From NCBI RefSeq assembly GCF_902459465.1, contig NC_047067.1, forward strand, positions 21,452,001-21,516,000: 64,000 nucleotides of DNA. The letters are read 5' to 3'. A program made the position numbers and the translations under genes. The notes under the pieces are model-generated. The model was not told the DNA's origin and ran no database searches. It was given only the letters and a program-made list of their open reading frames with translations. Shown here one piece after another: positions 1 to 64,000 of the stretch. Numbering within the stretch: position 1 is the stretch's first letter; each line of letters begins with the position of its first letter. Origin of the DNA: Asterias rubens. Lineage: Eukaryota.

Positions 1-11700: not shown

Positions 11701-13869
11701 ATGTCCCTATTCTAAGGTGTTCCTTTTGCACGTTTCAAGAATACCCCAGGGTTTTATTGCTTTCCAGAGCAAGGGTGGCCATTCTGCGGGGTATGCCAGA
11801 TTTTTTTCTCACAACTTTCTTATGGCTCCAATAACCAAGTGAGCTTGATTTTTCAGAGGTTTGGATAGTGGTCTTTGACTTTTTAACAATGTTGTCCATT
11901 TCCTTGAACAGATTGAGGTACTCAACAAGCACATGCTGTTCACTGCTAAACCAATGATCTATCTGGTCAATCTATCAGAGAGGGACTACATAAGAAAGAA
12001 GAATAAATGGTAAGACGAGAATAGAAATCGCCCAAAAGGGGGGCATGACTTTAATGACTCGCCATGAACCTGTGACACTTGGATTCTAATTAATCTCAAA
12101 CCAAAAGTGAGAATGAAATCCCAATCTGACTCTGCAATAGTGAGATCCCAATCCAACTGGCTGATAATGAGATCCCAATATCTTTCAGTGATATTAATAT
12201 ATTTTAATCTCATTGATACTTGATCGTTACCCAACTCGAGTGATAATGAGGTCCCAACCTTACTTAGTGAGCTCATAATCCCGCTGTGTTGGGGTACGGA
12301 ATTCCCATTTGCACTAACTGTTTAATGAGACCTATAATCCTACCCAGCGATAGCGAGATCCCAAGCACATTCAGTGGTGTAGAAATCCCAACCAATCCCC
12401 ATGGTGTGAGTTCCTAGGTCCACTCGCTCGCCGATACAGACAAAGTTGCTTAGCGATAGTGAAATCTTAACCCCGCCTTATCCCACTGTTTTTTCCTCTC
12501 AGGTTGTTAAAGATTAAAGAGTGGGTTGATGTGAATGACCCAGGTGCCACAATCATTCCGTTTAGTGCCGCCTTTGAGAATAAAGTGTTTGACATGGATG
12601 AAGCTGAGAAGAAAGCTTTCTTCGAAGAGTCCAAGGTCACAAGGTCAGTATATCTGTGTGTCCTTCTTGGAGTATGTTTGACTGGTTGTTTGTTTGATTA
12701 ATATATCTTTGATAAAATCACCCTCAGAATAATATTTGTTTTAAAATGTGTATGTGTATTTTGTAGTCGACCAACTGTGATCTTAAAGATGTATTTCAAG
12801 ACAGTAATTTCAAAAATACTCAATGCAAAATCTATCCTTTATAATGAGTCAAACTTTTATTGAGCAGAGTAAGGAAACCATGTACAATGTAATTAGAACT
12901 CCTGATCATTTTATTTATCGCAGTGCTCTGAACAAGATCATAACAACAGGCTATAAAGCACTACAGCTGATGTACTTCTTCACTGCAGGGCATGATGAAG
13001 TCAGGGCATGGACAATACAGGTCAGAGATTTGATTAGATTAGAATATATTTGTTTTGGTTTGTTGTCATTGATCTACAAGTATAAATTTATTAATCAAAA
13101 GCCAGGGTTGTAACGTGTTTCCTCAGAGGATGATCTAATTTGAAATCATTGTTATTGGACGTTTGTAATTTTCTTAAGCAATCTTTATCTGTTTATCTCA
13201 AATTGCTAAGTATAAATTTGTAGCCGTTTTATTATTAATATTATTACCAGCACTGGTTTAATTGTTGTTGGGCCTAGTATAACTTACAACTTCCGTAAAC
13301 TCTCAGTAACCGAGGCAATCAAAGTTTATTATTTGTTCTTTACAGAGAGACACCAAAGCCCCTCAAGCTGCTGGAAAAATCCACACCGATTTTGAGAAAG
13401 GTTTTATCATGGCTGACGTCATGAAGTTTAATGACTTCAAAGAGCTAGGCACTGAAAATGATGTCAAAGTGAGTGGAATGTCTTTCATTCTTGCTTATCA
13501 CCATGTTTGAAAAAGGATTGAACTTGAATGCTTTAAATGAATGTTTTTTTATGTGTCATTGTTAATTAATATTTGTCAAAACTTTTTTTAGGGTTGACAA
13601 TAAAAGATCCTTTATCTCTGTACCTCGTCTTTACATCTCTCGGTCAACAAAATGAGTGGATGGAAAATAGTAACATTGCTTTTATGATCAACAATTCAAA
13701 CTGTTGACTATTACCCAATGTGTTATTGAACTGTCGTTATTATTTTAATTACTTTTTTCAGGCTGCTGGGAAGTATCGACAACAGGGAAGGAATTACGTC
13801 ATGGAGGACGGTGATATTGTTCATTTTAAATTCAATGCTGGAGCAGGATTGAGCGATAAGAAGAAGTAG
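8722..13869 (+). CDS. OLA1: Obg-like ATPase 1 (YchF family). Exons 8722-8819, 9130-9200, micro-exon 9608-9619 or 9608-9623, 10026 or 10030 to 10086, 10260-10387, 10754-10929, 11502-11579, 11912-12009, 12503-12643, 12924-13020, 13346-13468, 13762-13869.
   Basis: The translation includes [33 protein letters not shown]|[23 protein letters not shown]|[16 protein letters not shown]..|[22 protein letters not shown]..|..AWTIQ|[23 protein letters not shown]..|[29 protein letters not shown]. These are the P-loop, DxxG, and TGS-domain motifs of OLA1/YchF. Confidence 0.97.
10445..10629. mobile_element. MITE with 21-bp TIRs; degenerate relatives at about 9781-9950 and 37131-37295
   Basis: cctgggcccatttcataaagc and gctttatgaaattggctcagg are reverse complements with 2 mismatches. 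The other copies share the gcccaatttcataaagct / gctaagc motifs. Confidence 0.75.
10722..10749. repeat. (CT)n microsatellite forming the polypyrimidine tract of an OLA1 exon
   Basis: A ctctctct run sits directly before the tag| acceptor at 10753. Confidence 0.85.
11041..11172 (-). mobile_element. tRNA-derived SINE fragment in an OLA1 intron
   Basis: The reverse strand reads aggttgactcagtggtttc...gaccccggttcaaatcccacctcagacc, which contains Pol III A-box-like and B-box (GGTTCAAATCC) elements. Confidence 0.7.
12105..12470. repeat. Degenerate minisatellite with a period of about 27 bp filling an OLA1 intron
   Basis: The motif gata(a/g)tgagatcccaa recurs, with the atccca core at 12118, 12145, 12172 and at 12358, 12385 (27-bp spacing). 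More decayed copies lie between. Confidence 0.7.
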
Positions 13870-16800
13870 AGAAGCCATAAAGAAAATAAATATTAAGAAA
13901 TCACCATCGCAACAAGATGTCTGAAGAAGCTGACAAGATTCAGTAGTTTTTTTAATCTGCAGAAAGTACTCAGTTTTTTTGTATCTTTAATGAATTTGTT
14001 GTGTCGATTATCAAGAACTTTGACTGTTTCTTAAGAAAGAAAAACATTACTCATACAAATATTTTCTTTTCATTTTCAGCATCTTCAATGAAATATATCT
14101 TTAAACACATGAGGATTTTCTCTGAGCTGAATCATGTGCCATTATTTGCTTAAAAACATGATATTTGCGGTGTGGCCAAGCAAGCAAAAATGTGGTGTTT
14201 AGTACTTAACCACTGGGAGTCTGGAAGGACTGATTTATCTGTTTCAGGATTTGTTTATTCTCACTGATCAGCCATCTTAGATGGAATACAAATTCACTAA
14301 TCAATTATAAACAATAGAGGACGGTATAACAAGTCTACAATATTGTTGAAGCTTTCCAATACAATATTTCTACATAGATGTGTAAAGGAGTAAAGAGATA
14401 ATTAATTTTCAAGGATGTACCTCCTTAAGGAACTGTTTGGTTGTTTCTATTCGGGTAGCTCCCGAAAGTTTTAGGAAACGTGTCTGTTTGGACTTGTTAA
14501 AACACGCTCCAACTTTGTGGTAAGAATTAGTGGTTGAGTTTGAGTTATACAGAGCATCACATGCAATGAAAATTATGAACAATTATGAGGGTTTGGGGTA
14601 TTGTCTGGTTAATTTAACCAACAAGTTATTTCAGATTTTTTCAAAGTTATCACCTTTTTTTCTTGTGAAGAGCCTCTGACCTGGCCTTGTTTTTTATCTT
14701 ACAAAATGCCATAATATCAGTTAGAGATGTGCAATTTCAAATTGTTTTAGAACTCATTGTTTTCAACTTATGCGAATTTCCTCTTGGAGAAAATCCATTT
14801 GAAAATTTGCATGAGGGTGTTCTCTTTTGTGTTATGTTCCCATTGGTTGAAATTTCTTTTCAATGCTTTCCTATAATCCACTTTGCAAATTCAGAAAAAC
14901 AATTCAGTGTTTAAAAAAATGAAAACAATCAAGATGTGATTTCAAAATGGTTTCTGTTAGTAGGTCAGCTCTCGTAAAAACAATAATAAATTCTGACCTG
15001 TGGAATTTAGTTGGCTATGTCAGACAAGAGATTTATTTTTCTTGGGGCGAATAAATGAATGAAATGACAAATAGGATTGTGTATATTTATTGTAACGTTT
15101 TTGTGTGCTTTGGGGGTCGGTTGTTTTACTCTGAAAAGGCGCACCTGGTTAACATTTTCTCAAACTTAGTTGGTTTATTTTTATTATATTTGATGTAAAT
15201 CGGTCGTCTTTATTGAAATTGTCATTTTTTTAAAATCGAAATACCAATTGAAAAATGTGTCCAAGGGATTACCACTGGACCGAAAGTGAAAGAATTTGCC
15301 GTTACGTCAAAAAGTCCTCGGTGCTTTCAGTAAACACTGTATGCAAGAAGTGGGCGTTTGTTATGTTTGAAGGGCACTACTTTTCTTAAATAATTAAACC
15401 TTGGGGGCGGGTGCGGTCGGGTCATTACGTAACACGAAGCCATATACCCGCCCACCCTATAGGGTTCAGCGGCACGCATGTACTGTACAATAGGTCTAGA
15501 CCTCGAGATCTGACTCGTCCATCTTGAAGATGCCTCCTGACTAAGCATTCTCAAGTTGTCCTCGAACCGAACAATACGCCGGGACCCCTGCTGGGCCGAG
15601 CTTCAAATAGATAATTTACTTGGAAAGCAAAATAAGATACCACAATACAAATGGTGATGTGTAGTGGTATTACGTAACTTCAGAGTTTCACTTTTGATTC
15701 CTCGATCATTTCTGCTGACAGAGAACAGAAGTTAAATAAAATGTGTGAAAACTGTTCAAGTTGTATGAAACTTGCTGTGCATCCTGGGGCAAGAAAATGC
15801 TATGTGTACTAAAATAAAATCGGCCATCGAGAAAGTCCCGGCTAGAGTCGAAACGTCATCGGGCCCATTTGTTTTTAAAGTGCTGATTGGCCTTTTGTTT
15901 GAAAGGTTTTGACAACGTTTTTCCCCACAAGATAAACAATTGTATTACTTTTCTGCTCGTGTTGTTTGTTTTGTTCTTTCGCTTGATGTTAGTGACGTTT
16001 GGGGTTTTTTGTTTCATTTTTTATATAATTTTTTTTATAAGCAAATTAGGTATGAAATTTCACAATCTCTTCAGCTATAATTTTCCTCATTCAATCTACA
16101 AAGACCTCTTTTTATCTTGAATAATTTGCCATTACAACGAAAAAACCCGAGACGTAACATTTCTTCACGGACGGTCACTCAGCACTAGGTGCTCGTTGCA
16201 GGGGTTCCTGGTACAGTAGGCCGCCGCGGTGCGTCGGATCCGCTAAACCCCCTTTATAGTGTCCGCCCACACGACCGCCTTAATGTCCCGTGTGTACACC
16301 CTAATGGGCGGAACGTCATGAGGTCGGGTTGTCTTTATTGTGTTCATATAATATGGGACACGCGGCGCGCGATACTTCACGAATCTCACTCAGCTGGGTG
16401 ACAAGTGTGAAAGTATGATTGTTTTTAACATAACGGTTTAAAAACAGCTAGCCTATATGTTGAATTCCCGTGCTTTGTGAGCAAATACAGCTTGTCCTTT
16501 TTTCCCATGCTGATATTTAAACCATTTTAAACGATGGTCACGGGCTGGACAGATGATCTTTATGTAAAACCATCAGCCCCTGTTGGTTGGCGCTAGTGCG
16601 ACACCCTGCTCGTGACCAGGCAGTGAGGCGGTACATCAAAGACATAGTGGTCGGCATCGTCAAAGAGAAAAGCGACCCCCATAGTGCACCCTTGGGTACA
16701 CTAGTGCAAATTACCTGGCAACGAATTTTAATTGCCAACAATTCTTAGTTCTCCTCTGGACCGGAGATGTATATTGGGTTCACGTTGACTATACGACAGC

Positions 16801-17569
16801 AGGCCTACCACTTGTTGATATGGTGTGTTCGGTTGGTTAAGAATTGAAAGTAATTGGAACGAATTTCCTGTGAATAAATTAAGTGTTAACGACATTGGTC
16901 ATCGCCTATAGTTTTCATTTTAATTCATAAATAAAAGTCAACAACTTGTGTGGCTCCCTTATAATTTAAGATATGCATTTAACTATGTAAAATGTACAAT
17001 GGAAGCATTCATTCTAACTCAACTAAATATACATGTACATGTACCATGGTTAGCTTTCAATGTGGGTTTTCGTGGCCTATATATTTGTCTCTGACTAAAT
17101 TTGTTTGGATTTTCTGACAGGAAATTCATCATGTCCTTCCTTCCCCTAATGGTGAAAAACATAATTGAAAACATGAATTTTTCAAAACATTTAACCGTGC
17201 ATAACGGTCTAAAGAGGCGACAATGAAAGCGATCATTTTAGTTTCTACAAAAGACGAGTTTTTCTACATTCAAATGAAATAATTATATTTTATGCCGCCC
17301 AGCCGTCGGGACGCCTCGGTGTTGACAAAGTAATTCATAAAGCAATGTCACCGTTTCTACACGCCCTAAATGACCTCTGACATTTTGCACATAAAACACC
17401 CTTATAAATTATGCCAATTTACACCAGTTAGCTGCCATTATCATTCTATAAATAGGGTTTATTCGAGCAAGTGTATTGTAACGATATTGTCCTATGTATT
17501 TTAAGACTGATATAGACAAATAAAGAGGTAAAACTTATTGGTTCAGTGCTCGGTAGATCCAAAACGGTT

Positions 17570-17700
17570 TCGGCAAATGCCTTTGAAGTCTGGATGTTGG
17601 GCCGCCCCGGTCACTAGCCGTCAATCACTTGCCTTGCCAAGCGCACTATTTACAGCGCTACTCCGCCATGTTTGACAGTACGCGTCAAAAGTAGTTTTAA
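17570..17700 (+). promoter_or_regulatory. Putative Sp1-4 core promoter
   Basis: A GC-box-like ggccgccccgg lies at about 17581 and a YY1 consensus CCGCCATGTT at 17663-17672, 340-430 bp upstream of the ATG. Confidence 0.45.
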
Positions 17701-18012
17701 ATACGAGATATTTTTTGAGGTAATCATAAAGTGCGTCAAAAATAACTTATTTTATTGACTAAGTCGTATGTAGCCCCACAAAATAAATGATAAAAGTTAC
17801 AACTAGTGGAATAAATTGCATGAAATAAGCTAAAATAACAGCGCGTATTAATATTTTCCTTAATGAGTGTAAACAGTCAACCTGCATGCCCAACTGGCGT
17901 GGTCCCACGTACAGCCCATGTACTACATTGATGCAATTTTTATTCATGTCTAGTCTGGGAAGTCGCTATTTTAAAACAAATTGTCCATCGAAAGAACGAT
18001 AAATTGGGCAAA

Positions 18013-21000
18013 ATGTCGACAGCGGCTGTTACAAGAGGACAGTCGGAGTATATTCAACCCTCTACTGCCACACAGGTAAGAAAATGTAACACATTGAACC
18101 AATTTTTCTGTCATTTTGACTAGATATGTTTGAGTCGTAGGTTTGGCCTAGTTGACTTCGTTCATAACTTCCGCAACGCTTTATTCACACCCACATGTAA
18201 AGCCCGCCCCTTGATCCATCCCGTAGATTTATTGAACAACACAAAAACAGAAATGTTGCTCTCGTCACCTCTTTGCAGGGAGACAATAGTGGCCAACAGC
18301 AGCCATCACCTCTGGCGTTGCTTGCAGCAACTTGTAGTAAGATTGGATCACCGCCTGAGGAAGCCGTGAATACTGCAACGACCACAGCCGTCCGGTTTGT
18401 TGGGCAGAATCAGGGCTTCCAAGCGGCAGATACACAAATAGGGTTTGTGGGCGCCAACGGCGTTATAACCGCCATTCCTCATGTATCTGCACAACAACAA
18501 CAACAACAACAGACACAATTCCAGACCATCTCTGCTTTTCCCGTTCAGATTGCCGCTGCCACTCCTCAGTTACAGCAACAACAGCAGCAGCTCATCGAGA
18601 CAAACAACACCAGTAAACAATCAGGTACGAATAATGGAACCAATATACTGAACTGGAACCCACAGGTGCAGCAGCACCAAATTATACAGCCATCCCAGCT
18701 TTTGACAGCTGCACCTACAAATGCAGCCAACTCGGGTGGTGCATCAGGCAATACAGTTCAGTACAACATTATTCCACAGCTTCAGCTAGATGCAGATGGT
18801 AACATTATCGCAACTCAGCTAGCGAATGCCATCAACCAATCGCCAACCATCATCCGACCAACTGCTGCATCAAACAACTTCACAGGCCTAGCATTGCAAA
18901 ATGGGCAAATTATACAGACGCAAAACAGCAATATCATGCAAAATATTGCTACACCACCGAGGGTGGCCAGTCAGCCCCTTACATTCCAACTGGCTCCGGT
19001 GGCTAGCTCAGGGGGTAATATGAACGACCAGCAACAGCAGGTTTACAGCATAGTTGCAGCAGCTCCAATGCAGCAAGATTTCACCAATGTAGTGCAGATC
19101 CAACCTCAGCAGTTTCAACAGCAACAGCAGCAGCAGCAGATAGTTGCAGCAGAGCCGCAGCAGTTGCAAGTAGTTCCCCATCAGCAGCAACAGCAAATTG
19201 TGCTTCAACCGCAGCAAGCCAATTCGATACCAGTCGGCATCAGCATGGCTCCTCAGCAAGTTCAGGTACAGTTGAATTTTTGCATATCATCAAAGAAAAG
19301 GTATCTCTATGGTACAGCTTTGAAGTCTACTCAATTAAAACATGTTAGCCTGTTAAATTAGAAAAAGGACTTTGCTGTATAAAAAGGTACAGCAAATTTA
19401 TCTTGTTTCTACCGTTGTTGAAAGTCAAGTAAAAATCCTTCAATCGTAGCAAATATTATTTTGAAAGAATTTGTCCATATCACAAGGGAAGTGGTTCAGT
19501 GATTTGTGTCGTAGCACATTTCAGTCATAAGCCATGAAATTATAGTTTTGAGCATGTTTTCCTTCTTTTTTAACCATTGACAATTTTTGTTCAAGTTAAA
19601 TTTAAAACCACTTGTACTTTTGTTTTGACTTTCAAAGCAGTCACTGTACCTAATAATATTTCTCACTCATCATTTTTATTGTGGTAGATTCAGCAGCCTC
19701 AACAGAACTCGGGAACCACAGTTACTATTCAACAACAGCAACCACAACAGATAAACATCCAGGCTCGCCCACAACAGCAACAACAGCAGCAGCCTCAGCA
19801 ACAGCAGCAAAGCTTCACTGTGCAGCCTGTTCAGCAGGCATATGCAATCCAACAAGGACAACCACTGCCGGTCATTAATGCCTCTACCTCAGGGCAACAG
19901 ACCATTACAATCCCTGCCCAGACAGTCACTGGTCAACAGGGTTTCCAGAACTTCATCTTACAACCACAGAACCTAAATGCAGTTCAAACAATCCAATTGC
20001 CCGGCCAGCAACAGACGGCGACCATCTTGCCTGGCTCTATCTTTACGACCCTCCGTTCTCCTAATAACACCATCAACCTTCAAGGGTTACAGATACAGGG
20101 GATCAGCATGGCTGGTACAACGTCCCAGCCTCAACAAACTTTAACATCTACGGCAGGGATGGGGAATACTGGTTCCGTTGCTGGAACACAAACTGTCACA
20201 GCCTTACCCAATTTCAGTTTATCAACGGGGAATTTGGTTTCTATGGGAATGCAGCTACAGCAGATAAGTAAACCGGGAGCAGGAAACAACACAAGATCCA
20301 CTACAGTCACAGGTAGGTTTGAAAAAGCTATTTGACTCATCGTCGATGTTTCAATGTCCAGGTTGTTACTTTACTCTACCTGCTCTTAAGTAGGATGTTT
20401 AAACTTTGAGGTTTTCAGTAGCACCATGTGTAAATCTCTTTTAAGTAGTGTTGGTTTTAAAAAGAACTGGTGTTTCTAATGACTTTTTCATTCTGCTACT
20501 GCAAACTTCACAATTAAAAGCGCATTGTTTGGCATAATGTATCTTCCACAACTGCAGTGGATGGTATTGAACTGCTAGACACTGACAGTAAAGTGCTGCA
20601 ATACCTTTTGGATGTTGTGGCTTCTTATTAGTTGGTAGTTGATTAGCAGCTTGTGGGTGGGGCCAGCTGTCAAATGGGCATTCAATCAACCCTTATTGAG
20701 TCGCTCACCTCCATTCACTCCCTCTGACTAATTTGCTTGTCTCCACTTTTCTCCTGTCCAACTTATTTTGTTAAAATTTGGCCAATACAATTTAATGAAG
20801 GCTCACTTATTGTGTTAAAATAAAACAAAAATTGGAATAGTCTTCCCAAGATTTCCACATTCCTAAGAAAAGGCTTTGCATCATCTTTATTTAGATATAA
20901 CATGCAGCGAGTAACGAAAATACAGAACAAACTTATTTTGATGCAGAATATATTTTTGGGTGAGCACTCAATTATAATTTCACTCAGGCTCTTGTATAAA

Positions 21001-23371
21001 CTCTCTTTTTAAGTTGTCTGGTATCTACTTTGATAAGGTCTCCCCCAAACCAAACAAAATCAAGATAAAGGGTATTTCAGGTCAAGAAGTTAGATTTGGT
21101 GGCCATCAATCATCCTTTCATACCAATAAGACATTCCTTTAGGCTTTGCCTCAGACTGTTGACCTTTGTACTCCCTAAAGGTGTGTGTTACTTAACCTCA
21201 TATGCATTATCGACATTGTACCGAGGCATTACTTTATAATACTCTTACATGTGGACAGCAACATCAAGAGAAATGGAAGACAATAAGAGTATAGCATTTG
21301 GAATTATTTAAATTCTCCAATCTTGTAAAATAAAATGTAAAAAACAAGATTGTCATTTCACTTCCAGACATACCTTAAAATTCATGACATTTAACAAAAA
21401 AATAAGTTGTTGAGGAGAACACAATTTTTCAGAGGAAATATGTTTTCTAACAGAATACTCATTTGTTACTATTCTTTGTGTCTCGTGTCTCTTTTAGTTG
21501 CACAGCAGCAGCCTGGTACTCTTCAGGATAAGAAGTGGCAAGGGCAAACACAGGTTATTAATCCGGTGCAGACTAATACATCCATTAGTCTGGACAATCA
21601 GTTTGTAGGGTCAGATGAGGAAGAGAACCAGGGACAACAGAACCAGGTGCCTAAGCGGCTCAGGAGAGTGGCATGTACATGTCCCAACTGCAAGGACAGT
21701 GAAGGAAGGTAGGTGCATGTAGAATATAAAAAGAGCCTGTCGGTACTACAGGCTTGGAATAACATGAAGGCCATGTATGGCCCCTGTTGCCCCTGGACGT
21801 TGCCTTGGTGCCAAAACAATTTCACATACACTAGACTTTTGATTTCGCAATTGAAAAACTTTTAAAGTGGCACCAAGGCCAACACCAGGACAACAGAGGT
21901 CATGACCGCAGTAGCCTTTGTGTAAATTCCAGACCAACAACCTTCTTGTCTTCCTTTAGTATAAATACAGCTTGAACTTTGAATATACAACTTTAGGTTT
22001 GACAATAAATCTTTATTCAGCCACTTACTTCATCCTTCATAAGTTTTAGTGAAAATGATGCTTTAGATCTGGACCAAATTTCATGGTTCTTCTTCTTTCA
22101 GAATTCTGTGCTAATGGCTCAAAAATCTACATGCTTAACAGCCCACCGAAGGTACAGAACTCCGCAGTAATTAAAGCCATGAATTAGGATCCAGACCTGC
22201 ATGCAATTTTCGTTTCTGAAAGACTTTTTTTGCTCACCAAAATAGGAATCTGAATGCAGAGGGTCGCAAAAAACAACACATTTGCCACATGCCAGATTGT
22301 GGCAAAGTGTACGGCAAAACATCCCACCTTCGAGCTCATTTACGATGGCACACAGGGGAGCGGCCATTTGTCTGTAACTGGTTGTTCTGTGGTAAGAGAT
22401 TTACAAGGTCAGATGAGCTACAGCGACATCGGCGGACTCATACAGGTAGGGTATTAGTGACATTTCTTAATTTTTGATGTAAATAATCCAAATAATCCAA
22501 TATTCCAAAAATCTGCGCCTTGAACACCCAGCAGAGTGGATATGTGCGCATTATAAGTCTTATTATTATTATTATTATTATTATTAAAGGTATCACAATG
22601 TACGACACTGTATATTATGACCAATATGGGTATGTGGGAACCCCCTTCCCTCAATGTTCCAATATTTTAACACACTGTTTGCCTCTTGTACGGAAGTACC
22701 CCCCCCCCCTTCCCTAAAATTCTCTGAAAGAATTTCTGTGATTCCAAGCCCACATTTGAAAACACAGTAAGCCCCATGTTTGAGCTGATGAAGAAGAATT
22801 TTACAAAAAGCACTGATCATATACTAGTTATATCAACTGCGCAAAATCCACCCCAGCTTTACAAAGTTGTAAACGTGTAAAATTGATGTAAATATAAAAG
22901 TTCAAGCATTTAACAATTAGCAATGTAGGATTTTGACTGGTGTAAACTAGTCACAGGCATGCATGCTTCGTTAATATGGAAATTTCTACTGGAGCATTCC
23001 AAGGGCACCAAGGCAATGGCCAGGGGGCACAGAGGCAATCGCCTTCGTTGCCTCTGTGAAGTATCAGGCCTGTAGTCATCTTCAGGATAACTAATACATT
23101 CTCAACAATTATATTGAATTTCCCAGGAGAGAAGAGGTTTTCCTGTCCGGCTTGCTCAAAGCGCTTCATGAGAAGTGACCACCTCTCCAAACACATCAAG
23201 ACTCACTCCAATAAGAAAGCCAACCCAAGGGATGATGAGTTTAGTGACGGTACAGTGACACTGGAAATGGATGGAAGTGAAGTGATGGCCACTCCAGACC
23301 AAGAGGCCTTGACCAATGCTGTGGTCATACGGATGGGTACACAGGCTCTGGACAGAATGGAAGCCAGCTAG
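18013..23371 (+). CDS. Sp1-4: Sp1-4-clade (Sp1/2/3/4-like) transcription factor, 776 aa. Exons 18013-18075, 18279-19265, 19688-20312, 21498-21708, 22246-22445, 23127-23371.
   Basis: It has an Sp2-like N-terminus [21 protein letters not shown], the Sp box [14 protein letters not shown], long Q-rich domains and the btd box [12 protein letters not shown]. Three canonical fingers carry KTSHLRA / RSDELQR / RSDHLSK. All GT-AG junctions are phase-compatible (2331 nt). Confidence 0.96.
22555..22586. repeat. (ATT)n microsatellite in an Sp1-4 intron
   Basis: A ttattattattatt run is visible in the sequence. Confidence 0.85.
22954..23072. mobile_element. Dispersed short repeat family (gggcaccaaggcaa core, caggcctg ends); relatives at about 21770-21935, 39072-39195, 40510-40630, 40995-41070 and 59570-59620
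   Basis: The ggcaccaaggc(a/c)a motif and caggcctg-like boundaries are shared across these intronic and intergenic copies. Confidence 0.55.
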
Positions 23372-26300
23372 CAGGCATTTTAATCGGTGACCCTTTTTTC
23401 AATTCACTCTTTGTGGAGTTGGTCTTAGTTTTGAATATTCGGGCCGTGTCACAGGGGGCGTTTTACAGGCAACCAGTTCCAGGCAATCTCCAAGAAGAAA
23501 AGGCATTCACATTTGAATGTTCCCATATGTTTCTTAGGGATCAGAAGATCCACATTGCTTGAAAAAAAGACTCATGTGTTACAGAAGTGATCATGTATTA
23601 TGCCTTGCAGTTGGTTGCCGGCAAAAAGTTCCTTGTGTGACAAGGCCCTAACTTTTTATAACACCACATTATTATCCAGTGTATAAACATTAACAAATCA
23701 TGACAAATAACGGTATTAAGTGAAACATACAGTACAACTGGTTTCAGGCCTGATTCTTCATTTGTTGATGGTCAAGGGCAACACGGCATTTTCTTCTTGG
23801 TCAAGGACAACTCTATGTCAAAATTGTAAATTTCTATTGGAACAAGGAGGCAATTGCCTCCATGGAGTATTATTTAATGCACTGAACTCATGAATTGAAC
23901 ATTTACTGTAAAATAATGTTAACTTATTTTTGGTTTGACATCCTGAAATCATTGTGAAAGCATTTCAATTATCAATGTTTGTTTCTCTCCAAACAGTAAA
24001 GTCAGCTATAATAAGATATAAATTCACAATAGCACAAACAATCTTAATTAAGAGAGAAAGCAGATTTTTGTTTCAGTTGAAATGAGCTTCAACAACCAAA
24101 AGATAATAATGTACTTAATTTTGTTAAGACTGTCTTTAAATGTAAGACACACAATTTACCAACAGTATGAACTGCCTTAGATTTGTTTTTTTAAATCCAC
24201 ATGGATTTTTCTATGTGCATTTAGGTAGTGATATTTATTATTTTATATTATTTTAACTTGGCACTTAAAAAGTAAAACATTCACAATAGCAATGCTTGAT
24301 GTATGTACTCTCAAAACAATTTGAGGGACACCAAGACCAAGACAACAGTGATATGGAGAAACATTTTCATCGATTTTGTTTTGAGAAAAATCAGTCTTAT
24401 TGCAGCTCTATAGCCATTTTGAGATATGGTGGACAATGCACTATGACACTATCTATTAGATTTGGTTAAAATGGTCTGAAAGTACATACATACCCAAACC
24501 AAACAGTCCACTCCTACCTATAGTGGCCACCATTTCTCAAAAAGGTTAATAGAATGGTCCCCTGATGTAGACAACATCAAAAAAATGTCTTCAAGTCAGC
24601 AGTATTAGGGCGTATCCAAATTGACGACTTTGGTTCATAGCCAGTTTAAAGTTAACTGCAGATGTTAATGGCCGTAGCTGTGGTCCAAGGGAAGTCAATT
24701 TTAATTGGATGCAGCCTTTATCAGTCATACACTCATGGGGCAGTGGCAGCTTTCTTAAAGAAAATCTCATCTGCCATTTTTATCCTGTTTTCAACATACT
24801 CAGTATATTTTCCCAAATTATAAGACATTCTCACAGTGCCAATTTTTATCCATAAAGCTGAAATATTGTAAATACTGTACATGTGACCCTTGTTTAATAC
24901 AAGTTGAGCAAGATTTATGGGTTTCTGTTCAGAACAAGCTTGCCTTTTATTGTATACAAAATGTTGGTTGTACATATGAAGAAATTAAATTTTTTGAACC
25001 AATTTGTTTTGGCAGATGTTACAAATAGGGATGGTGTCTTTTTTTCTTCTCGTTTTTTCCTTCTGACATCTACAGGGTATTGCTTTTATAAAATTATGAA
25101 AGTTGTTTTTAAAAACCTCAATTTAATTAACGTGTGCATTTGAAATTTGATTATGTCAGTTTCCATTCTGTCAAGAGCTAATATGCACAAAATTACAACA
25201 ATGTATTCCAGAAACATTTTCATTATTGTTTCATGGCATTCTATTATTGAAACTGCTCATTTTGTGATAGCCCGGCAATATACCTTGAGAAAAATGATCT
25301 TAAATTACTCAAATTCAGATTTTGGTAAAAGGGGGAAAATGAAATTAATATAGATTGCCACTTTATTTTCAACTAACTTTTATAAAAGAGGTTCTGAAGT
25401 TCATCTGATGGAATAGCTTTCATGGTCTTCTTTTGTTTCAGACGCAAATAGAAGGTAGACATGGTTTACCTGTAAAGTGTTTCCTTTGGCTTGATTCAGA
25501 GCAAGCCTTGTAGTTGAAGTTTATACATTTTTTATTTATTTTGCTTTGAAGGATTTATGTTTGTCGTGTATATAATATGTTAATGATATTATTCTTGCAC
25601 TAGGGATAAAATAGTGATTGTTCAAATTGAACAATTAATTGTAGGTTTTGCTTTTCGGTATGTATTATGATCTCTGTTTACATGCGGTTTTCCGTTGTGG
25701 TGGGCAAAGTGAAATTGTTTTATGTTTACTGGTCAACTTGGAAAGCACCTTGTATACATCAGTGATTTTACAAATACATGGAATCATAGTACTTTACTGA
25801 GAGACAAAACCTAGAATAACTTAAAATAAATTGTACATGTACTTATTAATTCTATTGAACTCGTCTGTTATTGGAAATAACACATGAACAAAAGATATAC
25901 ATGTACCAAAGAAACTTTGTGTCGTTCGTTATTTATTTTGTCAATTTGTGTTTATGTATTGTATGTTGAATCTCTGAAACTGCAAGAATTTGAAAGAAAA
26001 GAAAACGAGGAACCACAGGGAGTGGGTTTGTGACAATCCTTGGTGAAAACTTTGTTGGGGTTAAAATGTTTTGTTCTAAAGAAAGGGACAATTTTGTCTA
26101 ATATAATTAGTTCCAAAATTGCAGATAGATTCTAAAAAATTATCAGTTTGAAAATATATTTCACCAAAGCATCATTTGGTAAAAACAAATTCAGGCACTC
26201 ACGCATGAGCAGTGCCCTAAAAAGGGGGCCCGTCCAACCCCGTAACACCCACCCCCCCCCCCCCCCCCCCCCACCTGCCCCAAGCTTTCAGAGTTCACTG

Positions 26301-26660
26301 ACCTCGACGCCGCCCTTCATAACTCGCGAAGGGCGCCACCAAGTGGTTGTTGTTTAAACCTTTCGTGAATGCGCCTTTGCTGGCATATTTGATCGCCAAA
26401 CGGGGTTGTGTCTCCTTATTTCTTCTCAATGGTGAGTACTTTTAGCTTACTTTTATCGTTTTAATGATTTTGAATGCTTTTAGCTTTCTTCCGTATGTAT
26501 TTGGTTGCGTGTTGAATTGAAACAATGACTGCAATAAAGGATTCTGTGGTGGTACATTGTCTGCCATTAATTTGGTACTCTTGTGAAAATAGTGCCCAGT
26601 TTCCGGACGCCTGTCATTTTGAGTAATGTATAGCATGGATGGCATGGGCAACTGGGGGAT

Positions 26661-26925
26661 ATGGCGCCACCACTTTTTCACTCATTTTTACAAAAAGGTA
26701 TATCTCATTGAGGTAAATTAGATACTATAGTATATGGATAACTTTCCGTATGGCGCCACCACTTTTTTACAAAAAGGGATATCTCATTGACTCTGACTCT
26801 GAGGTAAATTAGATACTATATTATTTCATATCGAATGAAAAAGTGGTGGCGCCGTACGGAAACTTTTCCTACTATATTATTTCATTTTGAGTGAAAAAGT
26901 GGTGGCGCCATACGGAAACTTTTCC
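26661..26925. repeat. Nested foldback (inverted plus direct repeat) element, MITE-like
   Basis: There is a perfect 24-bp inverted repeat atggcgccaccactttttcactca (26661-26684) / tgagtgaaaaagtggtggcgccat (26888-26911). An inner inverted repeat lies at about 26746-26767 / 26838-26859, and the internal blocks are duplicated. Confidence 0.8.
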
Positions 26926-27334
26926 TTATTTATAAATTAGTCCCACTAAATGTACGGATGCGTTCGACTACCAGTAGTAGCATTGACCTCCTGTGATTTC
27001 TTCCTCTTTGTAGATGGTCTATCTTACAATAATTAATATTACAAAATGTTGGGGGGGGGGGGGGTTCCAGCCTTGTCAGCTGTCTGCTGAATCATTCATG
27101 AATTGAATTGAATTGAATGTCTTTAAAATTTTATTAACAAAAACTAAATTATAAAGAATAACAATTTAATTTACAATCTTGTTCCAGAAATGATTTCTAC
27201 TTTATTAAAAAGTTTTATTTGATTAAAGGAAACACTACACTTGTTTGTAAGTTTGTTGACGTCAGGGTTATTTAAAATCCAAGGCCTGAAAAATGACTCA
27301 CTCCTTTATTCTCAGATTGAGTTTTTCATACATC

Positions 27335-30300
27335 ATGCAAGCTTTGATTGATGTCAAACCTGATGAGAAGCCAAAACTCTTCTGCATCTGCAAGACACCA
27401 GATGACGGAGGGTAGGAATTTATTTTCTTAGATTAGAAGGGCCTCTGTAGAATTGTACAAGGCAGTATATGCAATTTCTTCTGATGTACTTTATGTGTTA
27501 TTCTCATGGAGCGTTCTACCTGAACAGTTTTCCTCTGTTCAAATGCTAGTTAAAACACCTGAGGACCAGTCAAAATTATCTCTAAGTGGTCTGGCTGGCT
27601 TGAATGTAAAGTGATTGTAGAAAGGCATCAATATTTAGAATGGATTAGGACTAGTAAAGAAGATGGTAGACAAGTAAAATGACAAGCTTACTGTTTCCGC
27701 AAAGGGTAAACACTGAAATAGTTAAGGGCAAACTCTGTCATGGAATCTATTTTAATTATTTATTATTTTGCAACCACAGGCGCTACAAATAATTTATTGT
27801 AGATATCGCATGTGTCTTGAGTAAATACCTTTCCTCCTTTTAGGATAGATTTCCTTGACTGTTTAGGACATTTAACCTTTAGAGAATATTTTTGTTGATC
27901 ACTTGATCTAATAGATAGACACAATGTGAGATGCCATGTAAAAGTTCCATTATGTTTGCACATATAGAAATGCAAAATAGTTAGACCAATATTTTTTTAT
28001 TAGTCATGTGGAATATGATAATAACATTCACTGTCGGAATGATTGATAAGTTATCACAATTGAGCATTGTACATAATGGCCGTATTATGTGACACTCTTT
28101 CAGGTTCTACTTAGGGTGTGACAGCTGCCAAGGATGGTTTCATCCAGTCTGTGTGGGTGTGGCCCAACAGGATGCCAAAAAAGACGGAGCATGGCACTGC
28201 CACGCCTGCACATCTAGGATTGCAGGTGACCCTGCAAACAAAGGTAACAACAAACAGGGTGTGAAACAACCAGGCAGGCTACTCGTGTGGGATTCAAACC
28301 CAAAACCTTTGCCATTCCAGAGAAGATGACGAACAACTGGACAACCTCATTCTTTAATCATTTATTACCTTGACAATCATTCCCCCTTGTGTGGGGTTGA
28401 CCAAAAAAAAACTAAAGGTTAACTTACTTTGAGAAAGTTTGTGTATGGTTAACAACACGTCTTGAATAGAACCCCGGACCACTCGGCCACCAATGCTCTA
28501 CTATTTCTTTCTATACTTTCTGCTTTTTCTTTCATGAGAGGCTTGTTAACACTCGCTGCACAGGGGCCTAGTTTGGCAGAGCTGCTAAGTAGATTGTGTT
28601 ACTGTGCACATTATTGCTAAGCAATCACTAACAAGGGAACAGTCTTGTGCACATCTTCACATAGCATTGCTCTGATAGTGACCTGTTTCTGTATAGCACA
28701 CATTTTCTCCTGTGTGCTGTAAGCAGCTCTACAAAATAAGCCGCTGTGGTTTCTCTCAAACTCTTAGCGCACATTTACACCCTGTCGGTATTGTGCCCTG
28801 ACTCCACATCGCTTAATTTTCCTTTCAGCTGCAAATGAGCACCATTGGCCTACTGGTCCCTTCATTATACCAGTCTCTGAGATGCCAAACGAAAACCCTA
28901 AATCCCCTGAAATTCCCGACCTTGCAGTTGACATACCCAGCCTTGCTGACGAGCTCGCCGACCTGCAGAACCCTCAACCTCAGCAGCAGCAGCAGCAGCT
29001 CCACAGCCAGGGGATGATGACCGGTGTCGCCCAAGGGACCGCTGATTGCCAAGGAGGAGCGTCTACTCGGACAACAATGGCGGAGGTTAACAACGAAGGG
29101 ATGTCCATGAGACCTAGACGGGAACGATGTTGCTGCCCTTACTGTGAAGAAGACAGAAAAAAGTAAAAACTCTTCTTCTTTTTTCAAGTTTGTGTTTTTT
29201 TTTTTCAAGTTTGATTTTTTCTTTCTTATTTTGTTTAAGTATTTGGTTTTGGGTATTTTTGGCATTCTATTTAGCAAACATAGTAGGCATGTAAATTTTG
29301 TCCAGACACGCCTTCAAGCAGTTTTAAAAGCTGTGCAAATTTCCATTTGTGTTAGTTGTTGGCAACCCGGCAAAGGGTTACATATATGTAACATTTTCTG
29401 ATTGGGCAGTTGGAAAGCTTCAACTTGCCGACCAGCTAAGAAAAGCTGTCTGCCATAATGAAAACCAGGCTCACTGGGTAGACCACTCAACATTTTCAAG
29501 ATTTTTGTTCTACGAATACAACTTTGAAGAAACAGCTCTTTTAAAAAAACACTTGCAGTCTTGTTCCTAAATAACATACACCATACTGATTGATTGACTC
29601 TTTAGGAGTGGCATCACCCTAGGGGTCAGAGGTCACATTTGCCACATCCAAGCCTGCAGTCGCGTGTTTGCGAAGTCAACAGAGCTCAAGGCTCACTCAA
29701 GGATTCACACCGGTCAACAGCAAAATGTCTGCGACTGGCCGGAGTGTGGAAGCAGTTTCTGGCGATCTGATGAACTCCTGCGACACTACAGGACTCATAC
29801 AGGTAAGGTGTTCCGGAAATGATTTTAATTTGAAGTTTTGGTTTTGTTGAAAAAAAAGTTTAAAATGCCTGTAAATGATACACGTGTTACATTTGTTGTT
29901 GCTGCTACCACTTTATCAATTCTGATTAATAACCCTTTTTCCCCCAGAAGTTTTTACAGAAAATAATCTTGCTAGTACAATCACTGTCAATTATTACCTT
30001 TTTGGAAAGAACTTTTTTATTACTTGAGCCCAAATAATTCTTTCTGTTTGGGGTTTGAAATTCACAGCCAGACGCCGCAAAGCTAAAACCACGCCCAGTA
30101 AAGTGGTTGGGGAATTGCCGCACATCTGCGACTGGCCATTGTGTGGGCGGGGCTTCAAGCGGGCTGACAAACTCCAACGACACTACCGGACGCACACAGG
30201 TACAAATATCACAAACAAATTATCATTAGATAAACCTCCCTACTCTCATGATCAAGTTATTTGGGGCTTGACAAAGTTAAGGTGTCACTAATTCCATACC

Positions 30301-32984
30301 TTTTTGACCTGTGCATGTTGAAATAGTGGAGTTTGTCAGCCCATTCATTTAGAGATCATCTTTGGTAAAATTAAAAAATGTTTAGTGAATTGAGAACATT
30401 TGTAACTTTTTTCCTTTCTTCACAGCTTCTTAACTTCATGATCCTATAGAAAGAAACTGGCACAATTTAAGATGAGAATATATTTTTGTTGAAAAGTTTC
30501 TTTTTTTTCTTGTCTACTGGGAACCAGGAGAGAGGAAGTACCAGTGTACACAATGTCTGAAGCGGTTCCTGCGTAGCGACCATCTGTCCAAACACGTCAA
30601 GACGCACGATAACAAGAAGACTAGAGGTCGACGGAAGCAGACTGGTCCAGCGAGTGCAGATCAGAACATGATTGTGGACAACGTGGTGCCCATAGCTGGG
30701 GGAGGAACATCCAATACTGGTAAGGAAAGGAAGAGAAGCGTTTTAATTGTGAAATACATTTGATTTTGAAATTGATGTTTATGTCTTATCAAGATTTTAT
30801 ATATACTTGTGGATATAAACTTTGTATTATCCCATTGAGATGTACATATCTTGTTGATGCCTGTTGGTACACTATTGATATCTTATTGATAATTGGTTGA
30901 TATTTGTTGACATAATTAATATCTTGTTGAAATTGTTATAATGATCTTGTTGAAATTGTTTATTTCTTTGTGATATCTTGTTGGTATTTTATTGATAAGT
31001 GGTTGATTTCTTGATGACATCGTATTGTGTTCTTACTTTCATAATATCTTGTTTATTTCTTGTTGATATCTTGTTGATGCTTGTTGACAAAATGATATCT
31101 TGTTGGTATGTGTTGATTTCTTGTTGATACGCTTAAAATGTGTAGATATTTTGTGTAGATGCATTTACATTGATGATATAATTTTTGGTTATATATCTTG
31201 CTTATTGACTGATTTACCTCAGGAAGTGTAAAAGTCCAGATTTCACTGTGTGATTATATTCTGCGGAAATGTACTATTATACATCCAACATTTGTATAAT
31301 AATAAACGGCTGTTTTTATATATCACATTCTACTGATATGTTTTTTTATAACCTACTGAAGTATTTATATTTTATTATATTATGTTGCCAATTCAATTTG
31401 ATGAGACTTGTTGTTGTTATTTGTTGTTGTTGTTTATCAGTTGGTTATAATCAAGCTCCCATTGAAGGATCGGAAGAAGAGTCTAAAAAACAAGCAGCTG
31501 CCCAGAAGAGAATACAAAGACAGCCCTGTAGCTGCCCCAACTGCGTGATGGACACCAACAGGTAAGATGGTATACCCAACATACAGTTGGTGAAAGATAT
31601 TTTATGTCATTCAATTCTACTCAATTATTTAAATTTTTATTTTACAGTTGTTGGTATCATTATAAAATGTTGCTAAAGATTTTGTGTGTACAATTTCAGA
31701 CACGAATGACAACAATTTTTTGGGGCCACGACTAATGGTATCTTTGCTTATCATTATTTGTGTAAAAAAAGCATCTCTGGTACTTGCGTTGCTTTAGAAA
31801 TGTGTTATTGGGACATACACTTATTATAATAATTTATTCCTAATAAAATCATCTACAACCTCATCAATTTCCTACTAATCATCAAAATTCTGTTTTTACT
31901 TTGTGGAGTTGTTGCACTTAATATTTGCATCTTTTGTGTTGACAGATTGAAATTATGTTAACTTCCAACATTAGTTTCATCCAAACATTATCTCTTTCTG
32001 AATTTGTTTTCATTCCAATAAATGAGAATAAAGTTACAGCATTGTTTGAGTTAGTGCCCTTTATTCAGAGATACTTTTTGTAGACTCTGAGTTAATGGAG
32101 TTTGTGTGAAGTAACATTTGCCTGATTTCCCCTTTACAGGCAACCGGGTGAACCAAGTCCCTTTGGTCCTAAGAAGCATTTATGCCACATTGAAGGCTGT
32201 GGTAAGGCCTTCGCTAAGACGTCCCACCTTAAGGCTCATATCAGGGGTCATACCGGGGAGAAACCTTACATCTGCTCATGGATGGGATGTCAAAAATGCT
32301 TCACAAGGTCAGATGAACTACAGAGACACTCCAGGACTCATACAGGTAAACAATAAAACCAAATCAGCAATTAATAAATACATCGTTTGGTTATTATCCA
32401 CTACTAAAATTGGGTCAGTTTGAATCTGAAACCTGATAATAAATAGTTCTTCCTAAAATACTGTCAAAGTTAACCACAAAGCAGATGAAGATTTTGACCC
32501 CCCTCCCCCTTAAAAAACATTCCCCCCCCCCCCTGCAATTAAGTAAAACCTGACATTATCTAACAAAATCTTTTACTAAACACTCTTTGTTGTTTTCACT
32601 AAAAGATGAGAAATGAAGTTATCTAAGGTTGGTTTTATTTGATTGTTGAATCCTTATTCAGGGGAGAAACGCTTCTCATGTCCAGAGTGCCCGATGAGCT
32701 TCATGCGCAGCGATCATCTCTCAAAACACGTCCGGACGCACGACAACAAGAAGACCCGCGTACAGACGCAAGGGGAACGAGGTGAGAAGCGCCATCAATG
32801 TCCAGATTGCCCCAAGCGTTTTTGGCGAAAGGACCACCTAAAGAAGCACGCTAATACTCACCCAAACCCACAGGGTAACACTCCTAATCTCAGTAGTATC
32901 CAAGCGACGCTGCAGATCATTAATCAACCTCAGTCTGCACCCATGTCGGAAAGTTTGCCTCCGTTGGCCTCAACCTCTTCTTGA
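27335..32984 (+). CDS. Sp-derived chimeric factor: PHD finger + Q-rich + btd box + 4 C2H2 fingers + btd box + 4 C2H2 fingers, 573 aa. Exons 27335-27411, 28104-28243, 28829-29162, 29606-29802, 30068-30199, 30528-30719, 31441-31561, 32140-32345, 32662-32984.
   Basis: The PHD reads [12 protein letters not shown]|[19 protein letters not shown]...WHCHAC. The btd boxes are [12 protein letters not shown] and [13 protein letters not shown], and there are eight Sp-type fingers. All eight introns are GT-AG with compatible phases, giving 1722 nt without an internal stop. Splicing of the two modules into one mRNA is inferred, not proven. Confidence 0.85.
30846..31130. repeat. Degenerate satellite with a unit of about 11 bp (gatatcttgtt)n in the intron between the two Sp modules
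   Basis: Repeated atatcttgttga / atttcttgttga variants. Confidence 0.75.
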
Positions 32985-33789
32985 ACTTTGTATTGTCAAT
33001 GATTTCTTTTTTAAATCAATTTTTATTTCCTCTCAAAGATTTTTATTGTGAAACTTCCAAGGTAAAAAGTGAAACACTACTTCCAAAATCTGGGAGGTAC
33101 TGGTTGTTACCCTAATCTTCTTCTCAACAAAAGATAAACAATATCAGATAAATAATGAGTGACAAAACAAATCAACAAAAGGAAACAAAATTCTGATACC
33201 AAATGTGTGCGATCTTTGAAAGTAAAAAAGCAGTTTTATGGAAGTGTGCTTTCATAACTTGCTGTATTTCTTGAAGACCCAAGGCTTAACAGCATCTAAA
33301 AGCTTAAGATAATACAATATAATTTGTTTTAAAGCAGTAGTGTTAATTTTGTACATTATTTTATTTGTGTGTAAATTCACTTTTTTTTTTTCCCCCGTAA
33401 AAGTTTATTGTTGATAGTTTAGTCTGAGAGCATTATGAAGTCGTGTTTGATTATTTAATTAGAAATGTTTTTTATTCTAAATGTTGTGTTGTTTATATTT
33501 CTGAGATCTGCTTCAAACACTGAAATAACACCGAGTGTATTATGGTGTTTGGTGTTTGCTTAGTGTCGAGACTAACTTTACCCTGGCCAGTCTTTTCTGC
33601 TTGTGATGGGTCTGTACCAAGAATGATTAACTAGCGTTTTTAGTAATAATCACCAGTTGTACAAATATACTCAAATATAAAATCAAGAAGTCATTATTTT
33701 AAAATGAAAATAACTTCCTTGGCCAATCGTCACTGTTGTTTGTCTTCAGCCTGTTAAGCACTGAGACAAATCTGTCTTGGTAGGTTACT

Positions 33790-34140
33790 TCATAACTTGT
33801 GCTTAGCGTGATGGCTATATCATCAGCGTAAATGTTTTGAATTCACTCGTTTCCTTGAGCAGGACCCTTCATCTTAATATCTGTTCGTTACCCAGGAGAG
33901 TAAACGGTTACCCATGAGGGTTGAGAATGATTACCTACGGGTGTGCCAACTTGGCTAATGGTGCTGCATACTCCTCAGGAGTCGTTACCTAGGAGAGTAA
34001 ACGGTTACCCATGAGGGTTGAGATTGATTACCTACGGGTGTGCCAACTTGGCTAATGGTGCTGCATACTCCTCAGGAGTTGAAATAATATAAAGAGTGCC
34101 TTTGGCTTGATGAATAGTTGGTAGATAGCGCAAGTCGCTT
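33790..34140 (+). mobile_element. SINE-like element containing a 2 x 97-bp internal tandem duplication (33886-34079)
   Basis: A CORE-like ttccttgagcaggacccttcatct is followed by two near-identical 97-bp units starting cgttacc(c/t)aggagagtaaacgg at 33886 and 33983. Confidence 0.6.
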
Positions 34141-35747
34141 GGTTTGATAATATGTATGAAATATATCATAACTGTTGCTTCTATACGCTCATTTCAAACT
34201 ACTTTAGGTTTTTTTCACCAGATGAGTTCTTTGAGATGTAAATTTTTAGAGATTTTTTTAGAGCATTTGCCCTAGAGAACAGTGCTGCACAAACCGCTTC
34301 ACTTTGGTATGTAAATAGGATGAGATGTTGAGGATGGGTGCCTTTTGTTTTAAACCATTGTACACACAACTCAATCACAGTATTAATGTTATATATTTTG
34401 AAAACTAGTGTAATTTTCTCGGTTGACTTTTTAAACCAATGTAGACGATGCACAACACCGCGCACCATGAAGAGTCACTCACTAGATTGTCTCAGCTTGT
34501 CAAACACAAACATTCTTGTTGACCAGGCAAGATATTCTTCCTACCGAAGTCTGTTTCCTGATTTTGTTTTCCTTGGGAAAAAAATCACAATTCTTCAAGT
34601 AGAATGTGAAACTTAATTTTTTTTTAGAGTATATTTACTTTCTCCTGACGATGATGTGAGCATACTGATCAAAACGTTGAGTTTCCAACCACAGGTTCTT
34701 TTCAGAACCAACACTACCCCAAAGAGATTTACACATTGTGCTACGGCAAACCTGGCCTGATTATAATACTTTTAATTAAGGTCTATTAGAGCCTTAGCTA
34801 TGTGTACATATCGGTTAGCAATTCACGTCTGTTGACTGAATTTGCAAAATCAAGGTCTCCTTTGTGAAATGAAGCTGATCTTATAAATTGGGTATGTCAT
34901 CGAGTAAATTTGTTTTATGTTAGTCCTCCAAATGACTTTTTTTTTAGTGTACAATATCAAAGGTTTGGAAGCAAAGGTTCAACATATATTTGAGAAATCC
35001 ACAGATTATAAGTGCACGGTTTGCCTGCCTTTATTTGAAAAAGGATCTCGGTGGGAAAACTCTTCATGATGCTCTGTATTGGAATCTTCCAAATTGTTGT
35101 GATGTAAATATGTGAATTCAAATAATCACCATTTTAAAAGTAATTGATTAAGACTTTCCTAATCCCAAGTGTAATGTGCCAGTTTACAAACAGCTAACCA
35201 ATCATGAATGCAGAATGGTTCATTGATGAATGTCCCAACTATAGTTGGGACCCATCTATAGTTGGGACAGGCCTTTTAAGTGCAACTTAGAGCAGGCTTA
35301 ACTGTACTCATTTTGGGGCATAACATGGGTAAGAAATACATACAGTCTGCAATTTCAACACTCCTCCTTTGGATGTAATCTGTAAACAGAATCTCCACAG
35401 TGGCCAGTTTGACTTTGTTTTTTTAAAACAAAATCACTTTGTTTTCTACTAGTGAGTAAGGTAAATTAATTTCTCAATAAATAAAGGCCTACAAGTTAAG
35501 TTAAAATAGGAGGGTAGCAGTAGTGAAATCTGCAGAAAAGTGAAGAAAAAAAATTGTTAAGGTCAAAGTGAGAATAATTTCCAGTACATGTATTTGTGTC
35601 CTTAAAAGTTGGCTCCAAGTTGTGTGGATAGATTTGGGGGTACACACATTCTTTTAGTTACCATTACTTTTCTTAAAAAATGAAATGTTTGTTAGTTGTG
35701 GCAGAAACAGTACATGTATAATGAAGTTGTATTTTGCATTCCCTAAC

Positions 35748-35916
35748 CCGGTGTGGCGGTTTCAACTTTCCGCCGTGTTCAGTTTTCCGAATGACCAAAT
35801 ACGGTAACATTACGTCATGCGACGCCTGCGCACGGCAAGCGAAAGTAGTCAATTGTTAGTGCCGTACTGAGTCACGGAAAAATGAACAAGGCGGAAGACT
35901 GAAACCGCCACACCGG
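35748..35916. mobile_element. MITE with perfect 17-bp TIRs
   Basis: ccggtgtggcggtttca / tgaaaccgccacaccgg, with imperfect complementarity extending inward to about 40 bp. Confidence 0.8.
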
Positions 35917-38329
35917 CACTTTTGTTTTTTTGTAGGTGTTTTTGTTTTTTGCACACAATTTAGGAAATTTAATGAAGATAAACAAATGTACATTCTTGCA
36001 ATCGACTGTTTTTATTTGTTAGTACTATATAATATTGTAGTTATGTACAATGAGCCAAGAAATTGTGTATACATCTAGGCTTGACATCGGGTACCAGTGT
36101 CATAGCTTTGTTTACTGCGCAACACTGTAGAATATTACAGAATACTGCAGAATCTACTGCAGAATCACGACTCAATGAGCCATAAGCGCAGATAGATCTC
36201 TGCAGTAACCAGAACCATGACAATGAAGCCTGGTCATTAAGATTTTTTAAATGACAAGGGGAACATTATGGGGACCAGTTACAATGTACCCATTTTTGCC
36301 ATGTACGCAACCAGTTTAATGTCATTTTCCAATTGTGTACTTTATATCCAAAGGCACCCTTGTTGGTTTTGTGCACATAATTTACTTCTGATTATTCTCG
36401 GTTTGCCAAACCACATGAATCCCTTTTTTAAAGAATCGTTGATATCAACTCCAGACATGCTTATAAACATATGCTCATAATTGTGAACCATATTTTGTAA
36501 GCTTTATAGCAATGCTTAGCTGGCATCTTCTTGTTATATTTGTTCATGGAACTTAAAGCAGTCCACTGTGAATACAATGGCTTGAGCCATAAGCCAGCCA
36601 TTCCATGCAGGATATCACATTGTTGCAGATGGTAGAAAATGGTGCCTAGATATGACTATATTCACTAACGAGTTTGTACAAGTTTTTAGATTTCAATTTA
36701 TAGACGTGCTGGCTACAATTTGCACTCACAATATATACTCTGAAAACTACAACGCCCGAACCCAAATTTACACTGTATTAAGTTATCAATGGTGAATTTC
36801 CTTTGCCAATTAGGAATCCTAGAGAGTGCCTAGCTTCAACTGGATTATTGAAGATTGTATTTACCCATTAAACGTCGTGGTGCTAGTTACAAGAAGAAAT
36901 TAAATCCTAAACATGTCTTTATTTTGTACAGAACACATAAGAAATTATTATGACAATATACTAGACATGAACTTAATCAGTAGGACAATGCGTGTCTCTA
37001 TGTATTATTGTGTACATGTACATGTATATAATTATAATCATTATAATTGTCTGTCCCAAGTCATACAACTTGAAGCTTTGAAGTGTGCTAAGGTTGCCAC
37101 CATTTAGTTGAACATAGGCTATTTTCCAAACCTGGGCTAAATTTCATAAAGCTGTTAAGCAAATGACTCTGCTAAGCAAATATCTTGGCTAAGCAAGAAA
37201 TGACTAGGGTACCAGTTGCAGCAATGGCAATTGTTAGTATTCTGGTTGGTAAGCTATTTCTGATAAGCAAAAGTTGTCTGTGCTTACAGGCTTTAGATCT
37301 GGCACCATTCACCTTTTTGAAGTCACTGGTAAGAAAGTATAGGTTTTCAAAATGAGTGCAAAGGCTAAGAAATGATAGCGTTAATATAGTTGACTTTGGT
37401 CAAATCTAAAAGCTACAAAGCATAGATGCTTAAGCATTTTATTTATATGGCTTGGTTAAGACCAGTACCGGTAGTTGGGAAAACAGTTAGCTGCACTACA
37501 AGTCTGTAATTACTCCTATTATTCAACAGTTTTTATTGAAAAGTTTGTGTTTTTAATCATGAAAATATGTAATGTAAATTAAGAAACAACGGAATCTCAC
37601 TTCATCCTCAGATTGAATTTGACGGAAACAGAAACCAATTTACTTGATAAATAACTTGTGATTAAATTTGTTGTTTGGGGTTTCATGATGAAGCAAGGGT
37701 CTACTCTAGGGTCAGACGAATTCAGGAATATTCACCAACCTCAATATATTTGCTTTATATAGAAAGTGTACACATAAGATATTAAAAATGTAAAATACAA
37801 CACTGATGAATTTGATCCATTTTAAGGTTTGATTCTGAGACAACTTTCATTAAATACAGTGTAACATTGGGGTTTGGTTAAATTAACTCCCGTTTATAAA
37901 CACTTTGCCAACTTCCATACTAACCATCTTTCTCTGGATTTCCGTAGGTGACATGGTGTCAACAAGGAGGGAGTCTGGATGATTTCTTAACAGCTTATTT
38001 TTACTGTTGTTATTCAATTATGGAATGGCATGGCCGAGTGGACTTGTGCACCAGACAGTTTCAGTGTTGTGTGGGTTTGGGTCCGAAGTGGCACTTATAT
38101 CCTGGAGTTTGTATATACATTGTAACTGTATTGTTCTTCATATGGGACATAAAGCAGCAGGTCTTGTGTGTTGTGTAGCACACTTAGAACCAAACGGCAC
38201 ACTTATTGCTAAGTGGAGGGGTTTGCCAGGTGTCTATGGCATGGTTGGCTGCAGACTGCACCATATCTCCTTGTAAACCTTGATTATGTTACCATGGCGA
38301 AAGTCTTCTTGCTTGACTTGTTGAAATGC

Positions 38330-41300
38330 TCAGAATTCTTTTTTGATATCTGTGGAGGAAAGAAAACATGCTTGATTTATTGACAACTGCAAATACAAGT
38401 CCCTTCACTATTAGCTCAATATGCAGTTGTGTACATCAGCTTTGCGGATGACTATTTCTTGCTACTGTAGCTGATCATTTCAGAACTTTGTTAAGTGGCA
38501 TGAGAATGAATTGCCATTTATGAATCACATCTTGAGTCAACCTACTATCATTATTGTACCCTTCTTTCTGCTCTTCCGAGATGGTGAGCATTTGGACTCA
38601 TTATTTACTACTCAGGGAGCCATTCAATGACAATGAGTCAGTCGATTAATCTGGGTTTGTTCTTGTGAGTCACAATAACTCAAATAGTTATTTGCGGAGT
38701 AGAATCTGGAGTCACTCGTCATACACACGAGATAAAATACTCACCACTTTGCTCAATTAATTTGCCCTTCCGTGTGCCTTCCAAGCCGGTGACAAATTGC
38801 TCAAATACTTGGATGCTCTTCAATAAACTCGTCTTCTTATAATCTGATTAGTGAAAACAAGAAAACATAAACTTATCACTTTGTGGATTGTAGTCCAATG
38901 TCATAATGTTGGTCTTAGTTGGTGTGTGCAAAAGAAGTTAGGAGTATTGTTTCTCACGGTATAAAACAGTACCAGACTATATCCTCTTCCAACCAGATTT
39001 TGATTATTTGAATATTCATGAAAGAGGTCACCAAAGTGGGTCATGTTGGACAATAATTACTTGCATACTCCAGGCCTGTAAGCTTCGTTTTTGAAAGGGC
39101 AAGGAACCCAAGGCATTTTCTCCTTATAAAGGGGCAACCTATAAGGAAGTTGTCAACTTCTACTGGGGCATTTTAAGGGCAACAAGGCAATGATACTCCC
39201 ATCTCAATGATACTCGCATCTCTCTGTAAACTTGACAATGGATCAAAAGCTTCTGGTTTCAGTTAATTCAGATGAATCTAGCGTATTATTCAAGCCTCAA
39301 CATTTACCTTCAGACTTGTAACTCTCTTGCCTTCCAGTCTCATTTTACTTCTTGAATAAAAAAGGTAAAACACAACTTAGAGGTTTTTCTTCTTCAAGTC
39401 TTACCAGGGAAACCTTCATGTACCTACCCTTAATCCTCTTCTTTGATGGAGGCTCATTTTCATCATTTGTAGCTTTTTGTTTTCTGTCAAACTCATCAAT
39501 TTCCCTGCACAGCTGGCTGAATCATTGAAAATAAAAGAAAGTTTTTCCTAAATTAAAACAGGCGGCCAACTTTGGCGATTGTCAAAAACCACTTAACATC
39601 ACCAACATAACATAAAACGAAAATCAGAGTCACAAGAAAATACAATCTTCAAATTTGGGACTTACAAGATCAAAAAAAAGTTGATCATAAACTATAGTAT
39701 TTCAGGCCAAAATATTTCAAGGAAACTTTTCCACCACAACCCTCTTCGTACCATGTTAGTTATGTTTAAACTGTAACAACTTTTGTATCTTGTGAATATT
39801 GAGTACACCCTTTAAGAATCATTGGAAGTAGAGTTGTGATTTGTAAAGTTTCGACCATGCTCGAAAAGCTTACACACTAACACAAAGTAGGTTTGAGTTT
39901 TAATTCTTAAACACACTGGCAAAAATCCTAGGCTACATTACACCTTTGCACATCAGGTCTGGGTCTACTACATTGGAAGTAGAGGGCAGAGAGGAAAGAA
40001 ATATCTTCACCTAATATCAGGGACAGTGAATGGATCAAAATTGTCCACATCTTTGGCGTCGAATGCAACACAGACTCTGCCCGTTTTCGGATGGACACAG
40101 AATGGACTCTTGAGTAAATGGTTGATTCCTTTACTGACGTTGACGTCCAAACGAGGGTAACAATACTGGAACTTGATCTCTGTTACAAGGTGCTGGCACT
40201 TCTTGACATTTCCCTAAGACAAGGAAATATGGAAAAAGTTATCATGGCTGTTTTCCGAGGTTCAAGAGATATGACAAATAATTGGTAGTTTGAAATTGCT
40301 TATTCTGGCTTTGAGATGGCTTACTTTGCTGACTTCCCCCATAATGCATCTCTCTAAACGATCCCATCTCTCGGCTGATGTTTTGGCGCGCTCCATCTGC
40401 TCTGCAAGTAGTTTCCTAAGATGTGAGGGCACTATATAGTCAAGGAAGAGCTTTGCAATTAATAGAACACTTCTTTGTTTATTTGGATTCTTTCTTGAAA
40501 GAACATGTCTGGAATTTCATCTTTGAGAGGACAGCGATATTTTTATTTTACAAAAGGCACTTCCAAAGGAAAATCTATGAGAAACTTTAGAAAGGGCACC
40601 AAGGCCAAGACCAGGGCATTGGAAACCATGTGGTGAACCAGATTTTCTGAAAGACTTATGAAAACAATGAATCTTAAAGATACTTTTTTTTTTCTTCTCA
40701 AGAGCTTTGTGTTTAAAGGATATTAGAATCATTGACAAGGGTCAAGACTTTCTCCCACGATGCTTTGTCTTCCATCAGACCCTGGTTCCGCAGAGCATAT
40801 CCCTCAAAATAGTGATTGATGATTCGTTTGGCTTGCCTGAAGAAGGTAAAAAGAAGAAACGACATAATTGGATTAATGTATTAAACTGAAGTGTGTGAAG
40901 CCTGCTCAATGCTTAATTTATCTGAGCACTTCAACCAATAGCAACACATACTAAACGTGTGGACCATATTTTATATCACTGATGCGCCTTAGCAGGCCTG
41001 GAATTTCATCTTTGAAAGGGCAAGGCCATTGGAAACTTTTGAAGAGGCACCAAGGCAAAGACCAGTCCATCGCCTATGTGTAACTCCAGCATGTGCCTGT
41101 CAAACAAATAACTATGAATGGCTTGGCTGCAAAATGGATTTCTTGGCAATCTTATTGTATGGGGACTGTTTTATTATCACTACTTACTCGATGGAAGGAT
41201 GTAGATGCTCTGGAAGACTCACTTTCTTGACTTGGTTCTCACCCCCCTGTTTAGTAAAAAAATATTTGAGATAAAGCCTGAAATGTTTGGTTCGAGACAC

Positions 41301-43304
41301 ACATTTGAAGGTTTAAAAATGCACTGTCATATTCAATCCCCACCCCCTCCTGTCAATACACAAGTCTTACCTTCACAACACTCAAGTATTCTGCAATTGC
41401 TGAGCGTGCATTCTGGGATAGTTTCCTGGCGGCCTCATCAGCGACCCAACAATGAACTCCTCTCCGGCCAGAATAAACCCACATGCGATGATCGAACCCA
41501 AAATCATCTTAAATACAAAAGAGACATAGAATTTAAATTATAATTTCGACTGATTTAAGTAAATATCAGGCAAGCAACTGCAGCTTGTCTTAAATTGCCA
41601 GGCACAGCGAGACAGTGAATGAATCAGCTAAAACATTGCATATGGATAGTGTATGTGTCTGTGTCTTGCTTTCCTGTATAAAAATAAATTGATAACAATA
41701 ATCGTATAAGACTTGGAGGAATTCCTATGCATCTTTGTTATTCTATATTTTTGCACCGTCAGCAGAAAACATCGGTCACACAAAACTTTCACAAGGGTTT
41801 CCCTTCTTTTTCTGAAAAACTTGGCAATCAGCTGATAGGATTCACAAGTTTGGTAATTGGTATTCACCATTGACAGTACAAAGGGACACAGGAAGCTATT
41901 TACAATCCTTCCCCCTTTCTGGTTGTGAAGTTTAGAGAAGAATAAATGAAAGTTGTGAATACCATGAAGTGCTCGATCAACGATGCGGACTGCAATTCTC
42001 ATAAGCGGCCAGCACTTTTCACAAATATCAGCTCCCCTAAAAGATGGAAGAGAAAAACATATAGAATTTTTATTTTCAAATGTAATTACTCCATTCTTTG
42101 GATGAAAATTTAGCCGTTTACTCAGGAAATACTGCCTTGACTTTACGAGATCGAAGTATCAGGCCTCTGTAAGTAGTAACCATGCCCATTGCCCCATAAC
42201 ACTACTACATGGTATAATAATTTCTGGGTTGAAATGCTTCCTCTATAACTTACTGACAGCACACCCTGACATCATCGTAGTCTGTCATATCGATATCAAA
42301 TACAAGTTCCTTCTCTTGAGCTTGAAAAGATGCTGCTTTCACTGTCCTGTGATCCTTCGGCTGAAATATAAACAAAATATAAATAATCAAAGAACATTTC
42401 TGCAATTCCCCCCTAATGAAAATAAATCTTTCTTTGTGGAAAGTCTTAATTTGTTTTGAAGGCAATCTAGCTATCATTGATGGGGTTGAAAGTGAGGGGC
42501 ATCTACGACAGTTTGCATTTTAAGGTCGATTAAATTCCTAAATGTCATTGGTGTTGCTTACTTACCCGGTGAGTGAAGACTGCGCCGATATCAATCTTGT
42601 AAGGACATCTTTTCTGTATTTCTTTCTCCATCTCACTCTGATCGGCAAACGACTGGTAGCGAATGTAGATATCATCTTTTAGCGTGAATGAGAACTCACG
42701 ATTCTGGAAGTACGTCTTAGGCACTAAAAAATGAAATAAATCATCTGCAGTTAAGAATCATTCATGGACAATTATGTCATTGAACATTTGGTACTCTCGG
42801 ATGTACCTGTGTCTGTTTGGTATGTACTGTTGTTTAACTTATTGACAAAAGAAACATGAACCATGTGAATTGTTTTATACACTAGTGACTACACAGTCAT
42901 GACAATTTCTGGTTTTATTTTAAATTACACACAACACAAGTAACTTAAATTAACTATCAAGCTAAGAACAAGAACTGAAGCTAATAGTAATATAAAAGTC
43001 AGTACAAGCACCGACAAAAACTAGCTAAATTAATGATAGGACAAGGTTGATCACAATGTTTACAAAATAATGAAGTTTTTATTTATTAATAATTTCATCT
43101 TCCCAATGCCAATCAATCAATGCAATAATGGCCAATCAATCCAATATTAGTTGACATTGTTCGCTTACGTCCGCCGTAGTTGAGCCAACGGTAGTACTGA
43201 TTATAAGGAAATAGACGTCTGTAGTACAAAGGCAATAATTCCGGCAGCTCATCCTGAGAATATGTAGATTTTGTTGTTGTTTCTGAATGATCGTTGAGCG
43301 CCAT
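38330..43304 (-). CDS. PRIM1: DNA primase small (catalytic) subunit, 430 aa. Exons 43169-43304, 42566-42723, 42254-42360, 41963-42036, 41371-41507, 41188-41246, 40724-40836, 40325-40422, 40011-40213, 39428-39516, 38745-38843, 38330-38349.
   Basis: The translation includes [99 protein letters not shown] and DYKKTSL. The CDS totals 1293 nt in frame. Confidence 0.97.
40423..40723 (-). other. U12-type (minor spliceosome) AT-AC intron in PRIM1
   Basis: The 5' end is ATATCCTTT, the branch site is TTCCTTGAC (40439-40447 on the reverse strand), and the intron ends in AC about 16 nt downstream. Only this boundary keeps the primase reading frame. Confidence 0.92.
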
Positions 43305-43425
43305 GACTTTCAATTGTTTGTTATGATCGGTTTTGTACAAAGTTCTAGTTATATATATGCCACAGTGTGTGACACTATATAATGCAATGTACATTCCGCT
43401 GGTGGTGTGTGTACATGATATAAAA

Positions 43426-43511
43426 TTGGCGCGGAAAACATGGCAGGATGACAAAACAGAGGGCGCTGTTAATTTATTTTTACAATCTTGGCTTGGGTGG
43501 TAGGGGCGGGG
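43426..43511 (-). promoter_or_regulatory. PRIM1 promoter elements: E2F-like site and GC box
   Basis: ttggcgcggaaaa at 43426-43438 (TTTTCCGCGCCAA on the gene strand) and ggggcgggg at about 43503-43511, 120-200 bp upstream of the ATG. Replication genes are classic E2F targets. Confidence 0.6.
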
Positions 43512-43861
43512 ACAAAGACATAATTGGGGGAGGGGATATTCAAACCAACAATAATAAAACTAAAAGAGGGAGACCATTCAACAACACAAGACACTGTAGA
43601 AAATGTTGAAGCGCCTTGACAGTGCCATGCATTTATTATGAGTCAAGGATGTCAACAGACAACAGAGTTATTTGAATAATAATTAAAATTATAATAAACA
43701 GAACGTTTCGATTAAGCTTACTTACTATTGTAAAATTTGATATCCAGATATTGCTTCTTCTTTTACCTTTTTATGTGAAAGCCTATATTACCTAATAACT
43801 CTGTGAAAAAATTGGCACCAGTCGAATACAGCGGGTATGTTGGGGGGGGGGGGGGGGGGGG

Positions 43862-44306
43862 TGTTGCATGCAATTATGTCCTCTATGCAATACTATCCGG
43901 CGGACATTATTGCATATGCAAAAAATGTCCGCCGGACGGTTTTGCATATGCAATCGTGTTCGCCTGGACGCTGCTGCATAATGCAACTGTGTCCGCCCGG
44001 ACACATTTGCATATGCAGTTGAGCCGCCCCCGTGCAAAACCGTCCTTGCAGTATACTGACGCCCTTGGTCGAGCGACAGAACGTTCGCCACTTTTTTTCA
44101 AGCTAAGTGCATGTCATGGGAAATGTTCGGCCGTTGGGTATTCGCTGCAATCATAAAATACGTGAATATTCATGCTGCAGTGCACATACGTAGGTTCAGT
44201 GCATGTTTTTTGCATAGCCCCGGACACGATTGCATATGCAAAAGTTGCACATGCAAAAGTGTCCGGAGCGGACAGTATTGCATGGCGGACACAATTGCAT
44301 CTGACA
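43862..44306. mobile_element. MITE with imperfect TIRs and palindromic subterminal repeats
   Basis: The ends tgttgcatgcaattatgtcc / ggacacaattgcatctgaca are imperfect reverse complements. Multiple ggaca...ttgcatatgcaa...tgtcc palindromes lie inside both ends. Confidence 0.7.
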
Positions 44307-45129
44307 GGGGCGTAACAAATGAATTACATCACAGACCATTCAACATGGTTGGGAGGGGGGGGGGGTCAGTTACTGTAAAATAGGGGTTCGATATAATTAT
44401 GAGGAAAAAACTTATACAATTTATGGTTGTGCAACTTTCCGTCTCTGCCACGTGCTCACACCAAATCTCTTCTTGTTGACGTTTAGGACGTCAACAAGAA
44501 AGAATGGACCATTTCCAAAGTAGGGGTGTTTAGTACAATCGAAGCATTATTGTTACACCAACAAGTTAATTTTACTCTAATTTCACACAATCTTAAAACA
44601 AATTTGAAGTATTGTGCCAATATTTTATTTTAAAAAGTCCTAAAATGAGTTATATTTAAGTAGTAGATGGGTGATTTTTTAAACTGCCCCTCTGAGCTGA
44701 ATTTGTTGACACCCCTGTCATTAGTATAGGAGGCACATGTCACTATATGCAGTGTGTTTGGATGGTTTTGGCTGGCACGTAGCAAACTCACGTTTCTAGG
44801 CGCGTGGACTGAATTAAGTTGCATGGTTTGCAGTAGAAAAACCACTGAAATCCCTTCATTCGATTACCAATTATATTTTGTGGGGTCAGCAGTGGGCGTG
44901 TGGTATAGTCACTATCAGGTTTTCAAGTCAGCTACTTGTTCTCGTGCATTTTGTGTCAAAACATTCATTTCTTTGCCAAGCCATCGACCCACCAAGATCA
45001 AGAAGGGAGCTACCGAAATCGTTCCTGACGTTTCATTTTCAACAATCGGCTTACACCACCCACCATTGCTTCACTAGAGACAACAAGCTGACAGGAGTCT
45101 TGTGAGTTCCAATCAGTCACAATATTTAC

Positions 45130-46503
45130 AGAGAACTTTCTGTCAAAGTTGATCGGGTCTACTAGTGCTACAATTTCTCTTCAGTGACTTTTGAACAAAA
45201 ATTGCACTGGCAAAAGAATTCAAAGATCGAGCCTGCTGGTCACTGTGTAAGTTTCTGCTTCATTTTCCTTCTTGACCATAAATGTATATTTTTTTTTCTT
45301 CATATTGACAAGAAATAAAAATAACACAGGATTGTATAATAATTCTTATCGAAAACTATGAATGAAAAAATGTTCACTTCCATTTTAAATTAATTTCATA
45401 CCGCACTAGACTTGTCTCGTTTATATACCAGTCCTTCCCAGAGAAGTATTTTACTCTATAGAGAAAATGGCGTCCGAACACCCCAAATCACGTAAAAAAT
45501 ATTCCAAAAAGATAAATAGTAACAATATGTCAGACTCTCCTCCCTGAACCCTCAAGAACCAGAGATAGTTTAAGAGAAAGATGCTGCCTTCATTGCACAT
45601 GTCGAAAGTCGACCACGTTTGGTAAATATAAAACTATTTTTGGCAATAAAAATGAGTGGAAAGTTGTGGTCTTTTTCTTTGGGGGTCTATTCTTGTCTGA
45701 AGTCTCTAGCCTAGGCCTAGCACATTGTTTGTGTAGCTAGATTGAAAATGTCTTTTTTTCTAAATAACTATGGTTAATTAGCCCTCAGGTTTGGACCAAA
45801 CTTCGTAGCACTGGATACCACAGAATTCTGCACTTACTTACCGTGCCCAGTAAATAGCTGTGATTTCATGGGTAAACTCAAACTGTTGATATAATAATAA
45901 TGTTGATATAAACTATTGAAAAGTAAGTAGACCCAGTAACTGGGGCGTTGTACTCCTTTTATTTCATTATTCATTGGTTGTAATGTATACGAAAATGTCA
46001 AAAAAAAAAAAAAAAAAAAAGTTGTACAGTGCCCCAGTTACTGGGTCTCATTATGAAGGCGCTAATTTTGAAGTTGTGGCTTGGTTAAAAGCGTGAAAAG
46101 AAAGCTTCATTCATGAAACCCAGTCAAGTCAACTCAGAAATGCCAATTCCATGCAATAAAGGAGTCACTAAATCGGTTGTTAATTTAGACGTGCCAGCCT
46201 TATAAGTTATACTTCATGTGCATCAATTGAGGTAACCCCAAGAATAAGGATTCATGAAAATCTTTCACCAAACCAACTTATAATATTGCTTACTATATTA
46301 ATCAACCTGGTTGTTTGATGGTTGTTTGTTTTTCACAGATTGGGAAGAAACTTTGTTCTTGGCCATCAGAGAATGACCCAGAGCCTCCTGGCATTCAATA
46401 CAACCCTACCACTATTGGTGCACTGCACAAGAGACACCCAATCACCAGCTTCAACTTTCTGAACATCGGATAAAGTGCTGAACCGGACTGAAGAATGACT
46501 AAG
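45130..46503 (+). other. Putative spliced transcript divergent from PRIM1 (lncRNA, micropeptide gene or long 5' leader). Candidate exons ending at 45246, 45462-45621, 45789-45849, 46339-46503.
   Basis: Successive acceptor/donor pairs are present (gtaagt at 45247, gtaaat at 45622 and 45850, tttcacag at 46338, gttagt at 46504). The candidate exons are less AT-rich than the introns. There is no homology evidence. Confidence 0.4.
45929..46048. mobile_element. MITE with perfect 18-bp TIRs (same family as the 8467 copy)
   Basis: agacccagtaactggggc / gccccagttactgggtct. Confidence 0.75.
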
Positions 46504-49051
46504 GTTAGTCTTAAGCCACGTTCTTACCCCACATCGTCAGGAAATTCCACACTATTTTGTTGGATTTTTCACACTTAACTGCAGGAAATGTTTGGGAAGT
46601 ATTTTTTAACCAAGTTGCAGGTGTTTTTATCCTCCATACGAAGTGTGGACCTGAGAACAAAAGAAGTGCACATAGTGTAGGGACTTGAAACACTTTGTGG
46701 ACTTTCACCCGTCTACACTTATTTTCAGTGTTGTAGAGTAGCATTTTTCTTTAGTGTTCAGAGCTTGCGTTCAAATCAGATACACCCAAGGGTTGTACAT
46801 GTGTTATTGAAGTTTCAAGTCTTGCTTGGGGAAGCTTTAAAAAGATTGAGGTTTCAAATTCATGAGGAATTTTCTAGAATAAAATCCTCAAGATATATAG
46901 CTTTTTCTCAATTTAAAAAAACAATAAAACTATATGATGAATTACTTTCACCAAAGAAGGACTAATTGTGATGATCCAAAGCTCAGGCTAAGCTTTAAAA
47001 AGAGCTTGATCCCATGCACACATGGCTGGCGAAATAATCCAATTCTCCCCCCCCCTGCAAAAAAATATTTTGAAGCACTGTATGTAGAATAGTAATAAAA
47101 AAAAAGAGTACATTATAGCCTATAGGTTGTTTTATACAAAAAATTATTGCTTTATCACCATGGATACCAAACCAGGATGGTCTTTCTGTTTTTGCAGCTT
47201 TGATTGAGGCAAAAACATTAAGTCACTATGTATAAAATACACTAGTTAATTGTTTTTGAATGTTAAGTTTATAATTAATTGCTTCACTCATGGCTCACCG
47301 GCTGTCAACTTTGGGGTCGAAAGTTTGTCTGTAAAATGTAGCATGTCTGTAATGAGCTCGTTAGTAAGATGATTCACGTGTACAAGAAACGTGACACTGT
47401 CACGTTTCAATGATAGCATCCGAGAATTGGATGTACTTGCTCAGCCTTATTAATTAAGTCTTGGGGAAAACTTATAAGAAGTCATTGTTGTGTTTGTTCT
47501 GATTTGTTTTTGTTTACCTGCAATCATTTGTAAGGAGTTCTATAAGGACCTCCAAACTGTTATCCTCTCAAGGTTTAATATAATTATGGCAACTTTACGT
47601 CTAGTTAGAGGTTCATCTGTGAACTATTGAGGTTGAGCTTGATTGTAACCGATAATTATTTCAAAGGCTCTTTAAATTATTATCTGGAAACGATCAGTTT
47701 TGCAAAAAAAGAAAAAGAAACAAGTCTGTTTTGCTATAATTGCAAGTCTGTAAAACACCTATGTTCTAGTTGTCCAAAATCAAAACAAATCACCTCACAT
47801 AATTCATACATTTATCTGAGTCTTGTAAATTGGTGAAAGACACAAAATCACAAATTTCTTTGGTCCTAACATTTCAGAATGTGTTAGGCTTGCAAATAAA
47901 AATGGTAACATTGATGGTCAGTGCTTACAGTGCAACACAAATTTAATTGTCGTAGAGAAGATATATGAAAGTAGAATATTAAGAAATCTAATCTTCAAAT
48001 GAGGCATTTAAAAAAAAACTGTATTTATTTGGGGTTTTAATACCGAGTTGAAAGCATTTCAACAGCCTATTTTATGAATAGTTCCATTTGTTTTATTGGA
48101 AATCTTTGTGAATGTAGTGATGATAATATGCCTTGAAAGATATACTCTTGATTTCATTATTGTTGACAGTTTTGATTTTCTCTGGGGACAACAAAAAGGA
48201 AAGGATACTGTTTGAGATTTGCATCTGATATGCATTTGTGATAGATTGTTTCTGGGTAGTAATTGCAGCCTCGCTAAGGTTCACTGGAAAACAAGTCCAT
48301 TGGTCACATGTATGGTCACGTGCAGACTTGATTGTCTCACGTCCGGCTTCAACCTCCCTCAGCGGGATAACCATCGCAAGACATATCTAAGTCTTCATAC
48401 AGCTGTTGATGCTCTAATAGACCCTTGCTGTAATTCATTTTAAAATCACCTGTGTACAAATAGGTCCTTGATTATCTTCTGATCAATCCATACGGTACTA
48501 ATCCTTTGAACCCACGCTATATGACACGTTTTGGGACATGTGCAGCGTACTTTATTGTAGCACTTCATCCTCAAGATCAACTCCTTGAGGTTTTTTTGTA
48601 GACAGATATTGTGTGCGGCATTTCTTCAACTAGATTGAAAGAAAACTAATAGTGAAACAGCGCTGAGAATTTCAGGACTGATTAATAAGTGATTATTTCT
48701 TTATTGAAAGAAGCTGGAAATTAAAATTGTAGAGTGTTCTGAACTTGAACAAGTGGCAATGTCATCTTCAATTTGGAAGGCAGTACTTACATGATAAATG
48801 AATTTTACAGTTTGGAGAAATAATTTGCATTTTGTGTTTATAAAAATAATAGCAACCATACATGTACAAACACAGTTCTTCACTCACAATAATTTTGGTG
48901 CCGTTGTTGATAGGCTGCATTTTAAACTGTATACTGCCCTCTGTTGGGCTGTGGTTGTTGAAGATATTGGACGTGCACTTTTATTTTAGCCTAGCCCTGC
49001 AAGATTTTGTTAAATATTTTCATGATGTGTTTTTTTGGAGACCACCAACAT

Positions 49052-49148
49052 AGGGCTGGATAGCTCGGGTGGTGGAGCACCAGCGCATTAATCTGGAGGT
49101 AGCGGGTCCAAGTCCAGCCCTTGTCAATGCTTCTTTGTTCAACCCCAA
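49052..49148 (+). mobile_element. tRNA-like SINE head or tRNA pseudogene
   Basis: agggctgga...tccagccct forms an acceptor-like stem and gctc/gagc a D-stem. The T-arm is degenerate (ggtccaagtcc), so it is not an intact tRNA. Confidence 0.6.
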
Positions 49149-49896
49149 ACGATTTATAGAAATACATAGCATGAAATGGTCACTGGTAGAAAATGAGTTT
49201 TAAAGGGCCTGCCCTTTTGTTTTTAAGTACATAGCCAACCGGACTCATGAACTTTCCATTTGTCTTAGAATGTTCACACTATGAGCATAATATAAAATGT
49301 TTTGTGCAGATTTTATGCAAATGATAATTTTGGGTAGTAACTGACTTTTTGTGTTGCATTTCGCTCTACTGTACAAGGAAAACCCTTCAATTATAAACAA
49401 ACCCACACCAAAATTTGTGGAGATGTAGTGCAGGATAGTCTCTGTATCCTTTGAAAATGTCTCATACATGTACAACTGTGTTTGGAGATTGTGATTCAAC
49501 TTAAAGGGTAGACTCCTGCCCTCAAGACAGAATTGTGTACTTTTTGGTCAAATAAACAAACCGCACCTCTTTCAGTGGCACCCAGGACTCATGATCAAGA
49601 CATTAAGGAGACGTTTGTACCTTGTAGAGCTGGAAAACCTTATTTGCATAATTCCAAATTTCTTTTACTCACCTGAACAAAAAAACAGAATATGTTTATG
49701 ACCTGCCAAGGTTCAACAGGATTTCCTGGACCCGTCTCCGAAACTAGGATGTTCAAGTTCCTTTTCTGTGTCAAAAAAAAAAATGCGCTTTCATTTTGAA
49801 AAGCAGAACAAAAGCTGTTTGATGGGTGGGTGTTTTTCTGACGAGCTCTTTTGATAGTGTGTTGGTTCTAACTATATTTTTGTTTAATTCTTAAGC

Positions 49897-50171
49897 ATTG
49901 TGAGAAACGGCTCCCTCTGAAGTAACATAGTTTTCGAGAAAGAAGTAGTTTTCCACGAATTTGATTTTGAGACCTCAGATTTAGAATTTGAGTCTCGAAA
50001 TCGAGCATCCGAAAGCACACAACTTCATGTGACAAGGGTGTTTTTCTTTCTTAGTATCTCGCAACTCCGATGACCGATTGAGCTCAAATTTTCACAGGTT
50101 ATGCATATATTGAGATACGCCAAGTGAGAAGTGGTCTTTGACAATTACTAATAGTATCCAATGTCTTTTAA
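49897..50171. mobile_element. Partial copy of the TTAA-flanked MITE family found at 57694
   Basis: It shares tgtgagaaacg(g/a)ctc(c/t)ctctgaagtaac and ggtctttgacaattac...gtc...ttaa with 57694-57974. Confidence 0.7.
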
Positions 50172-52384
50172 TTTAAAAAGAAACCTTTGAAGTGTAGATG
50201 ATGGATCTGATATGAGCTGGTTGATTATTCTCCATGGTTTAATTAGCTCTAGTTGTATAGTCAGAGGACTACCCAGGATGACATGCAAAATGGAGCCTCA
50301 TTTGAGATGACAACCTATCTATTAAATGGAACTTAAAGTCATTTTAAAGGAATTTAATGTGATGCCATATTTACTACATTCGTTAGGCTTACTGAACAAG
50401 GAGCTTACTACTAAAAGACATTGTAAACATCCCGTATTACTGATATTCTAACCGAATGAAAGTCAGAAAAGCAAGCGTATATTGACAAAATAAACCCAGT
50501 CTATGCTTACAGTGTATAGAGGAGTGTACTGTAGTTGGCAGTTGGCGGTAGGCGTATTGTGAGAGATGCACAGTCTAAGCAGCCCTGACCTAGATGTACT
50601 TGTTCATCTATGTATGTGCTCGGCCTACTTTCTTGATGTTTCACTTAAATCTCTTAATCACACCCTGTCCTAGTTCTCTTCCCTTTTTGCATATTTGCTC
50701 TAAATGTTCTAATTTAATGATGTGTACCAGCTGGGAAACCATGCAGAAAACTGTCTGAATGTGATTCATTAAATAACATCTGGTTAGTTTTTGCTTGAAA
50801 TTTCGGCATAACGGTTCTATTTGTTTACTTCAGAACCACTTTAGATTGTTGACCTACAAACGTAAAAACATCGGGGATTACACAATTCAGAGAGATAAAC
50901 AAATTAATACGTAAGCGGCTTTTACTTTGTAAAAATAACTTTGTTAGAATCCTACTTTTTTTCAAATAGAAAAAAAACAAACATTTTCACAATTTTAACA
51001 AAAAAGGCTGTCCTTTTAAAAACCTTTTTCAACTTTGGTTTAAAAAACGGTTTTATTTTTAAGCACACTGTAAGTAACTGCGCCATTCTCAAGAGATTTG
51101 TGAGATTGTGTATGGGCCAGTTCAGTCAATTTGTAAGTTTAAAGCAGTGTGTAATCCATCAGATGGATAACAATTGGTGCTTTGTTTAACATGTTTTCAG
51201 GTGGAAATGGACAACTCATGAGGTTGACATTAGATTTTAATGTAGTCTTAGCCGCAGGAGTTATTTTGCACCATTCTTACAAATTAAACAAAAAGTAAAT
51301 TTTTTGACTTTTCCTGCGCCTTATCTGTAATTTTGACTGAAGAAAATGGCCAACGTCTTTAGGAGTTTCAGCAAACTTAGAGATGTCTTATATCCAGATC
51401 CTAGCTAATATCTTCTGTATATTAATTTTAAAACTTGTCAACAAATGAAGGCTCTCCCAAAATGAGCTAGAACATCCAACGCACGCCTATTGAGGAACAG
51501 CGTGCGCAGTGCAGCTGGATTTCCCAATCACATTCCACCCCCCTCTCAATCAACTCTTGACTTTCATGTTCACGGATGGCACAGAAATGTCAGCAATAAT
51601 GAGCCCAGCCCTGGATTTTTTTGTCTCGGGCCTACTGTCTCCCTCTCTGCCGGCAGCCCGCCACCCCGCCACCAATAACAAGCCAGTACCAACGAGCAGA
51701 AATTATATTGTTAACATCAATTCAGTGGGTGCATTCATCCATCATCAATGCAATGTCATTAGTCACGGTATACACCGAGCAGTGCTACAAGGGTGCTCTT
51801 CCGGCCCAGTTACGATTCCGATCCTGCGATCCACTGGCCTTGGTGCTGCTACTATGAGGATGGCAATGTAGTCTGCATGTCTCACGTCCCTCGCAAACCC
51901 CCGTATTTTTTTCCCTTTTTGTCGTTGCTTGAATTAGGTCAAGCCGAAGGGAAAGTTACGGAAAGCCTGGCCCGCTGCTTCGTCACTCAGTGCATTTCTA
52001 ACACATGGCTGGATCATGCACAAATCATATAATCAGCCTGCCGGGATTGTTTCAAGATGACGATGGGCCAATTGGTCGCTTGGCCTAGTTTGCCAGACGT
52101 GCTGTGGCCTAGATATGCCATCCGGGTGCCAAATGATGGAAGGGAGGGGGGTGGGGTGGGGGGGGGGGTGGACTTCAATAAGAAATGAGCCACAAGCATT
52201 TTTTGGAAGGCTAGCATTCATGGTGGCCGCCAGTGCCAGCAAACTGGTGTTATGGATGTGCACATGTTTCAGAAGGATTGAATGTTAGAAAAACCTGTGG
52301 CAAGAAAATTAAAAAGGTTTTTGTAAATTTGTAGGAATACGTAACAGATTGTGTGAAAAATAAAGTGTGCAGTACATTACTTTG

Positions 52385-52510
52385 CTGCAATCACTGATGC
52401 TCCCTAGTAGCTGGTAGGCCTATAAATTAGAAACAGACGACCACCAACTGCAATCACTAATGCTCCCTAGTAGCGGGTAGGCCTATAAATTAGAAACAGA
52501 CGACCACCAA
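52385..52510. repeat. Tandem duplication, 2 x 63 bp
   Basis: ctgcaatcact(g/a)atgctccctagtagc(t/g)ggtaggcctataaattagaaacagacgaccaccaa occurs at 52385 and 52448. Confidence 0.9.
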
Positions 52511-53396
52511 AAGTGTAGTCATTAGTGTGTTTGAAATTGTTATTGACTGGTCTCCCTTCCTCACAACAACAGTTGCAATGTTTTTGTTTTTTTCAATTTT
52601 ACTATACCATTGAAGCTCAATTTCATCTGCTCAGTGCTTTAATGTCTTTAACGCAATTTTATATCAAAAATTATCAATATGGAGACATGAAATTATGTGT
52701 GTGGCTTGGTGTGTACTTTCCTTTTTACTCATTGCGCACTATACACATTACCAACAATGCATGACAGATACATGGATTTCTGCTCTTACCCCTTTGAACA
52801 TGACACGGGCATCAAACAACACAAAAGGTAAACGCAGAAAAAGGTCAAAGCAGAAAGTATCTGCTAATGATTTTGGAGTGGGAGGGTTACAAAAAATCTT
52901 CAGTCTCCCCTCTTCCAAAGTGTTTATACTTTATAGGATTTCCTTTTAAATCAAACTTTATTCAGCCAGGTATTGCGTTTTTAGGGGAAGCAGTTAAGTA
53001 CACACATTGATGAACAGAGCTGTTTTAGCAGCTGCCAGCTCAGCTGTTTCTGTATTGGAATGAGCAATTCTCCAGAAGTGTTTTTTCCTTCTTTTTTCCC
53101 CTCAAAACATTTCTGAAAACCAGTTTAGCGGGCGGATTTCAGCCATATTTGTTTTCTGTTTAACACAGATTTACATGATGAAATTGCAATTGTACACCAA
53201 ACATTATTTTGTTTATTCAATTCAATTCAATTTAGTGGAACATTTATTTCCGCATTGGACATGGATACATTGTCTTTAAAGCCGACAATTTGTAAACCTT
53301 CAAACTTACATCTTGTTTCTTGTAACAAAATTGTGAATTTGTCAAAAGATTACATTTCTGACTGATTGTCCCAGTCAGTTTTGGTACAGTGTGTTT

Positions 53397-53720
53397 TATT
53401 CATTTTGGTTTTTACCCATACACCGATGTGTGTTAGCACTGTATACTCAGTACTTTCCCGAGTCCTGTGAAAAAATATCACAGGCATGTTACTCGGGTGG
53501 GATTCGAACCCACGACCCTTGCAATTATAGAGCAGTGTCTTACCAACTAGACTACCGAGGTTGCCCGGCAGCTAGAGGCAGTTCGAATCCTATGTTTTGG
53601 CAGCGGGTACAGCAACGATATAATAGATGTTAAATTTGCATCGGGGATAAAGTATATTCATTTTGGTTTTTACCCATACACCGATGTGTGTTAGCACTGT
53701 ATACTCAGTACTTTCCCGAG
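53397..53720 (-). mobile_element. tRNA-derived SINE in a tandem unit of about 258 bp (about 1.3 copies)
   Basis: The reverse strand carries ggtagtctagttggtaagacac...gggttcgaatcccacc (A and B boxes). The block tattcattttggtttttacccatacaccgatg...tttcccgag repeats at about 53397 and 53655. Confidence 0.75.
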
Positions 53721-55229
53721 GTGAAAAAATATCACAGGCAGTGTGTTTTGTTTGTTTATTTGTTTGCTTGATTTCTTTTTTAGGTAAAAAACAAACAAAA
53801 TGGGGGGAGGGTTCTTGCTGTTCCTTGCTCTATGCTTCAGAGGGAAATACCTCCCCGGTGGTCTGCTTGTGTGTTTTTATGTTAGTAGTTTCATCAACTT
53901 GACAGCTTATATGAACTTTCAGAATAAAGCTTTGTCAGCTTGTTTAATAGGACCTGATTTCAAGAAAAGTTTGCTTAACAAAATCAAAGAAGGAAACTAG
54001 GTAGGCCTATATGTTATTTGGTGTGGTATTTTGGCTGGTAAACTGTTTTTCTGGTAGGCAGAAGTGTGCTGTACTTAGCAAGTATTAGTATGTTCCAGCA
54101 GCTCTTTGATTGTCCCCCTGTTCAATTATGGCCAGTGCAGTATCATGCATAGTGGGTGTTCTAGGTTGTTGTGAGTATAAGAATTCACAACTCTATTTAT
54201 TATATTTACAGGAAAGGGAGAGTTTTTACCCCCATTTTCCTATTTTTAAGGCAATTTGGATTATTTTTTAAAAACCTTGGCCCAATGTCGTACAGCTGAG
54301 ATCTTATTCTCAGCTGTAATTTCTGCTAATCAAAAACAGGAAAACAGTCTAAGCAGGAAAACAGTCTCAAATGATACAATGGTATTAAGGCTGATAGCCT
54401 TCTGGTAAAGTAATCTGGTTGCTGTGAGATTAGCTTCTAAATAGGGCTCTATTGCATATTGTGCTGTTTATTTACTACACGTATCGCTATCGTTTAATGC
54501 AACATTAAACGTGTCTGAGAGGCTGTATAGAGTATTTTATAGTGTGAGCAACGAGACACTCTAAAATAGCTAATAATGCAATTTTGCTGCTGATTGAAAA
54601 CCTAATCTATGAAGCTATGATTGCAAACCAGTTGACCTACTTTAGGAGAATGTGCACCTATCCACTTTCCTGATTGACCTGTGATACATGGAGATTTCCC
54701 CTCCCCCCCCCCCCTCGATCTGAGCCTCATTTATTCCCGATGTCCGCCCCTCCTAAAATTGACCTGATTCTAGCTGACACTGCTTGCTCTTCTTTTTTTT
54801 CCCCTTTATTCCTTTTTTCCCCTGTTTGATTGGGGAGAGTACAAGGCTAGGTCAATGAACCATACGGGGTTGACACTGTCTCACCACATTCAACCAGTCT
54901 GGTTCCTGGTTCACTAAGAGTGAAACTGGAATAATCCGGTAGACAAACAACCTAAAAATAGAAAAAAAAGACAGATGAATGCCAACTAAAGGACCATGGA
55001 GTGAGCCAGAGAATCGGACATTAAGAAAACAATGTTGAGAGAGAGAGAGAGAGAGATGGGGAAACAAATGCAGTACATTCAACACGTGTTTTAATGCCAA
55101 TGATGCGAATAACACACCCAAATGACAGTGAGAAGTCGGGGTCTGAATGGTGAAATCCATATAGGCCTGCGGGGGCCCAGGGCTGCCATTTCACGCCATG
55201 GCCCACCTCGATTGACCTTGCCGGAGCTC

Positions 55230-55494
55230 CCTACTGGCCAATCACAAACCGGCCCTCTGACGTCACTGACCCAGTTTTATTATTTTTTTCCCTCTTCTAT
55301 TGAATGCCCCAGATGTTGTGTGTGTGTATGTATAATTTTTCCTCCCCCTCTGGTATACAAGGGCATTGGTTTTATAGGCTGTTTGTTTTGAGGGAGTTGG
55401 ATTTCTTGTGGTTGTCCGTTGCTGCTGGGGTTCTAGAGACACTTCGTCCAAGGACAGAGGGGTAGAGGACCAGACTTGAAGGTGCTTGACACAC
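55230..55494 (+). promoter_or_regulatory. Candidate promoter and first exon of a gene whose coding exons are not visible in the window
   Basis: CCAAT at 55238-55242, a full CRE TGACGTCA at 55258-55265, then a GC-richer segment ending in the donor cac|gtaagc at 55494/55495. Confidence 0.35.
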
Positions 55495-56984
55495 GTAAGC
55501 CCTGCTGGCTGACAAAAGACAACTTGGCCCAATTTCTAATCTCACTGGTACCCCTGGTTTTATGGCCTTGTTACTCGTCTTTGAAATTAAACAAAAATTA
55601 CTTAGGGTTGAACTTTTTTAAAGTGCAGTGCACAAAACTGTGTACATTGGAAACTGTTAATTTTAAGAGGTCATGAGAAAACAAAGAAATTCTAACATAC
55701 TTTTGTTCAACATTAGTTCTTGTATTTTTTCATGCAGGAAACTCCTTTGATTTCTTTTTTTCATATGTGACAATTTGATAGCAACTTGGCAGATGTCGAG
55801 CCCAATTGGCATCAATCCATTAAGATCAATTGAAATACTTGCATTCTGACCCTCTTCTGCATTTGTCTTGATCTTAACTACGAGCTGAAAGATAACTTTC
55901 CACGTTGCCGTTGCTGAAATAGCGTCTGATTTACAGTTAGTGTATCGCATGTTGTCTGACGCCCTTTGGCCAAATGTCAAGAAGTTTGATACAACCGGTT
56001 TCTAGGCCAAGCGCATCCCATAAAATTGTCATGAATGAGACCCGACGCCCTCGCTCCAGCTAAATCATGAGGAAGTAGGTTAAATTTACAGTATGATGTC
56101 ATGGCAGCTCCTGACCCCCTTAAAAGTAATGGAGCTGACTCTATTAGAGAAAAAAACCCAGGAAAGTGAGAAAAGTTCCAAATAAATCTGCAGCTTGAAG
56201 AATCAGGCCGTAGCTTGGGTCTCATGAATGATTGAGTTAAAAGCAATATTTTTCCGGACTTTTTTCATGTCCCATTTCTGTCATGTGTTAGCTACAATAT
56301 TGCATTAATATAACCCTTGTAAAAGAAGTGCCTCACAATAACAACTACCAAATCTAGGCAGTAAAAATACTTGATTTTTTTTTGAAAAGTCAGTAAAAGT
56401 GTACTGAGGACGACTATCCAAGTACTTATAATAAACACATGTAACACACTAAAATTTAACTAAAAGGCAAGTTAAAAAGTAAGAAGAAGATGAAATCCAA
56501 ATGTTTAAAAAACTGAAAAAGTATTGAAAAAGACGATAAATACTGCAGGTACAAGGGAACAAAAATTAGAACACAGAACACTCCTATCTGATACAAAAGC
56601 TCCCTGCTTCACTTATTTTGACTGATACTTTCTCTTTTTTGGAGAGAGAAAGTCACTTTGTCTGTTTTCCCATCAGTTTCAAATGATTTCAAATGTTGTA
56701 ACTTCGAGTATGAGTAGCAAAGTTCTGAAAAAAAATAATGTACTGTAGTTCTAAAAGAAGAAAAGTTGTAGGTCTTTGGTCCAAGATCATCAACATTAAC
56801 AGATGAGTAGGACTAAGACCACAGGGCTCGATAACCAAGACTCCTATAAGACTTGAGATCTGTATCAATTGGGTAGGAAGAAGAGCAGTTTGGGTGTAGG
56901 TTCAAAGTAAACCACCATATAGTCCATCATTTGACATCTAAGGGATCACTGGTTTAGAGGAAGCTATGAGAAGAACCAATTCCT

Positions 56985-57073
56985 GAGAGCAATTATTGAT
57001 ACTCAAGACATAGCTTGGGAAATGAGTGGAGAGCAATTATTTATACTCAAGACTAAGCCGGGGAAATGAGTGG
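56985..57073. repeat. Short direct repeat, 2 x about 44 bp
   Basis: gagagcaattatt(g/t)atactcaagac...gggaaatgagtgga occurs twice. Confidence 0.75.
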
Positions 57074-57693
57074 AATATGTTGTGGGGGACTCCAGGCTAT
57101 GAATGCACCTTCCCTTCCACTCTTTCCAACAGGTCTGAGCGGATCACAAGAGTGTCACAATCATCGCTTTTATACATGTATCTTGAACTCTAGTATTCCC
57201 AAGTCTGAAGAGCTTTTATTCACATGATTTTTGTCTTCATTTGTCAGTTGATCGTTCCATTCTCTCCTTCCCGCACTCTCTTCAATAGCCCAATCCCCTC
57301 GAGGTGTCCAGGGGGAAAATTTACGTCCTGGTAAAGGCGCACACCCGAACTGCGATGAAAGACTGTTGTTTTATTTTGTCACACGATCCGGTGCGAACTC
57401 ATTACAAGGGGTCAACGAACCCTATCACTTGACAAAACTAAGTCTTGGTGAATCTAGCTCATGATCCGGGGTCGTGACCCCTACCATAATGTTCCCCTGT
57501 TCAAGTGAGTGTGTACGTGTTTGCTGGGGTTGAGAGAATGTTCTGAGAAATCTATGTCGGGGTTACATCCAAGACAGCATGGGGAGACTTAATTGACGCC
57601 CGTACTGCTATAATCTGTCTTTCCTTACTGAGATGGGACGTTTGTTACTCTTTGTGTTCAACTGCTCTTCGGACCAAAGAGACCTGGAATATT

Positions 57694-57974
57694 TTAAAGG
57701 CAGTGGACACAGTTAATTATTACTCAAAATATATGTTAGCATCAAAACTTACTTGGTAAGGAGCAATGAGGACTTGATAGTATAACATATTGTGAGAAAC
57801 GACTCTCTCTGAAGTAACTAAAGTTTTTGAGAAAGAGGTAATTTTCTCACTAAACTAGTTGAATATGAGAAAGACCTCAGTCCGGAAACCTTTCTATTTT
57901 ATGCATTTATGGTGGGATACACCAAGTGAGAATACTGGTCTTTGACAATTACCAAACATGTCTAGTGCCTTTAA
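57694..57974. mobile_element. TTAA-flanked MITE (Kolobok- or piggyBac-type termini)
   Basis: TTAA|aggcagtggaca ... tgtctagtgcct|TTAA; the TIRs differ by 2 mismatches. The superfamily is inferred from the TTAA flanks. Confidence 0.75.
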
Positions 57975-60900
57975 AGCAAGATTGTTCTCTGTCTTACATA
58001 AAATACACAGACTTGGCTAACTTTTTTATCAAGTGTGGTTGGTCACAAATTCAGTTGTTTGTTATGGATTATGCTAAATACTTTGGATTAGAAGACTTGG
58101 TCTTGGGGAGAAAATGTATTTCAAAAAGTTTTGCTCTTCAAGAATGGCTTTGAGTGTTTTCTTATGGGTGAAAACAACATCACACACAGGACAAACAATA
58201 ACTCTGCTAGTTGTTGGTACTTTGGATGGCAGCAAGCGATGCCAACTGGTAAAACTCTTATGTTGCTGTTACTTATTACAACAAGATCAAAGAGCAAGGG
58301 CAACTTTCTACGTCCACGTCACTCATTTTCTACATCCACGTCACTTACGTCCACGTCACTTCAGAATGCATGCTTGCAATAATCATAACAAAGGTTCTTT
58401 TGTTCTTTTCTGAGGTCATTGCCTAGGTCAACAATGTCCAGTAACATCAAACAACTGAAAGGAAACCATGTTTATGACCATACATAGAAAGAGCGCATTA
58501 CAATACTGAATGACACAACAATGCAAATAGGTTAACTAGCTAAAAACAAACCGTTTTTTTATTTCTTGCTGAGGCCATCAAAATTCAACAACCTCAGCAC
58601 ACAAAGAAAGAACTGTGCTAACTGTTAATTGGTGCTATGCAACAAAAATTCTTTTCTAAAAGAAAAGTTGTCTGTTTTTGTTGCTGATGAGGTCAACAAA
58701 ATAATCACAACATCTTATATATAATTGTGGGAAAATAGAATTAGCTGTTTCAAACTGCCTAGTCCTACTTACCAAAATGACTATTAATGCAATGGCCTGA
58801 TGTTTCGACCCTAGCAGAGTCTTTCTCGAAGGATACAAAATTAATGTTGATTGAACATATACAGAGGAATGCTGCAACGTGTCGAATGCAATCAAAGTAA
58901 AAAGATGGTCCAAAGTTTGTGTCCTCTCTGATAGTGCAAATGCTTGAAACCTGTTGCCAGATCTTGACAGTTTATTTGTTCGATAATGAACCATGCTGTT
59001 TTAGTGTGAAGTTAAAAGAATGGACTTTATATTTTCTAAATATTTCTATATATACTTTCTTCTAATTCTTCTGACGTTTCCTTCACCAGTTTTTGTATTA
59101 GAAGCATCTTGAAGATAGAAGCCAGTCAATTGGATTAATCTTGTAGACCAGGGTTTGAGATCTAGGCCAATGGATTGGTGAATCGACAAGTGTCATTAAT
59201 GACAGTCTCTCCAGTAATTGTGAAGACAGCTGTGAAATGTTTTAGCCTCAAATGCGAGGTGGCGGTGTTCTGAAAAGCGTAAAAGGGTTTCTTTGATTTT
59301 GAATGTCTTAAATCTGTTTGCAGGTCATTTTTATGGGTGTGCGTACATCAAGATGTCAAAACAAGGAGCTCTTAAAATCAGTTAGGGCTCTGATGATTGT
59401 TAAGAACAAGGAAACTGTCAGAATCTGTGCTGGGAGTAAACTAGATCAGGAAGCAACATAGCTGTCTTTTCCTTGTAATTCCTTTCTAAGTTCATAGGCT
59501 TGTCCTTTTCAGATTTTGTGTGTGCGGTCCAGTTAAGCATGATAATTTGCCCAAATGGTGAACAGGCCTAAATACCTGCCCCTGGTCACTGCCTTGGTGC
59601 CCCTCCAAATGTCCCAATGGTTAGGAGAAAACGCAATTAAAGGTGAAGCATCAAGCTGATTGGTGATTATCGATTAGGGTCGATTTCACTCAATCTTTAA
59701 ATTATTCTTGTGAAAACTAGCTCGGGTTCCCTATTCACATAAAACAAGTCCAAGTTTTGTTACTTTAATAAATTTTAGTTGAAACGCTTATGGTTGCCAC
59801 CCTTAAAAAGTAAAGTACATAACACTAGGATTTTGGGGTTCAGAAATCTTTTTGGAAAAAGAATATTACATTAGCTATGTAAAGTGGTCATCAACCAAAT
59901 CAAAAGGATCTACAAATGCATTAACATTTTGTATAAAGGCCTCACAATTCGACCCTAGTGGAGTCTTTCTCAAAGGCTAAATCGACAACACAATATGCAC
60001 ACAATTGCATCAAATATAAATACCCGTTTTGTAAACTGCATTTTCCCCTAGAGGAGAAACATAAACCTGAATATAGATGGCCCAAATCTGGCCTATTTAA
60101 ACTAGCACAAGCATTGATCGAGAACAGGAAAAGCTCAACACACAGTTTATATAGGTCAATCAGGCAGGCCGATGACCTTGTAAGAAAAGACCAACTTGCA
60201 CTTGTTCATTGTAGATCGGAGGTCCATGACACTGGTTTAACAACAGAACCCCCAAAAATTACAACTCTTATCAGTGAAGGGAACCCTGTCAACTCTCTCA
60301 GTTTGGTTGGTGGAAGTGCTTGAACCCACTTGCCATTTTGGGAGAACCTCGCTGTGGTTGTGTGAGAGACTACATGTAGCTGGTTCTAATTGGGTCAGAT
60401 TGATTAGTGACTTCAAAGTGTGAAACAATCCAGCTTGATCTTTGCCGTTTTTTTCTGCTGTGGAGGTTCAATCTATTGGAAGGTAAGCTGGTCTTATACC
60501 TGAGTTTTTTATGGTTGTTTCCTTTAAATTAAAAGCAGTTTAAGTGCAGTTCCCCTACACAGTTAAACTGTTGTGAAAAAGGTACCATACTTTATGATGT
60601 ACATTTTCTATCCTGTGAAATTGGATTAAAACAATTAGAGGTCAATTGATATAGGAATTTGTTAGTAGGCTTTTTGTCTTGGCACATTCTTATAACCAAC
60701 AATGTGCTAATATTCTGTTCAGAATGAACAGGTGGATTTAAAATTGTCTTAAAAAACTAGAAAAACTATTGATTGCCAAAAAAAGTTGAAAGATGGAAAA
60801 TATTTGCATCATGTTTTTTATTTTAGAGTACATTTTCTGTGTGTACACTTCCAGCAACCTTTTCGTGCAAAATTAACGTTTTTAACGGCACACTGCTTCT

Positions 60901-63091
60901 TTGCGTATACGGCCAAGTTGCTCCAGATGGTTGTTAAACGCAGGTGGGCTCTTTTGATGTAGAAGGGTTGAGGTCACAGCGTTTTGAGTCTCGGCATTTT
61001 GCTTCAAAACTTTGATGACAGTTTGTTACTCACAAAGTGCATTGCCTTGGAACAAACAAAGTATGTGTGAGGCTATGTTTTGAGGGTTTTTATTTGTATG
61101 TTTCTTTTAAATGTAGAAGGTCCTAACTACTGTTTTAAAATTGATTGATTGGATTAAATTCAGTATTGAGGATAAAGGAATTTGTGGGTTGTTTTAAAAA
61201 TAGGTGTCCCCACCTGTTTGTCGAAATGAGGTAATGTGGTGTGAAGGTTGGTGTCCATATTTGTTCATTGTTAAAAGTTTTTTCCTGGAATTTTCAGAGT
61301 GTGGGGTGTTCGAGTTTCTGTGTCTATTTTGTGTTTACTGTGGCAATTTTTCAAATGAAAATGATGTACACATGTGAGCCATTTCATTTTGTGCATTGTC
61401 ATGAGAAATAACCACGAGGTGAAATTTTGCTTCTCTATTTCATTTGGCTGCTCCTCATGAAATAGAATAGTTCAGACATTGTAGTTTACAAAACATGAAA
61501 TAAGAACTTGGATGGAACAGGTGGAACGAGGCCCATATTGAGTTGCTCACAGATTTCCCCAACAACACTCAGTAGCTCCATCTTTGTGATAAACATATGT
61601 CGGTAAAGGGAAAACAATAGAAATCATTTGTCCTACAATGAGTGGTTGATTTCATCACATATTTGTCATGATTAAACTGTGCATCATTGAGCATGAAAAC
61701 CCTGAGCCATTCCCGGAGCAATTGTATATTGATTACCTTCATTTACCGATGGTCTTGAAGTTGCTTCCTTGTTTTCAAAAGGCAAGCCGCGCCAAGCCTT
61801 TTATACCCTGTAATCCTGCATTCTTGTAGTCCGATAGATTGATATTTTGCTCTAGGTATGGACAGAAATACTCATTTGAATTGCGCCTTTAGTAGTACCC
61901 TCTCTGGCTTCAGTGAAAGCTAAGTCAGCCATGTTGAGGCTTTCAGTCGGAAGCAAATTGGTCTGAAATTGGTCATTGAGCAACAAACTGGTTTAGAACA
62001 GTCACCTTTATGTACTTTTCTTCTCTCAATGTGCGCAAAGTGCATTCCCTTATACTAAATTGTGTCTTTTTGGACGAGTGCTTTCTCAAAACAGTTAGGA
62101 CAAAACCACAATTTCAGGGAACTTTAAACATTACTAGCTTTCTTTTTTTAAATCATAAGAACAATTTTTTTGTTGAAATATCAGTGATTGTCATGTTCAC
62201 AGATGACTAAGTTGGTTTCCTGTCAGCGAAGGTTTTGACTGTGTATTTGAACAAAAACACATTTTTTTTTTTAAAGGGAAGCATTTTTGTATCACACATG
62301 TGCGTGCTTATTTCTCAACAGGAATCATGTTTCCATTGTGTTTTATTTGTTGTTGCCAGAAGTTGTGTTTGACTTTTGTTATTGGCCTACTGTTGAGCTT
62401 TTGTTGAAGTTTTTACTTAAGTCTGGACTGTTTCTCTTTTGTAGGAAAAGCTTGTTGATCCGTGCTGTATCTTACAACTGCTGAACTTTCAGTATAGAAA
62501 TGAATCAAAGGTGCATTTTTTTATTATAAGTTTTGTTTTTTCAATTATGTGAACATAGACAGTCACCCAAGGCTGAGCAGTTGGGCGCCTTTGCCATTTT
62601 CAAAGTCTAGTTACTTTGTCATAAAAAGGACAGTTGAAGTACTGTGTAGTCCTGCGTTCTTCTAGTGTGTTTTCCCAAACAAACTTGTATTAATTCAAAA
62701 TAATCAAATAACACATTTCAAATATATGGATTTTTATATTTTGTTCAGGGAATTTGTTGTTCATAATTCCTAGATTTTAAATCAATAATAAACCAAAGCG
62801 GCATTGAAGTTGACTGGGGTGTGGAATGTAACAGGCAATTTATTGTGGAAAACCACTGACCACATGTTTCAACTTCCACTCTGAAAGTGTTTTAAAAACC
62901 CAGAATGACCTTTAACACCATTTCAGCATGAGACAAGAGACTTGAAATACTGGTTTTATTTTCCCAATTGAAAAACTGTCGGTATTTTTACAAAAAGGAG
63001 AAGTCTCATTTGAGCAAATAAGATGAACAAGTGGTGGCAGGATACAGAAACTTTTCCTCACAATCTATAATAAGGAAAATGAGTGTATTAC

Positions 63092-63459
63092 TAAAGCTTG
63101 GGCGATACCACGATATTATCGAATATCTTGATACTAATTTGGAAACGATTTCGATATCGGATTGATTTGGTTTTATTCGAGATATCGATATATCGCGATA
63201 TATCGCGATATATCGTGATATCGCAATATCGCGATGTATTTTCTAGCTGAGACATCTTGCACCCCATAGGTTTGGAGTAAAACCAGAAGAATAGGTCATT
63301 AGAACACCTCTCTTATGCTGTGACTGTCTCTTCTACAACTTTCACTTGGAGTTTGAAGACTGATGATGTCAAATTTAATTAATCGCGATTATATCGAATA
63401 TCGCGATATATTGTCGGCGATATATCGTGAATAAAACAAATCGATATCACCCAAGCTTA
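63092..63459. mobile_element. Non-autonomous hAT-like element with an intact 8-bp target-site duplication
   Basis: The TSD TGTATTAC is at 63084-63091 and 63460-63467. The TIRs are ta(a)agcttgggcgata / tatcacccaagctta, with gatatatcgc subterminal repeats at both ends. Confidence 0.85.
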
Positions 63460-64000
63460 TGTATTACAAAACTGGATTTGCCCTTAGAGCCCAGGCTTCT
63501 CAACAGCTCCCTACACCCCTGTATTTTCCTTGACTACCCCCCCCCCCTCCTTCAGCTCCCGCCTACTACAGAGCCTCACTCTACCTTCATACCAAATGAC
63601 TTTGCCAGACTGGGGTTCATGCAGCAGAATGGTTTAAATTTGCAAAATTGAAAACACTCATAAAATCTGGGTCCGTCACCCTGAGCAGTAAGGGACTTGT
63701 GCTGAATGCTCGAAATGCCCCACAAGGTGGCGCTCTCATACTTGGCCTTGTCCCTCGTCTCTTGAAGAAAAGAAACTTTTAAAATAGTCCTGTGTCCACA
63801 AAGAGATTCTGATCAACATCAATATCTTATCATTATTGATTGTTGGACCATTTAAGCTATCCATTAAGTTTTATTGAAATCAATTCTTTACAAATTGTTC
63901 AGATACCCTGCTTATGAACAGGCAGACAGACAAACATAGGCAACAACATTACTCTTAAACATTTTCTTTAAACCCAACCTACATATTTAGGCCCCTTTAC

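What the first reader, a model, noticed from the sequence alone, without database searches (positions are those of the whole stretch)
27335..32984. Previously unrecognised PHD-finger / double-module Sp transcription factor with 8 zinc fingers
Seen in sequence: 4 kb downstream of the canonical Sp1-4 stop, nine GT-AG-bounded, phase-compatible exons give a 573-aa ORF. The order is PHD finger, short Q-rich stretch, btd box A ([10 protein letters not shown]), ZF1, ZF2, extra ZF2', ZF3, btd box B (RQPCSCPNC), ZF1, ZF2, ZF3, extra ZF3'. There is no Sp box. Intron positions in both modules copy the neighbouring Sp1-4 gene (phase 2 just after the btd box, phase 1 at HT-G). Both ZF3 copies end in HDNKKTR versus HSNKKAN in the parent, so the module was duplicated after diverging from it. 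Established: Sp/KLF proteins have one triple-finger array, and Sp proteins have one btd box. Inference: this is a lineage-specific gene made by tandem duplication plus exon shuffling. It may couple histone-mark reading to GC-box binding.
Basis: partly seen in the sequence, partly recalled or inferred. Interest (0 to 1): 0.95.

Follow-up and report, generated by a model that had tools for sequence, protein, structure and literature searches.

The report
Sea-star PHD plus double-Sp zinc-finger gene
This is a real, conserved sea-star gene that joins a histone-tail-reading PHD finger to two copies of the Sp1-type DNA-binding module; genome databases already hold it under a generic name, but I found no paper describing it as an unusual Sp-family member.

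Summary
Nine GT-AG exons (27335-32984, + strand) give a 573-aa ORF, 100% identical to Asterias rubens RefSeq XP_033628745.1 ("zinc finger protein 436-like isoform X1"). So the gene model is not new. Its Sp-family nature appears unreported in four literature searches.

- **Conservation:** Orthologues with the same nine exons, the same phases and the same neighbours (Sp1-4 upstream, DNA primase downstream) exist in A. amurensis, Acanthaster planci and Patiria miniata.
- **Selection:** dN/dS is 0.05-0.11.
- **Distribution:** Nothing with this N-terminus was found outside sea stars.
- **Architecture:** BPTF-type PHD finger, then Btd box + 3 fingers, then Btd box + 3 fingers + 1 extra. The eighth finger (ZF2') is a cassette exon skipped in annotated isoforms of all three genera. 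Skipping it restores a canonical 81-aa Sp/KLF domain in module A.
- **DNA contacts:** Module B keeps every base-contact residue of canonical Sp proteins.
- **Origin:** Both modules share the two intron positions and phases of the neighbouring Sp1-4 gene.

Coupling GC-box binding to H3K4-methyl reading is plausible but untested. Verdict: a new variant of a known kind, of moderate interest.

The parts
27335..27411 (+). Coding exon 1: start codon and first half of the PHD finger (PHD begins at nt 27383, C17-x-C19). The donor is phase 2.
28104..28243 (+). Coding exon 2: second half of the PHD finger (to nt 28209). It carries cage residues Y28 and W37 and zinc ligands C31, C34, H39, C42, C58 and C61.
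28829..29162 (+). Coding exon 3: conserved WPTGPF(I/M)IPV motif, acidic/Q-rich linker, and Btd box A (CCCPYC, nt 29128-29145). An alternative acceptor at 28928 gives isoform X2, which lacks 33 aa.
29606..29802 (+). Coding exon 4: fingers A1 and A2 of module A. It ends at HT|G, phase 1.
30068..30199 (+). Coding exon 5: symmetric phase 1-1 cassette exon. It encodes a long basic linker plus the extra finger A2' (contact residues RDKR). It is skipped in isoform X3 (529 aa).
30528..30719 (+). Coding exon 6: finger A3 and the first part of the inter-module linker.
31441..31561 (+). Coding exon 7: rest of the inter-module linker and Btd box B (CSCPNC, nt 31527-31544). The donor is phase 2, in the 6th codon after the last Btd cysteine.
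32140..32345 (+). Coding exon 8: fingers B1 and B2 (contact residues KSHA and RDER, as in canonical Sp). It ends at HT|G, phase 1.
32662..32984 (+). Coding exon 9: finger B3 (RDHK), extra finger B3' (RDHK), C-terminal tail and stop codon.
18273..23371 (+). Neighbouring canonical Sp1-4 gene, coding part seen here. It has an Sp box at 18306, Q-rich exons, a Btd-box exon ending at 21708, a ZF1-2 exon at 22246-22445, and a ZF3 exon from 23127 to the stop at 23371. It is the likely parent of the Sp modules.

Best explanation
**Shown**
- This is one real protein-coding gene of the sea star Asterias rubens. It is already modelled in RefSeq (XP_033628745.1) under a generic name.
- It is conserved with identical exon-phase structure and gene neighbours in four sea stars from two orders.
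- It is under strong purifying selection.
- It was not detectable outside Asteroidea.
- It is a divergent extra member of the Sp branch of the Sp/KLF family. It has two complete Btd-box + triple-C2H2 modules, each carrying the two introns of the adjacent Sp1-4 gene.
- It has two extra fingers made by internal duplication: cassette exon ZF2', and ZF3' inside the last exon.
- Its N-terminal PHD finger is most similar to the H3K4me3-reading PHD next to the bromodomain of BPTF/NURF301.

**Inferred**
- **Origin:** the gene arose in the sea-star stem lineage by tandem duplication of an Sp1-4-type gene, then intragenic duplication of the btd/ZF exon block, then capture of BPTF-like PHD exons.
- **Module B:** it has exactly the Sp base-contact residues (KSHA/RDER/RDHK) plus a fourth RDHK finger, so it should bind GC/GT boxes extended by one G-rich triplet.
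- **Module A:** this is a second, more diverged DNA reader whose geometry is switched by splicing. Skipping exon 5 gives a canonical 81-aa three-finger domain. Including it gives a split 2+2 arrangement with a long basic linker, and an RDKR finger replaces the RDER finger next to A3.
- **PHD finger:** it keeps three of the four BPTF cage positions (F16, Y28, W37) and has Asp in place of BPTF Tyr17. It should therefore tether the protein to H3K4-methylated promoter nucleosomes, possibly preferring me2.
- **Overall role:** with no Sp box and no conserved Q-rich activation domain, it more likely acts as a chromatin-anchored occupier or bridge of GC-box promoters than as an Sp1-like activator.
For: - **Gene model:** exact ORF and splice sites. 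Identity to the RefSeq model, with isoforms listed.
- **Orthologues:** 8-finger and 7-finger isoforms in Acanthaster and Patiria.
- **Conserved structure:** nine exons with start phases 0,2,1,2,1,1,1,2,1 in all four species. Exon-length differences between species are multiples of 3.
- **Selection:** dN/dS is 0.053 (A. rubens vs A. amurensis; 15 synonymous and 3 non-synonymous differences), 0.087 (Acanthaster vs Patiria) and 0.109. By domain (Acanthaster vs Patiria): PHD 0.047, module B 0.030, inter-module linker 0.27.
- **Synteny:** Sp1-4 upstream and DNA primase small subunit downstream in all species.
- **Family motifs:** Btd box twice and the strict KLF-DBD pattern once or twice depending on isoform (using the definitions in PMC4558859).
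- **Introns:** positions and phases shared with Sp1-4. A shrimp Sp5-type locus encodes the end of its Btd box through ZF3 with no intron; an assembly gap hides the start of that Btd box.
- **Tree:** modules A and B group together at 90/90.
- **DNA contacts:** contact residues read from the finger sequences printed. The script's own index was off by one, so I re-read them by hand.
- **PHD finger:** best PDB match is the BPTF PHD (E 1e-14). Eight of the ten nearest PHD relatives have two PHD fingers plus a bromodomain. BPTF Y17E prefers Kme2 over Kme3 (PMC4589357).
- **Distribution:** the N-terminal 192 aa finds only the asteroid cluster in 5.8 billion clustered proteins and in 1.84 billion cluster representatives. 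None of the other 149 listed hits has a C2H2 finger or a Btd box.
Against: - No transcript evidence could be reached here. The linkage of PHD, module A and module B rests on RefSeq models and on conservation of frame.
- No binding data exist for either the PHD finger or the fingers.
- The AlphaFold model was poor (mean pLDDT 47.7; PHD below 40), so the cage geometry is untested.
- Finger A1 contact residues differ between genera (KTEA, KSHL, TSKQ), and the A1-A2 linker is non-canonical. Module A may therefore bind DNA weakly or differently.
- Phylogenetic placement within the Sp family is unresolved with the few references obtainable.
- A+B sisterhood could be long-branch attraction.
- I could not check whether sea stars keep separate Sp5 and Sp6-9 genes.
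Confidence: 0.75

Rival explanations
1. The two modules are the sea-star orthologues of Sp5/btd and Sp6-9. These are the two genes expected next to Sp1-4 in the ancestral three-gene Sp cluster. On this view they fused into one transcription unit and picked up PHD exons, rather than forming an extra gene made from an Sp1-4 copy.
For: - An ancestral Sp1-4 / Sp5 / Sp6-9 cluster is documented (PMC3087555).
- No other Sp-like fingers lie in the 31 kb downstream or the 17 kb upstream of this window.
- Both modules have SHLKAH in finger 1, as do the fly Sp6-9 sequence and the shrimp Sp5-like sequence. The fly Btd sequence has SHLKTH, and Sp1-4 has SHLRAH.
- AU tests do not reject A+flyBtd (p 0.14) or B+flySp6-9 (p 0.12).
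Against: - Both modules carry the post-Btd phase-2 intron and the HT|G phase-1 intron of Sp1-4. The one Sp5-type locus I could read has neither intron.
- The ML tree puts A and B together at 90/90, apart from fly Btd and fly Sp6-9.
- A and B share derived traits: F[AS]K in place of YGK, loss of the Trp in HLRWH, and CPNCVL[DE] after both Btd boxes in Patiria.
- Neither module has an Sp box, nor the ATCDCPNCQEAERLG signature seen in the fly Sp6-9 sequence.
Confidence: 0.15
2. The 573-aa protein is an annotation chimera. Two or three adjacent genes (a PHD gene, Sp-like gene A and Sp-like gene B) are transcribed separately and were merged by the reader and by Gnomon.
For: - Chimeric double-Sp models do exist in databases. 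P0079 joins fly Btd to fly Sp6-9. P0160 (Intoshia) joins two tandem Sp genes by cutting through ZF3 of the first.
- No spliced transcript could be retrieved here. The only extra database ORFs (P0126, P0243) are unspliced genomic reads.
Against: - All fingers are intact.
- Exon 6 and exon 7 keep phase 1 in four species, although their lengths differ by 9 and 21 nt, always multiples of 3.
- The inter-module linker is under constraint (dN/dS 0.27 where dS is 1.07).
- Exon 7 has no Met upstream of Btd box B in any species.
- Independent annotations of four genomes give the same joins and the same alternative isoforms.
Confidence: 0.06
3. It is a decaying or neutrally evolving tandem duplicate of Sp1-4 with no function of its own.
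For: - It sits 4 kb downstream of its probable parent gene.
- Finger A1 contact residues and the linkers are variable.
Against: - The ORF is intact in four species whose synonymous sites are saturated (dS 1.3 to above 2).
- dN/dS is 0.05-0.11 overall and 0.03 in module B.
- All eight PHD zinc ligands and all finger ligands are invariant.
Confidence: 0.02

Closest known systems
Sp1-4 class of Sp/KLF transcription factors (the neighbouring gene in this window; human SP1-SP4)
   Same: - A Btd box (C-x-C-P-x-C) lies 17-20 residues before an 81-aa C2H2 triple finger.
- Module B has identical base-contact residues.
- There is an NKK motif after ZF3.
- The two intron positions and phases are the same.
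- The two genes are adjacent on the same strand.
   Different: - It has two modules instead of one.
- It has 7-8 fingers instead of 3.
- It has no Sp box.
- It has no conserved Q-rich or S/T-rich activation regions.
- It has an N-terminal PHD finger.
- One finger is splice-switched.
- It is restricted to sea stars.
BPTF / NURF301 C-terminal PHD finger (H3K4me3 reader; PDB 2FUI, 2F6J)
   Same: - It is the best sequence match (E 1e-14).
- The C4HC3 zinc ligands are present.
- The [11 protein letters not shown] core is nearly identical to some BPTF-like PHD fingers.
- Cage positions equivalent to Y10, Y23 and W32 are kept as F16, Y28 and W37.
   Different: - The Tyr17 wall is replaced by Asp, with a loop one residue shorter. 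This resembles the engineered BPTF Y17E (PDB 2RI7), which prefers Kme2.
- No bromodomain follows.
- The PHD finger is single rather than double.
DPF/Requiem (BAF45) proteins and other PHD + C2H2 combinations
   Same: They combine a Kruppel-type C2H2 finger with histone-reading PHD fingers in one polypeptide. This comparison is from my own knowledge and was not tested here.
   Different: DPF proteins have one C2H2 finger and a tandem PHD that reads acylated H3K14. They have no Btd box and no Sp-type triple finger, and they are not related by descent.
Database "double-Sp" models (P0079 fly Btd+Sp6-9; P0160 Intoshia linei)
   Same: Both have two Btd + finger modules in one predicted protein.
   Different: Both look like annotation fusions of tandem genes. 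The Intoshia model truncates ZF3 of the first gene. Neither has a PHD finger, and no cross-species conservation of the join was seen.

Membership tests
Sp subfamily of KLF/SP (definition in PMC4558859) | 81-aa KLF-DBD: C-X4-C-X12-H-X3-H-X7-C-X4-C-X12-H-X3-H-X7-C-X2-C-X12-H-X3-H | tested here: met
   The regex matches module B in every isoform. It matches module A as well in the cassette-skipped isoforms of all four species.
Sp subfamily of KLF/SP (definition in PMC4558859) | Btd box C-X-C-P-X-C just N-terminal of the DBD | tested here: met
   There are two Btd boxes (aa 173 and 387), 17 and 20 residues before the first finger cysteine. The reference Sp proteins have 18-22 residues. Conserved in four species.
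Sp subfamily of KLF/SP (definition in PMC4558859) | SP box S/T-P-L-X-phi-L-X3-C-X-R/K-phi near the N-terminus (described as "generally" present) | tested here: not met
   No match in any isoform or species. The same regex finds [13 protein letters not shown] in the upstream Sp1-4 gene.
Sp subfamily of KLF/SP (definition in PMC4558859) | Only three zinc fingers (the pipeline criterion of that survey) | tested here: not met
   There are 7 or 8 fingers depending on isoform. This criterion would have filtered the gene out of that family survey.
Sp1-4 class specifically | Q-rich and S/T-rich activation regions; phylogenetic placement with Sp1-4 | tested here: inconclusive
   Only a short Q run is present in Asterias, and it is not conserved in Acanthaster or Patiria. 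The tree does not resolve placement. Shared introns and adjacency favour an Sp1-4 origin.
H3K4me3-reading PHD fingers (BPTF type) | C4HC3 zinc ligands and PHD fold | tested here: met
   Pfam PHD hit at E 3e-8. BPTF PHD match at E 1e-14. All eight ligands are invariant. The fold itself is not confirmed, because the AlphaFold model has pLDDT below 40 in this region.
H3K4me3-reading PHD fingers (BPTF type) | Four-residue aromatic cage (BPTF Y10, Y17, Y23, W32) | tested here: inconclusive
   Three of the four positions are aromatic (F16, Y28, W37). The Y17 position is Asp23, whereas 98 of 143 nearest homologues have Tyr there.
H3K4me3-reading PHD fingers (BPTF type) | Binding of methylated H3K4 peptide | not testable with these tools
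   This needs a peptide binding assay.

The most novel reading that the evidence does not exclude
Sea stars evolved a family-breaking Sp factor in which a natural "Y17D" BPTF-type PHD finger reads H3K4me2/3. Two Sp-type DNA-binding modules then bind, and perhaps bridge, two GC/GT boxes. A conserved cassette exon switches module A between a canonical three-finger array and a split four-finger array with a different central triplet preference. This would be a splice-tunable chromatin-plus-sequence reader with no counterpart in other animals.
Probability: 0.3. Interest if true: 0.7.

Novelty: new variant of a known kind. Interest (0 to 1): 0.5.

Why it matters
Sp/KLF proteins are defined by a single C-terminal triple finger. 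At least one family survey explicitly discarded anything with more than three fingers (PMC4558859).

This gene shows that the Sp module can be duplicated within a gene, extended, made splice-switchable and fused to a histone reader. It has also stayed under strong constraint across sea-star orders whose synonymous sites are saturated (dS 1.3 to above 2).

It offers two things:
- a natural test of how reading a histone mark and reading a GC box cooperate at promoters;
- a clean example of new regulatory-gene birth next to its parent inside a conserved syntenic block (OLA1 - Sp1-4 - this gene - PRIM1).

It also means sea-star gene-regulatory-network studies may be missing a fourth Sp-type factor.

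Tried and rejected
- **Module B search for a phylogeny set:** flooded by poly-zinc-finger proteins. Only a few usable Sp/KLF references came out, so the tree is thin.
- **Alignment supplement of Schaeper et al. 2010:** the stored PDF text is visibly corrupted, with many rows identical. I did not use it for sequences.
- **Looking up the shorter isoforms in the contig index:** this failed because only the longest product per gene is indexed. The X1 isoforms worked.
- **AlphaFold on the 4-sequence alignment:** pLDDT was below 40 for the PHD finger and linkers. I did no fold search and made no structural claim about the cage.
- **PDB sequence search with the cassette-skipped isoform:** it ranks WT1, KLF5 and KLF4 among the three- to four-finger proteins. 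No three-finger Sp1 chain appeared among the listed matches, so this says nothing about Sp versus KLF membership.
- **My first finger-contact script:** position -1 was indexed one residue off, and one Patiria finger was mis-anchored. I re-read the residues by hand from the printed fingers.
- **Recent gene conversion as the cause of the shared HDNKKTR tails in Asterias:** rejected. The Arg codons differ (AGA versus CGC), and Acanthaster and Patiria do not share the tail.
- **Pseudogene reading:** rejected.
- **Four literature searches for any description of the gene:** nothing found.

Full report
**1. The observation**

Nine + strand exons, with GT-AG at every internal boundary, join into a 1722-nt CDS that translates to an open 573-aa protein. 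The exons are 27335-27411, 28104-28243, 28829-29162, 29606-29802, 30068-30199, 30528-30719, 31441-31561, 32140-32345 and 32662-32984.

Pfam finds a PHD finger at aa 17-61 and multiple C2H2 fingers. A regex scan finds eight fingers and two C-x-C-P-x-C Btd boxes, at aa 173 and 387, and no Sp box. The upstream gene is a canonical Sp1-4. It has an Sp box ([13 protein letters not shown] at nt 18306), Q-rich exons, a Btd box ([10 protein letters not shown]), three canonical fingers, and a stop at 23371. The description and coordinates are therefore correct.

**2. What it is**

A search of 5.8 billion clustered proteins returned three strong hits, all from sea stars: Asterias, Acanthaster planci and Patiria miniata. 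All three carry PHD plus C2H2 domains.

Cluster look-up shows that the window's protein is 100% identical to XP_033628745.1, "zinc finger protein 436-like isoform X1 [Asterias rubens]". So the window is A. rubens, and the gene model already exists in RefSeq. Two more isoforms are annotated:
- X2 (540 aa) uses an internal acceptor at 28928 and drops 33 residues.
- X3 (529 aa) skips exon 5, the ZF2' exon.

Acanthaster and Patiria each have a 603-aa isoform with ZF2' and a 550-554-aa isoform without it. The eight-finger form and the cassette skipping are therefore annotated in all three genera, which span the orders Forcipulatida and Valvatida.

**3. Is it one real gene?**

I fetched the three orthologous loci. 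Using an exact spliced mapper, I reproduced each annotated protein from nine GT-AG exons. The start phases are identical in all four species: 0,2,1,2,1,1,1,2,1. Exon lengths differ between species only by multiples of three.

Nei-Gojobori dN/dS values are:
- 0.053 for A. rubens vs A. amurensis (15 synonymous and 3 non-synonymous differences);
- 0.087 for Acanthaster vs Patiria (dS 1.33);
- about 0.1 for Asterias vs the Valvatida, where dS is saturated.

By domain (Acanthaster vs Patiria), dN/dS is 0.047 for the PHD finger, 0.030 for module B, 0.114 for ZF2', and 0.27 for the inter-module linker.

Exon 7 has no methionine before Btd box B. The exon 6-7 join keeps its frame in every species. Together this argues against both a pseudogene and a chimera of separately translated genes.

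I could not reach transcript data. The only extra database ORFs, P0126 and P0243, are unspliced genomic reads. Database chimeras of tandem Sp genes do exist. P0079 joins fly Btd and fly Sp6-9. P0160 of Intoshia cuts through a finger to join two tandem genes. The sea-star gene differs from these in having all fingers intact and in its four-species conservation.

**4. Synteny**

In all four species the gene lies between an Sp1-4 gene on the same strand upstream and the DNA primase small subunit on the opposite strand downstream. The A. amurensis locus is collinear with the window at 91-98% identity. Further upstream, the window carries OLA1 exons (PDB 2OHF, E 1e-17).

**5. Family assignment**

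I used the published definitions from PMC4558859. The strict 81-aa KLF-DBD pattern is met by module B in every isoform. It is met by module A only when exon 5 is skipped. Both Btd boxes sit 17-20 residues before the first finger, against 18-22 in reference Sp proteins. The Sp box is absent. That paper's pipeline kept only proteins with exactly three fingers, which would have excluded this gene.

Both modules share two introns with the neighbouring Sp1-4 gene: a phase-2 intron in the sixth codon after the last Btd cysteine, and a phase-1 intron at HT|G. In a shrimp Sp5-type locus, the end of the Btd box through ZF3 lies in one uninterrupted ORF (an assembly gap hides the start of that Btd box). 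This matches my recollection, not tested beyond this one locus, that Sp5-9 genes encode the domain in one exon.

An ML tree of Btd + three fingers groups module A (99/99) with module B (84/85) at 90/90, apart from sea-star Sp1-4, fly Btd and fly Sp6-9. Trees that break A+B are 5-9 log-likelihood units worse, at AU p 0.035-0.14, which is suggestive but not decisive.

A and B share derived traits: F[AS]K in place of YGK in finger 1, loss of the Trp in HLRWH, and CPNCVL[DE] after both Btd boxes in Patiria.

Finger-by-finger identities show that A2' is a ZF2-type duplicate (66% to both A2 and Sp1-4 ZF2). B3' is a ZF3-type duplicate (66% to A3 and to Sp1-4 ZF3, 61% to B3).

**6. The PHD finger**

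The best solved relative is the BPTF PHD finger (E 1e-14), followed by CXXC1/Spp1, PHF2/8, DIDO1 and TAF3, all H3K4me3 readers.

A full HMMER scan of 1.84 billion cluster representatives with the N-terminal 192 aa found only the asteroid cluster below 1e-30. Apart from one unspliced genomic ORF from a close Asterias relative (P0243), the other listed hits match the PHD region only. None of them has a C2H2 finger, a Btd box or the WPTGPF motif. Eight of the ten best are 2xPHD + bromodomain proteins, the BPTF/NURF301 architecture, and the matching PHD finger is the one next to the bromodomain.

Of BPTF's cage residues Y10, Y17, Y23 and W32, the sea-star protein keeps F16, Y28 and W37. It has Asp23 at the Y17 position, in a loop one residue shorter. 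This is invariant in three genera, while 98 of 143 nearest homologues have Tyr there. BPTF Y17E is reported to prefer Kme2 over Kme3 (PMC4589357).

**7. How it probably works (inference)**

- **Module B.** It has exactly the Sp contact residues at positions -1, 2, 3 and 6 (KSHA, RDER, RDHK) plus a fourth RDHK finger, in all species. By the standard finger recognition code it should bind a GC/GT box extended by a G-rich triplet.
- **Module A.** It keeps RDER and RDHK in A2 and A3, but A1 varies between genera (KTEA, KSHL, TSKQ).
- **The exon 5 switch.** Including exon 5 inserts a long basic linker and an RDKR finger directly before A3. Splicing therefore toggles module A between a canonical triple finger and a split 2+2 array with a different central triplet.
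- **The PHD finger.** It should anchor the protein on H3K4-methylated nucleosomes, which mark the same promoters where GC boxes are common.
- **Overall role.** No Sp box or conserved Q-rich activation region is present. I favour a chromatin-anchored occupier or bridging role over Sp1-like activation.

None of this was testable here. The AlphaFold model was too poor for the PHD finger (mean pLDDT 47.7; fingers 60-80).

**8. Distribution and novelty**

The architecture was seen in all four annotated sea stars and nowhere else. Four literature searches found no description of the gene. Published work describes three Sp genes in the sea urchin S. purpuratus (PMC3087555).

It is therefore a new variant of a known kind. 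It is an annotated but uncharacterised, asteroid-restricted Sp derivative with a doubled DNA-binding module, a splice-switched finger and a histone-reader domain.

The main open point about its origin is whether the modules descend from an Sp1-4 copy (favoured) or from fused Sp5 and Sp6-9 orthologues. Locating, or failing to locate, canonical Sp5 and Sp6-9 in sea-star genomes would settle this.

Noticed in passing
window 10177-13113 (+): These are exons of an Obg-like ATPase 1 (OLA1) gene directly upstream of Sp1-4 (PDB 2OHF, E 1e-17). From memory, human OLA1 lies between SP3 and SP9 at 2q31. If so, this would be very old OLA1-Sp microsynteny.
   Followed up: partly
window ~38320-42850 (-): The DNA primase small subunit gene (Pfam PF01896 in the A. 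amurensis, Acanthaster and Patiria loci) lies downstream on the opposite strand. It is placed in the window only by collinearity with L003.
   Followed up: partly
window 30945-31129 (intron 6): A degenerate 11/22-nt minisatellite (ATATCTTGTTG, about 8 copies, 61-70% matches) lies inside the intron that separates the two Sp modules.
   Followed up: no
window 26814-26926 and 27047-27065: A 56-bp tandem duplicate (2 copies, 92% identical) and a G run of about 16 bases lie 270-520 nt upstream of the start codon, in the presumed promoter or 5' region.
   Followed up: no
window 30068-30199 (exon 5) and orthologous exons in L001/L002: The cassette exon ZF2' has a much lower synonymous divergence between Acanthaster and Patiria (dS 0.48) than the gene as a whole (1.33). 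This would be expected if splicing-regulatory sequence constrains silent sites.
   Followed up: no
L005 3001-9805 (Intoshia linei, P0160) and P0079: Two database proteins with two Btd + finger modules look like annotation fusions of tandem Sp genes. The Intoshia model truncates ZF3 of the first gene although the genome encodes it intact. P0079 joins fly Btd to fly Sp6-9.
   Followed up: partly
L004 6001-7865 (Penaeus vannamei, P0197): The shrimp "putative Sp5" model spans a 100-N gap and what look like two partial tandem Sp5-like copies. The second copy encodes the end of its Btd box through ZF3 in one intronless ORF.
   Followed up: partly
P0188, P0241 (Rhinatrema bivittatum): Two caecilian proteins combine an Sp1-4-type Btd box + triple finger (ACTCPYC..., THQNKK) with extra fingers. 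In P0188 there is also a KRAB domain hit (PF01352). This may be another lineage-specific rearrangement of an Sp module, or a model fusion.
   Followed up: no
P0127/P0128 C-termini (L001, L002): The Acanthaster and Patiria orthologues end in a conserved VPDPNLLQNLDLTPK tail that Asterias lacks. All orthologues share a WPTGPF(I/M)IPV motif after the PHD finger, and Asterias isoform X2 removes it. The function of both is unknown.
   Followed up: no

What the first reader, a model, noticed from the sequence alone, without database searches (positions are those of the whole stretch)
27335..28243. The captured PHD finger looks like an H3K4me3 reader of the BPTF/DIDO/Cfp1 type, with one cage substitution
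Seen in sequence: [36 protein letters not shown]...WHCHAC has an intact Cys4-His-Cys3 pattern, split by a phase-2 intron at GG|F. Established: the BPTF PHD (LYCICKTPYDESKFYIGCDRCQNWYHGRCVG) binds H3K4me3 through an aromatic cage. Here the first (F), third (Y) and fourth (W) cage positions are aromatic, but the PY tyrosine is Asp. Inference: the finger was copied from a BPTF/DIDO/PHF3/CXXC1-like donor gene. It may prefer a lower methylation state, since Asp in a cage often favours me1/me2. Either way it could target an Sp DNA-binding domain to active GC-rich promoters.
Basis: partly seen in the sequence, partly recalled or inferred. Interest (0 to 1): 0.72.

Follow-up and report, generated by a model that had tools for sequence, protein, structure and literature searches.

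The report
BPTF-type PHD finger on sea-star Sp factor
Sea stars carry a transcription factor in which a histone-tail reading PHD finger of the BPTF type, missing one tyrosine of its methyl-lysine cage, is spliced onto a doubled Sp-type DNA-binding module; the fusion is real, expressed and conserved, but what the finger binds is still only inferred.

Summary
Window 27335-27411 and 28104-28243 (+) encode a complete Cys4-His-Cys3 PHD finger, split by a phase-2 intron just before Phe-Tyr.

RNA contigs from three studies and raw RNA reads from a fourth show this intron spliced. They also show PHD exon 2 joined to the Btd-box and zinc-finger exons.

My nine-exon model translates exactly to RefSeq XP_033628745.1 (Asterias rubens, "zinc finger protein 436-like", 573 aa).

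Only Acanthaster planci and Patiria miniata have PHD-plus-Sp orthologues, with the same intron and the same neighbouring genes. The first 27 PHD residues are identical in all three genera although synonymous sites are saturated.

The closest relatives by sequence and by predicted fold are BPTF/NURF301 PHD fingers, then Cfp1/Spp1, Pps, PHF2/8 and DIDO.

One correction: multiple alignment shows the cage Tyr (BPTF Y17) deleted, not replaced by Asp. D23 matches BPTF's conserved D18. The loop then has Cfp1's length, and CFP1 prefers me3.

H3K4me2/3 reading is likely (about 0.65). A preference for lower methylation states is possible but not indicated. This is a new architecture built from known parts, and I found no paper on it. 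The scan noted the same gene on this window before (s1-150076).

The parts
27316..27334 (+). 5' untranslated start of the first coding exon. The acceptor lies at 27315|27316, and a further upstream 5' exon exists but was not located.
   Evidence: RNA contig X2 record 5 covers 27315-27410 and carries 61 further bases upstream that do not lie in 27200-27315. The sequence reads ttctcag|attgag.
27335..27411 (+). PHD exon 1: start codon, then [25 protein letters not shown] plus 2 bases of G26. Zinc ligands C17 and C19. Cage F16 at 27380-27382. Acidic pair D23-D24 at 27401-27406.
   Evidence: the model equals RefSeq isoform X1.
27412..28103 (+). Phase-2 GT..AG intron inside the PHD finger, immediately before Phe27-Tyr28.
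   Evidence: The joint is seen in X1, X2 and X4 contigs and in 6 raw reads of X13. Position and phase are the same in Patiria and Acanthaster and in both PHD fingers of the own BPTF gene.
28104..28243 (+). PHD exon 2: [18 protein letters not shown]...WHCHAC...ANK, with a phase-1 donor. Cage Y28 at 28108-28110 and W37 at 28135-28137. Zinc ligands C31, C34, H39, C42, C58 and C61.
28829..29162 (+). Linker plus first Btd box ([10 protein letters not shown]). An alternative acceptor at 28928 removes 33 codons (isoform X2).
   Evidence: Joints 28243|28829 and 28243|28928 in RNA. P0275 and P0276.
29606..30719 (+). First Sp finger module, in three exons: 29606-29802, 30068-30199 (a duplicated finger-2 exon specific to Asterias) and 30528-30719.
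31441..32984 (+). Second Btd box (CSCPNC) and second finger module, in three exons: 31441-31561, 32140-32345 and 32662-32984 (ends at the stop codon).

Best explanation
Shown: the two exons encode a BPTF/NURF301-type PHD finger. It forms the N-terminus of a transcription factor found only in sea stars (Asteroidea). The rest of that protein is a tandemly doubled Sp-type DNA-binding module, each half a Btd box plus C2H2 fingers most like Sp4. The finger is part of the same mRNA and has been kept under strong purifying selection across the three sea-star genera for which orthologues were found.

Inferred: the finger binds the N-terminal tail of histone H3 with methylated Lys4 held between F16, Y28 and W37. 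The fourth cage wall of BPTF (Tyr17) has been deleted, which leaves a loop of Cfp1 length with Asp23/Asp24 beside the pocket. The likely ligand is H3K4me3 and/or me2.

Inferred: one polypeptide would then read GC-box DNA and promoter-type chromatin together, as CFP1 does with its CXXC and PHD domains. This would bias the factor towards already active or poised GC-rich promoters.

Inferred: the finger reached the Sp gene at the DNA level by exon shuffling that kept the intron, from a BPTF-like gene, no later than the last common ancestor of those three genera.
For: - One transcript: RNA joints 27411|28104, 28243|28829, 28243|28928 and all downstream joints appear in contigs of three studies and in raw reads of a fourth. 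The data look like two Asterias species: X2 has 0 differences from the window, and the others carry A. amurensis substitutions.
- Gene model: my nine-exon model is identical to RefSeq XP_033628745.1.
- Family: Pfam PHD E = 5.1e-10. BPTF PHD is the best solved relative, E = 1.1e-14. The AF2 model has a core pLDDT of 74-84. Its best Foldseek match is BPTF bound to H3K4me3 (2f6j, rmsd 1.1 A, 47% identity), and every top match is an H3K4me2/3 reader.
- Exhaustive HMMER with exon 2: after the self hits, the best hits are tandem PHD-bromodomain proteins. The named ones among those looked up are NURF301.
- Cage: W37, Y28 and all zinc ligands are invariant in the alignment with BPTF fingers.
- Conservation: [27 protein letters not shown] is identical in Asterias, Acanthaster and Patiria. 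Synonymous differences there are 0.66-0.81 per site with no amino-acid change.
- Orthologues share the intron and the flanking genes.
- The intron position and phase are shared with both PHD fingers of the own BPTF gene.
- Complex test of the PHD with the animal's own H3 tail (residues 1-40): ipSAE 0.35 against a best control of 0.02. The tool's verdict is 'weak support'. In its calibration the mark was reached by 51 of 78 solved complexes and 2 of 108 mismatched pairs, but a pass at 0.60 or under is more often wrong than right unless it was likely beforehand. The runs agree in at least 92% of contacts, and partner pLDDT is 55.
- Precedent for the logic: CFP1 uses its CXXC and PHD domains together at CpG islands (PMC5603731).
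Against: - No binding measurement exists.
- One of BPTF's four cage residues is missing and the loop is shorter, so affinity or specificity may differ.
- The complex score is a weak pass and may come from the model's memory of solved PHD-H3 complexes.
- The AF2 model is only moderately confident (mean pLDDT 68.8).
- The PHD tree does not resolve whether the finger descends from the first or second BPTF finger, and gives no supported clade beyond the sea-star trio.
- The shared intron also seems to occur in a Cfp1/PHF2-like paralogue.
- Restriction to Asteroidea rests on protein databases, not on genome searches of other echinoderm classes.
Confidence: 0.65

Rival explanations
1. The finger is a reader of lower methylation states (H3K4me2 or me1 preferred over me3). 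With the cage Tyr gone, an Asp carboxylate (D23 or D24) hydrogen-bonds the dimethyl-ammonium proton, as in the engineered BPTF Y17E.
For: HMMER aligns D23 with Glu17 of the BPTF Y17E mutant (PDB 2ri7). 2ri7 bound to H3K4me2 is the third-best structural match. PMC4589357 states that BPTF Y17E selects Kme2 over Kme3 by direct hydrogen bonding. The DD pair is invariant in three genera.
Against: The multiple alignment puts the gap at the Tyr and aligns D23 with BPTF D18, which is conserved in fingers that read me3. The Drosophila Cfp1 finger aligns without gaps and has Asp opposite D23. Mammalian CFP1 prefers me3: 1.3 uM against 9.1 uM for me2 (PMC5603731). Whether either Asp reaches the pocket cannot be told from a model of moderate confidence.
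Confidence: 0.25
2. The finger no longer reads methyl-lysine. It binds unmodified H3, another histone site or a non-histone partner, or it serves only as a structural or interaction module of the transcription factor.
For: One cage wall is lost and the loop is shortened. PHF2's PHD, a close structural relative, also binds a non-histone N-terminal peptide (7m10 and 8f8y). The complex prediction gives only weak support.
Against: The Trp two residues before the zinc-binding His (W37), Y28 and F16 are kept and invariant. All the best sequence and structure matches are H3K4me2/3 readers, whereas H3K4me0 readers such as AIRE, DPF3 and KDM5B PHD1 score far lower, E about 1e-3 to 1e-5. The half of the finger that carries the cage evolves far more slowly than the other half.
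Confidence: 0.2
3. The donor was not BPTF but a Cfp1/Spp1-, PHF2/8- or DIDO-type gene.
For: The loop has Cfp1's length and the Drosophila Cfp1 alignment is gapless. A Cfp1/PHF2-like PHD at C17:5727510 appears to have an intron at the same place and phase. The PHD tree has no supported node joining the sea-star finger to BPTF.
Against: BPTF scores about 11 bits higher than Cfp1 (57.6 against 46.2). Among the top 150 of 1.84 billion representatives, the best hits after the self hits are BPTF-like tandem PHD-bromodomain proteins. In the own genome the best paralogous hits are the two BPTF fingers and a third PHD on C17, while the Cfp1-like exon scores E = 7.8.
Confidence: 0.15
4. The PHD exons belong to a separate small transcript and are not part of the Sp factor.
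For: None found. A 177-aa database 'protein' (P0001) that covers exon 2 is an unspliced read-through of intron sequence.
Against: Direct RNA joints link PHD exon 2 to the Btd exon in four runs. Exon phases fit throughout. RefSeq models exist in four sea-star species. RNA depth over the PHD exons is similar to that over the finger exons.
Confidence: 0.01

Closest known systems
BPTF / NURF301 PHD finger next to the bromodomain (PDB 2f6j, 2fui)
   Same: Best sequence match (E = 1.1e-14). It shares the KLxCICKTP...FYxGCDxCxxWxH core, the Cys4-His-Cys3 ligands, three of four cage residues and the predicted fold (rmsd 1.1 A). The phase-2 intron before Phe-Tyr is also present in the sea star's own BPTF gene.
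   Different: Cage Tyr17 is deleted and the loop is one residue shorter. No bromodomain follows and the protein is not a NURF subunit. The finger sits at the N-terminus of an Sp-type DNA-binding protein. It is only 40-44% identical to the animal's own BPTF fingers.
CFP1 / Cfp1 / Spp1 (PHD plus CXXC; PDB 9c0o, 6j2p)
   Same: Second-best sequence match, with a gapless alignment and the same loop length, and an Asp opposite D23. The logic is the same: one polypeptide combines an H3K4me3-reading PHD with a domain that binds GC/CpG-rich DNA (PMC5603731).
   Different: The DNA-binding part here is a set of sequence-specific Sp C2H2 fingers, not a CXXC domain. No SET1-interaction domain is evident. 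Cage position Y28 is Met in Cfp1.
Engineered BPTF Y17E (PDB 2ri7)
   Same: An acidic residue lies where the cage Tyr would be in one of the two possible alignments. It is the third-best structural match.
   Different: Y17E is a substitution in a loop of normal length. Here the Tyr is deleted, and the Asp is more likely the counterpart of D18.
Sp1-4 clade transcription factors
   Same: Btd box followed by three C2H2 fingers, 55-68% identical to Sp4 over the aligned finger region. The gene lies directly downstream of a canonical Q-rich Sp gene.
   Different: The DNA-binding module is doubled inside one protein. An N-terminal PHD finger replaces the Q-rich activation region.

Membership tests
PHD finger (Pfam PF00628) | Cys4-His-Cys3 zinc-ligand pattern with canonical spacing | tested here: met
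   The spacing is C17-x-C19-x11-C31-x2-C34-x4-H39-x2-C42-x15-C58-x2-C61. All eight ligands are invariant in A2.
PHD finger (Pfam PF00628) | Profile score above the curated threshold | tested here: met
   39.7 bits against a cut-off of 24, E = 5.1e-10.
PHD finger (Pfam PF00628) | PHD fold | tested here: met
   The AF2 model matches BPTF, KDM7, PHF2/8, DIDO and Spp1 PHD structures with probability 1.00. Model confidence is moderate.
BPTF-type H3K4me3 reader PHD | Full four-residue aromatic cage (BPTF Y10, Y17, Y23, W32) | tested here: not met
   F16, Y28 and W37 are present. The Y17 counterpart is deleted: TP-DDGGFY against TPYDxxKFY.
BPTF-type H3K4me3 reader PHD | Closest sequence relatives are BPTF/NURF301 fingers | tested here: met
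   However, the tree gives no supported clade with them.
BPTF-type H3K4me3 reader PHD | NURF301 architecture (tandem PHD followed by a bromodomain) | tested here: not met
   The finger is followed by Btd boxes and C2H2 fingers, and no bromodomain is present.
BPTF-type H3K4me3 reader PHD | Binds the H3 tail trimethylated at Lys4 | not testable with these tools
   There is only an in-silico H3-tail docking test with unmodified lysine: ipSAE 0.35 against a best control of 0.02, verdict 'weak support'.
Cfp1/Spp1-type PHD | Short seven-residue loop between CxC and Phe, with an Asp in it | tested here: met
   Gapless HMMER alignment to 9c0o, with D23 opposite Asp.
Cfp1/Spp1-type PHD | Accompanying CXXC domain or COMPASS-binding region | tested here: not met
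   Pfam lists only PHD and C2H2 families for the whole protein.
Sp family (host protein) | Btd box (CxCPxC) directly upstream of three C2H2 fingers | tested here: met
   There are two such modules, with CCCPYC and CSCPNC boxes. The best named relatives are Sp4.

The most novel reading that the evidence does not exclude
Sea stars evolved a transcription factor that is gated by chromatin state. Deleting one cage tyrosine from a captured BPTF finger produced a natural counterpart of the engineered Y17E reader.
Probability: 0.2. Interest if true: 0.7.

Novelty: new variant of a known kind. Interest (0 to 1): 0.5.

Why it matters
Sequence-specific animal transcription factors rarely carry their own histone-methylation reader. 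The combination is usually split between a DNA-binding factor and a recruited cofactor.

Here a GC-box binding module and a BPTF-class reader sit in one polypeptide conserved in three sea-star genera. That gives a natural test of whether multivalent DNA-plus-histone reading, as shown for CFP1, can be built into a classical transcription factor.

The invariant loss of one cage tyrosine is also a natural experiment on how cage composition sets methyl-state preference. It can be tested with a 65-residue domain.

Patiria miniata is an established developmental model in which the factor could be studied.

Tried and rejected
- Separate-transcript idea: rejected by the RNA joints.
- 'Tyr replaced by Asp': rejected in favour of deletion of the Tyr.
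- Recent copy of the animal's own BPTF: rejected. Own-genome hits are only 39-43% identical. The two BPTF fingers are 40-44% identical by my count from the sequences, no closer than human or nematode BPTF.
- First or second BPTF finger as source: not resolvable. There are 51 alignment columns and no supported node. Pairwise scores overlap, best B 178 and best A 166.
- Intron position as proof of a BPTF donor: weakened. A Cfp1/PHF2-like PHD exon on C17 starts at the same place. I could not identify that gene from 3 kb of context.
- P0001 (177 aa) as a 'small PHD protein': it is an unspliced read-through artefact.
- Exact look-ups of orthologue isoforms X2 found no contig. The X1 isoforms did.
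- tRNA search in the repeat beside exon 2: nothing found.
- Literature searches for a PHD-Sp fusion or for this gene: nothing found.
- The 5' exon upstream of 27316 could not be located, because the only read-laying run had been used.
- Complex prediction gave only 'weak support' and is not counted as evidence of binding.
Full report
**What is there.** The window is from Asterias rubens. It lies at G000:C6:21452001-21516000, and my model is identical to a RefSeq A. rubens protein. On the + strand, 27335-27411 reads [25 protein letters not shown] plus two bases of a Gly codon, followed by gtagga. After tttcag, 28104-28243 supplies the third base and [46 protein letters not shown], then one base and gtaaca. 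The joined 73 residues score as a PHD finger in Pfam (PF00628, E = 5.1e-10, 39.7 bits, cut-off 24).

**One gene, one transcript.** Splice phases allow a continuous reading frame through nine exons: 27335-27411, 28104-28243, 28829-29162, 29606-29802, 30068-30199, 30528-30719, 31441-31561, 32140-32345 and 32662-32984.

I laid public RNA data on 27200-33100. The PHD intron joint occurs in contigs of three runs from three studies and in 6 raw RNA reads of a fourth. PHD exon 2 is joined to the Btd-box exon in two ways. One joint is at 28829 (three contig runs, with only 28 bases on the short side). The other is an alternative acceptor at 28928 (three contig runs plus 3 raw reads, 33 codons shorter). 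All downstream joints are seen, and single contigs of 2.5-2.8 kb run from the Btd exon to the 3' end.

Run X2 has no differences from the window. The other runs carry fixed differences that match the A. amurensis protein, such as R153Q. The splicing therefore appears in what look like two species. Both fixed differences in PHD exon 1 (27343, 27373) are synonymous.

The translation of my model equals RefSeq XP_033628745.1, "zinc finger protein 436-like isoform X1", 573 aa. Isoform X2 (540 aa) uses the 28928 acceptor, and X3 (529 aa) skips 30068-30199. A 177-aa database entry that covers exon 2 (P0001) is an unspliced read-through and not a real product.

**What kind of PHD.** Against all solved structures the best sequence match is the BPTF PHD finger (2fui, E = 1.1e-14). 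Next come Drosophila Cfp1 (9c0o, 4e-11), yeast Spp1, Drosophila Pps, PHF2, DIDO1, PHF8 and TAF3. Readers of unmodified H3K4 (AIRE, DPF3, KDM5B PHD1) are far weaker.

An exhaustive HMMER search of 1.84 billion representative proteins with exon 2 found two self hits. The best hits after them have two adjacent PHD matches, and 54 of the listed proteins match my bromodomain pattern. The named ones among those I looked up are NURF301/BPTF (Toxocara, Caenorhabditis).

An AlphaFold2 model built on an alignment with these fingers has a mean pLDDT of 68.8, and 74-84 in the core. Its best Foldseek matches are human BPTF PHD-bromodomain in the H3K4me3-bound state (2f6j, rmsd 1.1 A over 55 columns, 47% identity) and the free form. 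The Y17E mutant bound to H3K4me2 (2ri7) follows, and then KDM7, Pps, PHF2, DIDO, PHF8 and Spp1.

**The cage.** BPTF's cage is Y10, Y17, Y23 and W32. Those positions follow the 2fui numbering shown. Which residues form the cage is established knowledge from Li et al. 2006, cited in PMC4589357. The counterparts F16, Y28 and W37 are present here. Y28 and W37 are invariant across 46 aligned fingers.

The fourth position needs a correction. The stretch between Pro and Phe has four residues (DDGG) against five in BPTF (YDESK). MAFFT places the gap at the Tyr column, and D23 falls in the nearly invariant Asp column, BPTF D18. HMMER does the same against wild-type BPTF, and shifts the gap only against the Y17E mutant. 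The Tyr is best described as deleted.

The shortened loop has the length of the Cfp1 loop. The alignment to Drosophila Cfp1 is gapless and has Asp opposite D23.

BPTF Y17E does prefer Kme2 (PMC4589357). Mammalian CFP1, however, prefers me3, with Kd values of 1.3, 9.1, 64 and 373 uM for me3, me2, me1 and me0 (PMC5603731). The sequence therefore does not decide the preference.

**Is it functional?** PHD-plus-Sp proteins were found only in sea stars. They are the Asterias rubens and A. amurensis isoforms, Acanthaster planci XP_022093913/4 and Patiria miniata XP_038073120/1. After these, profile scores fall from about 1000 bits to 325 bits, for ordinary zinc-finger proteins and Sp4 without a PHD. 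Among the 150 best PHD matches, only the sea-star cluster also has C2H2 fingers.

In the three genera the segment [27 protein letters not shown] is identical, while the N-terminal 160 residues overall are only 43-44% identical. On the orthologous DNA (L017, L018), synonymous differences in those 27 codons are 0.66-0.81 per site with no amino-acid change. The remaining 22 codons show 0.17-0.28 non-synonymous differences per site. The half of the finger that carries the cage and the DD loop is under strong constraint.

The orthologues have the same phase-2 intron and the same phase-1 donor after exon 2. They also have the same neighbours: an Sp-like gene upstream and the DNA primase small subunit downstream on the other strand. 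In the window the primase gene is at 40058-41523.

**Origin.** The animal's own BPTF gene (C7:12981722-12984835) has two tandem PHD fingers and a bromodomain. Both fingers are split by a phase-2 intron in the codon just before Phe-Tyr, exactly as here. This argues for a DNA-level capture that kept the intron, not a retrocopy.

Three caveats apply:
- A Cfp1/PHF2-like PHD exon at C17:5727510 also appears to begin at this position and phase, so the intron is not diagnostic of BPTF.
- The finger is only 40-44% identical to the own BPTF fingers, no closer than to human or nematode BPTF. The event is therefore old.
- A maximum-likelihood tree of 189 fingers groups the three sea-star fingers (100) with BPTF second fingers as nearest neighbours, but without support.

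BPTF/NURF301 is the best-supported donor family. The particular finger cannot be named.

**Mechanism proposed.** It is shown that the PHD is the N-terminal domain of a protein whose remainder is two Btd-box/C2H2 modules of Sp type.

It is inferred that the PHD docks on the H3 tail. A complex test with the animal's own H3 residues 1-40 gave ipSAE 0.35 against a best control of 0.02, and the tool's verdict was weak support. In its calibration the mark was reached by 51 of 78 solved complexes and 2 of 108 mismatched pairs, but a pass at 0.60 or under is more often wrong than right unless it was likely beforehand. The runs agree in at least 92% of contacts, partner pLDDT is 55, and the pass may come from memory of solved PHD-H3 complexes.

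It is inferred from the retained F16/Y28/W37 pocket that methylated Lys4 is the ligand. By analogy with CFP1 (PMC5603731), combined reading of GC-box DNA and H3K4 methylation would stabilise the factor at active or poised GC-rich promoters.

My odds are:
- Part of the Sp factor and of BPTF class: above 0.95.
- Binds H3K4me2/3: about 0.65.
- Prefers a lower methylation state than me3: about 0.25.

**Novelty.** The gene model exists in RefSeq under uninformative automatic names. I found no paper that describes a PHD-Sp fusion, and a survey of KLF/SP domain architectures does not mention PHD. It is a new architecture made of known domains, with a natural variant of the BPTF cage. The scan had already noted the whole gene on this window (s1-150076). 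My exon model and the RNA data agree with that note.

Noticed in passing
window 28829-28927: An alternative 3' splice site at 28928 drops 33 codons of the linker between the PHD and the first Btd box (RefSeq isoform X2). Both forms are seen in RNA, and the raw reads of X13 showed only the short form (3 reads).
   Followed up: partly
window 30068-30199: This extra exon encodes a duplicated second zinc finger (ARRRKAK...[26 protein letters not shown]). It is present in Asterias but absent from the Acanthaster and Patiria proteins, and isoform X3 skips it. It looks like a recent exon duplication within the gene.
   Followed up: partly
window 28260-28330 and 27544-27575: Dispersed repeats lie in the introns beside the PHD exons. 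The first starts about 17 bases after the exon 2 donor and has at least 43 copies in the genome at 78-95% identity. Both give very high RNA depth and many loose ends that come from other copies. ARAGORN calls no tRNA there.
   Followed up: partly
window 18273-23371 (+) and 40058-41523 (-): A canonical Q-rich Sp gene (Btd box [10 protein letters not shown], three fingers) lies 4 kb upstream of the PHD-Sp gene. The DNA primase small subunit lies downstream on the other strand. The same order is seen in Patiria miniata (L017) and Acanthaster planci (L018).
   Followed up: partly
window, upstream of 27316: An RNA contig extends 61 bases beyond the acceptor at 27315|27316 into an upstream 5' exon that I could not place. 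The frame is open from 27316 to the ATG at 27335. The orthologues instead start six codons earlier, within the same exon.
   Followed up: no
window 28316 joined to 29841 (read-laying table 5c): Contigs and reads join 28316 to 29841 with about 17 foreign letters in between. Both ends lie in repeat-like intron sequence, so these probably come from other copies of a repeat rather than from this locus.
   Followed up: no
L004 (G000:C7:12981722-12984835): The sea-star BPTF orthologue has two tandem PHD fingers before its bromodomain, as in Drosophila NURF301. Its introns carry repeats related to each other (for example L004 540-760 and 1140-1380).
   Followed up: no
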